A stretch of 64,000 bases of DNA from Gemmatimonadota bacterium (GTDB lineage Bacteria; Gemmatimonadota; Gemmatimonadetes; Gemmatimonadales; GWC2-71-9), in contig JANLPG010000145.1 in NCBI GenBank assembly GCA_031367105.1, positions 48,679 to 112,678 on the forward strand, in the 5' to 3' direction. The translations under genes were made by a program, and so were the position numbers. The notes beneath the pieces were generated by a model. It did no database searches. It was not told the origin of the DNA and worked only from the letters and a program-made list of their open reading frames with translations. Shown here one piece after another: positions 1 through 64,000 of this stretch; positions within the stretch are counted from its first letter, which is position 1; each line of letters begins with the position of its first letter.

Positions 1-1212
1 ATCCGACAACAGGGCCCCTTCGCAGAGCTTGGGTAACGCGGCGAGATTCAAAAACGAGGGCGGGCGGATGCGCCAGCGCACCGGCTTGGCGGTCCCGTCC
101 GACACCAGATAGTAGCCGAGTTCCCCCTTGGGGTTCTCGACCCCGTAGTACACCTCGCCGGCAGGCGGCTTGACCCCATCCATCACCTGCTTGAAATGGA
201 AGATCATCGCCTCCATATCGCTCATCGCCTTGGACTTGGGTGGCAGGATCACACGGGGATCGGAAACGTTCACCGGGCCGGGCCTGAGCCGGTCGAGCGC
301 CTGGTCAAGAATGCGCACCGACTGGAACATCTCTTCGAGTCGGACTCGGTAGCGATCATAGATGTCGCCGTGCTCACCGATAGGAACGTCGAAGTCGAAC
401 TCGTCGTATCCGAGGTAGGGTCGGTCCTTGCGCACGTCGTAGTCGACACCGCTGGCGCGCAACATCGGGCCGGAGAGCGAGTAGTTGATCGCCTCGGCGG
501 CCGACATCACTCCGACACCCTGGGTTCGCCCACACCAGATCGCGTTCCGGGTGAACATCGTATCGACTTCGCCGAGCACCTTCGGGAAGGTGCGCGTGAA
601 ATGACGTAGTCCCGCCTCCCATCCGTCCGGAACGTCGGCCATCATCCCGCCGATGCGCGACACCGAGGTGGTCAACCGTGCGCCGGTCCAGGCTTCCTGG
701 AGATTATAGATCCGCTCGCGCTCCTCGAACATCCAGAGGAAGGGCGTGAAGGCGCCGAGATCGATCCCGGTGGTCCCGGCCCAGACCAGATGCGAAATGA
801 TCCGGCTCATCTCGCAGGCGATCACCCGCAGCAGGCGGCACCGCTCGGTCACCTCGATGCCCAGCAACGCCTCCGCCGCGAGCGCGAACGCGACGTTGTT
901 TGCCATCGGTGCGAGGTAGTCGGTGCGGTCGGTGAGCGGGATGATCTGGTTGTAATGGCGGTACTCGCCCAGCTTCTCGAAACCGGAGTGCAGGTAACCA
1001 ATGTGCGGGATCACCCGCTTGACAGTCTCGCCTTCCAGCTCGACCACGAGGCGGAGTACGCCGTGTGTCGCGGGATGCTGCGGGCCGATGTTCACCAGCA
1101 TATGTTCGGCGCCGAAGTCGTCGTGCACCGACTCGCTCGGCCGACGCGCCACGCCCAGCGGCACATTGCGCAACTGACCGCGCTGGTCGAGGCTCGGAGT
1201 CGACAGCTGCAT
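1..1212 (-). CDS. nuoD: NADH-quinone oxidoreductase subunit D (NuoD), C-terminus cut by window edge
   Basis: Own translation from ATG 1212..1210: MQLSTPSLDQRGQLRNVPLGVARRPSESVHDDFGAEHMLVNIGPQHPATHGVLRLVVELEGETV..., open in frame to position 1 (...CEGALLSD). NIGPQHPxTHGVLR is the 49-kDa/NuoD hallmark. Absent from the ORF track because no stop lies in the window. Follows nuoA-B-C. Confidence 0.9.
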   Translation of the reverse strand, partial: MQLSTPSLDQRGQLRNVPLGVARRPSESVHDDFGAEHMLVNIGPQHPATHGVLRLVVELEGETVKRVIPHIGYLHSGFEKLGEYRHYNQIIPLTDRTDYLAPMANNVAFALAAEALLGIEVTERCRLLRVIACEMSRIISHLVWAGTTGIDLGAFTPFLWMFEERERIYNLQEAWTGARLTTSVSRIGGMMADVPDGWEAGLRHFTRTFPKVLGEVDTMFTRNAIWCGRTQGVGVMSAAEAINYSLSGPMLRASGVDYDVRKDRPYLGYDEFDFDVPIGEHGDIYDRYRVRLEEMFQSVRILDQALDRLRPGPVNVSDPRVILPPKSKAMSDMEAMIFHFKQVMDGVKPPAGEVYYGVENPKGELGYYLVSDGTAKPVRWRIRPPSFLNLAALPKLCEGALLSD

Positions 1213-1229
1213 TTCGATCGTGCGCGATG

Positions 1230-1868
1230 TCACGGCAGCGGCCCTCGTCCACTCTCGGCAAGCCGCACCTGCATATCCTTCGGCAACTCGCGATATGCCT
1301 CGGCAATCGAGAGCTCCTCGAGCGAGTAGTGGGCTTCGGGATTGGCATTGAGGGCTTGCCGCGTCTGCTCTGCGCGGGACCAGTGCCCTCGGAGCGGGAA
1401 AGACTTCCGCAGCGGATGCCCCTCCGAGTACGTCTCCCACATCAGGATGCGCCGGAGGTCGTTATGGCCGTGGAAAACGACGCCGAACATATCCCACGCC
1501 TCACGCTCGAGCCATTCGGCTCCCATCCACAGGTCGGTGACCGTCTGAACCTCCAGCGGTCCCTCCGGATCGAGCCCGATCTTCACTCGCAGGTCGACCC
1601 GGCGGGAGAGCGACCGCAGCTGGTACACGACCTCGAGGAGCAGCTCGGGATCACGGTACTCCACGCAGGTGAGGTCCGTCAGATAGTCGAAGCGAAGCGC
1701 CGGCGTGCGCTGCAGGAAGGCCAGGATGTCGTGGGCCGCCTGCCGGGTGACAAAGAGGATCGTCTGGCCATTGACGACGTGGCTCCGCACGACGCCTTCG
1801 GGGTACTGGGCTCGCACCGCCGCGACGCTCGCTGCGGCGTCGTCCGGGGCGGTGACCGGTGCCGTCAC
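1230..1868 (-). CDS. nuoC: NADH-quinone oxidoreductase subunit C (NuoC, 30-kDa subunit)
   Basis: C-terminal 212 aa of track ORF 1230..2345: ...[37 protein letters not shown]...[23 protein letters not shown].... The upstream part of the track ORF is Arg/Pro-rich and overlaps nuoB out of frame. Start moved to GTG 1868..1866, forming a GTGA overlap with the nuoB stop. Confidence 0.85.
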
Positions 1869-2491
1869 GCTGACCTCGTCTGGTGCACCGAATTGCCAAA
1901 CGGTTCGGACACCTCGTCGATCTCCTCGGGACGTCGAAACAGCCCATCCGGACCGACCAGGTGCTCGACGCGGAGCGTCGGGTCGGCGAGCGACTCGCCA
2001 CGGATCTTCTTCTGGAGCAGCATGATGGCGTACAGCAGCCCCTCGGGGCGTGGTGGGCAGCCCGGGACGTAGACATCGACCGGGATGATCGTGTCGATCC
2101 CCTGCACCATGCTGTAGGTATCGAAGATTCCGCCTGATGAGGCGCAGGCGCCCATCGAGATCGCCCACTTGGGCTGCGGCATCTGGTCCCATACCCGGCG
2201 GATCACCGGCGCCAGCTTGAACGGCAACCGTCCCGCGCAGATCAGCAAATCCGCCTGCCGCGGTGAGAAGCTCATCCGTTCCATCCCGAAGCGGGCGATA
2301 TCGAAGCGGGAAGCCGCCGTGGCCATGAATTCGATGGCACAGCACGCCGTGCCGAACGGCATCGGCCAGAGGGAATTGGCGCGCGACCAGTTGGCTAGAA
2401 AATCGAGCTTGGTGGTCACCCAGTTCGGCGAGACTGCATCATAGCTGGGACCCGACGGCTCCCCGGGCGCCGCAGGAACAATCAATCCCAT
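1865..2491 (-). CDS. nuoB: NADH-quinone oxidoreductase subunit B (NuoB, 20-kDa Fe-S subunit)
   Basis: Track ORF 1865..2854 trimmed to ATG 2491 ([11 protein letters not shown]...). N2-cluster Cys motifs [30 protein letters not shown]. Overlaps the nuoA stop by 10 nt. Confidence 0.9.
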
Positions 2492-2847
2492 TGCAGTGCC
2501 CCCCGCTTCCAGATGTACACGTAGCCGACGCCGAGGATCACCACGAAAGTCAGCATCTCCAGAAACAGGACGCCCCCCATCGAGCGGAGCTGCTGGAACG
2601 CGACCGCCCACGGAATCATGAAGATCGTCTCGATATCGAACACGATGAACAGCATCGCCACCAGGTAGAACTTGACCGAAAAGCGCTCCCGGGCGTCTCC
2701 GATGACCGGCATACCGGATTCGTATGCCGCCAGCTTGACGGCGGTCGGCCGGTGTGACGAGAGTAGCCCGGATACGACCAGGATGAGGATCGCATTGGCG
2801 ACGACAAAAAGCAGCAACAACAGGATGGGTACGTACGGCTGAAGCAT
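2482..2847 (-). CDS. nuoA: NADH-quinone oxidoreductase subunit A (NuoA)
   Basis: Track ORF 2482..3108 trimmed to ATG 2847 (GGAG about 7 nt upstream). 121 aa, three predicted TM helices, [25 protein letters not shown]...[20 protein letters not shown]... typical of NuoA/ND3. Confidence 0.9.
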
Positions 2848-2860
2848 CCGGCACTCCGCC

Positions 2861-2878
2861 TCGTGAAAACTTTCACAA
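2861..2878. promoter_or_regulatory. Rex-operator-like inverted repeat upstream of nuoA
   Basis: TCGTGAAAACTTTCACAA (minus strand reads TTGTGAAAGTTTTCACGA) matches the Rex operator consensus TTGTGAA-N4-TTCACAA at 13 of 14 defined positions. It lies 14 nt upstream of the nuoA ATG, just beyond the GGAG RBS. A weak sigma70-like pair on the minus strand (TTGAAT 2916..2911, 17-nt spacer, TAGGTT 2893..2888) would place the box just downstream of the transcription start. Confidence 0.45.
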
Positions 2879-3013
2879 CCGCCGGGAAACCTACCGTTGC
2901 AAGGGGGGTAATTCAACTGCGGCACCGAGTTCCCGGACGGATGGGGCGCCGATATATTCCCGCTCCGCCCCGGCGCGGCTCCCCCCTCTCCCCCCGACCC
3001 CAGGCAGGCACCG

Positions 3014-3574
3014 ATGTCGATCAAGTCCGACCGCTGGATCCGCCGGATGGCCAGAGAGCACGGAATGATCGAGCCGTTTACCGACCAGCAGGTCCGCTCG
3101 GGTGGCATCTCCTATGGCGTTTCCTCGTACGGCTATGATATGCGGGTGGCGGACGAGTTCCGGATCTTCACCAATGTCCTCTCGGCCATCGTCGACCCGA
3201 AGCACTTCGACGACAAGAGTTTCGTTGAGTGGAAGGGCGATGTCTGCGTCGTCCCACCCAACTCGTTCGCCTTGGCACGTTCGGTGGAATATTTCCGGAT
3301 TCCCCGCAATGTGCTGACGATCTGTGTGGGAAAGTCGACGTATGCCCGCTGCGGTATCATCACCAACGTGACGCCGTTCGAGCCGGAGTGGGAAGGGCAC
3401 GTGACGCTGGAGATCAGCAATACCACACCGCTCCCCGCGCGGATCTACGCCAACGAGGGGATCTGCCAAGTGCTCTTCTTCGAGGCGGACGACGACGATA
3501 TCTGCGAAACCAGCTACGCCGACAAGAAGGGGAAGTACCAGAAGCAGACCGGCGTCACGCTTCCGCGCCTGTAA
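3014..3574 (+). CDS. dcd: dCTP deaminase
   Basis: 186-aa ORF: [22 protein letters not shown]...SSYGYDMRV...[19 protein letters not shown]...[30 protein letters not shown], the Dcd/dUTPase-fold family pattern. One of five plus-strand genes. Confidence 0.9.
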
Positions 3575-3577
3575 CGG

Positions 3578-4678
3578 CTACTGGAACTGGAGATTGCGCT
3601 CGAAGTCGGCCGGTGAGGTGGCCGCGCCCTTCGCGACCTCCAGGCTGATGTGCTCCTTGCTGTAGAGCTCCATCAGGTGCTGGTCGAAGGTCTGCATCCC
3701 GTACTGCGTTCGCCCCTCGGCGATGTGGTCCCGAATGTCGCTGGTCTTGTCGGGATCGGCGATGCACTCGGCGATCGTCGGCGTGTTGCGCATCACCTCG
3801 ACGGCCACCACGCGCCCTTGCCCATCGGCCCGCGGCAGCAGTCGCTGGGAGACCACCGCCTTCAGTGACTCCGCCAGTCGCAACCGGGTGCCAGCCTGTT
3901 CGGTCGGATCGAAGACGCTCACGAGCCGCGCGATCGTTCGCTGGGCATCGGTGGTGTGGACGGTGCTGAATACCAGATGTCCCGTTTCTGCCGCCTTGAG
4001 GGCAATGTCGATAGTCGCGCGGTCGCGCATCTCGCCGACCAGGATGATGTCGGGGTCCTGACGCAGTGCTGCCCGCAGGGCGGCCTCGAAACTCTCGGTA
4101 TCGGTGCCGATCTCACGCTGAATCACGTTGCTGCGCACATCCTTGTGCAGAAACTCGATCGGGTCCTCGATCGTGACAATTTTCCCGGCCTTCTGCTGGT
4201 TCACGAAGGAAACCATCGCCGCGAGCGTTGACGACTTGCCGGAGCCGGTGGTGCCCGTGAGCAACACCAGCCCGCGCTCTTCCATCGCGATCTGGCTCAG
4301 GACCCGAGGCAGCCCCAGTCCTTCGAAGGTCGGGAGCACATCGGCGATACTGCGGAGCACCACCGAGAGCGACCCGCGTTGCGAGCAGATATTCACGCGA
4401 AAGCGGCCAACGCCCTGTATAGAATATGAACAGTCCACATCCTTGAGATTTCGCAGTAAGCTGTCCACGGTCTCGGCGGTGGCTTTCTTGGCATTGAGCA
4501 GGATCTCGCCGGCAATGGCAGCCGTATCGGCCGGAGTCAACGCCGGGAGACCAGCCACAGCGACCATCTCGCCTCGCACACGGATCCGGAAGGAGGCGCC
4601 GGCGCAGACGTGCACGTCGGACGCCTTGAGTTCGTTCGCCTTCCGGAGAATTGCAGCAAACGTGTCGAGCAGGGCCAT
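3578..4678 (-). CDS. pilT: type IV pilus retraction ATPase, PilT/PilU family
   Basis: 366 aa. Walker A GTTGSGKSSTLAAM, Walker B/Asp box DPDIILVGEMRD, His box ETGHLVFSTVHT. PilT size with no PilB-type N-terminal extension. Its stop is only 3 nt from the convergent dcd stop. Confidence 0.85.
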   Translation of the reverse strand: MALLDTFAAILRKANELKASDVHVCAGASFRIRVRGEMVAVAGLPALTPADTAAIAGEILLNAKKATAETVDSLLRNLKDVDCSYSIQGVGRFRVNICSQRGSLSVVLRSIADVLPTFEGLGLPRVLSQIAMEERGLVLLTGTTGSGKSSTLAAMVSFVNQQKAGKIVTIEDPIEFLHKDVRSNVIQREIGTDTESFEAALRAALRQDPDIILVGEMRDRATIDIALKAAETGHLVFSTVHTTDAQRTIARLVSVFDPTEQAGTRLRLAESLKAVVSQRLLPRADGQGRVVAVEVMRNTPTIAECIADPDKTSDIRDHIAEGRTQYGMQTFDQHLMELYSKEHISLEVAKGAATSPADFERNLQFQ

Positions 4679-4838
4679 CGGTGCTCCAGTGATCTCAGCC
4701 GACAGGGGAACGAACCGTTGATCACCGACTGCATTGCAAAGACCGCGCCCGCCCGTCCCCCAGTCCGACCCGTGGAAGTGCCCATCGCCCGGGCTCGTCC
4801 CCTGGAGGAGTGGGGTTACCCTAGGCCGCTAAGACTCG

Positions 4839-6935
4839 CTATCGGATCAGCGCGGTGGTCGCAATGCGCATCTCGACCGTCGCCGACTCGATCCGGTGCC
4901 GCAGCTCGACGAGCTCGCGCTTCGCGCGCGCCGGATCGCGGTCCTGCAGCGCTTCACTGATGCCGGGCAACGCAATGTTGGCATAGCCGTTGTCGCGGTC
5001 GGCGGCGAAGACCAGGTTCCTCAGGAACGGTCGGCCAACCAGCCCTGACGCTCGCGTCAACCCCTGCTCCAACTTGCGCACCGTGGCATTGACGGCGACC
5101 AGCCGGGAGGACTTCGCACCACTCGCCAGCACACTGTCGCGCGCCACGTTGAATCGGCGCGCGGCCTCTGCCAGGCCAGTCGCCGCCATCCGCAGCCGCA
5201 GGAAGTCGCCCTGGAGCGCCACGTTGCCACTGGTTCGCTCGACCCGAACCGAGAGCGTGGCCAGATAGTTTCCCAGCGCCTCGTGGTCAATCGGGAGGAT
5301 GTCGGCATTCGCAAGTCGCGCCAGGAGCACCGCGGAGAGTCGACCGGCCGCAGCGTGGCTGACATAGCCGACGTCGCCGAACCGCTCCATGAATCCCCAG
5401 GTATCATAGGCGGAGTGGTAGACCCCACCCGCTCCTGCGAATCCGAACTCGACCGCCGGAATGCCGAGGTGGTTGTAGAAGCTGGCAAAATCGGAGCCAC
5501 CACCCAGATCGCCAAGCACCGGTTCGGCGCGCGCCGCCCCGCTGCGCCCGCGGGCCCAGGCCTGATAGACGGTGCCGGTGTCACCGGGCTGACCCACCGT
5601 TCGGGTGACGTCCCGCAACAATTCCTGGAGCGAAGCAGTACCACTGGCACCGAAGGAACGCCCTGAGGCAGCGACGTCCTGGTTGATATAGGCCACGGCC
5701 CGTGCACCGAGCGAATCCGCCATGGACTCGACCCACTCAGTCGAACCCACCAGTCCCCACTCCTCGGCATCCCACGTGGCAAAGACGAGGGTGCGCCGTG
5801 GCCGCTCACCGGCCTTGAGGGCAGCACCCCAGGCGCGAGCGGCCTCGAGAATGCTCACCGTGCCCGAAACGTTGTCGGCCGCGCCGGGGCCCCAACCATC
5901 ACGGTGGCCGCCGATGATGACCCACTCATCGGGGAACTCGCTGCCGCGGATCATCCCGAAAGTGTCGTAGATCGACTTGAAGGCACGGCTCCCACGCTCC
6001 GGCCAGACGGCCACGCGCGCCTGCACGGTGCCATCGCCGAGATGGTACGGAAAGTTCATTCCACCCTGCCATCCCTCCGGGGCCGCCGCTCCCCCCATTC
6101 CGCGCATCAGCAGCTCGGCGTTGCCGTACCCGATCGGGACCACCGGAATGAGGGAGACAGCGAGGGAATCTGGTGGCAGTCGGCGCGCGCCTGTGGTCGA
6201 GGGCCACCCCGGTGTGGTCGGGTCGCCGCTGCCGTTGAAGATCGAACCACGCTGCACGCCCTGCGGGTTGCGATAGGGACCCTTGGGGTAGACCTCCCCG
6301 CGGGTGAAGCCGTCTTCCATTGGATCGGAGTAGATCAGCAACGCTCGCGCTCCGTGCGATTCCGCTTCGCGTGCCTTGATGCCTCGGAACGAACGGCCGT
6401 AGCGCACAATGGCAACCTTTCCCTTCACCGAGATTCCGAGCGAGTCGAGCCGGGCGTAGTCGGTGGGAAGACCGTAGTTCACATACACCAGCGCAGCCGT
6501 CACGTCGCCTGCACCGGAATTGCCATTCATCGCCGGCCAGCTGGGGAGCATCGTGGTCGAGTCGCCCGGCACTGGAGGTTCGACGAGGTCGAGTCGAGTG
6601 AGCGTGGGCGCCACCCGCTCGACGACGGTCGAGTCGTGGTAGGGCAGGTAGACCCGGAACGTCGCGCGAGCAGTATCGAGCCCCCACGACTTCATCTGCC
6701 GCACGACGTAATCCGCGGTCGCCCTCTGCGCCGGCGTGCCGGCAATGTGCGGACGACCCGCGAGCGCGTGGGCGTGGCGCCGCGCCGATGCCGTGTCCGG
6801 TACGGCCTGCAGCTTGATCTCAAGCGCTGACTCGTGCGCGGCGCGGACCGGTGAAAACCCCTGGATCTGCTGCGCCCGGAGGCGGGTGACGAGGGCCAGC
6901 AACGGCAGGGCAACCAACAAGGCACGACCGGTCAT
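4839..6935 (-). CDS. secreted M28 zinc peptidase, glutamate-carboxypeptidase-II/PSMA-like (PA domain + M28 core + TfR-like dimerisation domain)
   Basis: Track ORF 4839..6998 trimmed to ATG 6935, which yields a signal peptide MTGRALLVALPLLALVTRLRAQQ. M28 metal-ligand blocks GGHRDGWGPGAADNVSG, FATWDAEEWGLVGSTEW, YHSAYD. Long helical C-terminal region as in PSMA/transferrin-receptor relatives. Confidence 0.8.
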   Translation of the reverse strand: MTGRALLVALPLLALVTRLRAQQIQGFSPVRAAHESALEIKLQAVPDTASARRHAHALAGRPHIAGTPAQRATADYVVRQMKSWGLDTARATFRVYLPYHDSTVVERVAPTLTRLDLVEPPVPGDSTTMLPSWPAMNGNSGAGDVTAALVYVNYGLPTDYARLDSLGISVKGKVAIVRYGRSFRGIKAREAESHGARALLIYSDPMEDGFTRGEVYPKGPYRNPQGVQRGSIFNGSGDPTTPGWPSTTGARRLPPDSLAVSLIPVVPIGYGNAELLMRGMGGAAAPEGWQGGMNFPYHLGDGTVQARVAVWPERGSRAFKSIYDTFGMIRGSEFPDEWVIIGGHRDGWGPGAADNVSGTVSILEAARAWGAALKAGERPRRTLVFATWDAEEWGLVGSTEWVESMADSLGARAVAYINQDVAASGRSFGASGTASLQELLRDVTRTVGQPGDTGTVYQAWARGRSGAARAEPVLGDLGGGSDFASFYNHLGIPAVEFGFAGAGGVYHSAYDTWGFMERFGDVGYVSHAAAGRLSAVLLARLANADILPIDHEALGNYLATLSVRVERTSGNVALQGDFLRLRMAATGLAEAARRFNVARDSVLASGAKSSRLVAVNATVRKLEQGLTRASGLVGRPFLRNLVFAADRDNGYANIALPGISEALQDRDPARAKRELVELRHRIESATVEMRIATTALIR

Positions 6936-7004
6936 CAGGCACTCGGCGGAACAGGTTTGTTGCGGCGATTTCGAGTGCGCCAAGTATGGTGCCAGCAAGC
7001 CAGA

Positions 7005-7030
7005 ACGCCAACTCGCAGGAGTTGGCGTTG
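7005..7030 (-). terminator. perfect 11-bp stem-loop downstream of the LVIVD lipoprotein gene
   Basis: AACGCCAACTC-GCAG-GAGTTGGCGTT: 11-bp perfect stem with 4-nt loop, 31 nt after the stop at 7061. There is no clear U tract, so intrinsic-terminator function is uncertain. Confidence 0.4.
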
Positions 7031-7060
7031 TGGTTCAGCGCGCACCGACGCTCGGCACCG

Positions 7061-8815
7061 TCAGGGTACCACGCCGGTGATGTCGTAGATCAGGAGCGCC
7101 GGGGAGGCCGGGTCACGCGCCGCGAAGACGTACGTGCGACCGTTGATCACGGCGATCTCACCAGTATGGATCCCCTGCGCGACGAACACCGACCCGCGTA
7201 GAACCGGTCGCCGGGGGTCGACGCGGTCGTAGACGTACATCCCGGCGCCTCCCGACCCACCCTCTGCTGTAATCACCAACGCCTTGCCGTCGGGCGTCAC
7301 GGCGACGTCGCTGACGGTCGTGATGTTCGGAACGATGATCGAGTCGACCAGGGTCGGCAACCCGCCTGCTACCCCGAGCGACCACACCTTGACTGCATTG
7401 CCACGGACACCACTGCGGGTTCCCCAGCCCCCGCTGTAGGCCCACGGACCCACGACCCACTGATCTGAGCCGTAGCGCTCGGGGACGTTGTTGCCGCCAC
7501 CCCTTGTTGCCAGCGTGATGGGATCGAGCGCCCAGAATCCACTCAGCATATCGGTGGCGTAGAGCGTGCCGTTGGCGAGCATCACGCCCCAGATATACGT
7601 GTTGCCGACACCCCCTGGCTTCGCCTGGGCGATGATCCGCGACGAGAGATCTCCCACGAGCACTCCGGAAACATCGACCGCGATCACGCCGCCATTATAG
7701 TACGCTGCGTAGAGCACCTGCCGCTGCTCATCCATCCAGAAGTTGTGGGTCCCGGCACCCGCCACGCGCACGAAGCCAACTTCGACCGGGGCGGCGAGGT
7801 TGGAGATATCGACCACGTGGATGTCACCGGAAGAGGCGCTGCCCACTGCTCCAGGCCCTTCCTGACCAATGAAGAGGTACTTCTTCTCGCCATTGGTCGG
7901 GTTCTGGAACCACCAGGCATTGTGGACCTGCGCACCACCTGAGACACCGTTGGTGTTGGTAATCAGCGTGGAGATCAGCACTGGAGTGGCGGGCGTTCCG
8001 CCACGGATGCCGTTGCCGACATCGTAAATCAGGACACCACTATTCCAGGCCAGCACGAAGGCAATGCCGTCGCGCACAAACGTGTCGTGGTGTCCGTAGT
8101 TCGCCGCGACGGGTACCGTGGCCACAAGGACCGGGTTGGTGCTTGCCGCGAATGCGGTGAAATTGAAGGTCACGCTCGACGCGGTCCCCTCGACCGTAGC
8201 GGTGACGCTCTGCGCGCCGATGGTGGCCCCGAGGATTGCAGTCATATTGGCGACGCCGGCGGCATCGGTGGCGCTGCTGCCCGCGGCGAGTGTCACCCCG
8301 CCGCTGGTGGCAGTCCAGAGCACGTTGCGCGGGGGCGAGACCGCGAGGCCGTTCTGGAGCACCTGCACCCGGAGTTGCGCAGTGAGGGCGGCGCCAGCCG
8401 TGCCGCTCTGGTTGTTGCCCTGAAAAATGCTGATGCTGATCGAGGCTTGACCCGTTGCGGTGAAGATCACGTTCGACACGCTTCCGCGTTGCGCCGCCTT
8501 GACCGTGTTGGTCCCAGCCGTGGTGCCTAGCGTGAGCGAGGCCATCGCCAAGCCACTGACATTGGTGACCGAGCTGGCGGGCGTCACGCTGCCACCACCA
8601 GCCTGCACGCTCCAGTCGATGGTGATCCCGCTGACTGGCGCACCGAGGCCATCAGTCGCCTTCACGGTCAGTGGCGTCGCCAGCGCAGTGCCGACGGCCC
8701 CACTCTGCTGGTTGCCCGCATTCGCGGCAAGTGTGACATCAGTATTGGCGTCGGTGCCGCCCTTGCAGCCGAAGGCGACAAGCAGGGAGCTGGCAATCAG
8801 GAAGCGGAAACGCAT
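7061..8815 (-). CDS. lipoprotein with two Ig-like (Big-type) repeats and a C-terminal LVIVD-repeat beta-propeller
   Basis: MRFRFLIASSLLVAFGC is a lipobox signal. Two repeats of about 95 aa (NQQSGAVGTALATPLTVKATDGLGAPVSGITIDWSV..., NNQSGTAGAALTAQLRVQVLQNGLAV...). These are followed by repeated LVIVD-like strands (VLIYDVGNG, IHVVDISN, VIAVDVSG, MYVYD, LLIYDIT). Confidence 0.75.
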   Translation of the reverse strand: MRFRFLIASSLLVAFGCKGGTDANTDVTLAANAGNQQSGAVGTALATPLTVKATDGLGAPVSGITIDWSVQAGGGSVTPASSVTNVSGLAMASLTLGTTAGTNTVKAAQRGSVSNVIFTATGQASISISIFQGNNQSGTAGAALTAQLRVQVLQNGLAVSPPRNVLWTATSGGVTLAAGSSATDAAGVANMTAILGATIGAQSVTATVEGTASSVTFNFTAFAASTNPVLVATVPVAANYGHHDTFVRDGIAFVLAWNSGVLIYDVGNGIRGGTPATPVLISTLITNTNGVSGGAQVHNAWWFQNPTNGEKKYLFIGQEGPGAVGSASSGDIHVVDISNLAAPVEVGFVRVAGAGTHNFWMDEQRQVLYAAYYNGGVIAVDVSGVLVGDLSSRIIAQAKPGGVGNTYIWGVMLANGTLYATDMLSGFWALDPITLATRGGGNNVPERYGSDQWVVGPWAYSGGWGTRSGVRGNAVKVWSLGVAGGLPTLVDSIIVPNITTVSDVAVTPDGKALVITAEGGSGGAGMYVYDRVDPRRPVLRGSVFVAQGIHTGEIAVINGRTYVFAARDPASPALLIYDITGVVP

Positions 8816-8843
8816 CGAAGAAACCCCGCGGCAGTGTGCCGCT

Positions 8844-10019
8844 TCAGTGTTGGTGCATCATCGGCAAATCGTGATCGGCGGGACCGCTCGCCAGAACGCC
8901 ATAGCGTCCCATCCGGTGGCCTCGCATTCCCCACCCGACCCCGACCCCTACGCTGACCTGCCGCATTGCGGTGGTGCCGTAGAGCGAGACCGGATCGAAA
9001 ATTCCCAGATCCAGTTTCCTCACCTGGCCCAGCGTTCCCTCGCCGAAGAACGTGAGCTGCAATCGCCGCCCTGCGGGGATAAAGTCAGTTGCCAGGTGGA
9101 GCGTGTGGAGCGTCCAGCGACCGATCCCGAGGATGCTGTTCTCAAAATGCGGCCGCCTGGTCCGGAACGGATCGACGAGTCGCTCTTCTTCGGGTCGATC
9201 GGTTCGTTCAAATCGATACCCACCGCTCCAGCGGCCCCGCCGCAGCATTCCCTCGGCCAGCAGGGAGTGAAAAACGAAAAAGCCCCCGAGCTCCGAAGTT
9301 CGCGCCCATTCCGCCAGCAGATACCGCTCGCCCCACGGCGGCGTATCGTACCAACGCACCGAGACGGAACTCTTGACGGCGTCGCCCCCGGCACCGGCGC
9401 GATGCTCGGGAGAATGCACCTTGGCGCGTGATCCCTGGAGTTCCAGCCCCAGCACCGGACGAACCGTCACCCGAGCGCTCCAGGAGTCGCCGAAGCGCCA
9501 CCCGCCATCGGGCCGCCTGAGCAGCGGCCATTGCCCCGGCCGTTCCGGCTCGTCGCCGTTGAAAAGCGATCCTTCCACCGTGAGCTTGCCGATGTCGTAT
9601 TGGACCGCCGCAACTGCCCGCTCGAGAATCTGGGAGAAGTGGTGATTCACCGGGTACCGACTTAACGGCCGAGACATCGGATCGTCGCTGCCAAAGGGGA
9701 CGAATCCCTTCCCAACGACCACACCGAGCCGGCCCGCTCCATCCCACCGGCCGAGCAGATCGACCGCTGCGAGATTGAGCTCGTGAACCGTGGTGTGGGG
9801 ATGACGCCGATCGACGTAGCCCTCACCCCAAGCCCCGATCGTCAGTTCACCCTGCGGGATCGTGAGGCCCTCGAGGTCAATCGTCGCCGTGCCGAGCAGT
9901 CGTCCACCCAAGGCGCGTGCTTCCAGCATCACGATCGGTTGCACCAGGCGCACTTCGCTTCGCGAGCCGCCCAGAGGGACCGGATCGGCGTGCGTGCCAA
10001 GGAGTACCACCTGTGCCAT
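8844..10019 (-). CDS. putative outer-membrane beta-barrel protein, unknown family (true start probably upstream at about 10109, non-canonical)
   Basis: 391-aa ORF from ATG 10019, rich in alternating hydrophobic/aromatic strands (GRWSGGYRFERT, LQLTFFGEGTLG, VSVGVGVGWGM) with a His-rich C-terminus. The same frame stays open upstream and encodes a textbook signal peptide ([24 protein letters not shown]) that has no ATG/GTG/TTG. See finding. Confidence 0.55.
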   Translation of the reverse strand: MAQVVLLGTHADPVPLGGSRSEVRLVQPIVMLEARALGGRLLGTATIDLEGLTIPQGELTIGAWGEGYVDRRHPHTTVHELNLAAVDLLGRWDGAGRLGVVVGKGFVPFGSDDPMSRPLSRYPVNHHFSQILERAVAAVQYDIGKLTVEGSLFNGDEPERPGQWPLLRRPDGGWRFGDSWSARVTVRPVLGLELQGSRAKVHSPEHRAGAGGDAVKSSVSVRWYDTPPWGERYLLAEWARTSELGGFFVFHSLLAEGMLRRGRWSGGYRFERTDRPEEERLVDPFRTRRPHFENSILGIGRWTLHTLHLATDFIPAGRRLQLTFFGEGTLGQVRKLDLGIFDPVSLYGTTAMRQVSVGVGVGWGMRGHRMGRYGVLASGPADHDLPMMHQH

Positions 10020-10105
10020 TGGCGTGAGCTGAACGCCCGACTGGGCGGGTAGCGCGACCGCACCCCCGCCCAGTATCAGGCAACCCAGGAGGAGTCTCGA
10101 GCGAA

Positions 10106-10888
10106 TCAGGTGGACCCTGCCCGACCCCGAGATTCTCCGCGCGCAGCGAGCGTCGCTCGCAACCAGTCGCGATTCATCCGGGCGATGTTTTCAACCGAGA
10201 TGTCCTTCGGACACGCTTCCTGGCACTCGCCGTAGTTGGTGCAGCCACCGAATCCCTCCTCATCCATCTGCTGTACCATGGCGAGGACCCGGCGGTTGCG
10301 CTCGGGCTGTCCCTGCGGCAACCGACCGAGGTGACTGACCTTGGCTGCGGTGAACAGCATTGCTGAGGCGTTGGGACACGCGGCAACGCAGGCACCGCAG
10401 CCGATACACTGGGCGGCGTCCATTGCCAGGTCGGAGTCTTCCTTCGCGATCGGGATGGCATTGCCGTCCTGCGCCGACCCCGTTGGCGCGGAAATAAAGC
10501 CGCCGACGGCGATAATCCGGTCGAACGCCGAGCGGTCGACCACCAGATCGCGCAGCACAGGAAAGGCGGCGGCGCGCCACGGTTCGATCACGATGGTGTC
10601 ACCATCTTTGAAGCTGCGCATATGCAGTTGGCAGGTGGTGGTCGCCTGCCGGGGGCCGTGCGGGGCACCGTTGATCATCAGGGCGCAGCTGCCGCAAATT
10701 CCCTCACGGCAATCGTGATCGAAGGCGATCGGCTCGTCACCCCGCGCCAGCAGCTCCTCATTCACGACATCGAGCATCTCGAGGAACGACATATGCTCAT
10801 CGGCGGTGGTGGCATACTCACGAAATGCACCGGACGCCTTCGGGCCGGGCTGCCGCCAGACCTTCAACGTCAGTTTCATTGCACTCAT
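10106..10888 (-). CDS. sdhB: succinate dehydrogenase/fumarate reductase iron-sulfur subunit
   Basis: 260 aa. 2Fe-2S block [15 protein letters not shown], 4Fe-4S/3Fe-4S blocks [12 protein letters not shown] and [12 protein letters not shown]. Start overlaps the sdhA stop by 4 nt. Confidence 0.9.
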
Positions 10889-12795
10889 TTGTACGACCTC
10901 GTCGCCAGCTTGACGAATTCGAACGAGAGCGGCTCAATATGCCGCACCGGTGCCGCGGCGCCCTGATACTCCCACACCGCGGCGTGCGTGAATCGTTCGT
11001 CGTCACGGAGGGCCTCGCCATCCTCGGTTTGGTATTCGGTCCGGAAATGGCCACCGCAGGACTCCTCGCGGAGCAGCGCATCGGAGCACATCAGCTCGCC
11101 AAACTCCAGGAAGTCGGCCACCCGACCAGCCTTCTCAAGCGACTGATTCAGGGTCTCGGCCGAGCCCGGCACCTTGACGTTCTCCCAGAACTCGGCGCGC
11201 AATTCCGGAATTCTTCGCAATGCCTCCTCAAGGCCGGCCCGGTCTCGCGCCATCCCGCACTTCTCCCACAGGATGTTTCCAAGCTCCTTGTGGAAGGAGT
11301 CCACTGAGCGTTTTCCGTCGACTGCCAGCAACGTGCCGAGGCGGGTGTTGGCGCTCGTTTCTGCTTCACGGAATGCCGCATGCGAGGTGTCTACCGCCTC
11401 AAGCTTCGCTCCGGCGAGATAGTCTCCGATGGTGTACGGCAAGATGAAATAGCCGTCGGCCAGCCCCTGCATCAGTGCCGAGGCGCCGAGGCGGTTGGCG
11501 CCATGATCGGAGAAGTTGGCCTCGCCGATCACGTGCAGCCCGGGGAGGTTACTCATCAGGTTGTAGTCGACCCAGAGCCCGCCCATCGTGTAGTGGACGG
11601 CCGGATAAATACGCATCGGCGAAGCGTACGGATTCTCGGCCGTGATCCGCTCGTACATCTCGAACAGATTGCCGTAGCGCTCGCGGATGGTATCTTCGCC
11701 GAGTCGGCTGATGGCGGTCGAAAAGTCGAGGTACACGCCGCGCCCACCGGGACCCACACCGAGGCCGGCGTCACACGCCTCCTTGGCGGCCCGCGATGCG
11801 ATGTCACGCGGGGCCAGGTTGCCGTAGCTGGGATATTTCCGTTCGAGGTAGTAGTCGCGCTCGCTTTCCGGAATGTCGGCGGGGGCGCGGGCATCGCCCG
11901 GCTCCCTTGGTACCCAGACGCGGCCGTCATTGCGCAACGACTCCGACATCAGCGTGAGTTTCGACTGGTAGTCACCGCTGACCGGGATGCAGGTGGGATG
12001 AATCTGCGTGAAGCACGGATTGGCGAAACCGGCGCCTTTCTTGTAGGCACGATACGCCGCCGTGACATTGCAGCCCTTGGCATTGGTCGAGAGGTAGAAG
12101 GCGTTGCCGTATCCGCCAGTCCCCAACACCACGGTGTGCGCCGCGAACGAAAGGACCTCCCCCGAGACCAGATCACGCGCGACGATGCCTCGTGCCCGTC
12201 CGTTGACGACCACCAGCTCGAGCATCTCGTGCCGTGAGTACATCGTGACCGTTCCCTTGCCAATCTGTCGCTCGAGCGCCTGATAGGCGCCAATCAGCAG
12301 CTGCTGGCCAGTCTGGCCGCGCGCATAGAAGGTGCGGGAAACCTGGGCACCGCCGAACGAACGGTTCGCCAGCAGCCCGCCATATTCGCGCGCGAAGGGA
12401 ACGCCCTGTGCGACGCACTGGTCGATGATGTTCGCCGAGACCTGGGCGAGCCGGTAGACATTCCCCTCGCGCGCCCGGAAATCGCCACCCTTGATGGTGT
12501 CGTGGAACAATCGCCACGAGGAATCGCCATCATTCTGGTAGTTCTTGGCCGCGTTGATCCCACCCTGTGCCGCAATCGAATGCGCCCGCCGCGGGGAATC
12601 CTGGAAACAGAAGCAGGAGACGTTGTAGCCGAGTTCCGCGAGCGAGGCGGCGGCTGACGCACCCGCAAGGCCGGATCCGACGATGATGACGTCAAACTTC
12701 CGCTTGTTGGCGGGCGACACCAGCCGCAGATCCTTCTTGTGGCGGTCCCACTTTTCTTCCAGCGGGCCCCCAGGAATTTTCGCGTCAAGATGCAT
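10885..12795 (-). CDS. sdhA: succinate dehydrogenase/fumarate reductase flavoprotein subunit
   Basis: Track ORF 10885..12894 trimmed to ATG 12795 ([17 protein letters not shown]...). FAD dinucleotide fold [27 protein letters not shown] (covalent-FAD His region), HYTMGGL. Its ATG shares one nucleotide with the sdhC stop (TGATG). Confidence 0.9.
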
Positions 12796-13451
12796 CAGAG
12801 GAGCCCCAGCAGGGCGGCGAGTGGGATGCTCAACAGCCCGCCCGCCACGAGCAGCGCCAGACCGACCGCGATCACCTTCCGCGATCTGTTCCACGCCGGG
12901 TGATTAAGACCGAGCGTCTGGAAGACTGACCAGATCCCGTGGCCGAAATGGAGGCCGAGGAAGACCATCGCGACCGCGTAGAAGATCGCCACCGGTGGGA
13001 CGGCGAGGCCGCGTTTCAGGTTCGCCGACACGGCCCCTTCGCGGAAGTCGGGGTGCAGGGTGCCGAGCGTCAGATGGAGAATGTGGAAGACGATGAAGGT
13101 GAGTAGCAGCACCCCGCCCCAGCGCATCGTGTGGGCAGCGTAGCTCGAGGCCTGCAGCTCGTGCCGATCATATCCGGTCGGGCGCGCGCTGCGCGCCATC
13201 CGCGTCAATTGCCAGGCCGCCGCGATGTGGATGCTGACGGCAGCAAGGAGTCCGAGGCGTGCCACCCAGAGCAGCGGTCCGAAGGAGCGCAGCCAGGCGC
13301 CGTAGTCGTCCAGGTGCTGGGGGTTCACAAACACCAGGACATTCGAGATCATATGCGAGATCAGGAAGAGGACCAGCAACACTCCGGTGACCGCCATCGC
13401 CACCTTCTTCCCCACAGCGGTCTGCCATACGGCGACGAGTCGGTTCATCAC
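12795..13451 (-). CDS. sdhC: succinate dehydrogenase cytochrome b subunit (single five-helix, b558-type)
   Basis: 218 aa, five hydrophobic helices with conserved His ([30 protein letters not shown]), consistent with a Bacillus/Wolinella-type di-haem anchor. No sdhD is present. Confidence 0.8.
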
Positions 13452-13455
13452 GTGC

Positions 13456-14379
13456 TCAGACGATCGCCTGAATCGACCGCACCGCCTCCGCCGACTGGTG
13501 TAGCGCCGCGCGTTCGGCGTCGGTCAGGGTGATCGAGATGATTCGCTCGAGTCCATTGCGCCCCAGCAGGCAGGGAACTCCACAATAGACGTCCGTGAGC
13601 CCGAACTCTCCCTGCAGCCACGCCGAGCAGGGGAGAATTCTGCGCTTGTCGAGCACGATCGCCTCGGCCATCTGGACGGCCGCGGCGGAAGGAGCGTAAT
13701 ACGCCGAACCGGTCTTCAGGTGCGCGACGATTTCGGCGCCACCGTTACGCGCCCGGGTGACGATCGCCTCGAGCTTGTCGGCGGCGAGCAGTTGGGTGAT
13801 CGGAATACCAGAGACCGTGGTGCAGGAGATCAGCGGAACCATCGTATCGCCGTGGCCGCCGAGTACCATCGCCTGAATGTCCTCGACCGACACATCCAGT
13901 GCCTCGGAGAGGAACATCCGGTACCGCGCAGTGTCGAGCACGCCAGCCATCCCGATCACTCGCTCACGCGGGAAGCCAGTGGCCTCGCGCATCACATAGC
14001 ACATCGCGTCGAGCGGATTGGAGACCACGATCACGATCGCGTTGGGGGCCACCCGTTTGATATTTTCACCCACGGACTTCACGATCCCGGCGTTGGTCTT
14101 GACCAGGTCGTCGCGACTCATCCCCGGCTTGCGCGCGATGCCGGCAGTGACGATGAAGAGTTCTGATCCGGCGGCCAGTTCGTAGTCGTTGCTCCCCAGC
14201 ACCCGGGCATCGAATCCTTCAACCGGCCCGGACTGCCACTGGTCGAGCGCCTTCCCCTGCGGGACGCCCTCAACGACATCGACCATCACGACCGTGCGTG
14301 CAAGGTGTTTCTCTGCGACGCGCTGGGCGGCAGTGGCGCCGACGTTCCCTGCCCCAACCACCGTGATTTTCTCGAACAT
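13456..14379 (-). CDS. mdh: malate dehydrogenase (LDH-like family)
   Basis: 307 aa. [18 protein letters not shown] fold, [21 protein letters not shown]. 4 nt upstream of sdhC. Confidence 0.9.
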
Positions 14380-14487
14380 ATCGGGTCCGCTCGTGACGAA
14401 GTGATCAGGCGCTCAGTGGCGCCGAAAGTGTCGCTCGAATGCCCCGGTCAACCTAATCGAAACGCGCGGGTGACCCAAGACGGTGAC

Positions 14488-14991
14488 TCAGCGCGGCCTC
14501 CGGTTCCGTGACCGGCGGCGGCCCGCGTCCTCCCGCGGAGGATGTGCGGCCCGTTCCGCCGCGTAGGCAAGTGTTGCCTCAACGGCTGCTGGAAGGTCGG
14601 GTACGCGCCGCCCCTTGGCTCCGGGGAGTCGAAACACCCGGTCGGGGTATTTCTCCCGGATTTTTTCCGGTAGACCCAAGGCCTCGTCGCCAAACACCAA
14701 TACACTGTTGCCCTGGAATGGTGCCTCGGCGGGATCCCGCTGGCCGTCGGCCGCAAAATAGAGGCAGCGATCCCGCCGCATCGCATCGCGGAAGTCGCGC
14801 CACCCGGGGTGGACCCACCAATCGAGCGCCTCCCAGTCGACCTCTGAGGACGTCCGGAAGGCCGGCTCGTCGGGCCCGAATCCCAGCGGTCCGACCAGAT
14901 GAAGGGAGGCGTCGACTGCCGCACAACGGCGCGCCACCGCGGCGGTCGTCGTTGGAGTACGGGGTTCGAGCAGGGCGATATGAAGCGGCAT
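14488..14991 (-). CDS. SPOUT-class tRNA 2'-O-methyltransferase, TrmL/YibK-like (divergent)
   Basis: Track ORF 14488..15153 trimmed to ATG 14991, which has a strong SD (GAGGAAGG 7 nt upstream). MPLHIALLEPRTP...SLHLVGPLGFG...NSVLVFGDEALGLPE matches the TrmL layout. The C-terminal knot region is atypical and followed by an Arg-rich tail. Confidence 0.6.
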   Translation of the reverse strand: MPLHIALLEPRTPTTTAAVARRCAAVDASLHLVGPLGFGPDEPAFRTSSEVDWEALDWWVHPGWRDFRDAMRRDRCLYFAADGQRDPAEAPFQGNSVLVFGDEALGLPEKIREKYPDRVFRLPGAKGRRVPDLPAAVEATLAYAAERAAHPPREDAGRRRSRNRRPR

Positions 14992-15050
14992 CGACAGACC
15001 TTCCTCGGCGGCGGACGGGAGACGGGCGGACTGAATGGTAAACGAAGCGC

Positions 15051-15082
15051 CGCCCGGAGGTCCCATCGGGGGCCCCCGGGCG
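15051..15082 (-). terminator. GC-rich stem-loop between the moa operon and trmL-like gene
   Basis: Minus strand CGCCCGGGGG-(12 nt)-CCTCCGGGCG pairs 9 of 10 bp and is followed by GCGCTTCGTTTACCATTC, which is only moderately U-rich. Confidence 0.3.
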
Positions 15083-15293
15083 ACGTGAGGAACAGCTCGA
15101 GCGCTACTGCTGACAGCTCTGCACGGGCGCCGGATCGGGCCTGGCGCCGTCAACCACGACCCGGTGATCGAGGTTCGCCACTCGAACGGCCATGTCGAAG
15201 ATCATCCGCTGTCCGGTGACATCACTCGGAGCGCCCCGCCCGACCATATCAATCGCACGACGTGGTCCTGTGGGTTCGACACGGTCGGGGTGA

Positions 15294-16325
15294 CTAGCCA
15301 CCGCGGACGTGCATCTCCCGCCGCAGGTCGGCTCTCAGCCCTTCGAGTTGGACCAGAATGCCACGCGCGGGCAACCGGGCCCGCTCCTCCGCCCCACGAT
15401 CGGCACGCCGCCGCCAGGCACCGTCCACGATCCCCTCCAGTTGCGCATCCGAGGCCCCGCCCCGGAGCGGCTCACGCAGGTCGATTCCCTCGGCGCCATA
15501 GAGGCAGCGAAAGAAGGTGCCATCGGCGGTCAATCGGGCGCGGTCACAGTCGCGGCAGAAGGGAGCGGTCGTCGAGGCGATGACCCCGACCAGCGTCCCG
15601 TCTCCAAGCCGGATCCGCTCCGCGGGTGCGTGGGGGTCGTCGTCGCGTGGAATCGGCACCGCCCCACCGAACGCACGGGCGAGCTGGCCGAGCATCTCCT
15701 CGCGGGACACGACATCCTCGGGCCGCCAGCGCGTCGCCCCGCCAACATCCATGTACTCGATGAAGCGCATCTCGACCGCACGAGCCCGTGCGAATTCCAC
15801 CAGTGGGATCAGCTCGTCGTCGTTGAAGCCGCGGACCATCACCGCGTTGATCTTGATGCGCGGGAAACCGGCCGACCGGGCAGCATCGAGGCCGGCGATC
15901 GCATCGGCGTGCCGGCTGCTCCGCGCGAACGCTGTCATCCGCTCCGGCCGCAACGTGTCGAGGCTCATCGTGATCCGATCGAGGCCCGCGTCCCGGAGTC
16001 GGTGCGCGAGCGGCGCGAGAAGCAGTCCGTTCGTAGTGAGGGCGATCTCACGCACGTTTGGGACGGCGCGCAGCATCCCGACCAGGTCGGGGAGTCCCCG
16101 ACGCAGCAGTGGTTCGCCGCCGGTCAGGCGGATTTTCCCCGCGCCGAGTCTGGCGAACACCGTTGCGACCCGCACGATTTCTTCAAACGACAACAGCGAG
16201 TCCCGCGGCAGCCAGCTGTAGTCGGCTTCCGGCATACAGTAACTGCAGCGGAGATTGCAGCGGTCGGTCACCGAAATTCGCAGTGTTCCGAGCGGGCGCC
16301 CCAGCCGATCGCGCAGGCGGCTCAC
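15294..16325 (-). CDS. moaA: GTP 3',8-cyclase MoaA (radical SAM)
   Basis: 343 aa. CNLRCSYC radical-SAM cluster, second cluster CRDCDRARLTADG...FRC, C-terminal GG. GTG start in GTGA overlap with the moaE stop. Confidence 0.9.
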   Translation of the reverse strand: MSRLRDRLGRPLGTLRISVTDRCNLRCSYCMPEADYSWLPRDSLLSFEEIVRVATVFARLGAGKIRLTGGEPLLRRGLPDLVGMLRAVPNVREIALTTNGLLLAPLAHRLRDAGLDRITMSLDTLRPERMTAFARSSRHADAIAGLDAARSAGFPRIKINAVMVRGFNDDELIPLVEFARARAVEMRFIEYMDVGGATRWRPEDVVSREEMLGQLARAFGGAVPIPRDDDPHAPAERIRLGDGTLVGVIASTTAPFCRDCDRARLTADGTFFRCLYGAEGIDLREPLRGGASDAQLEGIVDGAWRRRADRGAEERARLPARGILVQLEGLRADLRREMHVRGG

Positions 16326-16765
16326 AGCCGTTCCTTGAGTGGGACGATCCCGCCGGGTGCGGTCGGGTCGACCCAGACCTCGCGCCCATCCACGTAGCGT
16401 TCACGCTTCCAGATCGGGACCCGCCCTTTCACCGCATCGATCACCCAGCGGAGTGCGTCGAACGCCGCGCCCCGATGTGCCGAGCCAACCACCACCAGCA
16501 CGGCGGCCTCACCGACCGGCACCTCACCGAGGCGGTGTACCAGCGCGATCCGCACCGGGAATGCCGCCTCCGCCTCACTCACGATCGTTTGGAAGACCGC
16601 CTCCGCCATTGGCTGATAGGCAGAGTACGAGAGCGACTGCACCGCACTGCCGGCGTGGTGATTTCGGACCAGTCCGGAGAAAGTCGCGATCGCACCCCGC
16701 TCGGGCGACCGGACGGCTTCGAGCAACGGCGCGAGGAGAAGTGGGCCGATCCGCAGGAAACTCAC
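16322..16765 (-). CDS. moaE: molybdopterin synthase catalytic subunit MoaE
   Basis: Track ORF 16322..16819. ...ERGAIATFSGLVRNHH...VGEAAVLVVVGSAHRGAAFDA...PIWKRE is MoaE-like. I prefer GTG 16765, 4 nt after the moaD stop. The TTG at 16819 would overlap moaD by 50 nt. Confidence 0.8.
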   Translation of the reverse strand: MSFLRIGPLLLAPLLEAVRSPERGAIATFSGLVRNHHAGSAVQSLSYSAYQPMAEAVFQTIVSEAEAAFPVRIALVHRLGEVPVGEAAVLVVVGSAHRGAAFDALRWVIDAVKGRVPIWKRERYVDGREVWVDPTAPGGIVPLKERL

Positions 16766-16769
16766 GACG

Positions 16770-17015
16770 TCAACCCCCCGCGAGAGGCGGCAGGAGCGCC
16801 AGCTCCGCGGCAGAGTCAAGCCGCTGAGTGGCAGACACTTGGGTGTGGTTCATCACCAGGAACGGGCTCGCCGGAAGCAATGCGCCCCCCGGCAGTTGCC
16901 GGAGGGCGTCGATCAGTTCTGTCGCCGTCGCGTCATCGGGGAGAAGCACCTCAACCCACTCGCTACCAAGGAGTTCGGCGTACCGCGCGAACAGCAAGAC
17001 TCGAAAGGTGGTCAC
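16770..17015 (-). CDS. moaD: molybdopterin synthase sulfur-carrier subunit MoaD
   Basis: 81 aa, ubiquitin-like size, ends ...LLPPLAGG (C-terminal Gly-Gly). GTG start in GTGA overlap with the upstream HU/IHF stop. Confidence 0.8.
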   Translation of the reverse strand: MTTFRVLLFARYAELLGSEWVEVLLPDDATATELIDALRQLPGGALLPASPFLVMNHTQVSATQRLDSAAELALLPPLAGG

Positions 17016-17356
17016 TCGTCCTCGTCGTCATCATCCATTTCCGAACCGTCCGGGATGTACTCCTCGTGCGCGACGAGCGCGCGTAACTCCTTACTGGGCT
17101 TGAACACCGGGACCGGGCGCGCGGCAACTTCCACCGGATCGCCGGTGCGCGGATTTCGCGCCATCCGGGTCTTTCGGCGTCGAATCTTGAAGGTTCCGAA
17201 GCCTCGAACCTCGATGTTGTGCTGGTCGCGCATCGCGAGCTTCACCGCATCCAGGAATGCGTCGACGACACGCGCACAATCCTTCTTGGAGATCATCGGC
17301 CCCGACGTGCGGGCGATTGCGGCAGTCACCTGTTCGACAAGATCGGCCTTGGTCAT
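17012..17356 (-). CDS. HU/IHF-family DNA-binding protein with acidic C-terminal tail
   Basis: Track ORF 17012..17509 trimmed to ATG 17356. MTKADLVEQVTAA...FLDAVKLAM...VEVRGFGTFKIRRRKTRMARNPRTGDPVEVAARPVPVFKPSKEL is the HU/IHF beta-arm signature. The tail is ...EEYIPDGSEMDDDDEDE. Confidence 0.8.
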   Translation of the reverse strand: MTKADLVEQVTAAIARTSGPMISKKDCARVVDAFLDAVKLAMRDQHNIEVRGFGTFKIRRRKTRMARNPRTGDPVEVAARPVPVFKPSKELRALVAHEEYIPDGSEMDDDDEDE

Positions 17357-17409
17357 CGCTCCCTCGGGGAGATGCCTTGGGGGCCGGGTGACTGCCCCCA
17401 TCGGGCCGA

Positions 17410-17439
17410 TATGTACGACGCTTAAGCGTTGTCTGTCAA
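17410..17439 (-). promoter_or_regulatory. candidate sigma70 promoter for the HU-moaDEA unit, with a palindromic operator in the spacer
   Basis: Minus strand: TTGACA (17439..17434, perfect -35, contains the carA stop), 18-nt spacer, TACATA (17415..17410). The spacer holds the perfect 12-bp palindrome ACGCTTAAGCGT (17418..17429). Confidence 0.35.
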
Positions 17440-18572
17440 GAGGTTGCGCCCTTTTGGGATGCCCGCGCCCGGATCGCGGAGAGGAACTCCCCGAAGTGGG
17501 GGTAGGCATCGTGGGGACCCGGGGCGGCCTCGGGGTGATACTGGACCGCGAACACGGGGAGGCGCCGGTGCCGGAGCCCTTCGACGGTTCCGTCGTTCAG
17601 ATTGAGGTGGGTGACCTCGAGTTCGGGTGCTCCGGGAACCCCCAGGGCGTCCCCCAGGACCGCGAAGCCGTGGTTCTGGGTGGTGATCAGCACCTTGCCG
17701 GTCGCAAGCTCCTTCACGGGGTGATTCCCGCCCCGGTGGCCGTAGGAGAGCTTGGTCGTCTCCCCCCCAAAGGCGAGGCCGAGGAGCTGGTGCCCCAGAC
17801 AGATCCCGAAGGTCGGGATCCCGCTCTCGGTGAGGGTCCGGATGGTATCCTGGGCATAATCGACCGCCGCCGGGTCGCCGGGGCCATTCGAAAGGAAGAG
17901 GCCGGCCGGCTCCATCGCCAGCACGTCGGCGGCGGAGGTCTGTGCCGGCACGACCGTGACCCGGAGGCCGGTCGCCTGGAGCATCCGGACGATGTTCCGC
18001 TTCATCCCAAAGTCGAACGCGACCACCAGCGGGCCTGCGCCCTGCGTGTACGCGCTGAGGGTCGTCGCCCGCGAGGCGAGGTCCAGTCCGGCCATCGAAG
18101 GCGAATCCAACAACTCGCGGCGCAGCGCTTCGGGTGGCTCGGCTCCCGCCGCAATGACGCCGCGCATCGAACCGCGCTCGCGCAGGTGACGGGTGAGTCG
18201 GCGAGTGTCGACGCCGGTGATGACGGGGACGCCTGCCTCGGCGAGCCACTCCGGCAACGACCTGGTCGCCTGCCAGTTGGAGTAGTGCCGCGACAGTTCG
18301 CGAACCACCACGCCGCTCACCTGAGGTCGACCGGACTCGTCGTCGGTGGCGGTGATGCCGTAGTTGCCGATCATCGGGGCGGTCATCACGACGATCTGCC
18401 CGAGGTAACTGGGGTCGGTGAAAGTCTCCTGATACCCAGTCATATTCGTGGTGAACACAACTTCGCCGAATCCCTGCCCCACGGGGCCGACGACGCGCCC
18501 CGGGTACCAACTACCATCTTCCAGCAACACGAAGGCGGGATCCTGTATCCCGCCCACGGTAGCTTGCGTCAA
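17436..18572 (-). CDS. carA: carbamoyl-phosphate synthase small (glutaminase) subunit
   Basis: 378 aa. N-terminal CPSase small-chain block [31 protein letters not shown], class-I GATase GICLGHQLL with downstream HPE. TTG start in TTGA overlap with the secG stop. Confidence 0.9.
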
Positions 18573-18952
18573 GGCTTCTTCGCCGGCGCGGGTGCGGGAA
18601 GAGGCGATGGCGCGGTCGTCGTTGGAATCGGGGCCGGGGCGGTGGTGCCCTGGATCGGGGCCACCGGGGTGGGCGCCACGGCTCCCTGCCGAAGCTGCTG
18701 CTGCAACTCGGACGAGCCTGAGCTACGCCGCGACGAAGTCAGCGACAACAGCAAGGCGAGTCCCATGAATATCCCGCCGGTCCACCAGGTTGCCCGGGTA
18801 AGGAGGGTGGTGGCCTGCCGACCACCGAGCACTTGGGATGCGCTGCCGCCGCCGAGAGAGGCGAGCCCGCCACCCTGGCCAGCCTGCATCAGGACGACGG
18901 CGGAGAGCAGCAGGCCGTCGAGGATCATCAGTACAAGCAGAAAGCCGAACAC
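18569..18952 (-). CDS. secG: preprotein translocase subunit SecG (with Pro/Ala-rich C-terminal extension)
   Basis: 127 aa, GTG start with [43 protein letters not shown]...[17 protein letters not shown] is the two-TM SecG pattern. Confidence 0.75.
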
Positions 18953-19025
18953 AGTGCGGTCCTTGGTTTTAGCCTAGCTGGAAAAGATAGCGCACGATGC
19001 CCTGCCGCTCAACTCGGCGACCACT

Positions 19026-19775
19026 TCAGGGGGGCTCGGTGCCACAGATCCCTGCCCAGGCGTCGGGATCGAGCGCTGCTCCCCCGACCAGGACCCCGTC
19101 GATCTCGCGCTCAGCCAGCAACAGCGAGACGTTGCCGGCGTTCACCGATCCGCCGTAGAGGATCCGGCTGTTCCGGGGAAATCCCAGTCCGCCGAGGAGA
19201 TCCCGGATGGTGCCGTGCACCAGCGCGGCATCGGCCGGGGTCGCCGTCCGGCCAGTCCCGATGGCCCACACCGGTTCATACGCCACGACCACGTCCGCAG
19301 CGGGATCCACCCCTGCCAGCCCGGCCCGCAATTGCCGCGCGACCACGTCGGCGGTCTCGCCACGTTCCCGCTGGGCCAGCGTCTCGCCGACGCACAATAT
19401 GGCGAGCAGTCCGCCGTCGATGACCGCGTGGATCTTCCGGTTCGTCTCCTCGTCGGTTTCGCCGAAGACGTGCCGCCGTTCGCTGTGACCGACAAGCGCC
19501 CCCGCGGCCCCCGCGCCGCGCGCCAACGCAACCGACGTCGCACCGGTGAACGCCCCCTTCGGCTCCCAATGGACATCCTGTACACCAACCAGCAAATGGT
19601 CACGATCGCGAAGGGTCGCAGCGACCGATTCGATGGCGACGGCGGACGGAAAGAAGAACACGGTCCGCCCCGACCTTGGAATGTCGACGGCGAGAAAGCG
19701 GTCGAGGTAGGTCCGCGCCTCTCCTGGGGTCAGATGCATCTTCCAGTTCGCGGCGAAGAGCAAGGGGCGGTTCAC
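19026..19775 (-). CDS. tpiA: triosephosphate isomerase
   Basis: 249 aa. AANWKMH, VGHSERR, AYEPVWAIGTG, ILYGGSV. GTGA overlap with the pgk stop. Confidence 0.9.
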   Translation of the reverse strand: MNRPLLFAANWKMHLTPGEARTYLDRFLAVDIPRSGRTVFFFPSAVAIESVAATLRDRDHLLVGVQDVHWEPKGAFTGATSVALARGAGAAGALVGHSERRHVFGETDEETNRKIHAVIDGGLLAILCVGETLAQRERGETADVVARQLRAGLAGVDPAADVVVAYEPVWAIGTGRTATPADAALVHGTIRDLLGGLGFPRNSRILYGGSVNAGNVSLLLAEREIDGVLVGGAALDPDAWAGICGTEPP

Positions 19776-20968
19776 GGCAACTCATCCAGCGCCGCAACGC
19801 CGGGCAACGGCTTCCCTTCAAGGAATTCCAGCGACGCTCCGCCACCGGTCGACACGTGGGTCACCTGCGCCTGGAGTCCGGCGGCGGCGAGCGCCGCAGC
19901 GGAGTCCCCCCCGCCGACGATGGTCACTGCACCTGTGGCGGTCGCTGCGGCAAGCGCCTGTGCCACACCCAGCGTTCCCGCAGCGAACGGCGGCGTCTCG
20001 AACACCCCCATCGGGCCGTTCCAGATGACCGTTCGCGCGCCCGCGATGATCTCGGCGAAGTGCGTCACGCTGCCCGCATCGATATCAAACATCGCCCACC
20101 CCGCAGGAATCTGGTCCCGTGCAACCTCCCGGGTCTCGACACCCGGTGCAAGCCGCTCAGCGATCACGGCGCCAGTCGGCAACACCAGCTTCTCGCCGGC
20201 TTTATCGAGGAGTGCCTTCGCCATTTCAACCCGATCGAGTTCAACGAGGGAGTCTCCCGTCTCCAGGCCCATCGCTTTGAAGAAGGTGCACGCCATCGCG
20301 CCTCCCACAAGGATGTGGTCGACCTTGGGGAGCAGCGCCTCAATCAGGTCAATCTTGCCGGAGATCTTTGCCCCGCCGAGGATAGCGACAAATGGGTGGA
20401 CGGGCTGGTTGACGGCCTCGCCGAGGAACTTGAGCTCCCGCTCCATCAGGAAACCCGAGACTGCTGGTTTGAGACGATGTGCGATCGCCTCCGTGCTGGC
20501 GTGAGCACGGTGTGCCGAGCCGAAGGCATCGTTGACATAGAGATCGCCCAGCGCGGCGAACCGATCGGCGAGTGCCGGATCGTTCCGCTCCTCACCCGGA
20601 TAAAATCTGGTGTTCTCGGCCAGCGCCACCCCGCCCCGCGGCAGATGCCGCACAGCCGCCGCCGCCGCCTCACTGGTGGGATCATCGAGGAATGTCAGGG
20701 GAAAGCCGAGCAACTGCTCGAGGGCACGGGCCACCGGCTTCAGCGAGTACTTCGCATCGGGAGCACCCTTGGGTCGGCCCAGGTGCGAAAGCAGGACGAC
20801 GCGGGCGCCTTTGTCGCGGAGGTACCGGATCGTGGGGAGCGACGCGCGGATGCGGGTGTCGTCGCCCACCACGCCGTCGGTGATCGGTACGTTGAGATCC
20901 ACCCGCACCACCACACGCTGGCCGTCGAGGCGTGCGCCGTCGAGTTGGGCCAGGGTACGCTTGCTCAC
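19772..20968 (-). CDS. pgk: phosphoglycerate kinase
   Basis: Track ORF 19772..21037 trimmed to GTG 20968 (GTGA overlap with the gap stop). [39 protein letters not shown]. Confidence 0.9.
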
Positions 20969-21978
20969 AACTGGGCGCCGATGTGCCGGATCATGTCGAC
21001 GCAACGCGCCGAATAGCCCATCTCGTTGTCGTACCACGACGAGACGTGGACGAGCGTCCCATCCACGACGCCGGTCGACAGCGAGTCGACCGTGCTCGAC
21101 GCCTGATTCCCGATGTAGTCCACCGAGACCAGCGGCTCGTCGCTGACGAACAGCACGCCCCGGAGCACCCCATTCGACGCCTCCCGAAACGCGGCGTTGA
21201 CTTCGGCCACCGTGGTGGCGCGCTCGACGGTGCAGGTGAGATCGACCAGCGAGACGTCGGCAGTCGGCACCCGGAGCGCGATGCCATCGATCTTTCCCTT
21301 CACCTCGGGGATCACCAGCGAGGTGGCTTTCGCAGCCCCGGTCGAGGTGGGAATGATGGACAGCGCCGCCGCACGTGCACGCCGCAGGTCCTTGTGCGGG
21401 AGGTCCAGGATGTTCTGGTCATTGGTATAGCTGTGAACCGTCGTCATGAATCCCCGGACAAAGCCGAACTGCTCGAGGATCACCTTGACTACCGGGACCA
21501 GGCAGTTCGTGGTGCACGATGCATTCGAGATTACGTGGTGTTTCGCGGGGTCGTACTCGAGGTGGTTGACACCGAACACAAAGGTCTTGTCTTCGCCCTT
21601 CGCCGGCGCGGAAATGATGACCTTCTTCGCGCCGCCGGCGAGGTGCAGCGCGGCCTTGTCGCGGTCGGTGAAATGGCCGGTGGCTTCCAGCACGATGTCG
21701 ACGCCGAGCTCGCCCCAGGGGAGTTTGGCGGGATCGCGTTCAGAGAGCACCCGCATCAGATCGCCACCGACATCGAGGCCGCCGTCGACCGACTGGACCG
21801 GCTTCGGAAAGCGCCCGTGCACCGAGTCATACTTGAGCAGATGCGCCAGCGTCGCGGTATCGGTCAAGTCATTGACCGCGACGAAATCGATGTCGTCCCG
21901 GCCAGCAGCGATCGCGGCCCGCACGACGTTTCGGCCGATCCGACCGAAGCCATTGATCCCCACGCGAATCTTGCTCAT
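20965..21978 (-). CDS. gap: type I glyceraldehyde-3-phosphate dehydrogenase
   Basis: 337 aa. [19 protein letters not shown] (catalytic Cys), WYDNEMGYS. Confidence 0.92.
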
Positions 21979-22739
21979 TCGTGCTCCTCATCCCCGTTCG
22001 GGCGAGTGAAAGGTGCCAGTCGTGCCGCTGCATCGGTCAATGCCGGTTCGGCCCGGGCGAAGGTGACCGCGCCGACGTGCGGTGCCCCTGCGTCCAGCAG
22101 GGCCAGCGCCGCCGAAGTTAACGTGGCCCCGGTCGTGAAAACATCATCGACCAGCCACGCCGGGCGGTCACTCGGTCGGGCCACGAACGCTTCGGCCAGG
22201 TTGGCGAGGCGCGCCTCCGGAGTCAGCCGCGTCTGAGTCGGAGTTTCCCGACTCCGGATCAGGCGATCGGTTGCCACCGAGAGTCCCGTCAACGCGCCGA
22301 GCGCGACGGCAAGCCGTTCGGCCTGATTGTAGCCGCGATGCCGCTGGCGACGCGGGGCCAGCGGGACCGGGACCAGATCGGCATCGCCGACGTCGCCCAG
22401 GAGCGGAGCCATTCGAAGGGCGAACCCTTCGGCGAGCCGCCACCACCCCTGATACTTGAAGCGATGCACGAGTCGGCGGGCGGCTGCGTCAAGACGGACC
22501 GCACTCCTGACCGGTCCGACCCCTGCTGGCCACTCGGCACAGAGGCGACAGTGGAGACCGATCTGCCGCGGTTCGCCACACACGAGGCAGCGCGGGTCGG
22601 GAATCGCCCGCCATCGCGTGCGACAGACACCGCACACCAAGGCGTCGTCCCCGACAGTGAGCGGGGCGAGGCATTCGATGCATTCAGCCGGCAGCACCCA
22701 CCGTTCGGCCCGCCGAGCGAAGTCAGACCAGTCGACCAT
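21975..22739 (-). CDS. ComF-family phosphoribosyltransferase-fold protein
   Basis: 254 aa. N-terminal double Cys pairs (CIECLAPL...CGVC, CLVCGEP...CRLC) and C-terminal PRTase motif [17 protein letters not shown] overlap with gap. Confidence 0.75.
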
Positions 22740-23538
22740 CGAGCGCCGCTCGCATCACCTCGACCGGAGGCGTCACGCCCGGAAACCAGAGCTCCCAGCA
22801 CGCCGCTCCCTGCGCCAGCAGGACCTCACGGCCGTCGACAGCGCGGAGCCCGCGTTCCCGACAGGTGAGCACCCAGCGAGTTGGACCGTCGGGGCGGTAC
22901 GTGAGGTCGAGTGCGGCAGTGAGCGAAGGCAATTCGTCGAGCGGCTGCGGAAAGAGATCGCCTGCCTGCAGCCCGAGTGGGGTCGTATTGATCACCAGCT
23001 GACAGTGCTCGAGCGGTGCGACAGCCACGCCAATGGACGCAGCCCACGCCAGGAAAGCAGCCGCGCGTTCGGGCTCGCGCGAACGCACGGCGATGGGGAC
23101 ACCGCGCGCGAGGGCGGCCCCTGCTGCCGCTCGCGCACTCCCGCCAGTTCCGACGATGAGCCACGCACCGGACGATCCACCGAGGGTATCGATCGCTGCC
23201 AGAATCCCGTCGACATCGGTATTGCCGAGGATGAGTCCGCCGGCGTCGAGCGCGGCGGCGAAGACGTTGGCGACCCCTAACAACCGGACGCGGGCGGTTG
23301 GGAGTCCGGGGACGGCAGCAGCCACCCGCTTGTGCGGGATCGTGACGTTGCCCCCTCCGCCGTTCGCCACCAGGGTACCCAACACCCCGGCCACATCGGC
23401 TGCCGGTACGGCGAGAGCGACGTAGGTCGCGTCAATGCCTGCAGCAAGAAAGGCGGCGTTCTGAATTGTCGGCGAGAGGGAGTGCCGCACCGGATCGCCG
23501 ATCACAGCGAACAGCCGTGTTCGTGCCGTGGGTCTCAT
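22723..23538 (-). CDS. aroE: shikimate dehydrogenase
   Basis: 271 aa. VIGDPVRHSLSPTIQNAAF, NVTIPHK, GTGGSARAAA. Confidence 0.85.
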   Translation of the reverse strand: MRPTARTRLFAVIGDPVRHSLSPTIQNAAFLAAGIDATYVALAVPAADVAGVLGTLVANGGGGNVTIPHKRVAAAVPGLPTARVRLLGVANVFAAALDAGGLILGNTDVDGILAAIDTLGGSSGAWLIVGTGGSARAAAGAALARGVPIAVRSREPERAAAFLAWAASIGVAVAPLEHCQLVINTTPLGLQAGDLFPQPLDELPSLTAALDLTYRPDGPTRWVLTCRERGLRAVDGREVLLAQGAACWELWFPGVTPPVEVMRAALDGRLV

Positions 23539-24008
23539 TGAGCGAGCCCGCGCCGCAGTCGTTCGACGACCTGGGCCATCAACCGGTCAAGCAGTACTGC
23601 GGTCTCGCGGTACTTCGCGATCGCTTCACCGTATGGGTCGGGAACGTCCGCCGCCGCCTCGCCCACGAAGCTCGTCAGCAATTGCACTCGTTGCGCACCA
23701 CCGAGCTCGGCAACCTGCCGGGAATGCGCCGCACCCATTGTGAGAATCAGGTCGGCATTGTGGACGATCTCGGCCGTCACCTGGCGCGCGTGATGACCTG
23801 AGAGATCGAGGTTGCGTTCGAGCGCAATCAGGTAACTCCCCTCCGACGCTGGAGCTCCCTCCCAGGCTCCCGTCCCCGCAGATGCGACAACGACGCCCTG
23901 CAGCTCCGGAATGGACGCGACGCGTGCGGCGAGAATCGCGGCGCCCAGCGGCGAGCGGCAGGTATTCCCCGAGCAGACGATCAGGATATGACGCGGCGGC
24001 TCGTTCAC
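23535..24008 (-). CDS. low-molecular-weight protein-tyrosine phosphatase
   Basis: Track ORF 23535..24434 trimmed to GTG 24008 (GTGA overlap with the tsaC stop). P-loop ILIVCSGNTCRSP (CX5R-S) and DVPDPYG. 157 aa. Confidence 0.8.
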   Translation of the reverse strand: MNEPPRHILIVCSGNTCRSPLGAAILAARVASIPELQGVVVASAGTGAWEGAPASEGSYLIALERNLDLSGHHARQVTAEIVHNADLILTMGAAHSRQVAELGGAQRVQLLTSFVGEAAADVPDPYGEAIAKYRETAVLLDRLMAQVVERLRRGLAQ

Positions 24009-24655
24009 GGCGCCATCGTCCCCGCGCGCCGCCGCAGCTCGGCACGTGGAATCGCGCCTTCGCGCACCAGCATCGGGAGTCGGCCGGTACAATCGACCAG
24101 CGTCGACGGGGGCACGTTTCCGAGCACGCCCCCGTCCAGCACCAGGAGAGTTCCGTCCGCGACCGCCGCCGGAAACATCTCTACGATGCGTTCCGCACCC
24201 GGTGCCGGCGATCCGCCGGGCAGATTGGCGGAGGTCGACGTCAACGGCCGTCCCATCACCGCGATCAGGCGAGCGACGTCGCGGTGCGAGGTCCAGCGCA
24301 CGGCAATTCCGCCTTCGGCACCACGCAGCCGGTCGGGAAGCTGGCCCTCGCCGCCGCGAAGCACCAGGGTGAGCGGACCGGGCCAGAACTCCGCGGCGAG
24401 CACTCGCGCCGGCTGATTGAATTCCAGTCCACATCGTTCCGCCATTGCGACGCTGCTGACCAGTAGCAGAAACGGTTTCCGTGGCGGTCGCCCCTTCATC
24501 GCCGCGAGCCGGTCTAACGCAACGTCACTCGCTTCGCTACCCAGCCCGTAGACCGTCTCCGTGGGATAGGCCAGCACCCCGCCGCGGCGCAGGTGTGCCA
24601 GTACCTTCGGAATCGCGCGGGAAACCTCGGCCTCCCGCTGAAAGGGCAGGATCAC
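24005..24655 (-). CDS. tsaC: L-threonylcarbamoyladenylate synthase (YrdC/TsaC type, single domain)
   Basis: Track ORF 24005..24865 trimmed to GTG 24655 (GTGA overlap with the ispD stop). YPTETVYGLG, KGRPPRKPFLLLV, TSTSANLPG. Confidence 0.8.
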   Translation of the reverse strand: MILPFQREAEVSRAIPKVLAHLRRGGVLAYPTETVYGLGSEASDVALDRLAAMKGRPPRKPFLLLVSSVAMAERCGLEFNQPARVLAAEFWPGPLTLVLRGGEGQLPDRLRGAEGGIAVRWTSHRDVARLIAVMGRPLTSTSANLPGGSPAPGAERIVEMFPAAVADGTLLVLDGGVLGNVPPSTLVDCTGRLPMLVREGAIPRAELRRRAGTMAP

Positions 24656-25320
24656 GGATGCTCCGCGTACCACGCAGCGAGCACGATATCGTCGGCGGTG
24701 GTGATCTTGAGATTGCGGGCGGAGCCGGGCAGGAGCTCCACCGGCTCCCCCAGACGTTCGACCAGGCAGGCATCGTCGCTTCCAGTGAATCCCTCGAGGC
24801 GAGCGGCATCGTGTGCCCGGGTGAGGGTGGCGCGGGGAAACGCCTGGGGGGTTTGCACCCGCCACAGTCCGTCACGCGGCACGGTGCCAAGCACCCGACC
24901 ATAGTTGTCGGCGCGTTTGATGGTGTCACCAATGGGGATGGCCGGGACTGCGCTGCGTCCTGCCCGCGCGGCAGCGATGCCGGCGTCGATCGCGTCTCGA
25001 GGCGGAAACGGTCGGGCACCATCGTGCACCAGTACCACGCTGCACGCTTCAGTCAGGGCCCCCAGACCGGCGACGACAGAGTCGCCGCGCTCACGGCCTC
25101 CCGCGACTGCTACCAGTGCACCGCCCAGAAGCGGTGCGAGCCATTCAGGCGGCGACACCACGTCCTCGGAGGGGAGCACAAGCACGACGAGCGCGACATC
25201 CGGATGGGACAGGAACGGTCGGAGCGCGTGGAGGAGCACAGGAATTCCACGCAGCGGGAGATATTGCTTCGGCAGATCGCCACCAAATCGCGAGCCTCGC
25301 CCCGCCGCGACGACGACCAC
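24652..25320 (-). CDS. ispD: 2-C-methyl-D-erythritol 4-phosphate cytidylyltransferase
   Basis: Track ORF 24652..25407. VVVVAAGRGSRFGGDLPKQYLPLRGIPVL, VLVHDGARP, TDDA. I prefer GTG 25320, just after the radA stop at 25328. The exact start is uncertain. Confidence 0.8.
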   Translation of the reverse strand: MVVVAAGRGSRFGGDLPKQYLPLRGIPVLLHALRPFLSHPDVALVVLVLPSEDVVSPPEWLAPLLGGALVAVAGGRERGDSVVAGLGALTEACSVVLVHDGARPFPPRDAIDAGIAAARAGRSAVPAIPIGDTIKRADNYGRVLGTVPRDGLWRVQTPQAFPRATLTRAHDAARLEGFTGSDDACLVERLGEPVELLPGSARNLKITTADDIVLAAWYAEHP

Positions 25321-25327
25321 CCCGACG

Positions 25328-26692
25328 TCACGCGGCAAGGGCGCGCACCAGCTCGTCGACGTGCGACAATCCGCGATGCCGGATCCCCGCGACCTGGGCG
25401 CTCGCACGGTCGGACCCCCACGCCTCGTTGAACCCCAGTCGGGCCGCCTCCGCCAGCCGCCGATCGAGTCCGCCGATGGGGCGGATTTCTCCTCCCAGCC
25501 CGACTTCTCCGAGGTAGAGTGTGTTGGCTGGGGTCGGACGATCGTGCATCGAGGAGAGCAACGCCGCCGCCACCGCCAGATCGGCTCCCGGTTCGCTGAG
25601 TCGGACCCCGGCGGTCACCTGCACGAAGACGTCGAGTGCCGCGAACGAGGCGCCGGCCCGACGCTCCAGCACGGCGAGAATCACCGCTAGCCGCTTCTGG
25701 TCGAGGCCGGTCGCCACGCGTTGCGGCGTGCCATACCCGGAGGGCGCAGCGAGTGCCTGCACCTCGACCAGCACCGGCCGGGTCCCTTCCATCAGCGCCG
25801 TGACCGCGCTGCCCGACGTCCCGCTCGCGCGTGCCGCAAGAAATACCGCGGAAGGATTAGCCACCGCCACTAGTCCGCGAGCCGTCATCTCGAACACTCC
25901 GAGTTCGTCGACGGCACCAAAGCGATTCTTGGTCGCGCGAAGCAGCCGGTAGTCGAGCGACGCCTCCCCCTCGAAGTACAGCACGGTGTCGACGATGTGC
26001 TCGAGTGTCTTCGGGCCTGCGATACTGCCGCCCTTGGTGACGTGTCCCACGACGACAACCGCGGTGCCACTCTCCTTGGCGAAGCGCATCAACAGCCCGG
26101 CGCACTCACGCACCTGACCGACATTGCCCGGCGCGCTCTCGAGCGCATCGGTAAATACGGTCTGGATCGAGTCGAGGATCAGCACCGAGGCCTTGACCAT
26201 CCGGGCGGCGTGTAACACCGACTCGAGTCGGGTCTCCCCGATGACCTGCACGCCACCCGCCTCATCCCCGAGTCGATCGGCGCGCAAGCGCAACTGTTCG
26301 GCCGACTCCTCGCCACTGGCGTAGAGTACCGTGTGGCCTGCGACTTCGAGGAGGGCGGCGGCCTGAAGCAGCAGGGTGGACTTGCCGATGCCGGGCTCGC
26401 CGCCGATCAGCGTCATCGACCCCGGTACCAGGCCGCCGCCAAGGACGTAGTCGAGTTCCGGAAGCCCCGTACTCCACCGCTCGAGCCGAGCTCCGGAAAC
26501 ATCGCGCAGGCGAACGATCGGGGCGCCAATGGCAAGGCTGCCGCCGGCACGAACCGGTTGTGCGGCCAGCGGTTCCTCACCGACACTGTTCCACGCGCCG
26601 CACGCTTCGCATCGACCGACCCACTTGGGGTGCTCGTGCCCACACTCGACGCAACGCCAGACCGACTTCGGCTTGGCCACCCTAACCCTCAC
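25328..26692 (-). CDS. radA: DNA repair protein RadA/Sms
   Basis: 454 aa. N-terminal zinc ribbon CVECGHEHPKWVGRCEACGAWNS, Walker A GGEPGIGKSTLLLQ, KNRFG motif, Lon-protease-like C-terminal domain. Confidence 0.9.
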   Translation of the reverse strand: MRVRVAKPKSVWRCVECGHEHPKWVGRCEACGAWNSVGEEPLAAQPVRAGGSLAIGAPIVRLRDVSGARLERWSTGLPELDYVLGGGLVPGSMTLIGGEPGIGKSTLLLQAAALLEVAGHTVLYASGEESAEQLRLRADRLGDEAGGVQVIGETRLESVLHAARMVKASVLILDSIQTVFTDALESAPGNVGQVRECAGLLMRFAKESGTAVVVVGHVTKGGSIAGPKTLEHIVDTVLYFEGEASLDYRLLRATKNRFGAVDELGVFEMTARGLVAVANPSAVFLAARASGTSGSAVTALMEGTRPVLVEVQALAAPSGYGTPQRVATGLDQKRLAVILAVLERRAGASFAALDVFVQVTAGVRLSEPGADLAVAAALLSSMHDRPTPANTLYLGEVGLGGEIRPIGGLDRRLAEAARLGFNEAWGSDRASAQVAGIRHRGLSHVDELVRALAA

Positions 26693-28079
26693 GCTCGCTC
26701 AAGTTGTCAAAGCGGGTGAACTGCTTGTGGAAGTACAGGTCGAAGTCGCCCGTGGGGCCGTTGCGGTGCTTGGCCACGATCACGCTCGCCTTGCCGTCGA
26801 GCGATTCCCCCTTCTCTTCGGCCTTCTCACGCATGTCTTTGTACATCTCGGGGCGGTGGATGAAGATCACCACGTCGGCGTCCTGCTCGATGGCGCCAGA
26901 ATCACGCAGGTCCGAGAGCAGCGGGAGTCGATCGCCACCCCGCGTCTCGGAGGCCCGCGACAGCTGGGACAGCGCGATGACGGGCACCTCAAGTTCCCTG
27001 GAGAGCTGCTTGAGTGATCGCGAAATATCCGAGATCTCCTGCACCCGATTCTCGGAGTACTCTGGCGAGCGCATCAACTGGAGGTAGTCGACCACGACCA
27101 TCCGGAGGTCGTTGTCAGCCTTGAGGCGCCGAGCCTTGGAGCGCATTTCCAGCAATGTCAGCGCGGGCGTGTCATCGATCCAGATCGGACAGGTCTGCAA
27201 GTGCCCTGCGGCGCGCGCCAGGCGGGTGAAGTCGGCGTCCTTCAGGGTGCCCCGCCGCACGCCTTGCGAGTCGACGCGCGCCTCAGCGCAGAGCATGCGC
27301 TGCACCAGAGAGTCCTTCGACATCTCCAGCGAGAAGATCGCGACGCCAAACCCTTCCGTGGCAGCGTGGGTTGCCAGATTCAGGCAGAAGGCCGTTTTGC
27401 CCATCGAGGGGCGTGCCGCCACGATGACGAGTTCGGAGTTCTGGAAACCTGTGGTCATTTCGTCAAGATGCACGAAGCCGCTCGGGACGCCGGTGATCGA
27501 ATTGCCGCTGCGCTGGAGCGTTTCGATGCGCTCCATCGCCGGCCAGAGCATCTCCTTGATTCGGGTGAAGCCGGCCTCTCGCCGCTGCTGTGCAATCGTG
27601 AAAATCTTGCCTTCGGCGGCGTCGAGCAACTCGCTTGCGGTGCTCTTGCCGTCATAGGTTTCGGTGATGATCTGGGTCGCTGCCTCGATCAACCGACGCT
27701 GGATCGACTTCTCCTTCATGATCTTGGCGTGGAATTCGATGTTGGCGGCCGTCGGGACCGAGTTCACCAGCTCGTCGAGGTAACTATTCCCCCCGGCCAG
27801 CTCCAGATCACCCCGTCGCATCAGCTCATCGCGCAACGTGACGTAGTCGACCACCATCCGGCTCTCGACCAGGGCACGCAGGGCGCGGAAGAGGCGGCGA
27901 TGCCCTTCCTTGTAGAACATCGTGTCGTCGATGAGCTCGGCACCACGCAGGGCGGCGTCACCATCGATGATCATCGCGCCGAGGACGGCCTGCTCCGCCT
28001 CCTGGCTCCAGGGGACGGAGCGTCCCTGAACCGGCTCAGTCATCGATGTCGAGGAGTTGTCGGGCAATTCGAACGTCAT
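26682..28079 (-). CDS. dnaB: replicative DNA helicase DnaB
   Basis: 465 aa. SQEAEQAVLGAMI N-domain, Walker A AARPSMGKTAF, VVVDYLQLM, SRSLKQLSRELEVPVIALSQLSR. An alternative ATG at 28043 would overlap the UDG stop by only 8 nt. Confidence 0.9.
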   Translation of the reverse strand: MTFELPDNSSTSMTEPVQGRSVPWSQEAEQAVLGAMIIDGDAALRGAELIDDTMFYKEGHRRLFRALRALVESRMVVDYVTLRDELMRRGDLELAGGNSYLDELVNSVPTAANIEFHAKIMKEKSIQRRLIEAATQIITETYDGKSTASELLDAAEGKIFTIAQQRREAGFTRIKEMLWPAMERIETLQRSGNSITGVPSGFVHLDEMTTGFQNSELVIVAARPSMGKTAFCLNLATHAATEGFGVAIFSLEMSKDSLVQRMLCAEARVDSQGVRRGTLKDADFTRLARAAGHLQTCPIWIDDTPALTLLEMRSKARRLKADNDLRMVVVDYLQLMRSPEYSENRVQEISDISRSLKQLSRELEVPVIALSQLSRASETRGGDRLPLLSDLRDSGAIEQDADVVIFIHRPEMYKDMREKAEEKGESLDGKASVIVAKHRNGPTGDFDLYFHKQFTRFDNLSEREG

Positions 28080-28899
28080 CCCAGGCCGGTCGCTTCCAGT
28101 TCGGGTTCCGCAGCAGCGCTGCGGGATGATACGTCACAATCAACGGAATGCCATTCCACTCGTGGACCTTCAGGCGGAGTTCGCCGAGTGGCTTCTTGAC
28201 TCCGAGCATCGCCTCAGCTGCGGTACTGCCCAACGCGAGCAGCACCCTGGGCCGCACCAGCGCGATCTGGCGATGGAGGTACGGCAGGCACGCCGCCCGT
28301 TCGTCCGGGAGCGGGGTGCGGTTACGCGGTGGCCGGCACTTGACGACGTTTGCGATGAACACCGACGCCCGCGGCGCCTCGATGCTCTCGAGGATCTTGT
28401 CCAGCAGTTCCCCGGCGCGGCCCACGAACGGTCGCCCGGTGAGGTCTTCAGTCTCCCCAGGGCCCTCGCCGACGAGCATCAGTCGCGCGGCCGGTGCTCC
28501 CTCACCTGGAACGGTTTTCGTTCGCCCGGCGCAGAGCGGGCATTGGGTGCAACCCGCGATCACCTCCGCCACTTCTGCCAGGGAAGTCCACGGCACGATC
28601 GCCGACGCCGTGACCAGCTTCAATCCCGGCCCGGGAATCGCTGGCGCACCTTTGCGCCACCCCGTGGCACGCTCGTCCGTGATGGCCGGCGCCTCACTGC
28701 GTCGCGCGGGCGCGGGAGCGGCCGATGGAGCGGCGCGGGGGGCGACGGCAGCGGTCGGACGCGCGACCGCTGCCCGCACGGCGGGGGGCTGCACCGCCGC
28801 ATCGAACAGCACCTCGTCACCACCCAGGTCCCGCTGTAGCGCGAGATACCTCCGCAACGGATCACGCACGATACGCCTCGACGGCATCGAGGATCGCAT
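28036..28899 (-). CDS. family-4 uracil-DNA glycosylase with Ala/Pro-rich N-terminal extension
   Basis: 287 aa. CTQCPLC Fe-S Cys pair, LVGEGPGETED (GEGPG motif), FIANVVKCRPP, TYHPAALLR. The start could instead be GTG 28869. Confidence 0.8.
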   Translation of the reverse strand: MRSSMPSRRIVRDPLRRYLALQRDLGGDEVLFDAAVQPPAVRAAVARPTAAVAPRAAPSAAPAPARRSEAPAITDERATGWRKGAPAIPGPGLKLVTASAIVPWTSLAEVAEVIAGCTQCPLCAGRTKTVPGEGAPAARLMLVGEGPGETEDLTGRPFVGRAGELLDKILESIEAPRASVFIANVVKCRPPRNRTPLPDERAACLPYLHRQIALVRPRVLLALGSTAAEAMLGVKKPLGELRLKVHEWNGIPLIVTYHPAALLRNPNWKRPAWDDVRIARQLLDIDD

Positions 28900-30055
28900 C
28901 GGCCACCGCCGACTTGCTGCTCAGCGGCACGCGCTGCTCGCCCCCCAGGCAGTCGAGAATGGTGACCGCGTTGGTCTCCACATCGAAGCCGGCACCCGGT
29001 TCCAGCGCGTCGTTGATAACAATGAGGTCCAACTGTTTGCGCTGCAGCTTGGCGCGTCCCTTCTCGATCGCGGCGCCGGTTTCCAGCGCGAACCCCACCA
29101 CGGTCAGCCCCGCGTGTCGGTCGGGAAGTGTCCCGAGGAGGATGTCCTCGGTGGCCTCGAGCGCAAGCGTGAAGCCGCCGTCTGAGCGGGGCAACTTGGT
29201 ATCCCGGGCGCTGACTGGCCGGTAGTCGGCCGGTGCGGCAGCCATCACTACGACATCGCTACTGCGAAGATGGGCCCGCACCGCCGCGGCCATCTCGGCG
29301 GTGGTGTCGACGTGCTGCCGGTTGACACCGACCGGGGTCGGTTCGCTGGATGGCCCCGAGATCAGCACGACGTGTGCACCGCGGCGCCAGGCCGCTTCTG
29401 CGAGGCGGAATCCCATCTTGCCACTCGAGCGATTGGTGATGACCCGAACCGGGTCAAGCGACTCCCGCGTCGGGCCGGCAGTGACCAGAACCTTTCGGCC
29501 AGCGAGCGGGCCGTCACCGTACAGGGCGCGTTCGGCGTGGGCAACGATCTCCCCCGGCTCGACCATTCGCCCTGGCCGATCCGACGGGCCCTCGGCAAGC
29601 GCACCAATCGCAGGACCGACCATCCGCCACCCCCGGGCCACGAGCAACGCGACATTCGTCGTGGTCGGATCGGCGGCATACATCGCATCGTTCATCGCGG
29701 GGGCGAGCAGCACCGGTTTCGTGGTCGCGAGGAGCAGAGCGGTGAGCAGGTCGTCGGCCATCCCCGCCGCTGCGCGCGCGATCAGGTGCGCGGTCGCAGG
29801 GGCCACGATGATCAGATCGGCGTCCTGGCCCAATGTGAGATGGTCGAGCGCCCCGCCACGCTCCCACAGGGAGGAGCGAACGGGGCGTCGGGTGACAGCT
29901 TCGAACGTCGCGCGACCGATGAATTCGGTCGCACCACGGGTCAGGATGACGTCCACCAGGGCACCGCGGGCCGAGAGCTCGCGAGCCACCAGCACGCTCT
30001 TGTAGGCCGCGATCCCCCCGGACACGCCGAGGACGACATGGCGGCCCCGCCACAT
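28862..30055 (-). CDS. coaBC: bifunctional phosphopantothenoylcysteine decarboxylase / phosphopantothenate-cysteine ligase
   Basis: 397 aa. N-terminal flavoprotein block VVLGVSGGIAAYK...PAMN, C-terminal CoaB block ITNRSSGKMG. Confidence 0.9.
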   Translation of the reverse strand: MWRGRHVVLGVSGGIAAYKSVLVARELSARGALVDVILTRGATEFIGRATFEAVTRRPVRSSLWERGGALDHLTLGQDADLIIVAPATAHLIARAAAGMADDLLTALLLATTKPVLLAPAMNDAMYAADPTTTNVALLVARGWRMVGPAIGALAEGPSDRPGRMVEPGEIVAHAERALYGDGPLAGRKVLVTAGPTRESLDPVRVITNRSSGKMGFRLAEAAWRRGAHVVLISGPSSEPTPVGVNRQHVDTTAEMAAAVRAHLRSSDVVVMAAAPADYRPVSARDTKLPRSDGGFTLALEATEDILLGTLPDRHAGLTVVGFALETGAAIEKGRAKLQRKQLDLIVINDALEPGAGFDVETNAVTILDCLGGEQRVPLSSKSAVADAILDAVEAYRA

Positions 30056-30056
30056 C

Positions 30057-30284
30057 TCAGGCCTCGGTGCGGCGCCGACGGAGTTCGCGGAACGTCAGCT
30101 CACCGCTTGTGAGCTTCTGCATCGAGAGAGTGGTGAGCTTCTTCACCCCTTCGACACGCTCCCAGTTGGCGACTGCGTCGCGCGGGAACTCGTTCAGGTA
30201 CCGGGCGAATTTCGCCGCCACCAGCACACCGCGATACTTCGAACCAGTGTTCGCCGCAACTTCCTGTGGCGTGAAAATTTCCAT
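30057..30284 (-). CDS. rpoZ: DNA-directed RNA polymerase subunit omega
   Basis: Track ORF 30057..30299 trimmed to ATG 30284 (SD AGGGGGA 5 nt upstream). 75 aa, ...NTGSKYRGVLVAAKFARYLNE.... Conserved gmk-rpoZ neighbourhood. Confidence 0.7.
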   Translation of the reverse strand: MEIFTPQEVAANTGSKYRGVLVAAKFARYLNEFPRDAVANWERVEGVKKLTTLSMQKLTSGELTFRELRRRRTEA

Positions 30285-30299
30285 ACCATCCCCCTGCAA

Positions 30300-30947
30300 T
30301 CAGTGATCGCCGCCCAGCCGATCGAGTTCGGCGGCGACTTCGGTTCGAAGCCGGTCGAGCAAGACGCCCACATCGCGCTGCCGGCTGGTGCGCCGTGATT
30401 CTGCATCAAGAATGGCGTGCACGGCACGCACCGCCACATTCAGGTCGTCGTTGACGACGACGAAGTCGTACTCCACCGCGGCAGCCAACTCTTCGAGCGC
30501 CTGTTCCAGGCGACCGGCGACCGCGTCCTGCCCTTCCGTGCCACGTGCCCTGAGCCGCGCGGCGAGTGCCGATCCGCTCGGCGGGACGACGAAGATCAGG
30601 ACGGCGTCAGGAAACCGTTCCCGGACCAGCCTCGCCCCGACGACCTCGATGTCCAGCAGCACGTGCCGTCCACCCTGCACCATGCGCCGGAGCTCGCCGA
30701 CCAGCGTGCCGTACCGATGGCCGTTGTAGACCGCGTGCTCCAAAAACTCCCCGGCCTGTACCCGCCGCTCGAACTCCTCGTGACCGAGGAAATGATACTC
30801 CCGTTCGTGGACTTCGCCCGGACGGAGCGGACGGGTCGTCGCCGACACCGAGTAGCCGACATCGGTGCGTTCGGCGAGCACCCGCCGAGCGATGGTCGAC
30901 TTTCCGCCTCCAGACGGCGACGAAAGGACCACCACCAACGGCGTCAT
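30300..30947 (-). CDS. gmk: guanylate kinase
   Basis: 215 aa. P-loop SSPSGGGKST, SATTRPLRPGEVHEREYHF. ATGA overlap with yicC. Confidence 0.9.
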   Translation of the reverse strand: MTPLVVVLSSPSGGGKSTIARRVLAERTDVGYSVSATTRPLRPGEVHEREYHFLGHEEFERRVQAGEFLEHAVYNGHRYGTLVGELRRMVQGGRHVLLDIEVVGARLVRERFPDAVLIFVVPPSGSALAARLRARGTEGQDAVAGRLEQALEELAAAVEYDFVVVNDDLNVAVRAVHAILDAESRRTSRQRDVGVLLDRLRTEVAAELDRLGGDH

Positions 30948-31816
30948 TCGAGATTCTCCAATTGCTCGCGGAGCTTCTCAAGTTCCCCTTTCATCGCCAC
31001 GACTTCGTGCGCAATGGCCGGGTCGTTCGCTTTCGACCCCATGGTATTCACTTCCCGACCAAGCTCCTGCGCCAGGAAGCCGAGGGGTTTCCCAACCGGC
31101 TTGTCGCTTGCCAGCATCCCGCGCGCGGCGTCGAGGTGCGCCCGGAAGCGGACCAGCTCCTCGGTGATGTCGAGGCGGTCGGCTGTCAGCGCCAGCTCTT
31201 GCGCGACCCGCGTCTCATCGACCATCCGGCCCTCCAGCAGCGTGGCGAGCTGGGTCCGGAGCCGGTCCCGTTCGCGGAGGAGTCGTGCCGGGGCTAATGC
31301 CGCCACCCTTTCGGCTCCTCCTTCCAGCGCCGAGACCCGACCGGCAACTTCCGCCAACAACACCGCCCCTTCCCGGCGGCGAGCCTCGCGGCATTCGACC
31401 GCCGCTGCCCTGACCAGCGGCGCCAGGGCATCCCAGCCCACAGTGCCCGGCAGCTCATCACGACGGCCGCCAAACAGATCGGCGTGGCGGGCCGCCATCT
31501 CAAGCGTGACGTCACCAGCCAAACCGAAGCGGTCCCGGACCTCTCGCAGCACCGCGATCACGGCCTCGGCACGAGCCCAGTCGACTCCGACTCCACCCGG
31601 CACTTCGTCACCCCATCGCACGCTGATCGTCACGTGACCGCGCTCGAACTCCCGGCGCAGGGACTCGCGAAGCTCGGCCTCCAGCGCCCCCAACTCGGCC
31701 GGGAGACGCGCCGACAGATTGAACCAGCGGTGGTTGACAGTCCGGATCTCGACCCGGGCGCGCCGACCAGCAACATCTCCCTCTGCGACCCCGAATCCGG
31801 TCATACTCAACGCCAA
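30944..31816 (-). CDS. yicC: YicC-family stress-induced protein (endoribonuclease YicC-like)
   Basis: 290 aa, TTG start. (M)ALSMTGFG...IRTVNHRWFNLSARLP... N-terminus and C-terminal EIAVMKGELEKLREQ-type block (HEVVAMKGELEKLREQLENLE). Confidence 0.8.
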   Translation of the reverse strand: MALSMTGFGVAEGDVAGRRARVEIRTVNHRWFNLSARLPAELGALEAELRESLRREFERGHVTISVRWGDEVPGGVGVDWARAEAVIAVLREVRDRFGLAGDVTLEMAARHADLFGGRRDELPGTVGWDALAPLVRAAAVECREARRREGAVLLAEVAGRVSALEGGAERVAALAPARLLRERDRLRTQLATLLEGRMVDETRVAQELALTADRLDITEELVRFRAHLDAARGMLASDKPVGKPLGFLAQELGREVNTMGSKANDPAIAHEVVAMKGELEKLREQLENLE

Positions 31817-31897
31817 GCGACAGGCTCCCGTCCGAGGGTAGCACGGAAAGATAGCCGGATCTGGTCGGTCGAGGGACTCGCGAACCTGGCGACGGGG

Positions 31898-33727
31898 TCA
31901 GTTGGAGAATTCCCAACGAACCCCGAAGGTGCTCCCGAGCCCCAGATAGGGGTAACCGGGGACATACCCCGCCCTGGTTGAGCGAAAGTTGACGCGGTCG
32001 TAATAGGCGAAAAACGGTCCGATCTGGAACTGGACCAGCCCACGGACAAACGAGGCCCCCGGCAGGGGGATGGCGGCCCCGGTCGTGTCGCGGCCGATAA
32101 CTCCGGGACTCCAGCTTTCCACGACCCCCTGGACCTTCAGGCCGAAGATGCCGCTGCGAAAATTCCGGAGGAATCGGGACCGTATCGTCGCAGTCGTGTA
32201 GGCGTGCCGTGGGGGTTGGCCATCCGGGAGCGCCCCCTTAAGCGGCTGTTCAAAGTGACTTTCAAGGGTGAACCAGCTGAGGGGCACCAGTCGTCCGCGG
32301 AGTGTCAGCCACTCGGTCCGAGGGGTCCCTCCCAACGCCGCAATCAGCAGGAATTGGCGGTACCCCACCGGCGACCAACCGTCGTTGCGAGTGTACCCTG
32401 CCTCGATACCGAGCCGCCGCCAGGCGATGCCGGCACTGCCTTGAAAATCGGTGAATCGCTGTGCCTGCGCGGTGGCAAGGGCTGGGCTTTCGACGCGGTG
32501 ACCGTTGCGGACGACCCCGCTGAGCATCACACCGTAGGGGAGCCGCACACCCACGCGGCCCTCGAGCCAGCCACTGCTGCGATCGCCGGCGTGACGCTGG
32601 CTCACGGCTGCGATCGAGGCGCTGATCAGCGATCGGGGCGCCCAGCCGACCGAGAGCCGCGCATCCAGCGGCGTCCATTCGGTGTGATGCCACGCGCTCA
32701 ATTGTGCCGACCACGTCGGCCGACGCCACGCCGCCGTCCCGCCCAAGTGCCCCACATCCTGCCGGACGGAATCGCTACTCCATTTGGTTCGGGCCGCGAA
32801 GAGATCCACGCTCGGTCCGAGCGCGTCCTCGCGCTGGTGCCAGGAACCGCGCAGTTGAATCTCGGTCCGGGTTCCTTTCACGAATGGCGAAATGGTGTCG
32901 CCCGGTTGTTCGGGAGTTCCCTCCGCGAGCAACGCGCTCCGATCGACCGCCTGGACCAGCGCCTGAGCCTGGACCCCAAAGCGCGCCGACGGCACCCAGC
33001 CGAGCTGGGCCCAGATGTTCGTGGCGTTGGACGCCCCGGTGCCACCCTGCGGGGCGTTGACGCCGAAATAGTCACCGGCGAGGCCCAGACCCACACCGCT
33101 GGGATAGCGGCGCTCGAAAGCGCCCAGGTACCTCGATATCCCGCGGTCGCCGGCGGCGACACCGATCCGGGTGCGTGGCAGCTGCCGGTCGTGCCGACGC
33201 GTGAAAAGCGACACCCGAAGGAAGCCAGGTCCCTGCTCCACCTCCACGCGATCGAGCAGCGACAAGGCGAAGTAGGAAGGATCGACTGCGGCGGAGTCGG
33301 GCCCAATCGGCACGAAGGGAACCCCGTCGAGCAGGTACTCGACCGAGGCGGCGCCGCGGCCCTGATAGTTCGGCAGCTCCGCCCGTCCCAACCATCCGCC
33401 GCGCTGCACAAATACACCAGGGAGCTGGGCCAGCAGGTCGCTGAGCGTCTGCGCCGGTGCCCAATCGATCGAATCGCGCGTGAAGACCCGCCGGGAACCA
33501 CCGGGCAACAGCTCGCCGACGCCGGTGAGAGGCAGCGGCCGGAGTTGCACGCGCTCGACCTGCTTGTCCTGCATCAGGCGGTCAGATTCCGAAAGTTGCC
33601 CCTTCGCTGCCTTCAGCGAATCAGCGATCGTGTCCGTGGCGGATCGTACCGGATTCTGGCCGCGCGCATTCGGTGCCGCCAGCGCGAGGAGCGCAGCGAG
33701 GAGCAGCGAGGAGCGCAGCAGCCGCAC
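31898..33727 (-). CDS. outer-membrane TonB-dependent-receptor-like protein (plug domain + beta-barrel)
   Basis: Track ORF 31898..33859 trimmed to GTG 33727, giving the signal peptide VRLLRSSLLLAALLALAAPNARGQ. Plug-like block LSDLLAQLPGVFVQRGG...GRGAASVEYLLDGVP...LLDRVEVEQGPG. Long strand-rich C-terminal part. The terminal ...RWEFSN is not a classic TBDR Phe/Trp end. Confidence 0.6.
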   Translation of the reverse strand: MRLLRSSLLLAALLALAAPNARGQNPVRSATDTIADSLKAAKGQLSESDRLMQDKQVERVQLRPLPLTGVGELLPGGSRRVFTRDSIDWAPAQTLSDLLAQLPGVFVQRGGWLGRAELPNYQGRGAASVEYLLDGVPFVPIGPDSAAVDPSYFALSLLDRVEVEQGPGFLRVSLFTRRHDRQLPRTRIGVAAGDRGISRYLGAFERRYPSGVGLGLAGDYFGVNAPQGGTGASNATNIWAQLGWVPSARFGVQAQALVQAVDRSALLAEGTPEQPGDTISPFVKGTRTEIQLRGSWHQREDALGPSVDLFAARTKWSSDSVRQDVGHLGGTAAWRRPTWSAQLSAWHHTEWTPLDARLSVGWAPRSLISASIAAVSQRHAGDRSSGWLEGRVGVRLPYGVMLSGVVRNGHRVESPALATAQAQRFTDFQGSAGIAWRRLGIEAGYTRNDGWSPVGYRQFLLIAALGGTPRTEWLTLRGRLVPLSWFTLESHFEQPLKGALPDGQPPRHAYTTATIRSRFLRNFRSGIFGLKVQGVVESWSPGVIGRDTTGAAIPLPGASFVRGLVQFQIGPFFAYYDRVNFRSTRAGYVPGYPYLGLGSTFGVRWEFSN

Positions 33728-33738
33728 GTCGAGGGCGA

Positions 33739-35223
33739 TCAACGACGCGCGAACAGGAACTCGGTGAAGAGCCGCACCAGTACGCCAGTGGGTCCTCGCA
33801 CCTGGGTGGGCAGTTCTCGATCGGTGTATGCCGTTCCCGCGATGTCGAGATGAGCCCACGGGAAGCCGTCGACGAACTCCTTGAGGAAGAGCGCCGCGGT
33901 GATACTGCCCGCCGGACGACCCCCGGTGTTCTTGACGTCGGCGATGTCGGACTTGATGAGGTCCTTGTACTCGTCCCAGAGCGGCAGCTCCCAGGCGCGC
34001 TCTCCGGCCCGCTCCCCGGCGGCGAGGAGCGCCGCGACCAAGGCGGGGTCAGTGCCCATCACCCCGGACGCGGAATGACCGAGTCCGATGACAATCGCAC
34101 CGGTAAGTGTAGCACAGTCGACGACTGCAGCCGGCGAGTAGCGTCGGGCCCACGACAGTGCATCCGCGAGAATCAGCCGACCCTCGGCGTCGGTGTTCAA
34201 CACCTCGATGGTCTTTCCAAAATGGGAGCCGACCACGTCTCCCGGCTTGTATGCTGTCCCCGACGGCATATTCTCCGCGGATGGCACCAGGCCAACCACG
34301 TGAACCTTCGGCCTGAGCCGACCGAGCATCTCGAAGGTGCCGAGCACGGCGGCCGCACCAGACATGTCGTACTTCATCTCTTCCATTGATGCCGCAGGCT
34401 TGATCGAGATACCACCGGTATCGAAGGTGACTCCCTTCCCCACCAGGACGACCGGCGGTGCATCACTGCCCTTGTATTCGAGGATGATGAAGCGGGGCTC
34501 CTCTGCGCTGCCCTGCGCCACAGCCATCAACGCGTGCATCCCTTCCTGGATGATGTGCGCGCGATCCAGCACCGTGACGGCAAGGCCGTGCCGCTCACCG
34601 AGCGCCTGCGCCTGCGCCGCCAGCCAGGTCGGTGTGCAAGTGTTCCCCGGCGTAATCTGCAGTTCGCGGGTGAGCGTCTGTCCGGCAGCGACCGCAGCTC
34701 CGCGCGCGACCCCCGTCGCGAACGCGTCGTCGGCACGTTCGGTCAGCAGGTCGCATTGCGTAAAGCGCGGTTTCGGCGATTCGGGCGGGCGCTTGAGCTC
34801 GGGATAATGCCAGGCACCAAACGGAACGCCTTCGGCCAGCGACTGTCCGACAATGTCGCTCGTCAGCAACGCGGAGACCTCCGCGGCAAGTGCGACGACC
34901 GCGGCGGGGACGCCGACGGTGCGGGCCCGCTTCCCGCCGATCATCGCGCCGCGTCGGAGCGCGCTGGCCGACAGTTGCTCCGGCTCCCCAAGCCCAATCA
35001 GCAGCACCCGGGTGATGGAACTTTCCTGAGGATACAGCAGGGCGGTCTCGTCGCGGGCACCGGTGAAATCACCGGCCGACCAGCAACGCCCCAGAACGCC
35101 ACCGAGTTTGCGGTCCAGCGCCGCGAGGGAGGCTGGAAGTGATCCCTTGCAGACCGGGAGAATCAGGAGCGGCGTTTCGAGAGTGGCAAGGTCCGCCACG
35201 CGATGGGCAACTGCGAGCGCCAT
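33739..35223 (-). CDS. pepA: leucyl aminopeptidase (M17)
   Basis: Track ORF 33739..35574 trimmed to ATG 35223; the upstream 117 codons read through the tRNA-Leu gene. VGKGVTFDTGG, NTDAEGRLILADAL, ATLTGA. No SD-like element precedes the ATG. Confidence 0.85.
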   Translation of the reverse strand: MALAVAHRVADLATLETPLLILPVCKGSLPASLAALDRKLGGVLGRCWSAGDFTGARDETALLYPQESSITRVLLIGLGEPEQLSASALRRGAMIGGKRARTVGVPAAVVALAAEVSALLTSDIVGQSLAEGVPFGAWHYPELKRPPESPKPRFTQCDLLTERADDAFATGVARGAAVAAGQTLTRELQITPGNTCTPTWLAAQAQALGERHGLAVTVLDRAHIIQEGMHALMAVAQGSAEEPRFIILEYKGSDAPPVVLVGKGVTFDTGGISIKPAASMEEMKYDMSGAAAVLGTFEMLGRLRPKVHVVGLVPSAENMPSGTAYKPGDVVGSHFGKTIEVLNTDAEGRLILADALSWARRYSPAAVVDCATLTGAIVIGLGHSASGVMGTDPALVAALLAAGERAGERAWELPLWDEYKDLIKSDIADVKNTGGRPAGSITAALFLKEFVDGFPWAHLDIAGTAYTDRELPTQVRGPTGVLVRLFTEFLFARR

Positions 35224-35446
35224 AAAATGTCCGGGAGGTGAAGTGCCGAGCGACGAGGGCGACTGGATCTCTCCGGGCGCCGCGACTCCCGAAATATAGC
35301 TAGAGCCCTGCTGCGCCGGGGTTCTCCGCGACCACGCCGATGAGGTGAGGGGCTGCGCGGTGCGGCGTGAGGACGAGGCGAACGAGGGACGTTCGTGCAA
35401 CGCCCAGCCAAGCCGGGGTGAAAAGCCAATCAACAGTAACCGCGCA

Positions 35447-35529
35447 TGCCCAAGGTGGGAGTCGAACCCACATGCCCGTGAAGGCTGCGGATTTTGAGTC
35501 CGCTGCGTCTGCCATTCCGCCACTCGGGC
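35447..35529 (-). tRNA. tRNA-Leu (anticodon CAA), type II with long variable arm
   Basis: Hand-folded 83 nt: GCCCGAG-TG-GCGGAATGGCAGACGC-A-GCGGA-CTCAAAA-TCCGC-AGCCTTCACGGGCAT-GTGGG-TTCGACT-CCCAC-CTTGGGC-A. 7-bp acceptor stem with one G-U pair, GTTCGA T-loop, CAA in the anticodon position. CCA is not encoded. Confidence 0.85.
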
Positions 35530-35573
35530 TCGCGACGAAGGATCGCCGACCCTGCGCACGCGGGCAAGGCCCA

Positions 35574-36056
35574 TCAGGGGGGCAGTTGCCGCTGTTGCAG
35601 CTGCACCTCCTGCATCCGGAGCAGGAGTCGATCCCGCATCAACTGGAACTGACCTCGCTGCACCGGGGTGAGGATCGGACTCAGGTCGCGCATCTCGTCC
35701 CGGAAGCTCTGGGCGTAGGCAACGCGATTCGCCGTCAGATCATCCACGTAGCTGCCGACGCTGTCGCTGTTCGCGGCGACCCCCGGACGCAGCTGCAGGT
35801 TCAGCGCCTGCCGGAGCCGGCGTTCTTCTTCCTCCAGCGCACGACGCCGGCTCGCCCAGTTCGTGACCACCCGCTGCGTTCTCGCTGCGGTCTCATCGCT
35901 GAGGCCGAGCTCGAGTTGCATCCGACGAACGAATTGCTCCTCGATCCGGCCGCGGAGGAGTGCGGCCCGTGCCCCGGGCTTCTGCGCCATCGCCGAGGTG
36001 GTACCCAGCACGATCAGAACGAGAGCCAGCCCTGCGGCGTAGATCGATCGCATCAT
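35574..36056 (-). CDS. periplasmic Spy/CpxP-family-like protein (LTXXQ motif)
   Basis: 160 aa. Signal peptide MMRSIYAAGLALVLIVLGTTSAMAQ, helical and Arg/Gln/Glu-rich, LTPVQRGQF matches LTXXQ. ATGA-coupled to the anti-sigma gene. Confidence 0.55.
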   Translation of the reverse strand: MMRSIYAAGLALVLIVLGTTSAMAQKPGARAALLRGRIEEQFVRRMQLELGLSDETAARTQRVVTNWASRRRALEEEERRLRQALNLQLRPGVAANSDSVGSYVDDLTANRVAYAQSFRDEMRDLSPILTPVQRGQFQLMRDRLLLRMQEVQLQQRQLPP

Positions 36057-36574
36057 CCCTCCAGGTCTCGGAGCACCTGCTCCAGTTGAGCCTCCGACAG
36101 GTCGCCCAGCCGCGGCAGCCGCATCGGGGTGACCGTTTCTTCCACTACGGTCAGCTCCGACAGCACCTTCTCGAGTTGCGTTTCATTCAGCCCATCGAGC
36201 TCGGGCAGCACGGCGACTGCGGTCGCGGGGGTGCTGGGGCGCGCGGCTGGAACGCCGTTCGGCAGAACCTTGACCAACAACAGCACGCTTGCGGCGGCCG
36301 CCAGGATTCCCAGCGCCAGCCGAGCACCACGCCGCGGGGTGCGCTGCAGCGATGGTGTCGGGAGGGGTGCTGCAGCCCGTGACCTCAATCGCCGCGCGAT
36401 CGCCTCGATGTCGACGACCGTGTCACGAAAGAGGGCCGCGGCCGACTGCACCAGTCGCCACTCCTTCGCACACGATTCACAGCCAACGAGGTGGGTCCGC
36501 TCGGCCTCGGTCCAGCTGGCTCGCGCGTGGACGACATCGGGCATCCGAGCCTGGATCGCGTCGCACTCAATCAT
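36053..36574 (-). CDS. anti-sigma factor (zf-HC2 N-terminus, single TM)
   Basis: Track ORF 36053..36913 trimmed to ATG 36574 (ATGA overlap with the sigma stop). HLVGCESC is H-x3-C-x2-C. TM segment LALGILAAAASVLLLV. Confidence 0.65.
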   Translation of the reverse strand: MIECDAIQARMPDVVHARASWTEAERTHLVGCESCAKEWRLVQSAAALFRDTVVDIEAIARRLRSRAAAPLPTPSLQRTPRRGARLALGILAAAASVLLLVKVLPNGVPAARPSTPATAVAVLPELDGLNETQLEKVLSELTVVEETVTPMRLPRLGDLSEAQLEQVLRDLEG

Positions 36575-37116
36575 GACAACCACTCCTTCAACCGCTTGAC
36601 GGCGTGATGGTAATGCACTCGGGCCGCCCCCGGAGAACTCCCCAGCGCGGCAGCAATTTCGGTGTAATCGAGCCCCTGCTGCACTCGAAGCAGGAACACC
36701 TCGCGCTGCATTCGCGGCAGCCTGGTGAGCCCCTCCAGCAACTGCTGGCCGACCTCGTCGGCGACCAATTCCGCCTCCGGGTCGGTATGGTTGGCGAGGT
36801 CGTGGTCCTCGATCGCCAGAAAAATTCGACCCTTCCCCGCTCGGAATCGATCCTTGAGGAGGTTTCCGGCGATCCGGAAAAGCCAGCCCCGAAAACTCCC
36901 CTCGCCACGCCACCCCTCCATTCCCCGAAACGCCCGGAAGAAGGTGTCCTGAATCAGGTCGTCCAGATCCGCACTCGCGGCGCCGGCGGCAGCGAGGTAG
37001 CGGCCGAGTGCGGGGGCGTGTCGCCGAACCAGCTGATCCGCGGCACGCTCGTCTCCGCTGCGCCAGGCGGCAACGAGCTCCGGGTCGTTCGGGAAGTCCG
37101 CTGCCACGACAGTCAT
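36571..37116 (-). CDS. ECF (sigma-70 family, group IV) RNA polymerase sigma factor
   Basis: 181 aa. Region 2 DLIQDTFFRAFRGMEGWRGEGSFRGWLFRIAGN, region 4 REVFLLRVQQGLDYTEIAAALGSSPGAARVHYHHAVKRL. Confidence 0.85.
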   Translation of the reverse strand: MTVVAADFPNDPELVAAWRSGDERAADQLVRRHAPALGRYLAAAGAASADLDDLIQDTFFRAFRGMEGWRGEGSFRGWLFRIAGNLLKDRFRAGKGRIFLAIEDHDLANHTDPEAELVADEVGQQLLEGLTRLPRMQREVFLLRVQQGLDYTEIAAALGSSPGAARVHYHHAVKRLKEWLS

Positions 37117-37234
37117 CGCACCCTAGGACGAGAATGGACGGAAAGAGTTAAGCTGAACTTCGCCAAATCGGCAGCGAACCCAGTAGCACCGAGGTCGCAT
37201 CCTCCAGGATATCATTCGGCCGCACTGCGCTGGC

Positions 37235-37352
37235 TTAACAATGTTAACAAAGCGCACATCTTATTATAAACATTGTTGATACAGTGTGTCAGCTCAAGTG
37301 ATTTCAACACTATCCACAGTGATCCTCAATGACTCCACACAGTTTATCAACA
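37235..37352. promoter_or_regulatory. AT-rich divergent control region with palindromes and DnaA-box-like repeats
   Basis: The only markedly AT-rich stretch in the window. It lies between the ECF-sigma operon and the GDPD gene and runs into the first 8 GDPD codons. Motifs are listed in the corresponding finding. Confidence 0.3.
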
Positions 37353-38021
37353 CGACCATCCCCTCTGGTCATCGCGCACCGCGGCTACTCCTCCCGGGCA
37401 CTCGAGAACAGTATCAGCGCCTTCAGGCTCGCCGTAGAGGCAGGGTGTGACGGGATTGAGCTGGATATTCATCTGACCCGGGACGGCGAAATCGTCGTCC
37501 ACCACGATCCGCTCGTACACGGCGGCCACGCAATCGCCGAACTGAGCCTGGTCGAGCTTCGGGGGATATCCCTGCCCGACGGGAGCCTGATACCCACCTT
37601 GGCCGAAGTGACCGATGTCAGTGCTGAGGTGGAGTTGTTCATCGAAGCGAAGGCCCTTCCCCGGTACGGCGACGACCGGCTGATCGAGGTGTTCCAGCGG
37701 ACCGCGGCACCGGAGCGTCTCCACGTCCATTCCTTCGATCACCGAATCATCGCTCGGCTGGCGACTCGCCTGCCAGCGTCATCGTTGGGGGTGTTATCCA
37801 CATCCTACCCGATTGACCCGGTGCGGGCTGTTCTCGATGCCGGCGCCCGGCTGCTTTGGCAGGAGCACCAGCTCATCGATCTGGCGCTGGTGGACCGCTG
37901 TGCCGCCGCAGGAATCGCGGTGATCGCCTGGACCGTTAACTCGGCCAAGGATGCGGAGAACCTTCGTGGGCTGGGCGTTGCGGGGCTTTGCGGCAACTGG
38001 CCGGAACGATTGCGGCCGTAA
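37329..38021 (+). CDS. glycerophosphodiester phosphodiesterase (GDPD family)
   Basis: 230 aa. PLVIAHRGYS...ENSISAFRLAVEAGCDGIELDIHLTRDGEIVVHHD is the GDPD catalytic N-terminal signature. Confidence 0.85.
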   Translation: MTPHSLSTRPSPLVIAHRGYSSRALENSISAFRLAVEAGCDGIELDIHLTRDGEIVVHHDPLVHGGHAIAELSLVELRGISLPDGSLIPTLAEVTDVSAEVELFIEAKALPRYGDDRLIEVFQRTAAPERLHVHSFDHRIIARLATRLPASSLGVLSTSYPIDPVRAVLDAGARLLWQEHQLIDLALVDRCAAAGIAVIAWTVNSAKDAENLRGLGVAGLCGNWPERLRP

Positions 38022-38037
38022 CCGGCGGTCGCACAAA

Positions 38038-38057
38038 GGGCGCCCTCTCGGGCGCCC
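38038..38057. terminator. bidirectional stem-loop between convergent GDPD and rpmA
   Basis: GGGCGCCC-TCTC-GGGCGCCC: 8-bp perfect GC stem with 4-nt loop, centred in the 62-nt gap. Preceded by AAA on the plus strand; U tracts are weak. Confidence 0.5.
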
Positions 38058-38083
38058 GGGTACCACTGGCCAAACCGGCCGGA

Positions 38084-38353
38084 TCAGGCGGTCGCAGACT
38101 CGAGCGGATACACCGACACCTTCATCCGGTTCTTGTCCTTCCGTTCGAACTTCACGACGCCATCGATATACGTGTGGAGCGAGTCATCCTTGGCCTTGAA
38201 GACATTCTTGCCCGGGTGAAACTTGGTCCCGCGCTGCTTCACCAGAATGCTGCCCGATGTCACCCGCTCGCCCCCGAAGTGCTTGACGCCGAGAAACTGC
38301 GGATTCGAATTGCGACCGTTGCGGCTGGAGCCGACGCCCTTTTTATGAGCCAC
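38084..38353 (-). CDS. rpmA: 50S ribosomal protein L27
   Basis: 89 aa. [29 protein letters not shown]...[18 protein letters not shown]. Confidence 0.95.
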
Positions 38354-38361
38354 CTTTTACC

Positions 38362-38679
38362 TCAACCCAGCTGGACGTCAGTGATGCGGACTTCGGTGTA
38401 CTTCTGCCGATGCCCGGTCTTCCGCCGATAGTTCTTCCGGCGCTTGAACTTGAAGACGTAGATCTTGGCTTCCTTCCCGTGTCCAACCACCTCGACGGTG
38501 ACCTTGGCGCCAGCAACCGTGGGCACGCCGGCCGTGATGGTGTCGCCCGTCGAGGTCAGCAGCACCTCGTCGAAGGTGACCACGTCGCCAGCGGCCTTCT
38601 TCTCCATCAATGGCAGGCGGAGCGTCGCGCCCATCTCTGCGCGGAATTGCTTCCCCAATGCCTTGAAAATCGCGTACAT
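38362..38679 (-). CDS. rplU: 50S ribosomal protein L21
   Basis: Track ORF 38362..38709 trimmed to ATG 38679. MYAIFKALGKQFRAE...KIYVFKFKRRKNYRRKTGHRQKYTEVRI. Confidence 0.9.
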   Translation of the reverse strand: MYAIFKALGKQFRAEMGATLRLPLMEKKAAGDVVTFDEVLLTSTGDTITAGVPTVAGAKVTVEVVGHGKEAKIYVFKFKRRKNYRRKTGHRQKYTEVRITDVQLG

Positions 38680-38721
38680 AGCGCCCTTTTGGTCCGTGTA
38701 TTCCAACACGCCTAGCCATCA

Positions 38722-38750
38722 ATTATAGGCCATTCCAACCTGCCCCGCAA
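38722..38750 (-). promoter_or_regulatory. candidate sigma70 promoter of rplU-rpmA
   Basis: Minus strand: TTGCGG (38750..38745), 17-nt spacer, perfect TATAAT (38727..38722), about 40 nt upstream of the rplU ATG. A consensus -10 is conspicuous against this GC-rich background. Confidence 0.4.
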
Positions 38751-38757
38751 CCCCAAG

Positions 38758-40395
38758 CTACGCCACGGCATAGAGTTCAGTAACGTCGCGGCCGGCCGGC
38801 CGCGACATCAACCTGAACTCGTCCAGACGGAGCATTGGGTCGTCCCGGACCTCGAGTTCGAGCCCACCCTGGCGGCCGAGGGCGCCGACCAGCTTTGGCT
38901 CCTCTTCCAGGATGTAGAGGGCGACGTCGGGGTGCAGCCGGATCGCGAGTCGGCGCTCCTTCTGTTCGATGCCGGCCCGTTTCAGCGCCCGCTCCAGCCG
39001 GCGCGTCACGATTTCCGGGGAGAATACCCGCCCGGTCCCGTGACAGGTATTGCATTCGCGGGTCATCGAAGCCCAGAGTGAGGGGCGGACCCGCTGCCGC
39101 GTCATCTCGATCAGCCCGAGCTCGGACACGGCGAATGCCCGGGTTCGGGCCCGGTCGCGGCCCAGATGCGTCCGCAGCTCAGCGAGCACCCGATCGCGGT
39201 TCGCCTTCGACTCCATATCGATGAAGTCGGCAACGATGATGCCGCCGACATCCCGCAGCCGGATCTGCCGGGCGATCTCGCGAGCCGCCTCGACGTTGGT
39301 GCGGAGGATGGTCTTCTCCGGGTCGCGCTTGCCAGTATAGCGGCCGGTATTCACGTCGATCGAGACCAGCGCCTCGGTCGGCTGGATGATGACGTAGCCG
39401 CCGGTCGGCAGTTCCACCCGGGGCTTGAAGAGGTCACGAATCTCCTCCTCAATCCGGAACAGGTCGAAGAGCGGTTGCGGGTCCTGATAGTAGTGCACCC
39501 GATCGATCAGTTCGGGATCAATCTGTTCGAGATACTGCAGGATTTCCTGGTGGAGTTCGCGAGAATCCACCCAGAGCGCGTCGACCTTGTCGGAGAAGAC
39601 ATCGCGCACCAGGCTGCGGGTCAGCGAGGCCTCGCGATGCAGCAATGCCGGCGCCTTGCGGACGTGCTGCTCCTTCCGCTTCACCTTGGTCCAGGTCCCG
39701 ACCAGCGACTCGATTTCGCGGCGGAAGTGATCCTCCGTCACGCCTTCGGCAACGGTCCGCACGATGACCCCGCCGGCATCCTTCGGCAGGAGGCGGGAGA
39801 CCATTTCGCGCAGTTTGGTGCGTTGCTCGCGGTTCTCGATCTTGCGGGAGATGCCGACCTTGGAGGCATACGGCATGTACACGAGAAAGCGTCCGGCCAG
39901 TGAGATCTGCGCCGTGACGCGACATCCCTTGGTCGAGATCGGCTCCTTGGTGATCTGCACCGGGAGCGTCTGCCCCTTCTTGAGGATCTCCGAAATGTCG
40001 GGGACTGCGCGACGAGCGCCGACTTCGCGCTTGCCACCGACCCCGCGACGCTTGGCCGATGCCGCAGGATCCGCGGCTTCAGCACCCTCCCCCTCGCCGT
40101 CTGGGTCGGATTCTGCCCCAGCTTCCTCCTCGACGTCCTCGATTTCGGCAGGATCATCGTCTTCTTCAGGCTCCAGCAGGTCGGACGCGTGAAGAAACGC
40201 GCTCTTTTCGAGCCCGATGTCTACGAACGCTGCCTGGATGCCCGGGAGGACCGCCTCGACCCGCCCGAGGTAGACGTCACCGACTGAACGACGGTGATCC
40301 GGACGATCGACGAGGAGCTCGACCAGGCGGTCGTCCTCGAGAATTGCCACCCGCGTCTCGCGGGGGGTACCTGAGATCAGAATTTCGCGCTTCAC
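38758..40395 (-). CDS. rng: ribonuclease E/G family endoribonuclease (RNase G-sized) with acidic insert in the S1 domain
   Basis: 545 aa, GTG start with GAGGGA RBS. S1 block GDVYLGRVEAVLPGIQAAFVDIGLEKSAFLHASD, catalytic core VSIDVNTGRYTGK and GGIIVADFIDM, Zn-link-like CNTCHGTG. Confidence 0.85.
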   Translation of the reverse strand: MKREILISGTPRETRVAILEDDRLVELLVDRPDHRRSVGDVYLGRVEAVLPGIQAAFVDIGLEKSAFLHASDLLEPEEDDDPAEIEDVEEEAGAESDPDGEGEGAEAADPAASAKRRGVGGKREVGARRAVPDISEILKKGQTLPVQITKEPISTKGCRVTAQISLAGRFLVYMPYASKVGISRKIENREQRTKLREMVSRLLPKDAGGVIVRTVAEGVTEDHFRREIESLVGTWTKVKRKEQHVRKAPALLHREASLTRSLVRDVFSDKVDALWVDSRELHQEILQYLEQIDPELIDRVHYYQDPQPLFDLFRIEEEIRDLFKPRVELPTGGYVIIQPTEALVSIDVNTGRYTGKRDPEKTILRTNVEAAREIARQIRLRDVGGIIVADFIDMESKANRDRVLAELRTHLGRDRARTRAFAVSELGLIEMTRQRVRPSLWASMTRECNTCHGTGRVFSPEIVTRRLERALKRAGIEQKERRLAIRLHPDVALYILEEEPKLVGALGRQGGLELEVRDDPMLRLDEFRLMSRPAGRDVTELYAVA

Positions 40396-40933
40396 GGCAG
40401 TCCCTCGCGGAGGTCACGCGCCGCATCGCGGCACCCCCCGCGTCTCGAAGGGGCAAAGGCCGTCGCACCATCAGGGCGACGGGTCGCCGGCACACGTACC
40501 GCTCCCGTCCCGCCGCGAGGCAAGGACCGAGGCGAAGCGTCGGCGAGAGCCCCGACCACCACCGGATACGGCGGGTGACCACGGATGCGCTCGAACGATT
40601 GGCGTCGAGGGCGCCCGAGGTCCACCCGGCGGGAGCCGGGGGTCGGAGCTGTCGCAGGTCTGAAAGGCGCTGCGCAAGAGGAGCCGGACGGAGCCGGTGG
40701 AGGACACCAGAGGTGGTACATACAACCCGACGGGCCAGGGCCGAGGCCTTGCCGATGAGACCGATCCAGGCGGAGCGGAACTGGGGTTGCATAGTCGAAA
40801 TCTAGGAACCACAGTGACTTACGGCAATAGAGCTGGCCACCCCTAGTCGCCGGATGGGGCCTGTGATGCAGTCCCGCAAAAGGTATATTTGACGAATTCC
40901 GACGCCTCGTACTCCCTTGAGTGGGCCCACTAA
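40396..40933 (-). other. 538-nt non-coding region: probable long structured 5' leader of the RNase E/G gene (or an unrecognised RNA)
   Basis: No convincing ORF; only Arg/Pro-rich low-complexity frames. The sequence is GC-rich with many local inverted repeats. The only AT-rich, promoter-like patch (AAAAGGTATATTTGACGAATTC, 40879..40900) sits at the far end next to the divergent M8 gene. Confidence 0.35.
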
Positions 40934-42745
40934 ATGATGCGCAGAGCCCGTGCGATCGCGCGGATGAGCGGCATTCTCCTCCTGGCTGCCGCCTGTGGTG
41001 GCACTCCGGATCAGATCGGCCCGCCCGCGGCTGTGGAGATCGTCGCCGGGAACAACCAGTCGGCGGTAGTAGGCCAGGTGGTGCCGGTGGCCCCGACCGT
41101 GAGAGTTCGCGATGCCGGTGGCCACGGGCTGACCGCCATCGTGGTCCGTTTCACTGTGGTTGCCGGCGGAGGCAGCATTGCCGCAGACTCCGCGCTCACC
41201 GATGCCAATGGCGTGGCCGTGGCACCGGCCTGGACGCTCGGCACGACCATCGGCATCAACAGCCTGCGGGCGCAGGCCTCCGGCCTCACCGTCAGCACCA
41301 CCATCACCGCAATTGCGCTGGCTGGCCCACCAGCCTTGGTGAGCGTGGCGGCTCAGCAGATCTTCACAGCATTGGTGAGCACTGCCGTTGCGACTCGACC
41401 AACTGTGCGAGTGACCGATGCCAACGGAAATCCTGTCGCCGGCGTGACCGTGACCTTCACTGTCACCTTCAACAACGGTACGGTGACCGGCGGCACGCAG
41501 GTCACCGATGCCCAGGGTCTCGCCACGGTAGGCAGTTGGACCCTCGGCAGCGGAACCGGGCTGAACCGGTTGACGGCAACTGTCGCTGGACTGAATCCGG
41601 TGGTGTTTGAAGCGCAGGGGCTGACCTCCACTCCGTCGCTTGTGGCAGTCTCCCCCACGACACAAACCGGCTTCTTCGGTGCAATGGTCCCGCGGGTGCC
41701 TCAGGTCCGGGTGACCAACAGCCAGGGACAGATCCTCCCGAATATGCCAGTGCAGTTTGCAGTCATCAGCGGCGACGCCACCATTGTTGGTGGGCAGACT
41801 GTTTCCGACCCGGCCACTGGCATCGCGGCCCCCGCTGATTGGCGCCTCGGACTCACCGGGAACTCCGCTACCGTTGAGGCCACCATTCCCGGCTTTCCTG
41901 GCCCCCGGGTGACATTCACGAGCAGTGGCACCTTTTCCCCTTACTTGATCGACGTCCGCTTCCTGAGCACGGCGACGCCGGCACAGCGCGACGCCTTCGC
42001 CTCGGCCGCCAACCGCTGGATGCAGATCATCGTCGCCGACATTCCCGACGTCCCGATCAATCTCACCGCCGGCACCTGCGCGAACGGCAATTCCCCCGCG
42101 ATGAACGAGTCGGTCGATGATGTCGTGATCTTCGCCCAGGTCACCACCATCGACGGCCCCGGTGGCGTGCTGGGTTCCGCTGGGCCCTGCATTCGACGCA
42201 CACAGGGATTCTTCACGGCGATCGGCTCGATGCGCTTCGACGTGGCCGACCTGCTTGGGTTGCAGAACACCAACCGACTTGAGCCGGTGATCCTGCACGA
42301 GATGGCCCACGTGCTCGGCTTCGGCACGGTGTGGAGCGAACGCGGCGTGCTCGCTGGCGCCGGTGGATCGGATCCGGTGTTCACCGGAGCTGAGGCGTTG
42401 TCGCTCTGGCCGACGTTCAACCTCGGCTACACCGGCGCTCCCGTACCGGTGGAGAATCTCTTCGGTGCCGGCACCCGGGATTCCCACTGGAGGGAGAGTG
42501 TCTTCGTGAGCGAGTTGATGACCGGATTCATCGAAGCGCCGGGTGTGCCGACGCCGCTGTCGAAGATCACCATCGCTTCATTCAAGGACATCGGCTACAC
42601 CGTCAGCTACGCCACCGCCGACTCGTACGCCGGCAACCTGATGGCAGCGCTGCGTATCGCCGGTGAACGGTCGCCGATCAATGACATCGTCGAGAAGGCG
42701 CATTGGGAGGTGACGCCACTCGGTATCCTTCAGCGAATCCCCTGA
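40934..42745 (+). CDS. lipoprotein with three Ig-like repeats and a C-terminal leishmanolysin-like (M8) zinc metalloprotease domain
   Basis: 603 aa. Lipobox MSGILLLAAAC. Three repeats of about 95 aa (VAGNNQSAVVGQVVPVAPTVRVRDAGGHGL..., ...ATRPTVRVTDANGNPVAGVTVTF..., ...PRVPQVRVTNSQGQILPNMPVQF...). Catalytic block EPVILHEMAHVLGFGTVW (HExxHxxGF as in peptidase M8). Confidence 0.7.
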   Translation: MMRRARAIARMSGILLLAAACGGTPDQIGPPAAVEIVAGNNQSAVVGQVVPVAPTVRVRDAGGHGLTAIVVRFTVVAGGGSIAADSALTDANGVAVAPAWTLGTTIGINSLRAQASGLTVSTTITAIALAGPPALVSVAAQQIFTALVSTAVATRPTVRVTDANGNPVAGVTVTFTVTFNNGTVTGGTQVTDAQGLATVGSWTLGSGTGLNRLTATVAGLNPVVFEAQGLTSTPSLVAVSPTTQTGFFGAMVPRVPQVRVTNSQGQILPNMPVQFAVISGDATIVGGQTVSDPATGIAAPADWRLGLTGNSATVEATIPGFPGPRVTFTSSGTFSPYLIDVRFLSTATPAQRDAFASAANRWMQIIVADIPDVPINLTAGTCANGNSPAMNESVDDVVIFAQVTTIDGPGGVLGSAGPCIRRTQGFFTAIGSMRFDVADLLGLQNTNRLEPVILHEMAHVLGFGTVWSERGVLAGAGGSDPVFTGAEALSLWPTFNLGYTGAPVPVENLFGAGTRDSHWRESVFVSELMTGFIEAPGVPTPLSKITIASFKDIGYTVSYATADSYAGNLMAALRIAGERSPINDIVEKAHWEVTPLGILQRIP

Positions 42746-42799
42746 CCGCCGCACTGGCCGTGCCAGAAGGCAGCGATCTCCCGGCGTGCGGTCCCGCTG

Positions 42800-44146
42800 T
42801 CACTTGCTCCGCCGGCAGCGGTCACAGCCTGCACACCGCACCACTCGTTCCCCGAACCAGGCCAGTAGCGCGGCGCGGCGGCAGCCCGGGCCCCGGGCGT
42901 AGTTGAGCATTGCGTCGAGCCGGCGTTCGGCCTCGCGTCGACGACGCCGTATTGCGATCCAATCGACCCGGCCGCGGTCAGGGCGAAGCTCCTCCGCGAG
43001 CCGGTCGGCAGCCGCAAGGATCGCAGCTGGCTGCCTGACGCGCTGGGTCGGGTCGCGCCAGAGCTGCTCCAAAAGTGATTCACTCGGGAAAGTCGTGGAC
43101 AATTGCTGCCGTGGCATCACGGCATCGTGGGGGTGATAGTAGACAACGCAGTGCGCAATGTCTCCGTCCCGCCCGGCCCGCCCCGCTTCCTGATAGTACG
43201 ACTCCGGTGTGCCCGGAATGGTCCAATGCACCACCAGCCGCACGTCCGGTTTGTCGATTCCCATCCCGAACGCGCAGGTCGCCACCACCACGCGGATCTT
43301 CGCCTCCAGGAATTGTTCGAGGCACTCCGAGCGCTCCCGAGCGGTGAGGCCGGCGTGATAGACCGCGACGGCGACTCCACTCTCCTTCAGCACGCGGGCG
43401 ATGCCCTCCGTCAGACTGCGCGTCGGGGCGTAGACAATGGCTGTGCCGCGTGTTGTGCGCACCAGCACCACCAGCCGAGCGAGCCGGTCGTCACGGCTGA
43501 CGACCGGCTGGACCTCGAAACGCAGATTGCGGCGATCAAAGGAGCCAACGATTTCCGCGGAGCCACGACGGAAGCCGAGCGATCGCACGATCTCTTCGCG
43601 GACGGCCTGGGTGGCGCTGCCGGTCAGCGCGACACACGGCGGCGCACCGAGGGCAACTCGCAGCCGACGCAATACGCGATATGCGGGGCGGAAATCGTGG
43701 CCCCACTCGACAATGCAGTGCGCTTCGTCTACAGCAAGCCGCGCGACCGCGACACCGCGCACGGCAAGTTCCTCGACCAGCCGCGGCAATCGCTCGGGTG
43801 CGACATACAGGAGCCGGAGGCGACCCTGCGCCGCCTCGGCGAGGGTAGCGGACTGGGTCGCGTGATCGATCGAGCCGTTGAGCGCTGCGGCCGGCGCCCC
43901 TCGCCGCGTGAGTGCCGCGACCTGATCCTGCATCAGCGCGACCAGCGGTGATATTACGATCGTCAGGCCTGGCGCCACGAGTGCCGGTACCTGAAAGCAG
44001 ATCGACTTCCCTCCCCCCGTCGGAAGGACAGCCAGCACGTCGCACCCGGCGAGCACCGGTTCGATCACCCGTGCCTGGAGCGGGCGAAAGTCCTGGTAGC
44101 CGAAAGTCCGGCGAAGCACCTGACGGGCGACGGCGAGTGTGGGCAC
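42800..44146 (-). CDS. recQ: RecQ-family ATP-dependent DNA helicase (short form, no HRDC)
   Basis: 448 aa, GTG start. FGYQDFRPLQ, Walker A PTGGGKSICFQVPA, DEAH box VDEAHCIVEWGHDFRP, C-terminal Cys cluster CRRAALLAWFGE...CAGCDRC. Confidence 0.8.
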   Translation of the reverse strand: MPTLAVARQVLRRTFGYQDFRPLQARVIEPVLAGCDVLAVLPTGGGKSICFQVPALVAPGLTIVISPLVALMQDQVAALTRRGAPAAALNGSIDHATQSATLAEAAQGRLRLLYVAPERLPRLVEELAVRGVAVARLAVDEAHCIVEWGHDFRPAYRVLRRLRVALGAPPCVALTGSATQAVREEIVRSLGFRRGSAEIVGSFDRRNLRFEVQPVVSRDDRLARLVVLVRTTRGTAIVYAPTRSLTEGIARVLKESGVAVAVYHAGLTARERSECLEQFLEAKIRVVVATCAFGMGIDKPDVRLVVHWTIPGTPESYYQEAGRAGRDGDIAHCVVYYHPHDAVMPRQQLSTTFPSESLLEQLWRDPTQRVRQPAAILAAADRLAEELRPDRGRVDWIAIRRRRREAERRLDAMLNYARGPGCRRAALLAWFGERVVRCAGCDRCRRSK

Positions 44147-44218
44147 GCCAGAAAGTTGCGCAGCAGCGGTACCGGCGCTTGTGACGGGAAATTGCGGCGC
44201 GGCACTCCGAAACGAGGC

Positions 44219-44377
44219 TCAGGACTCCGGCGGAGTGCGCCGAGCGACAATCCGGAGGAGCAGCGCGACGCCAAGCACAGCAATCGCAGCCCAAGTCACC
44301 CGCCGGTCATCGCGCCAGAGCGCCAACACGGCCAGGAGGATGCCTGCCAGCGCGACGGGTATGCGGAGCCTGCTCAC
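44219..44377 (-). CDS. unlisted 52-codon ORF encoding a two-TM mini-protein
   Basis: Own translation: VSRLRIPVALAGILLAVLALWRDDRRVTWAAIAVLGVALLLRIVARRTPPES. The GTG at 44377..44375 forms a GTGA overlap with the enoyl-CoA hydratase stop, the same coupling used all over this window. It falls below the 60-aa cut-off of the ORF track. Confidence 0.4.
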   Translation of the reverse strand: MSRLRIPVALAGILLAVLALWRDDRRVTWAAIAVLGVALLLRIVARRTPPES

Positions 44378-45129
44378 GACTTCAGAAAAGCAGCAATTGC
44401 CTGCCGGAAATCGGGCGTGGCCCGCGAAAGTGCGTTCACCCTGGCCCCGAGCAGGATGCCCTCCTCAAACGTGCGCTCGTCGAGTCCGGTGAACAGCTGC
44501 TTCGTGAGGGCGAATGCGGTAGGGCTCTGGGTCGCGAGCTGACCGAGCAGCAGCGCCAGATCTGCCTCGAAGGTGTCGTCGGGTATGGCACGGCTGATCA
44601 GCCCCATCGTGAGCGCTTCGCTGGCCGAAATGGTCCGGCCGGTCGCTACCAGCTCGAAGGCGCGTTTCTCGCCCACGCTGCGGCGCAGTATCGTCATCAC
44701 CATCGCCGGCACGAAGCCGCGACCGATTTCAGGGTAGCCAAACGATGCCGAATCGGCCGCAACCACCAGGTCACACGCCGTCGCGAGTCCGGCGCCACCC
44801 GCCAGGGCGCGGCCGTGCACGATCGCCACCGCGGGCTTGGGCAGCCGACGCAGCACCAGGAAGATCTCACCCAGGCGAAGTGCGGCCTGTTCATTCTCTG
44901 CCAGCGACCGGTCGGCTGAGGCGAGCAGTTCGTCGAGGTCGGCTCCCGCGCAGAAGTCCTTCCCAGCGCCCCGGATGGCGACGACCCGTACGGCCGCGTC
45001 GAGTTCGGCCCGGGCCAGCGACTCCGCAAGCCCATCGAGCATCTGGACGCTGATGGCATTGCGCTTCTCAGGCCGATTGAGCGTCAGCGTCAGGACACCG
45101 TCGACCAAGGAACTGAGGAGCTCGCTCAC
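44374..45129 (-). CDS. enoyl-CoA hydratase/isomerase (crotonase) family protein
   Basis: 251 aa. LNRPEKRNA, RGAGKDFCAGADL, HGRALAGGAGLATACD, PEIGRGFVP. Confidence 0.85.
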   Translation of the reverse strand: MSELLSSLVDGVLTLTLNRPEKRNAISVQMLDGLAESLARAELDAAVRVVAIRGAGKDFCAGADLDELLASADRSLAENEQAALRLGEIFLVLRRLPKPAVAIVHGRALAGGAGLATACDLVVAADSASFGYPEIGRGFVPAMVMTILRRSVGEKRAFELVATGRTISASEALTMGLISRAIPDDTFEADLALLLGQLATQSPTAFALTKQLFTGLDERTFEEGILLGARVNALSRATPDFRQAIAAFLKS

Positions 45130-45479
45130 GACAGCTGCTCTCGGGCACGCTTGGCAATCCTTCGGGGCACCTCAACCTCCATCCGAAGCAGTGCCGTGGA
45201 ATACACCTTTCCCTGGGCATCGGTCTTCAGGGAGAGCGTGCCGCCACCATCGAGCGCCCCGTGGAGCAGGAAGTTCAGCGCGTTGAGATTCGGGAGTTCG
45301 AAGCGCTCCACGCCGCTGACCATACCCTTGAAGTGCTTGGCAACGCGCTTGCGGGTGACTTGCTCCACGAGGATGGGGTAGAACTCCGGCTCGAGGGCGA
45401 TCAGGCCGACGTTTGCGGTGTCGCCTTTGTCGCCCGAGCGCGCGTGCGCAAGAAATCGCAGCTGGACCATTGTTGCCAT
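45126..45479 (-). CDS. AtuA C-terminal (ferredoxin-fold) domain protein: small half of a split AtuA
   Basis: 117 aa. ...LAHARSGDKGDTANVGLIA...RFELPNLNALNFLLHGALDGGGTLSLKTDAQGK... resembles the C-terminal roughly 100 aa of full-length AtuA proteins. Its ATG shares one nucleotide with the upstream stop. Confidence 0.6.
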   Translation of the reverse strand: MATMVQLRFLAHARSGDKGDTANVGLIALEPEFYPILVEQVTRKRVAKHFKGMVSGVERFELPNLNALNFLLHGALDGGGTLSLKTDAQGKVYSTALLRMEVEVPRRIAKRAREQLS

Positions 45480-46855
45480 CAGACCATCTCCACGCGGACG
45501 AAGGGTTCGATCCTGTCGCGATCCATCAACGCGGGCCAGTACGCGACGATTTCCTCAACCGCTGGGCGTCCCCCGGCGAAGCCGGTGACGCTCGGAGGTC
45601 CAGTCAGTACCAATGGTGCGATCTCGCGTGTGAATCGTTCCACCGCCGCTCGGTCGCCACCTCGCACCCCGATGCGCAACATCACTTCCGCCAGGTCGGG
45701 GGATGGAGTCCCTGCCAGGCGACCGTGCGTTGCGTCCACACCCACATATTCGGTGAGGATCTGCTCAAAGGAGAGTCCGAGCGCAGTCAACCGCTTGCGG
45801 AGGATGCGGTCGGCTGCCTTGGCCTTGTCGAGGGCATCGGGCCAGGAGTAGACCAGCGAGCCGATCGCCTTATAACCGTAAAAGTACGCCACCGACACCT
45901 TGAGGAGTGGAGTCCGCGGTCGCCCCTGAATCCCGGAGACTCGCACCCGATTCTTTCCGACTTTCTTGAGCCGGATCGTGGTGAAATCGACGATGCCGTC
46001 GGGGGTGATGTAATTCGCGGGATCGCCCATCTCGTAGACGAGCTGCTCGCTCACCGATGGCACGCTGACGACGCCACCGGTTCCCGGATGCTTGGTGACC
46101 ACAAAGGAACCATCGGCCGACGCCTCGACCAACGGAAACCCAACGTCTTCAAGGCGCTTCACGGAACGCCAGTCGCGCAGCAGATTGCCCCCTGAACTCT
46201 GCGCGCCACACTCGAGGATATGCCCGGCAATCGTGCCGGCGGCGATCCGGTCCCAGTCATCGGCTGCCCATCCGAACTCGTGGACCAGCGGCCCGAGGGT
46301 GAGACCGGTGTCGGTGACTCTCCCGGTGATCACGATGTTGGCGCCGCGATCGAGCGCCTCTGCCACCGGCGCCATTCCGAGGTATGCATTGGCGGAGCGG
46401 ACCCGATCGCGCACATCGGAAAGCGGTCGGCCGGTATCCATATTCGAGAACGCCTCACCTTCACCGATGAGGCGATCGAGCCGATCGAGGAGGTCGTCTC
46501 CCGTCACCAGCGCGATCCGGATTCGATCGCCAACGCCAAGGCGTTCTGCCGCAGCGCGCACGGCCTCGGCGCAGCCACGCGGGTTCACACCGCCAGCGTT
46601 GGAGATCACCCGGATGCCGCGCTCGGCGACATCGGGGAGGATCCGCTCCATCTGGCCCACAAAGTCGCGGGCATAGCCCGCGCTGGGATCGCGGGATCGC
46701 TGCTTCTGCAGGATCGACATCGTGACCTCAGCCAGATAGTCCAGCACGAGATAGTCGATCGGGCCGCCCTGTACCTGGCGCATCGGCGCCTCGAGCCAGT
46801 CTCCCCAGAACCCCTGCCCGGCGGCGATGCGAACCGTCTGCTTCCGTTCCTTCAC
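45479..46855 (-). CDS. acyclic-terpene-utilisation AtuA-family protein (DUF1446), large half
   Basis: 458 aa. [11 protein letters not shown]...[17 protein letters not shown]...NAGG.NP...ITGRVTD...[12 protein letters not shown] is the typical DUF1446/AtuA pattern. GTGA overlap with the S8 gene stop. Confidence 0.7.
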
Positions 46856-49692
46856 GGCGTCGTGCCTCCCTGCAGCGCGATTTCGCGCATCCAGATGGTA
46901 TCCTCGCCTTCCTGAGCCAGGACAATGATGACCGCAGCAAACCCCTGAGGCACTGTCAGTGGGAATGGTCCAGTGTGGAACCCCTGCTCGAGCACTTTCC
47001 CCGGCGCAACGGTCTGCGCCGATCCCCCACCTTCGTCGAGACTGACCACGCGCTCGGCGTAGAAACGGACATTGAGGTCAAGCTGCCACGACAGCGACTC
47101 CCGGGTTGCGAACGCCGGCGACAGCAGGATAATGAGCGAATCGCCTGTCACGCGGGTCGGCAATTCCGGCGCGGTTCGACCGAAGGCATAATCGAGGGGG
47201 GAGGCAGCGAACTGACGACCGAAGCGATCCTGGAACGCCAGGGAGAAGTCGGTGAATCGAGGCCATTCCGAGCGTGGCATCCGGGAATCGACCTGGACTC
47301 TGACAGCCCAGCTCGGTACCGCAATCGCGACCCGCTGGGGTACATCGTCGGCTCGGCGAATCGTGAAGCGACGCTCGGCGCCGGCCAAGCCGGCGCGCAG
47401 GCGCACCGTGACCGGGGCGCTGACGACGTTTCGTGCGCTCACGTGCAGCGTGTCGAGGCGACGCGTTGCCATCAGCCGTACCGGTGCCCTGCGCACGGTC
47501 ACGGTGGCGGCGGAAGCGGCAAGAGGTCCGGCAATCACGTCAAGTTCATAGCTACCGCTGTCGACATCGTTGGCCCCGATATCGAAGAGGGCCGCCCCAT
47601 CGCCGTTGCCAGCCGGCAGCGTCGCGCCATCGCGGAACGGCATTCCACCAGGCTCGTGCAGCGATGCCGTGACCGGTGCATCCGCGAGGGCGGTGGCGAC
47701 CTCGATCTGCATCCCGCGGCCACTGTCCGCGGGGATAATCACGCGGGCAACGTTTCCCGCGACCATTCTCACGAGCTGCGAGGCCACCCGCGAAGTGGCC
47801 GGGAGTGGCACGCGCACTGTCACGGGGAGCTCTACCAGGGGACCAAAGTCAGTATTGCGGACGTCCAGCGTGATGACAGCACTGCGCACCCCCGGTGGCA
47901 CTCCGGCGACATCCACCCGCACGGTGAACTCACCACGTCCGTCCGACACGGTGAGCGTCGGCGGGACGTGAACCCACGCCTCGCTCGGAAGGAGCCGAAG
48001 CAGCACGGTTGCAGTGGTGTCGCGTCGGTGGATGGCGACCCGCGCAGTGAGCTGCGCCACACTCTCCGGGGACGGCGCCGTCAGCAGGACGGCGCCGCGC
48101 GCTCGCACGTCACCCACCTCCACGTCGAATCGAGGGACCTCACGGGCGGTCGACAGCCAGTTCCACGCCGACGTGATGTCGGGAATGCCGGCGCCAGCGT
48201 CCACAGCCGTGGTGCCAGCCGGCCGACGCGCGCTGACACGCAGCGCCTGCCCAAGCACGGCCGCGCTGGCGTGACGCCGGGTTGCCACAAGCCCGGACAG
48301 CAGCCGTGCGGCAAGCCCGGCCGCATACGGGGTTGCCATACTGGTGCCGCTCTGCTGTTCGCGCCCGATTGCAAAGTTCGGGATCGAGGAATACCCCGTG
48401 CCAGGCACCACGAAATCCGGTGCGGCGAGTTCCCCACCGCGACTCGAGTACGGGGCGACCGGCTCCGCCGCACTCTCGTGCGGCGCCTGACCGGCGAAGA
48501 TGGCAGGATCGGTGGCCCCAATGGCCAGCACTCGCGCCGAGCTCCCGGGGAAGCCGATGGTACTCAACCCGGGCCCGTCGTTTCCTCCCGCCACCGTCAT
48601 CACGACGTCAGGATTGGCCGTCAGGATGGAGTCGATCTGGGCGTCGATGTGTGCCATCCCCGCTGCCTCGTTCCCGACTCCGAAGGAGAGGTTGGCCACG
48701 AGCGGGAGCTGCCGTTCGCGTGCGAAACGGATCGCATACGCGAGCGCGGCGACCATCGATCCCGAAGTGGTGACTCCACCGTGGGCGTCGTTGGCGATCT
48801 TCAACCCGATCAGCCGGGCACCGGGTGCCACGCCGTCGAAGCCGGGGACGCCGTAGAGGTCGTGACCGGCGGCGATGCCGGCGACGTGCGTCCCGTGATC
48901 GCTGGTGTCGAAGAAAAGATCGAGCAACGGCACACCGGCCGAATCCGACAAATTCGCGGCGACCGTCACTGGTGCGGGGCGGTTGGTCATCGACCAGCCA
49001 AACGACTCCCGCGCGAGTCCGTAATCCCGAATCGGTCGATCGTCGGACAGCGTGCCATTCCCCTGGGTATCGGCGAACAGCGTCCAGCCAGAACCATTCC
49101 GCACCACGACAAGCGGCAGGGAGTCACCCACCGTACCGTTGCCATTAATGTCCGCTGCGGGTGGCTCTCCCAGGGGGAGTTCCTCCAGCAGACCGCCGTA
49201 GATGCGCCCCCCGTCGGCGAGTGCCGCGACGCGAGCGGCCCCGAGCAGGCGGTGGCCGCGCACCATCAGCGTGTCGCCGTGCCGTTCGATGGGCTCCAGG
49301 GCGATGCGCCCTTCACCGGAGAAGTCCCGCAGGTCGAGCAGCTTGGGCAGTCCTTCACTGGTAGTCTGCAGCCCCGGAACGGAGGGATCGATCCCGCTGT
49401 CGAGGATCGCAATCAGGACGCCCCGGCCATCAAAGGCGGGATGCTCGGCGGCGAAGCGCGGGATTCCGCTGGAGCCCAGTGGCATCATCCCGGCCCGAAA
49501 GGCATCCACGGGCGGCAAACTCCGCCGGGGCGCCGGCACCGGGGCGTCGGGACCGCTGGCGGGGCCGGGTGGCGGCGGCAGGACCATCTGGCCCGGTACC
49601 GGAGCCGGATCGACGCTCGGTCGCCCTGGCGGTGCGCCGGGGGTGCACGCCACGACCAGCACGGCGAGAATCGCGCTGCGACGATGCATCAT
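46852..49692 (-). CDS. subtilisin-family (S8) lipoprotein peptidase with tripeptidyl-peptidase-II-like catalytic spacing
   Basis: 946 aa. Lipobox [16 protein letters not shown]. Triad blocks AILDSGID (Asp98), [12 protein letters not shown] (His266), [11 protein letters not shown] (Ser451). Large beta-rich C-terminal region. Confidence 0.8.
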
Positions 49693-51326
49693 CAGCCGCG
49701 AACACTGTCCAGCACGAACGGACCCAGATGGGGACCGGCGTAGTGCGACGTCACCCGGAGGAGAAACGCGAGCATCGCGCGGGATTCCTCCGGCGTGATA
49801 ATGGCATCCACAAAGCCACGTGCCGCGGCGTAGCGGGCGTCCAGCTGCTCCTCATAGTCGGCGCGCATCGCGTCGACCGACCCTTGCGTGGCGCCGTCGA
49901 GCGGACGTTTCTCCTGTTGCGCTTTCTGGATCGTCGGGCCGTGGACGGCCATTACAGCGGCTTCGCCTTCCATCACCGCCATCCGACCGGTGGGCCAGGA
50001 GACGATGAAGTCGGGGTCGAATCCTTGTCCGGCCATCGCATAGTAGCCGGCGCCTGAGGCGTGATTCACGGTCAACACGAGCTTCGGTACGACGGTGGTC
50101 GCCATCGCCTCGACGAAGTGGGCACCGGCGCGAATGATTCCCTCCTGCTCCGCCTCGGGCCCGACCATAAAGCCGCTGACATCCTGGACGAAGAGAATCG
50201 GCAGTCGCTCCCGATTCGCGGTCTCGATGAAGAACGCCACCTTCTCGGCGCTTTCAGCGTAAACGATCCCCCCGAAGCGGGGGCGCTCGCCCTCCTTCCC
50301 CTTGATGATGCCGCGCTGATTGGCGATCACTGCGACAGGATGCCCTTCGATCCGTGCGTGCCCGCAGAGCATCTCGCGCGCGATATCCGGCTGGAACTCC
50401 TCGAGTCGCCCGTCGTCGAGGAGGGCGTCGAGAACGTGCCGCATGTCATAAGAGAGCCGGTGATCGTGCGGTAGCACCTCGTAGAGTGTCGCCGGGTCGA
50501 CCTTGGGGGGTCGAGCCGGCGTGAGGGCGTGGACCATCCCCGGCGCACTCGGCAAGCGGCCGATATATTCACGAATCTGCACGACACAGTCGGTATCGTT
50601 GGTCGCCCTGTAATGGGCAACCCCGCTCGTCTGTGTGTGAGTTCGCGCACCGCCCAGCGATTCGGAATCGACGGTCTGGCCGGTCGCCCCCTTCACGAGA
50701 TTCGGTCCACCCAGTCCCATGAACGAAGTGCCTTCCACCATGAAGATGACGTCGGACAGGGCGGGCAGGTATGCGCCACCGGCGATGCAACTGCCCATCA
50801 CGGCACTGATCTGCGGCACGTGCAGATAGCGGCGCATCAGCGAGTTGTAGTAGAAGATGCGCGCGGCGCCGTATTGACCCGGAAAGACGCCGCCTTGATA
50901 GGGCAGATTGACACCGGCAGAATCCACCAGGTAGATGATCGGAATGCGTTCGCGCATCGCGATCTCCTGCGCCCGGAGAATCTTGGTAATCGTCTCCGGC
51001 CACCACGACCCCGCTTTCACGGTCGCATCGTTGGCCACCACCACGACATCGCGCCCGGCAACCACCCCGACACCGGTGATCACCCCGGCCGCTGGCGCCT
51101 CGCCATCGTAGCGATCGTAGGCCACCAGCAGTCCGATTTCGCACCACGGCGCACCGGGATCGAGGAGACGTGTGACACGTTCACGGGGAGAGAGCTGCCC
51201 CTTGGCGTGCATCCTGTCGACGCGCTTGGTGCCTCCACCCTCCCGAAGACGAGAGGCGAGCGCGAGGTATTCGTCGGTCAGCGCGCGCAGTCGGGTCGCG
51301 CGAATCGCGGGAGGCGGCGTGGTCAT
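49692..51326 (-). CDS. acyl-CoA carboxylase carboxyltransferase (beta) subunit, MccB/PccB/AtuC family
   Basis: Track ORF 49692..51362 trimmed to ATG 51326. GQLSPRERVTRLLDPG, VVVANDATVKAGSWWPETITKILRAQEIA, IYLVDSAGVNLPYQ, VMGSCIAGGAYLPALSD. Substrate specificity is not assignable by eye. Confidence 0.85.
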   Translation of the reverse strand: MTTPPPAIRATRLRALTDEYLALASRLREGGGTKRVDRMHAKGQLSPRERVTRLLDPGAPWCEIGLLVAYDRYDGEAPAAGVITGVGVVAGRDVVVVANDATVKAGSWWPETITKILRAQEIAMRERIPIIYLVDSAGVNLPYQGGVFPGQYGAARIFYYNSLMRRYLHVPQISAVMGSCIAGGAYLPALSDVIFMVEGTSFMGLGGPNLVKGATGQTVDSESLGGARTHTQTSGVAHYRATNDTDCVVQIREYIGRLPSAPGMVHALTPARPPKVDPATLYEVLPHDHRLSYDMRHVLDALLDDGRLEEFQPDIAREMLCGHARIEGHPVAVIANQRGIIKGKEGERPRFGGIVYAESAEKVAFFIETANRERLPILFVQDVSGFMVGPEAEQEGIIRAGAHFVEAMATTVVPKLVLTVNHASGAGYYAMAGQGFDPDFIVSWPTGRMAVMEGEAAVMAVHGPTIQKAQQEKRPLDGATQGSVDAMRADYEEQLDARYAAARGFVDAIITPEESRAMLAFLLRVTSHYAGPHLGPFVLDSVRG

Positions 51327-51334
51327 CGGGCGGT

Positions 51335-51769
51335 TCAGGGGCGGACGTGCTGCCGCGCCCACTCCTGGATGTAGGTCACCAGATCGCCAGTGGGCGTTCC
51401 CGGTCCGAAAAGCCGGCCGATGCCCTGAGCGTGCAGCGCATCCATATCCTCCTGGGGGATGATCCCCCCCCCAGTGACCAGGACGTCCGGCCGCCCCATT
51501 TCGGCCAGGAGGCTGCGCACCCGGGGGAACAATGTCATATGTGCCCCGGAGAGGATCGACAGCCCGACAACGTCAGCGTCTTCCTGCACTGCTGCGGTCG
51601 CGATCATCTCCGGCGTCTGGTGCAACCCGGTATAAATGACCTCCATTCCCGCATCACGCAGTGCGGCCGCCACGACCTTGGCGCCGCGATCGTGCCCATC
51701 GAGGCCGGGTTTGGCCACGAGCACGCGAATCGGCCGGGAAAGCGGCGGGGCATCGACAGAAGCCATCAT
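51335..51769 (-). CDS. acyl-CoA mutase small subunit (cobalamin-binding domain)
   Basis: Track ORF 51335..51886 trimmed to ATG 51769 (SD GAGGG overlapping the upstream stop). B12-binding DxHxxG motif in [15 protein letters not shown], then SILSGAH, GGGIIP. Confidence 0.85.
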
Positions 51770-51779
51770 GACATCACCC

Positions 51780-52934
51780 TCACTTGAAGCGAAGGAGGCC
51801 CGCCAGGCCATCGACGGCCTCTGCGGCCGGAATGTCGTAGACCACATCCAGCGCCACGCGCTGGCGCAGCGCCTCCTCGATGGCATCGTCGATCACGTCG
51901 ACGGACGGAATCACTTCCCCGTCCTCTCGCAGATCACGTGCAAGCGTCGAGAGGCGTCCGGTGGCAAGCGACCGGAAACCGCTGACCGCGGCTTCGCCAC
52001 GCACCAGGAGCAGCCGCACCTGGCCCTGCGACAGGGCCTTCAGGGTTTCGCGCACCCCGTTGACCGCCCAGCCAGTGCCCAGCCCCTCGGCTAGCTCCTC
52101 CACGTGACGCGCCTCGGAGATCCGCACGTGGTGCTCCCGCACATCCATCGTGAGGTGATGCACCGCGTTCGGCGTGGCATCTTTGGGAGCGAGTCGCGCC
52201 AGCCCGATCAACCGGTCCGCGACATAGTTGTGCAGGTACGGCTCGAGGGCACTCGCATCATTGCCCGCCCCGGCGACCACCACCTGATGCCCCGGTGAGG
52301 CGCGGTCAAGTTCAAACAGCGCGCGCGCGACGGCCTCGAGATGCCGGCGCTTCTCATTCTGGATCCGGTTGTGGAAGGCGAACTCACCGGTCGCGTTGCT
52401 GCGGGCACCGGAGGCGTGGAACCTGCCACCTCGCGTGACCTCCGTCGTCACCTTGCGAACCACCTTCGCCTCGTAGGCGGTCACCTCCCAGATGAGTGCG
52501 GTCGCGCGATCGAGGGTGACGGTGAACAGCCGGCCGAATTCTTCCTCGCTGGCGGCCAGCTCGCGAACGAACGGTGTGCGATCAACTGCAAGGCGCGAAC
52601 GGTGGACGCGTGGCAGGGGTCGCACCTCGAACAGTTTCGCCCCCGAGGAAAGGAAGATCCCCACTCCTTGCGTCTCGGGCAGTCGGTCGGCATCTCGCAG
52701 GTAGTCCAGCATCAGGGCAAGGTCCGCCTTGATCGCTTCCTGTTGCTGCTTGGTCCAGCCCATCGATGGAAGTGCGTATTCGAGTTCCTTGATCCGGTTC
52801 TTCACCTTGACGAGGTACTTCCGGCGAGCGCGGTCACGAGGTTCGATCTTGAGGTAGCAGGTGATGACCGGGTGCGTGCCCGGCTTCATTCGCAACAGAT
52901 CGCGCGAGCTGGTGCTCGCTCGGGTGGTGGCCAT
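51780..52934 (-). CDS. hypothetical protein with eRF1/Pelota-like (bacterial aeRF1, baeRF/VLRF1-type) architecture
   Basis: 384-aa ORF with strong SD (GAGAGGAG 6 nt before the ATG). Central [11 protein letters not shown]...[38 protein letters not shown], and C-terminal [23 protein letters not shown]...[15 protein letters not shown] am confident it is a real gene (about 0.85); the fold assignment is by-eye only. Confidence 0.5.
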
Positions 52935-52949
52935 GGAAACTCCTCTCTG

Positions 52950-54640
<1,691 letters not shown>

Positions 54641-54644
<4 letters not shown>

Positions 54645-55681
54645 ACCCGGGCTCCTTCTTTCAGCGAAGCAACGATCTCGGCTGCCAGTTCGTAAGGACT
54701 GAGTTGGCCGGCAGTGACATCATCAAGCCGCGTGGTGATTGCCTCCTCGGCGTGCGATTCCTGCCAGACCCAGCGACGCGTGGCACGGTCCACGACTTCG
54801 CGGGTCCGCTGGGCCAGGCGTTCGCGTCGACGACGCTCCAGTTCTCCGCTCGAGACCATCCAGTTCCAGTGACGGTCCAGTTCGGCCAGAAGTTCCCCAG
54901 TTCCCTCACCCGTCGAAGCCACTCCCAGCAACACCGGAGCGCGCCAGCCGTCATCCGTCGGGTGGCCCTTCGCGATGCTCGCCGAAGGCCGCTGCTTCAC
55001 AGCGCCGTGATGCGCCGGCAGATTGCGGTGCGCCGTGCCCAGCCGGAGGTCGAGCGCGAGTTCGATCTCGCGTCGCACCTTCTCCGCCCCGGGGCGATCG
55101 GCTTTGTTGACCACAAAGCAATCGGCGACTTCCATCACGCCGGACTTGAGCGCCTGAATGCCATCACCCGATTCCGGTACCAGTACCAGGATGGTGCTGT
55201 CCGCCATCCGGGCGACGTCCAGCTCCGACTGCCCGACACCCACCGTCTCTACGAGGATCCGATCAAACCCTGCCGCATCGAGGAGATCACAGACCTCCCG
55301 AGTCGCGGTGGCCAGCCCGCCGAGCGAACCGCGGGTCGCCATCGATCGGATGTAGACCCCGGGGTCCAGGGCAATCTGCTCCATCCGAATGCGATCGCCG
55401 AGCAGCGCTCCTCCGGTAAAGGGCGAGGTCGGATCTACCGCCACCACCGCGACGCGGAGACCGCTGGCGCGATAGCTGGAAACCAGCCGTTCGGTCAGGG
55501 TGGACTTGCCGGCCCCCGGAGGACCGGTGATGCCGATCCGGCGGGCGCGACCGAGGCGAGGATGGATGCTCGCGAGCAAGGCTTCGAAGCCGTCGCGGCC
55601 GTTTTCCACAATCGACACCGCACGGGCCAATGCCGCGACTTTTCCGTCGAGTAACTGGGTGAGCAGCGGGTGGTCGGCCAT
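54641..55681 (-). CDS. meaB: MeaB/ArgK-family G3E GTPase (mutase chaperone)
   Basis: Track ORF 54641..55906 trimmed to ATG 55681 (alternative start 55699). Walker [34 protein letters not shown] overlap with the mutase large subunit. Confidence 0.85.
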
Positions 55682-55707
55682 AGCGGAAACTACCACCATT
55701 ACTGGAG

Positions 55708-57048
55708 TTAGAGCAAAATCGCGGTCGCGAGACCCAGCAGGAGGCCAAAGCCACAGACGTCGGTGAAGGTGGTCACGAAGATCGAGGACGCCACCGCCGG
55801 ATCGATCCCGAGTCGCTCCAGCAGCACCGGGATCGACGATCCCGCGAAGCCCGCCACGAACAGGTTGCCGCTCATCGCGAGGAAGACGACCATTCCCATC
55901 CGCCACGATTCACCCAGCAGCACCGACACCCCCGCCACCACGATTCCGATCGCGATCCCGTTGATGATCCCGACCAGGATTTCCTTCGTGATGATCGACC
56001 GACTTCGGTCGGCCGGCACTTGCCCGAGCGAAAGTCTGCGAACCGAGACGGCGAGCGCCTGGGTCCCGGCATTGCCCCCCATTCCGGCGATGATGGGCAT
56101 CCAGATGGCGAGGGTGGTGATCCGCTCGATCGCACCCTTGAAGAAAAGCACCACGGCTGCCGCGAGGAATGCCGTCAACAGGTTCACGTAGAGCCAGGGC
56201 AGCCGGCTGCGCACGGAGCTCGACCAGCGGGCGCTCAATTCTTCATCGGGAGAGACACCGCCGAAACGCAGCAGGTCTTCCGTTGCCTCAGCTTCCGTGA
56301 CGTCGCTCACGTCGTCGTAGGTCACGCGGCCGAGCAAGCGACCGGCGGAGTCGACCACAGGGACCGCGACCAGGTTATAGCGCGCCATGATCCGTGCGAC
56401 CTCTTCCTGATCTTCCTCGGCACCGACACGGATGTCGGCGTCCTCCATCACATCCCGAACCAGCCGGGCCTGCGAGGTGACCACGAGGCGCTTGAACGAC
56501 AGCGTTCCAACCAGCCGACGGGCGGTATCGACCACAAAAATCTCGGTCACATCGTCAACATCCTCGGCCTGCCGGCGCACTGCCTCCAGCGCGAGGCCCA
56601 CCGTGTCGAGATCCGTGACCGTGACGAGGTGGGAGGTCATCAACCCACCGGCGGTCTCCTCGTCGTAGCGCAGCAGGCGATCGACCTCGGTCCGATCCTC
56701 GACCCACGCCAGGATGCGCTCCTGCTCCGCCGGCTCGAGTTCGCCCAGCAGGTCTGCCGCGTCGTCGTCGTCCAGCTCGTCGACGATTCCCGCCGCCTGC
56801 TCGGTGTCCAGTGCAGCGACAATCGCTTCGGCGTGTGCATCGGCCGGGAGCTCGACCAGGGCTTGCGAGGACAGTTCCGGCGGAAGCACTCGGACCAGCG
56901 CCAGCCGCTCATCCTCGTCCAGGGAGGCGAGCACATCGGCCAGGTCGGCGGGTTCGAGCTCCCACGCTCGCTGGACAAAGGTCTCGAGCCGACCAGCGCG
57001 CACCAGCAGGACGAGCTCCTCGAGGGGTGTTTCCGGGCCGTGACTCAT
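55708..57048 (-). CDS. mgtE: magnesium transporter MgtE
   Basis: 446 aa. Acidic N-domain (PADLADVLASLDEDE), tandem CBS, five-TM C-terminal domain with GNAGTQ and TFTDVCGF. Confidence 0.9.
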   Translation of the reverse strand: MSHGPETPLEELVLLVRAGRLETFVQRAWELEPADLADVLASLDEDERLALVRVLPPELSSQALVELPADAHAEAIVAALDTEQAAGIVDELDDDDAADLLGELEPAEQERILAWVEDRTEVDRLLRYDEETAGGLMTSHLVTVTDLDTVGLALEAVRRQAEDVDDVTEIFVVDTARRLVGTLSFKRLVVTSQARLVRDVMEDADIRVGAEEDQEEVARIMARYNLVAVPVVDSAGRLLGRVTYDDVSDVTEAEATEDLLRFGGVSPDEELSARWSSSVRSRLPWLYVNLLTAFLAAAVVLFFKGAIERITTLAIWMPIIAGMGGNAGTQALAVSVRRLSLGQVPADRSRSIITKEILVGIINGIAIGIVVAGVSVLLGESWRMGMVVFLAMSGNLFVAGFAGSSIPVLLERLGIDPAVASSIFVTTFTDVCGFGLLLGLATAILL

Positions 57049-58235
57049 CCGGTCACACGATCGAGCTCGACCGGCGTGACGGCGGCCCTGCGCACCAGCA
57101 ATCGCTCGATTCGCGTGGGGGACGCCTGAACCACATCGATGTCCAGCCCGCGGAGCGTGAATCGCTCACCTGCCGATGGTATCCGACCGAGAAGTTCCGC
57201 CAGCAAGCCACCGAACGACGCCGCTGCTCGGGCTGGCAGCACGACATCAAAGTGCTGGGCCACCCGCTCTGGTGCCTCGGAGCCGTCGAGTTCCAGCAGC
57301 GTCCCGGACGCCAAGGCGGCCACCGGCGCAGCCGCGTCGTCCTCGTCGGAAATTTCGCCCACGAGCCCCTCGAGCAGGTCCTCGAAGGTGACCAGACCAG
57401 CGGTGCCACCAAACTCGTCGAGCACGACTGCGAGATGCCGATGGTCACGCTGCATATCGAGCAGGAGGTCTCCTGCGAGCCGGGTCTCGGGGGCGTACGA
57501 CACCGGACGCACGGGAAGCGCGTCGGACGGACTCTGCTTGAAGAGGTCGAAGGCGTGGATCATCCCGGTGATTTCGTCGAGTGTCCCGCGATAGACTGGA
57601 ATGCGCGTATAGCCGGATTCCGCGAAGGTGGCGAGCACCTGAGCGTGCGTCGCGTCGTAGGGCACGGCGATCATCTCGGTCCGCGGGGTCATGATGGCCC
57701 GTACCGGTCGTTCGGCGAAGGTCATCACCCCGCCCACCATCACCAGCTCTTCCCCGCCGAGCCCGTTTGCCGAGCCCTCGCGGGCAAGCGCCCGAACATC
57801 CTCCGAGGGGTCCGGACTGCGCGCTGGCAGGACCATCGCAAGGAGCGCACTCCAGCCGCGCACGATCGGACCGAGCCACTCGAGCGTACGCTCCGCCCGG
57901 GGCACCGTGAACCAGCGCGGCAGCAGGTAGCCCCCGAGGAGCGTGACCGGGACGACCAGGAAGGCGACGAGGAGCGCGAGTTGCGGCAGCAGGACCACGC
58001 CCAACAGGCCCGGAATCACCGCACCGACCAACGCGACTCCGAGCGATGTCGCGGCAGCCGAGGCCGCGACTTGTCGCTGGGTCGTCGAGACCCAGTCGAG
58101 CGAGTCATCCCCGCCTCGGAGCCGACGGGAGATCGTCGCCGCCAGGGTCGCTCGCGCCGTGGCAACCAACGCCGCCGCGCCCGACGAGCCAAGGAATGCC
58201 ACCGAGAGCCCGAGGAGGAGCAGGAGGAGGTTCAT
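57045..58235 (-). CDS. CNNM/CorC-HlyC family protein (DUF21 membrane domain + CBS pair + CorC_HlyC)
   Basis: Track ORF 57045..58337 trimmed to ATG 58235 (ATGA overlap with the upstream paralogue). ...AIMTPRTEMIAV..., HRHLAVVLDEFGGTAGLVTFEDLLEGLVGEI, C-terminal transporter-associated domain. Confidence 0.8.
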   Translation of the reverse strand: MNLLLLLLGLSVAFLGSSGAAALVATARATLAATISRRLRGGDDSLDWVSTTQRQVAASAAATSLGVALVGAVIPGLLGVVLLPQLALLVAFLVVPVTLLGGYLLPRWFTVPRAERTLEWLGPIVRGWSALLAMVLPARSPDPSEDVRALAREGSANGLGGEELVMVGGVMTFAERPVRAIMTPRTEMIAVPYDATHAQVLATFAESGYTRIPVYRGTLDEITGMIHAFDLFKQSPSDALPVRPVSYAPETRLAGDLLLDMQRDHRHLAVVLDEFGGTAGLVTFEDLLEGLVGEISDEDDAAAPVAALASGTLLELDGSEAPERVAQHFDVVLPARAAASFGGLLAELLGRIPSAGERFTLRGLDIDVVQASPTRIERLLVRRAAVTPVELDRVTG

Positions 58236-59425
58236 TCGTCCGTCTCCCGAGCCACGACCACCTCGGCGGTGTCCGGCGGCCAGAAGGCGACCCGGCGAAT
58301 CCGGCGGCGTACCACCAGTTCGACGACCACCCGCCACCCGTCGATGTCGGTGGTTTCACCCGGACGTGGCACCCGACCGAGCTCGGCCAGCACGAGCCCA
58401 CCGACTGTCGCCACATCACCGCGTTCGAAATCGTGCTCCAGCTCGGCCTCGAGGTCGGCGAGCGGGACCCCGCCCTCCACGAGCCAGTGCCCATCGGGGA
58501 GTCGCTGCACCGGCTGCACTTCATCGGTGTCGTGCTCGTCCTGAATTTCGCCGACGATCTGCTCGAGGATGTCCTCGAGTGTGACGATTCCGGCGGTACC
58601 CCCGAACTCGTCGACCACCACAGCGAGGTGACCAGGCCCCCGTTGGAAATCGCGCAATTGTCGGTCCAGCGTCTTTCCAGTGGGCACGAAGGCCGCGGGA
58701 CGAATCAGCGACTGCCAATGCTCGCGCGCCGGCTGCTCGGCATAGAGCCGGGGAAGGACGTCCTTCGCGTAGATCACGCCAACGACGGCATCCGGGTGGC
58801 CATCAAGCACCAGGAGACGAGCGTGCTGGCTGCGGCGCAGGGTGGCCACCACCTCCGCCTCGCTCTCCGAACTCTGCACCGCAATGATATCCAATCGGGG
58901 CGTCATCACTTCCGCCACTTGCATCTCGGCCAAGGAGAACACGCCGAGCGCCATCTCCTGGGGAGAATGGCCATCGGAACGGGCGGCAATCCGTGACGGA
59001 TCGACGCGCCCTCCGTCCAGATAAATCGCCATCCACAGTAGTGGCGCAAAGACGGGGCGTGCCGCGAGGGCAAGGTGTCGGGCGTGCGGAACGAGTTCGG
59101 GCGCGAGGGTCGCCAGCAAGCGCGGCGCGAGATCGCCGACCGTCCAGACCAGCACCGTCACGAGCAGGACGCGAATCAGGGCGAGTGCTGGCGGGTAGGC
59201 CCACCAGGCGACGGCAGTCCCGGCGATGGCAGCCGCGGCAGTGAGCGACGCGAGATGGATGACGTGTAACACACGTTCGGGCGGCAATTCGTCGCTGCTC
59301 GGATCGCGTGCGAGGGCGCGGGCGCCAAGTTCAGTATCTCCTTCACCAGCAAGCGCTACCAAACCGGCCCAGAGCATCACCAGGCCGGCCAGTGCGGGCA
59401 ACAAGGCTTGCAGCAGGGCGGTCAC
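58232..59425 (-). CDS. CNNM/CorC-HlyC family protein, second tandem paralogue
   Basis: Track ORF 58232..59461 trimmed to GTG 59425 (GTGA overlap with the ybeY stop). EVMTPRLDIIAV, GHLAVVVDEFGGTAGIVTLEDILEQIVGEI. Confidence 0.8.
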   Translation of the reverse strand: MTALLQALLPALAGLVMLWAGLVALAGEGDTELGARALARDPSSDELPPERVLHVIHLASLTAAAAIAGTAVAWWAYPPALALIRVLLVTVLVWTVGDLAPRLLATLAPELVPHARHLALAARPVFAPLLWMAIYLDGGRVDPSRIAARSDGHSPQEMALGVFSLAEMQVAEVMTPRLDIIAVQSSESEAEVVATLRRSQHARLLVLDGHPDAVVGVIYAKDVLPRLYAEQPAREHWQSLIRPAAFVPTGKTLDRQLRDFQRGPGHLAVVVDEFGGTAGIVTLEDILEQIVGEIQDEHDTDEVQPVQRLPDGHWLVEGGVPLADLEAELEHDFERGDVATVGGLVLAELGRVPRPGETTDIDGWRVVVELVVRRRIRRVAFWPPDTAEVVVARETDE

Positions 59426-59856
59426 GTGAGGGCCTTGACGTACTGTTCCTGCCGCTGCCACATCGCCGAACGGGTGCGCGTCTCGCCTTCGGGATGTTCG
59501 TATCCGAGCACGTGGAGCGTGCCGTGCACGACCAGTCGCACCAATTCTTCCCGTACGCCGAGGCCTCGGTGACGAGCCTCGCGTGCGGCGACATACGGAC
59601 AGACGTAGATATCACCTGAGAGCGTGCCGTCCGGCATCGGCAGTGCGAAGGCGATGACGTCAGTCAGGCGGTCGTGCTGTTTGTACTCGGCATTCATCTG
59701 GCGCATCCGGCGCGGGCCCAGGAAAGTGACCGCGATGCTCGCCTCCCGCCGTTCCGCCGAGAGAACGTGGGCCACGGCGTTACGCACGATCCGGACTGGA
59801 AGTCGTCCTCTCGCGCCGCCCACCATCACTGCCGGGGTCCCGGGGACGCTCATCAA
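59422..59856 (-). CDS. ybeY: rRNA maturation endoribonuclease YbeY
   Basis: 144 aa. Zinc motif HGTLHVLGYEH (H-x3-H-x5-H). Start is TTG 59856 or ATG 59853. Confidence 0.85.
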   Translation of the reverse strand: MMSVPGTPAVMVGGARGRLPVRIVRNAVAHVLSAERREASIAVTFLGPRRMRQMNAEYKQHDRLTDVIAFALPMPDGTLSGDIYVCPYVAAREARHRGLGVREELVRLVVHGTLHVLGYEHPEGETRTRSAMWQRQEQYVKALT

Positions 59857-60809
59857 CCCGCCTGATCCTCCGCGTAGGCGCGGATGATGTCGCGGACCAA
59901 GCGATGCCGCACCACGTCTTCATCGGTCAGGTAGTGGAACCCGATGCCCTCGATCCCCGGGAGGACGCGCTCGATCTGAATCAGGCCACTGTCCTCCCGG
60001 CGCGGCAGATCGATCTGAGTCTTGTCGCCAGTGACGACCACCTTGCTATTCACGCCAAGCCGGGTGAGAAACATCTTCATCTGCGCTATAGTGGCGTTCT
60101 GTGCTTCGTCGAGGATGATGAATGCGTCGGCCAGCGTGCGCCCCCGCATATAGGCGAGCGGCGCGATCTCGATCGTGCGCGTTTCGAGTGCCTTCTGGAC
60201 CTTCTCGTGGGACATCATATCTTCGAGCGCGTCGTAGAGCGGGCGGAGGTACGGATCGACCTTCTGCTGGAGGTCGCCGGGGAGAAACCCGAGCGATTCT
60301 CCGGCCTCGACGGCAGGACGTGCCAGCACGATTCGCTTGACCCGCTTGCGGGCAAGCGCCTCAACGGCTTTCGCCACGGCGAGGTACGTCTTCCCGGTGC
60401 CAGCCGGCCCGATGCCGATCACAATGTCGTGGTTGTTGATGACGTTCAGATATTCGCGCTGCCCGGGGGTCTTGGCCACGATCGCACGACGCATTCCGGG
60501 AATCACGATCTTCGTGCCGTCGCCCGTCGTGGTCACTTCGGCGAGATGGCCGTCCGTGGCGAGCCGGTAGACATCCTCGGGTTCAATCGGCTGCCCCGCC
60601 CGAGCCAGATCGACGAACCCCTGCACCACGGGCGTCGCCCGTTCAAGCTGCGCCACCGTCCCGACCAGCGTCAGCGCATCGCCGCGCTGCGAAACGCGCA
60701 CCCCGAGCGCACGCTGAATTTCTGCAAAGTTGGCTTCGTTGACACCAGCAAGCAGCAGTGGGTCGGCACCTTCGGCGTTGAGCGTGTGGCGGACATCTTC
60801 ACTGTTCAT
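59853..60809 (-). CDS. phoH: PhoH-family ATPase (YbeZ-like)
   Basis: 318 aa. Walker A GPAGTGKTYLAV, FIILDEAQN, VVTGDKTQIDLP. Confidence 0.9.
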   Translation of the reverse strand: MNSEDVRHTLNAEGADPLLLAGVNEANFAEIQRALGVRVSQRGDALTLVGTVAQLERATPVVQGFVDLARAGQPIEPEDVYRLATDGHLAEVTTTGDGTKIVIPGMRRAIVAKTPGQREYLNVINNHDIVIGIGPAGTGKTYLAVAKAVEALARKRVKRIVLARPAVEAGESLGFLPGDLQQKVDPYLRPLYDALEDMMSHEKVQKALETRTIEIAPLAYMRGRTLADAFIILDEAQNATIAQMKMFLTRLGVNSKVVVTGDKTQIDLPRREDSGLIQIERVLPGIEGIGFHYLTDEDVVRHRLVRDIIRAYAEDQAG

Positions 60810-62584
60810 TCCGTGCTCCCCGAAGTGGACCGGAGCTGAAGTGCGACAAGGTCCGTCGCCGACACCGATGTTGGCGCACCTTCGAACAGCGCGCGAGCCG
60901 CCGCCGTCTTCGGGAAGGCGATGACGTCTCGCAGCGACGGCGCCCCGGCGAGCAGCATCGCGATGCGATCGAAGCCGAGTGCGAATCCACCGTGCGGCGG
61001 TGCCCCGGAGGCGAGGGCGTCGAGCAGGAAACCGAACCGCCGCCGCTGTTCCTCGCCCGAAACGCCAAGAAACCGGAACACCGTCGCTTGCAACACGGGA
61101 TCCGTGATGCGGATCGATCCGCTGCCCAGTTCGTTGCCGTTGTACACTGCGTCGTAGTGCAAGGCCCGACAGCGCCAGGGCTCGGTTTCGAGAAAGGCGA
61201 TGTCATCCGGGTGGGGAGACGTAAATGGGTGGTGGGTGAACACCCAGGCGCCCGTCAGCGAGTCGAGCTCGAAGAGCGGGAAGTCGACCACCCAGGCGAA
61301 CGCGTGCGCGAACTGCGGATGGACGTCCGGGTGACGCGTGAGCGACGTCCGAATCGCGTGGAGCGCCGGACTGGTCACGCTGTCGACGCCGATCACGGCG
61401 ACGAGCAGCGCCCCTGCGTCGGCGTCGATCTGCGCCAATGCGCCGACACCGAATGCCTTCACCCCCTGACCTTCCCACCCCGCGTCGGTCCGCTTCGCCC
61501 AGATGAGTCCCGGGGCGCCGGCACTCCTCGCAACGCCAGTGAGAAGGTCGAGTTCCTTGCGGGAGAGCCCGGACTGACCCGGCGCCACGATTGCACGGAG
61601 GCGTCCGCCTGCGGCGATACCCTCTCGCACAAACGGCGCCGCATCGTCGCCTGCCAGGGCGCCGATGTCGCGAATCTCGAAGCCATATCGCAAGTCGGGC
61701 TTGTCAATTCCGAACCGTTCCATCGCGTCCCGATGTGTCAATCGCTCGAATGGAATCGTGACCGCCTGCCCCGCCTCGTTCCAGAGCTCCTGCAGTACCC
61801 GCTCGATCACCGGCAACACATCCTCGACTCCGACGAAGGAGGCCTCGAGGTCGATCTGGGTAAACTCGGGCTGCCGGTCGGCACGGAGGTCCTCATCCCG
61901 GAAGCAGCGCGCGATCTGGAAGTAGCGGTCGAAGCCGGCGATCATCAGCAACTGCTTGTAAATCTGTGGTGACTGCGGCAGGGCATAGAACTCGCCTGGA
62001 TGGACGCGCGATGGCACCAGATAGTCACGGGCACCCTCCGGCGTCGGCTTGGTCAGGATCGGGGTCTCGATTTCGAGAAAGCCGAGCTCGGCGAGCGTCC
62101 GGCGGGCACGCTGTAACAACCGATGCCGCAGGATGATGTTCGCCTGCAATTCCGGCCGACGGAGATCCAGCACTCGGTATTGCAGTCGCAGTTCCTCGGA
62201 CGCGAGTTCCTCTCCCTCACGTCGGGCAACCTGGATCGCCGGGGTCACCGCCGGGCCGACAACACGAAGCGTGGTGACGTGCACCTCGATCTCGCGTGAC
62301 ACCATTCCGGTATCAGGCGCCGGCTCGCGACGCAACGCCACCACCCCTTCGACCAGAACGACCGTTTCCGCGCCGAGCGTGGCGCCCAGTGCCAGTATTT
62401 CCGGAGGAGTCCAGGCGGGGTCGCAGGAGAGTTGGACGATGCCATCACGATCCCGGAGATCGAGAAAGACGATGCCACCGAGGTCGCGACGTCGGTGAAT
62501 CCATCCTCCGAGTCGGACGGAAGCGCCGAGCTCGGCGCGGGTCAGCGAACCCGCGCGATGGGTGCGAAGTGAAGTGCTGTGCAT
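60806..62584 (-). CDS. aspS: aspartate--tRNA ligase
   Basis: 592 aa. OB-fold N-terminus RLGGWIHRRRDLGGIVFLDLRDRDG, class II motifs FRDEDLRADRQPEFTQID, GSGSIRI, GGFALGFDR. Confidence 0.92.
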   Translation of the reverse strand: MHSTSLRTHRAGSLTRAELGASVRLGGWIHRRRDLGGIVFLDLRDRDGIVQLSCDPAWTPPEILALGATLGAETVVLVEGVVALRREPAPDTGMVSREIEVHVTTLRVVGPAVTPAIQVARREGEELASEELRLQYRVLDLRRPELQANIILRHRLLQRARRTLAELGFLEIETPILTKPTPEGARDYLVPSRVHPGEFYALPQSPQIYKQLLMIAGFDRYFQIARCFRDEDLRADRQPEFTQIDLEASFVGVEDVLPVIERVLQELWNEAGQAVTIPFERLTHRDAMERFGIDKPDLRYGFEIRDIGALAGDDAAPFVREGIAAGGRLRAIVAPGQSGLSRKELDLLTGVARSAGAPGLIWAKRTDAGWEGQGVKAFGVGALAQIDADAGALLVAVIGVDSVTSPALHAIRTSLTRHPDVHPQFAHAFAWVVDFPLFELDSLTGAWVFTHHPFTSPHPDDIAFLETEPWRCRALHYDAVYNGNELGSGSIRITDPVLQATVFRFLGVSGEEQRRRFGFLLDALASGAPPHGGFALGFDRIAMLLAGAPSLRDVIAFPKTAAARALFEGAPTSVSATDLVALQLRSTSGSTE

Positions 62585-62678
62585 GGACCGAAACTAACGC
62601 TCCCGGGGAGGGGGCGGAAGGAACGCACAGGCCCGGTCGACTCGCCGCAAGTGTGCTAACGACTTAGGTTTCCGCGAT

Positions 62679-63743
62679 ATGTCCACGCCGCCTACGCTGC
62701 TCGATCTTCCGCCCGCCGTTGCCGCACTACGCTTGCAGCACTGGGTCGCCTCCGAGGGCCTCCCCGGCTACCGTGCGTCCCAGCTGCTTCGCCGCCTCTG
62801 GGTGGCTCCAGTGGCGAGCTGGCACGACGCCTCGGAACTCCCAATCGCCCTCCGCGACCGTCTTCAAGCGGTCTGGCCGCTCCCGCGGCTGATTCCTGAC
62901 GTGATCCAGCAATCGCAGGACGGCACCCGGAAATACCTGTGGACCCTGCCCGACGGTGAGAAGATCGAGTCGGTCCTGATTCCCTCGGCCGGTCGTCTCA
63001 CCCTCTGCATCTCGTCGCAAGCCGGCTGCGCATTGGGGTGCGGTTTCTGCGCCACCGGCCTGATGGGGTTCCGTCGAAACCTCACCGCCTGGGAGATCGC
63101 CTGTCAGGTCCGGGAAATCGTCCTGGCGACGCCGGCCGACCGGCCCTCCAACGTCGTGTTCATGGGAATGGGCGAACCGCTGCTGAACTGGCCGGCGGTC
63201 GATGCGACACTCTCGATCCTGAACCACTCGGACGGTTTCGGGATCGGAGCGCGGCACATCACGGTGTCGACGGTCGGCATCGTGCCCGGGATGAAGGCGC
63301 TGGCCGCGCGCCCGGAACAGTTCCGGCTGGCGATCTCCTTGCACTCCCCCAACGCGCGCGACCGGCAATCACTGATGCCGATCGAGAAGAAGTACCCGCT
63401 GAAGGAAGTCCTCGAGACGGCGAAGACCTTCGCGAAGCGGGTCACCTTCGAATATGTGCTGATCGCCGGTCGTAACGACCGCGACGAAGACGCGGCCGTG
63501 CTCGCCTCGCTGGCGCGCAAACTTGGTGCGCACGTCAATCTCCTCCCGTTGCATCCCGGCGGTGCGATCCACTTGACGCCGACGGACACGCCACGGATCC
63601 GGGAATTTCGCGACTACCTGACCGACTGCGGCATCGAGGCCGTAGTGCGTCGCTCCCGCGGACTCGACATCGCTGCGGCCTGCGGCCAGCTTCGGGTGCA
63701 GATGGAGAAGCGCCAGCGGACGGATGGCGTGGCGACTCGGTAG
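62679..63743 (+). CDS. rlmN: 23S rRNA/tRNA adenine-C2 methyltransferase RlmN (radical SAM)
   Basis: 354 aa. SSQAGCALGCGFCATG (CxxxCxxC), NVVFMGMGEPLLN, second catalytic Cys near the C-terminus (AAACGQL). Confidence 0.9.
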   Translation: MSTPPTLLDLPPAVAALRLQHWVASEGLPGYRASQLLRRLWVAPVASWHDASELPIALRDRLQAVWPLPRLIPDVIQQSQDGTRKYLWTLPDGEKIESVLIPSAGRLTLCISSQAGCALGCGFCATGLMGFRRNLTAWEIACQVREIVLATPADRPSNVVFMGMGEPLLNWPAVDATLSILNHSDGFGIGARHITVSTVGIVPGMKALAARPEQFRLAISLHSPNARDRQSLMPIEKKYPLKEVLETAKTFAKRVTFEYVLIAGRNDRDEDAAVLASLARKLGAHVNLLPLHPGGAIHLTPTDTPRIREFRDYLTDCGIEAVVRRSRGLDIAAACGQLRVQMEKRQRTDGVATR

Positions 63744-63808
63744 CACGCCGCGTCGACCCGGCAGTGGACGCTGAGAAGTTGTTTCCATCCATTCAACGCG
63801 AGGCCCCC

Positions 63809-64000
63809 GTGTCCAACACCCCGTTCACCCCCACCTTGCTCATCGCCGTGGCCCTCGGCAGCGCCATCGGCGGCGTGGCGCGCTACCTGATGACGATCGC
63901 AGTGCAACCACGGCATATCGCCTTTCCCTTCGGCACCCTCGCCGTGAACATCCTCGGCTGTTTCCTGATCGGTGCGATTGCGCAGTACTCGCTGACTTCC
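63809..64000 (+). CDS. crcB: fluoride channel CrcB/FluC, truncated by window edge
   Basis: Own translation from GTG 63809: VSNTPFTPTLLIAVALGSAIGGVARYLMTIAVQPRHIAFPFGTLAVNILGCFLIGAIAQYSLTS. GGxxRY and FPxGTxxVNxxGxFxxG are CrcB hallmarks. Confidence 0.75.
   Translation, partial: MSNTPFTPTLLIAVALGSAIGGVARYLMTIAVQPRHIAFPFGTLAVNILGCFLIGAIAQYSLTS

Follow-up and report, generated by a model that had tools for sequence, protein, structure and literature searches.

A Balon-like protein of the baeRF-1 clade encoded within an acyl-CoA mutase operon of Gemmatimonadota is most likely an inherited passenger

Why should a protein resembling an archaeo-eukaryotic release factor be encoded between the two subunits of an acyl-CoA mutase? 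The question is raised by a gene in a 64,000-nucleotide stretch of a Gemmatimonadota genome (contig JANLPG010000145.1; hereafter the window, meaning the whole stretch analysed). The initial annotation had described a 384-aa ORF wedged between the mutase subunit genes, and the sequence bears this out: gaps of 15 nt and 10 nt separate it from its neighbours, with a Shine-Dalgarno-like GAGAGGAG lying inside the 15-nt spacer, 5 nt ahead of the baeRF ATG, and with the TGA followed after 10 nt by the ATG (51769) of the 144-aa B12-binding subunit (Table 1). The protein blocks quoted in that annotation were all found in the translation. That the ORF is a real gene is confirmed by more than 1,000 homologues, by 75 invariant columns in an alignment of 28 relatives and by a low dN/dS (~0.035-0.05, calculated against the two closest loci). 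A second baeRF copy within the window was considered and rejected.

Table 1. Features of the baeRF gene, its product and the surrounding mutase operon (coordinates are positions in the window).
Feature	Coordinates	Strand	Basis
MeaB G-protein chaperone, start uncertain, ATG at 55699 most likely	54641..55699	-	Pfam MeaB + TIGR00750
Acyl-CoA mutase large subunit, 564 aa, TAG stop	52950..54644	-	Pfam MM_CoA_mutase 750 bits
Spacer, 15 nt, CAGAGAGGAGTTTCC, between mutase large-subunit TAG and baeRF ATG	52935..52949	-	Direct sequence reading
Balon-like / baeRF-1 (aeRF1-fold) protein gene, 384 aa, ATG start, TGA stop included	51780..52934	-	ORF + translation
N domain, ~aa 1-132, basic (pI ~10), without NIKS	52539..52934	-	Model secondary structure, aRF1 alignment
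E31-P32-R33-D34-R35 motif	52830..52844	-	Invariant columns, profile alignment to 8rd8_B
M domain, ~aa 133-273, equivalent of eRF1 middle domain	52116..52538	-	baeRF_family10 match, aRF1 alignment
Expanded low-confidence loop, T163-G183	52386..52448	-	pLDDT, HMMER register vs aRF1
R168-G169-G170-R171 (RGGR) inside expanded loop	52422..52433	-	Sequence
GGQ-equivalent triplet A181-T182-G183, loop end, directly ahead of long helix	52386..52394	-	HMMER register vs aRF1
Conserved basic start of long helix, F187-H198	52341..52376	-	Alignments
C domain, aa 274-384, eRF1_3/Pelota-like, acidic, ends GLAGLLRFK	51783..52115	-	Weak Pfam match, alignments
C-domain insert, ~aa 318-346, two short strands	51897..51983	-	Model strands E318-321 + E340-343, aRF1 alignment
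B12-binding small subunit, 144 aa	51335..51769	-	Pfam B12-binding + TIGR00640
Acyl-CoA carboxyltransferase (CT) subunit, start uncertain	49692..51362	-	Pfam Carboxyl_trans 442 bits

The guess that the product is eRF1/Pelota-like, made from the sequence by eye, was borne out by Foldseek on an AlphaFold model and by profile searches, all of which matched the eRF1 superfamily. The AlphaFold 2 model of the 384-aa protein (pLDDT 84, pTM 0.70) predicts a three-domain (N, M and C) aeRF1 fold with the topology of eRF1. Its best full-length matches in Foldseek were the ribosome-bound structures of Msmeg1130, Rv2629 and P. urativorans Balon (E 1e-22 to 1e-16, TM 0.61-0.72; top Balon chains 8v9j_z, 8v9k_z and 8rd8_B), with TM 0.69-0.72 for MSMEG_1130 Balon, 0.27-0.52 for eRF1 and aRF1, and at most 0.41 for Pelota/Dom34. 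Foldseek returned 44 PDB matches at E<=1e-3, and the matches listed were all Balon, aRF1/eRF1 or Pelota/Dom34. When the PDB was searched with the family profile (HMMER), MSMEG_1130 Balon was matched across all three domains (E 3.7e-26, residues 9-383), aRF1 at E 1.6e-15 and Pelota at E 3.7e-11.

Pfam placed residues 121-265 in baeRF_family10 (PF18854; 36.4 bits against a gathering cutoff of 27.1), with baeRF families 3 and 2 just under their cutoffs (27.1 and 26.2 bits) and a weak eRF1_3 match over residues 274-384. The protein falls in the clade of bacterial aeRF1 proteins (baeRF-1), of which Balon is also a member; because families 2 and 3 score nearly as well as family 10, we regard it as a borderline member or a distinct subfamily of baeRF-1. 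All three Balon-type families of NCBIfam gave weak full-length matches, far under their equivalog cutoffs (46.2 vs 320 bits for the Rv2629 family, 38.2 vs 480 for MSMEG_1130 and 37.3 vs 330 for AOC03_06830), and sequence identity to the solved Balons is 14-19%. No known mutase accessory fold or family, such as a MeaB-type chaperone or an adenosyltransferase, was detected by Pfam, NCBIfam or Foldseek, which gave only aeRF1-superfamily matches. The earlier statement that bacterial aeRF1 homologues are without a defined role is outdated, as work from 2024 established A-site ribosome hibernation as the role of Balon, Rv2629 and MSMEG_1130 (PMC10901736), which are the closest solved structures here.

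Like the Balons (8rd8, 8rdv, 8rdw, 8v9j, 8v9k, 8v9l), whose ribosome-bound conformation the model approaches and to which it is homologous along the full length of the profile, the protein lacks both NIKS and GGQ, has an expanded loop ahead of a basic helix and carries a beta-strand insert in its C domain. Unlike them, it is known here from its sequence and a model. In the N domain, NIKS was found to be absent, with the aRF1 'NIKSK' aligning to approximately P56-K62 (PSMGWTK) in the profile alignment. Where Balon has an 'H-P' stretch, this protein has 'E-P-R-D-R', in which all 28 aligned sequences keep E31, R33 and D34 and R35 is nearly invariant, and which aligns with 'REHPAND' (containing 'EHP') of P. 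urativorans Balon. Since the HP motif of Balon, which binds the decoding centre, was described without residue numbers (PMC10901736), the two are only putatively equivalent. Other Balon-specific elements, like the HP motif itself, find only approximate matches here (lasso loop, bL27 trap, EF-Tu hairpin).

The M domain contains a strand-helix element ('LxxAGxx') that aligns to aRF1 'DGILVGGPSPTKDEF' in the profile alignment, and an expanded loop of some 20 residues, about 12 more than in aRF1/eRF1, modelled at a mean pLDDT of 70, 55 and 69 per 10-residue block across residues 161-190 and varying in length among relatives (alignment A2). The initial annotation had set RGGR where eRF1 carries GGQ. 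We rejected this equivalence: the HMMER register and the start of the model helix place RGGR ~12 residues upstream, and the GGQ of aRF1 aligns instead to A181-T182-G183, a triplet that is G-x-G in the wider family. Its argument that the Gln is missing and hydrolysis doubtful stands as regards the missing catalytic Gln, but not as regards its position, which does not fall in RGGR. We observed no conserved Gln in the loop among 28 close (A1) or 32 distant (A2) relatives, and none in the loop of the protein itself. The long helix is in register with the eRF1/aRF1 'RFARLRxExxxxxY', with N189, R190, I191 and H198 invariant, R197 nearly so and K195-R196 occupied by Lys/Arg in most relatives; according to Burroughs and Aravind, the basic residues of the helix after the loop bind large-subunit rRNA (PMC6514570).

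With no catalytic Gln, peptidyl-tRNA hydrolysis by the baeRF protein is unlikely. The protein might nonetheless be a catalytic rescue or release factor that, without relying on GGQ, hydrolyses the peptidyl-tRNA of stalled ribosomes, an activity suggested as possible for baeRF-1 family 10 by Burroughs and Aravind (PMC6514570). Its best Pfam match is to that very family, singled out for retaining its Gln (PMC6514570), and R171, E184, N189 and R190 are invariant in the loop region. However, the conserved catalytic-type Gln of family 10 (PMC6514570) has no counterpart in this subfamily, close or distant; the triplet in place of GGQ is A-T-G or G-x-G; variable loop length is a trait tied to inactive families (PMC6514570); and the closest solved relatives are non-catalytic. 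We therefore consider a catalytic role quite unlikely.

The C domain is acidic (pI 4.75, compared with ~10 for the N and M domains), and its C-terminus aligns with the '...LRY/LRF' ends of Balon, aRF1 and Pelota. Its insert occupies the site of the aRF1 zinc-ribbon/mini-domain and of the Balon beta-hairpin, an insert at the zinc-ribbon site having been described for the C domain of baeRF-1 and Balon (PMC6514570, PMC10901736), and two Cys are kept in this insert among relatives (GFRC...C). The two-strand insert and the conserved Arg/Lys of the post-loop helix are shared with the baeRF-1 clade, and family 10 also resembles this protein in being bacterial and in having the full three-domain architecture as well as an M domain matched over the cutoff. 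With aRF1/eRF1 the protein shares fold, domain order, the post-loop helix (R..R..EK..H) and the C-terminal '...G..A.LRF/Y' strand, but it differs from them in its missing NIKS and GGQ, its longer loop and a zinc-ribbon/mini-domain reduced to a short strand pair. Pelota/Dom34, the partner of Hbs1/aEF1-alpha and ABCE1 when ribosomes are split, is likewise a non-catalytic A-site factor of the superfamily and is homologous in its M and C domains, but it is the weaker match, and its N domain and loop A differ.

Turning to the operon, the MeaB gene overlaps the start of the mutase large-subunit gene by 4 nt. The best PDB matches of the large subunit are HcmA and MCM, and it has Phe and Gln at the positions of MCM Tyr89 and Arg207, which we take to be the ICM signature. 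A terminator scan found no terminator-like site on the minus strand from MeaB to the carboxyltransferase, a promoter scan gave matches at chance level only, and Rfam found a single tRNA in the whole window, with no riboswitch or leader close to the mutase operon. PADLOC anti-phage defence models gave no match at E<=0.01. The surrounding co-directional array is mixed with unrelated genes (AspRS, PhoH, YbeY, CorC, MgtE, S8 peptidase, AtuA).

The gene order proposed for a neighbourhood survey (MeaB, mutase large subunit, baeRF, B12 subunit) does recur, at ~90 Gemmatimonadota loci, all in one clade. The slot-resident baeRF copies form a single clade in both the carboxyltransferase and the baeRF trees, both made from tblastn segments by neighbour joining without bootstrapping, with one locus (L104) falling outside the main baeRF clade; one clade of slot copies points to a single insertion event. 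The position has been kept over deep divergence, with baeRF down to ~38-45% identity and the mutase large subunit to ~70%, and purifying selection on baeRF matches that on its neighbours in strength. It is also the case that survival in the slot over such divergence could reflect selection for co-expression rather than inertia.

The association dissociates in both directions. Other lineages have, in this slot, a SAM methyltransferase (joined by an LCM methyltransferase in L113 and by a STAS gene in L102), baeRF together with a HAD hydrolase, or nothing. The mutase operon occurs without baeRF in L126 and L135, the order in L126 being MeaB, mutase large subunit, B12 subunit, CT and AtuA. Conversely, at three separate tree positions (L018, L031 and L085/86) an intact baeRF stands beside CT where MeaB and both mutase subunits have been lost, and it retains 75/75, 75/75 and 69/75 of the invariant residues, respectively, the value for L031 being trivial because this locus belongs to the reference alignment. 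No co-occurrence of baeRF and mutase was found across independent lineages, the association being that of one clade, and the functional tie to the mutase implied by the initial annotation is not supported, given operons without the factor and factors without the flanking mutase genes. Its alternative, that orthologues in unrelated contexts would make the linkage accidental, applies outside the clade; within it the linkage recurs. The natural losses and the alternative cargos allow the placement to be seen directly as a frozen insertion, and the place of the gene in the mutase operon is most likely that of an inherited passenger, not of an enzyme partner.

These observations bear on whether the arrangement is instead purposeful co-regulation, with a Balon-like silencer fixed in the operon by selection such that B12-dependent catabolism, of a starvation type, would raise a hibernation factor. 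The tight spacing (15 nt, 10 nt and the 4-nt overlap), the lack of a terminator-like site inside the block, the conservation across ~90 deeply diverged loci and the strength of purifying selection would all fit. Yet this conservation traces to one evolutionary event, the factor is still present in three lineages that lost the mutase genes, and the operon of sister lineages has other cargo or none; moreover, with aspS, phoH, ybeY and corC in the array, a starvation-specific transcript is unlikely. Co-regulation of this kind thus seems unlikely to us.

The relatives further afield, at 30-42% identity, have no mutase nearby in any of the neighbourhoods examined, and the conserved baeRF motifs are common to them. 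One has an HPF(S30AE)-CSD gene three genes upstream; others lie beside BON, two Usp genes and a nitroreductase, beside DUF4342 and FtsH, beside a BON gene, downstream of a flank with Usp, CBS, PCMT and tRNA_edit genes, beside NiFe hydrogenase and MarR, or next to a two-component system. Several of these contexts, from relatives of 30-41% identity, match the stress/hibernation neighbourhoods published for Balon (RaiA/HPF, Hsp20, OsmY and similar), and in having some near relatives beside HPF, Usp or BON genes the protein is like the Balons. The locus itself, unlike theirs, is not a stress operon: no stress/hibernation neighbourhood was found there, its neighbours being MeaB, the mutase subunits and the carboxyltransferase. 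Literature searches yielded no link between eRF1 or Balon and methylmalonyl-CoA mutase and no Gemmatimonadota with Balon, and the word 'mutase' occurs in neither main text (PMC6514570, PMC10901736).

A mutase accessory, with the eRF1 fold recruited either to link or regulate the separate large and B12-binding subunits or to bind MeaB through its C domain in the manner of eRF1-eRF3, is in our estimate highly improbable. Its position between the subunit genes and beside meaB, conserved in one clade, is all that speaks for such a role. Against it stand the two-way dissociation with invariant residues retained, the motifs held in common with relatives encoded away from any mutase, and the unrelated methyltransferase and HAD genes that take the same slot. 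MeaB, furthermore, is a G3E/SIMIBI GTPase, unrelated to the EF-Tu and eRF3 domain to which C domains of the eRF1 type bind. There is a very slim chance of a second job in this clade, whereby the acidic C domain engages MeaB or the B12 subunit, or the level of the factor is set by transcription of the mutase operon; if so, flux through the B12-dependent acyl-CoA pathway would be tied directly to the silencing of ribosomes.

The protein is probably a non-catalytic, A-site-binding factor of the hibernation type, co-transcribed as a passenger of the mutase operon after one insertion and not acting on the mutase. By analogy with Balon, we infer that it binds ribosomes, contacts EF-Tu and serves in hibernation. 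On this homology it would dock in the ribosomal A site, its basic N domain lying at the decoding centre, where, lacking NIKS, it would read no codon. The M domain, also basic and bearing the expanded Gln-less loop and the Arg/Lys-rich helix, would reach towards the peptidyl-transferase centre, and the C domain, acidic and with a beta-strand insert, would face the translational GTPase, which for Balon is EF-Tu. As a result, ribosomes should be silenced and protected, with no peptide released. A single insertion between the large- and small-subunit genes, in an ancestor of a large Gemmatimonadota clade, would have brought the gene to its place, where it would since have been co-transcribed as a passenger.

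While the identity of the protein opens no new category, the Balon/baeRF-1 family of hibernation factors now reaches into Gemmatimonadota, a soil phylum that is widespread but has few members in culture, in the form of a distinct subfamily with its own invariant motifs. The locus is also a caution for annotation by guilt of association, since one frozen insertion can be enough to leave a gene tightly packed and strongly conserved in an operon. Should the factor prove to bind ribosomes, it would provide a way into dormancy among soil bacteria that grow slowly.

The baeRF gene, encoding a Balon-like protein of the aeRF1 fold, sits between the genes for the large (mutase-L) and B12-binding small (B12-S) subunits of a mutase. 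The spacings in the initial annotation were reproduced: 15 nt separate the mutase-L TAG from the baeRF ATG, and 10 nt separate the baeRF TGA from the B12-S ATG. The first spacer reads CAGAGAGGAGTTTCC, with a Shine-Dalgarno-like GAGAGGAG 5 nt 5' of the baeRF start. MeaB, the G-protein chaperone encoded directly upstream, overlaps the mutase-L start by 4 nt, and a carboxyltransferase gene (CT) lies directly downstream of B12-S. No terminator-like hairpin was found on the minus strand from MeaB to CT, and promoter-like matches in a scan of the operon region were no better than chance. These genes form part of a co-directional array of unrelated genes, running from AspRS, PhoH, YbeY, CorC and MgtE through MeaB, mutase-L, baeRF, B12-S and CT to an S8 peptidase, AtuA, AtuA-ferredoxin, enoyl-CoA hydratase and a RecQ-like helicase. 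The baeRF gene is real and under constraint. Its homologues number more than 1,000, and 75 columns are invariant across 28 relatives (54-90% identity). Comparison with the two closest loci gives a dN/dS of 0.035-0.05, similar to neighbouring genes, although these values are rough because dS exceeds 1.

Coordinates of features in the window and in related loci (L numbers) from other genomes or metagenomes, each in its own coordinates
Feature	Locus	Coordinates	Strand	Details
baeRF	window	51780..52934	-	384 aa; ORF and translation
mutase-L	window	52950..54644	-	MM_CoA_mutase family, 564 aa, TAG stop
B12-S	window	ATG at 51769	-	144 aa
S8 subtilase	window	46852..49692	-	946 aa, TPPII Ig-like domain
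AspRS, PhoH, YbeY, CorC/CBS protein, MgtE	window	55708..62584	-	upstream of meaB, same strand
AtuA, AtuA-ferredoxin-like gene, enoyl-CoA hydratase	window	44374..46855	-	after S8 peptidase
tRNA gene	window	35447..35529	-	sole Rfam match in the window
Fused B12-binding/MeaB/mutase (IcmF-like) gene	L085	16233-17191	-	>1,100 aa
Cargo of mutase-L/B12-S gap	L093	1699-2466
Cargo of mutase-L/B12-S gap	L105	5092-5994
Cargo of mutase-L/B12-S gap	L113	355-2119
Cargo of mutase-L/B12-S gap	L102	1446-3641
Cargo of mutase-L/B12-S gap	L057	9058-9822
baeRF relative adjoining DUF4342 gene	L173	919-4021		37-41% identity (L173 and L174)
baeRF relative adjoining DUF4342 gene	L174	6001-7532

The eRF1-like fold proposed from the sequence is correct, since profile and structure comparisons agree on it. 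In Pfam, the M domain matches baeRF_family10 at 36.4 bits against a cutoff of 27.1, families 3 and 2 narrowly miss their own cutoffs, and the C-terminus weakly matches eRF1_3. In NCBIfam, weak full-length matches were obtained to three ‘ribosome hibernation factor’ families (Rv2629, MSMEG_1130 and AOC03_06830), all far under the equivalog cutoffs. The AlphaFold2 model, based on 28 homologues (mean pLDDT 84, pTM 0.70), has ribosome-bound Balon chains as its best full-length PDB matches, namely Msmeg1130 (8v9j_z and 8v9l_z; E 9e-22 and 1e-20, TM 0.69-0.72), Rv2629 (8v9k_z) and P. urativorans Balon (8rd8_B, 8rdv_B and 8rdw_B; TM 0.61-0.69), followed by aRF1/eRF1 (TM 0.27-0.52) and Pelota/Dom34 (TM at most 0.41). 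A family profile of 32 diverse members likewise matched MSMEG_1130 over residues 9-383 (E 3.7e-26), as well as Rv2629 (3.4e-16), aRF1 (1.6e-15), Pelota (3.7e-11) and P. urativorans Balon (6.3e-10). Balon and its homologues from mycobacteria have neither NIKS nor GGQ and are found in the A site of ribosomes in hibernation, in part alongside EF-Tu(GDP) (PMC10901736); the earlier statement that bacterial aeRF1 homologues have no defined role has thus been overtaken for this branch since 2024.

Residue numbers here include Met1; the model and both alignments (28 close and 32 diverse relatives) omit it and are numbered one lower. The NIKS motif is absent, with that of aRF1 falling on P56-K62 in the profile alignment. 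E31, R33 and D34 are invariant within E31-P32-R33-D34-R35, a segment that aligns with the ‘EHP’-containing segment of Balon, whose HP motif was published without residue numbers. In the M domain, R168-G169-G170-R171 had been read as the GGQ equivalent. This register is wrong: HMMER places the aRF1 GGQ on A181-T182-G183 of the family motif G-x-G-E (A181-T182-G183-E184 here), directly before a long helix beginning near residue 181 of the model, and the downstream register (R..R..E-K..H) is consistent with eRF1. R168-R171 lies about 12 residues upstream, within an expanded low-confidence loop (mean pLDDT 70, 55 and 69 for successive 10-residue blocks over model residues 161-190). No conserved Gln was found in this loop in either alignment, so the accompanying conclusion, that classical peptidyl-tRNA hydrolysis is improbable, holds despite the wrong register. 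We also weighed a catalytically active rescue factor, against which stands the same loop, variable and without Gln. According to a 2019 survey, family 10 retains the Gln and the Arg/Lys-rich helix is tied to large-subunit rRNA binding (PMC6514570); lacking a conserved Gln, the present subfamily does not fit family 10 as described. The helix after the loop is Arg/Lys-rich here too, with N189, R190, I191 and H198 invariant. Where aRF1 has its mini-domain and Balon its beta-hairpin, the C domain carries an insert (about residues 318-346) that forms two short strands and in which two Cys are retained among relatives. By domain, N and M are basic (pI 10.1 and 9.6) and C is acidic (4.75).

As for the gene order meaB, mutase-L, X, B12-S, it does recur: almost all of the 80 best genome loci share MeaB, mutase-L, baeRF, B12-S, CT, S8 peptidase and AtuA, and all come from Gemmatimonadales/Gemmatimonadota MAGs except one labelled Bacillota and one ‘uncultured bacterium’. 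A metagenome scan anchored on the B12 subunit, and therefore not selected for baeRF, recovered further slot-resident copies down to 38-45% identity.

Four lines of observation argue that this linkage reflects inheritance, not function. Slot-resident copies form a single clade in neighbour-joining trees of both CT and baeRF, with the long-branch L104 as an exception, arguing for a single origin of baeRF in the mutase slot. The short mutase-L/B12-S gap is also a variable cargo site. Besides baeRF, its cargo can be a class-I SAM methyltransferase (in place of baeRF in a sister group), an extra LCM-type methyltransferase (L113), an extra STAS-domain gene (L102) or a HAD hydrolase (added 3' of baeRF in a large subclade). 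In more distant relatives mutase-L and B12-S are directly adjacent (gap 0-190 nt), and L126 keeps the remaining order, MeaB, mutase-L, B12-S, CT and AtuA, without baeRF. Conversely, L018, L031 and L085/86, at three separate tree positions, no longer have MeaB and mutase-L on the upstream side or B12-S on the downstream side, having lost them, and keep an intact baeRF directly before CT, with 75/75, 75/75 and 69/75 invariant residues respectively; the L031 count is trivial, as its protein is among the sequences from which the invariants were defined. Since both flanking segments were lost and the middle gene kept three times, this indicates that baeRF is selected independently of its neighbours. 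An accessory role for the protein with mutase or MeaB is contradicted by this double dissociation, the operon occurring without baeRF and baeRF without the mutase genes. Selection for co-regulation of baeRF with the catabolic operon, also weighed, is possible but less likely than the passenger reading. In L085, the fused IcmF-like gene, about 7 kb away on the opposite strand, has possibly replaced the split enzyme.

Orthologues in unrelated contexts had been named as evidence that the linkage is accidental; within the clade the order recurs, whereas outside it no mutase adjoins baeRF in the seven neighbourhoods inspected (30-42% identity). The neighbours are NiFe hydrogenase and MarR (40%); a PAS/GAF histidine kinase (42%); an upstream flank of Usp, CBS, PCMT and tRNA_edit genes (30%); BON, two Usp genes, nitroreductase and CHAD (33%); an HPF(S30AE)-CSD gene, then inositol phosphatase, DUF4342, baeRF and MgtE (41%); DUF4342 and FtsH (37%); and BON (39%). 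Several are stress or hibernation contexts as reported for Balon (PMC10901736) and baeRF-1, the bacterial aeRF1 clade (PMC6514570). Two relatives, in L173 and L174, adjoin a small DUF4342 gene, one also having an HPF(S30AE)-cold-shock-domain fusion three genes upstream; the subfamily may have a recurrent partner in DUF4342.

Turning to the rest of the window, mutase-L has Phe at the position of P. shermanii MCM Tyr89 (RQ-F-AGFG, an exact match to the Y89F mutant structure 5req) and Gln at that of Arg207, a pair that we take to be an isobutyryl-CoA-mutase-type signature; the PDB entry that matches it best is HcmA, a 2-hydroxyisobutyryl-CoA mutase. Judged from these residues, its substrate is probably a non-carboxylated acyl-CoA, not methylmalonyl-CoA. 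Together, the AtuA genes, hydratase, CT and mutase suggest a branched-chain or terpenoid acyl-CoA catabolic route. The S8 subtilase keeps its place between CT and AtuA across the clade and diverges far more rapidly than the genes around it (in most loci 41-65% identity, versus 75-90% for those genes; dN/dS 0.15-0.24). PhoH, YbeY and CorC form a broadly conserved cluster with a link to ribosome maturation, and baeRF stays downstream of it even where the mutase genes are missing (L085).

The best-supported reading is that the baeRF protein would act at the A site in the manner of Balon, silencing and protecting ribosomes without catalysis. Its N domain would occupy the decoding centre but read no codon, the M-domain loop and basic helix would lie at 23S rRNA near the peptidyl-transferase centre, and the C domain would face EF-Tu, while the gene would be a passenger transcribed together with the mutase genes. 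The analysis establishes the fold and family of the protein, its lack of the two motifs and the evolutionary dissociation from the mutase genes, whereas ribosome binding, EF-Tu binding and this physiological role are what we infer from homology and the gene contexts of relatives. In the literature, we found no paper that connects acyl-CoA mutase operons with eRF1, Balon or baeRF proteins, in agreement with the initial annotation, which was aware of no linkage to a B12 mutase/G-protein chaperone operon, and none describing such proteins in Gemmatimonadota. The protein is a somewhat divergent newcomer to a known family, in a genomic position that is unusual but explicable. Its main value is as a clean natural experiment: a strongly conserved position within an operon need not imply shared function.
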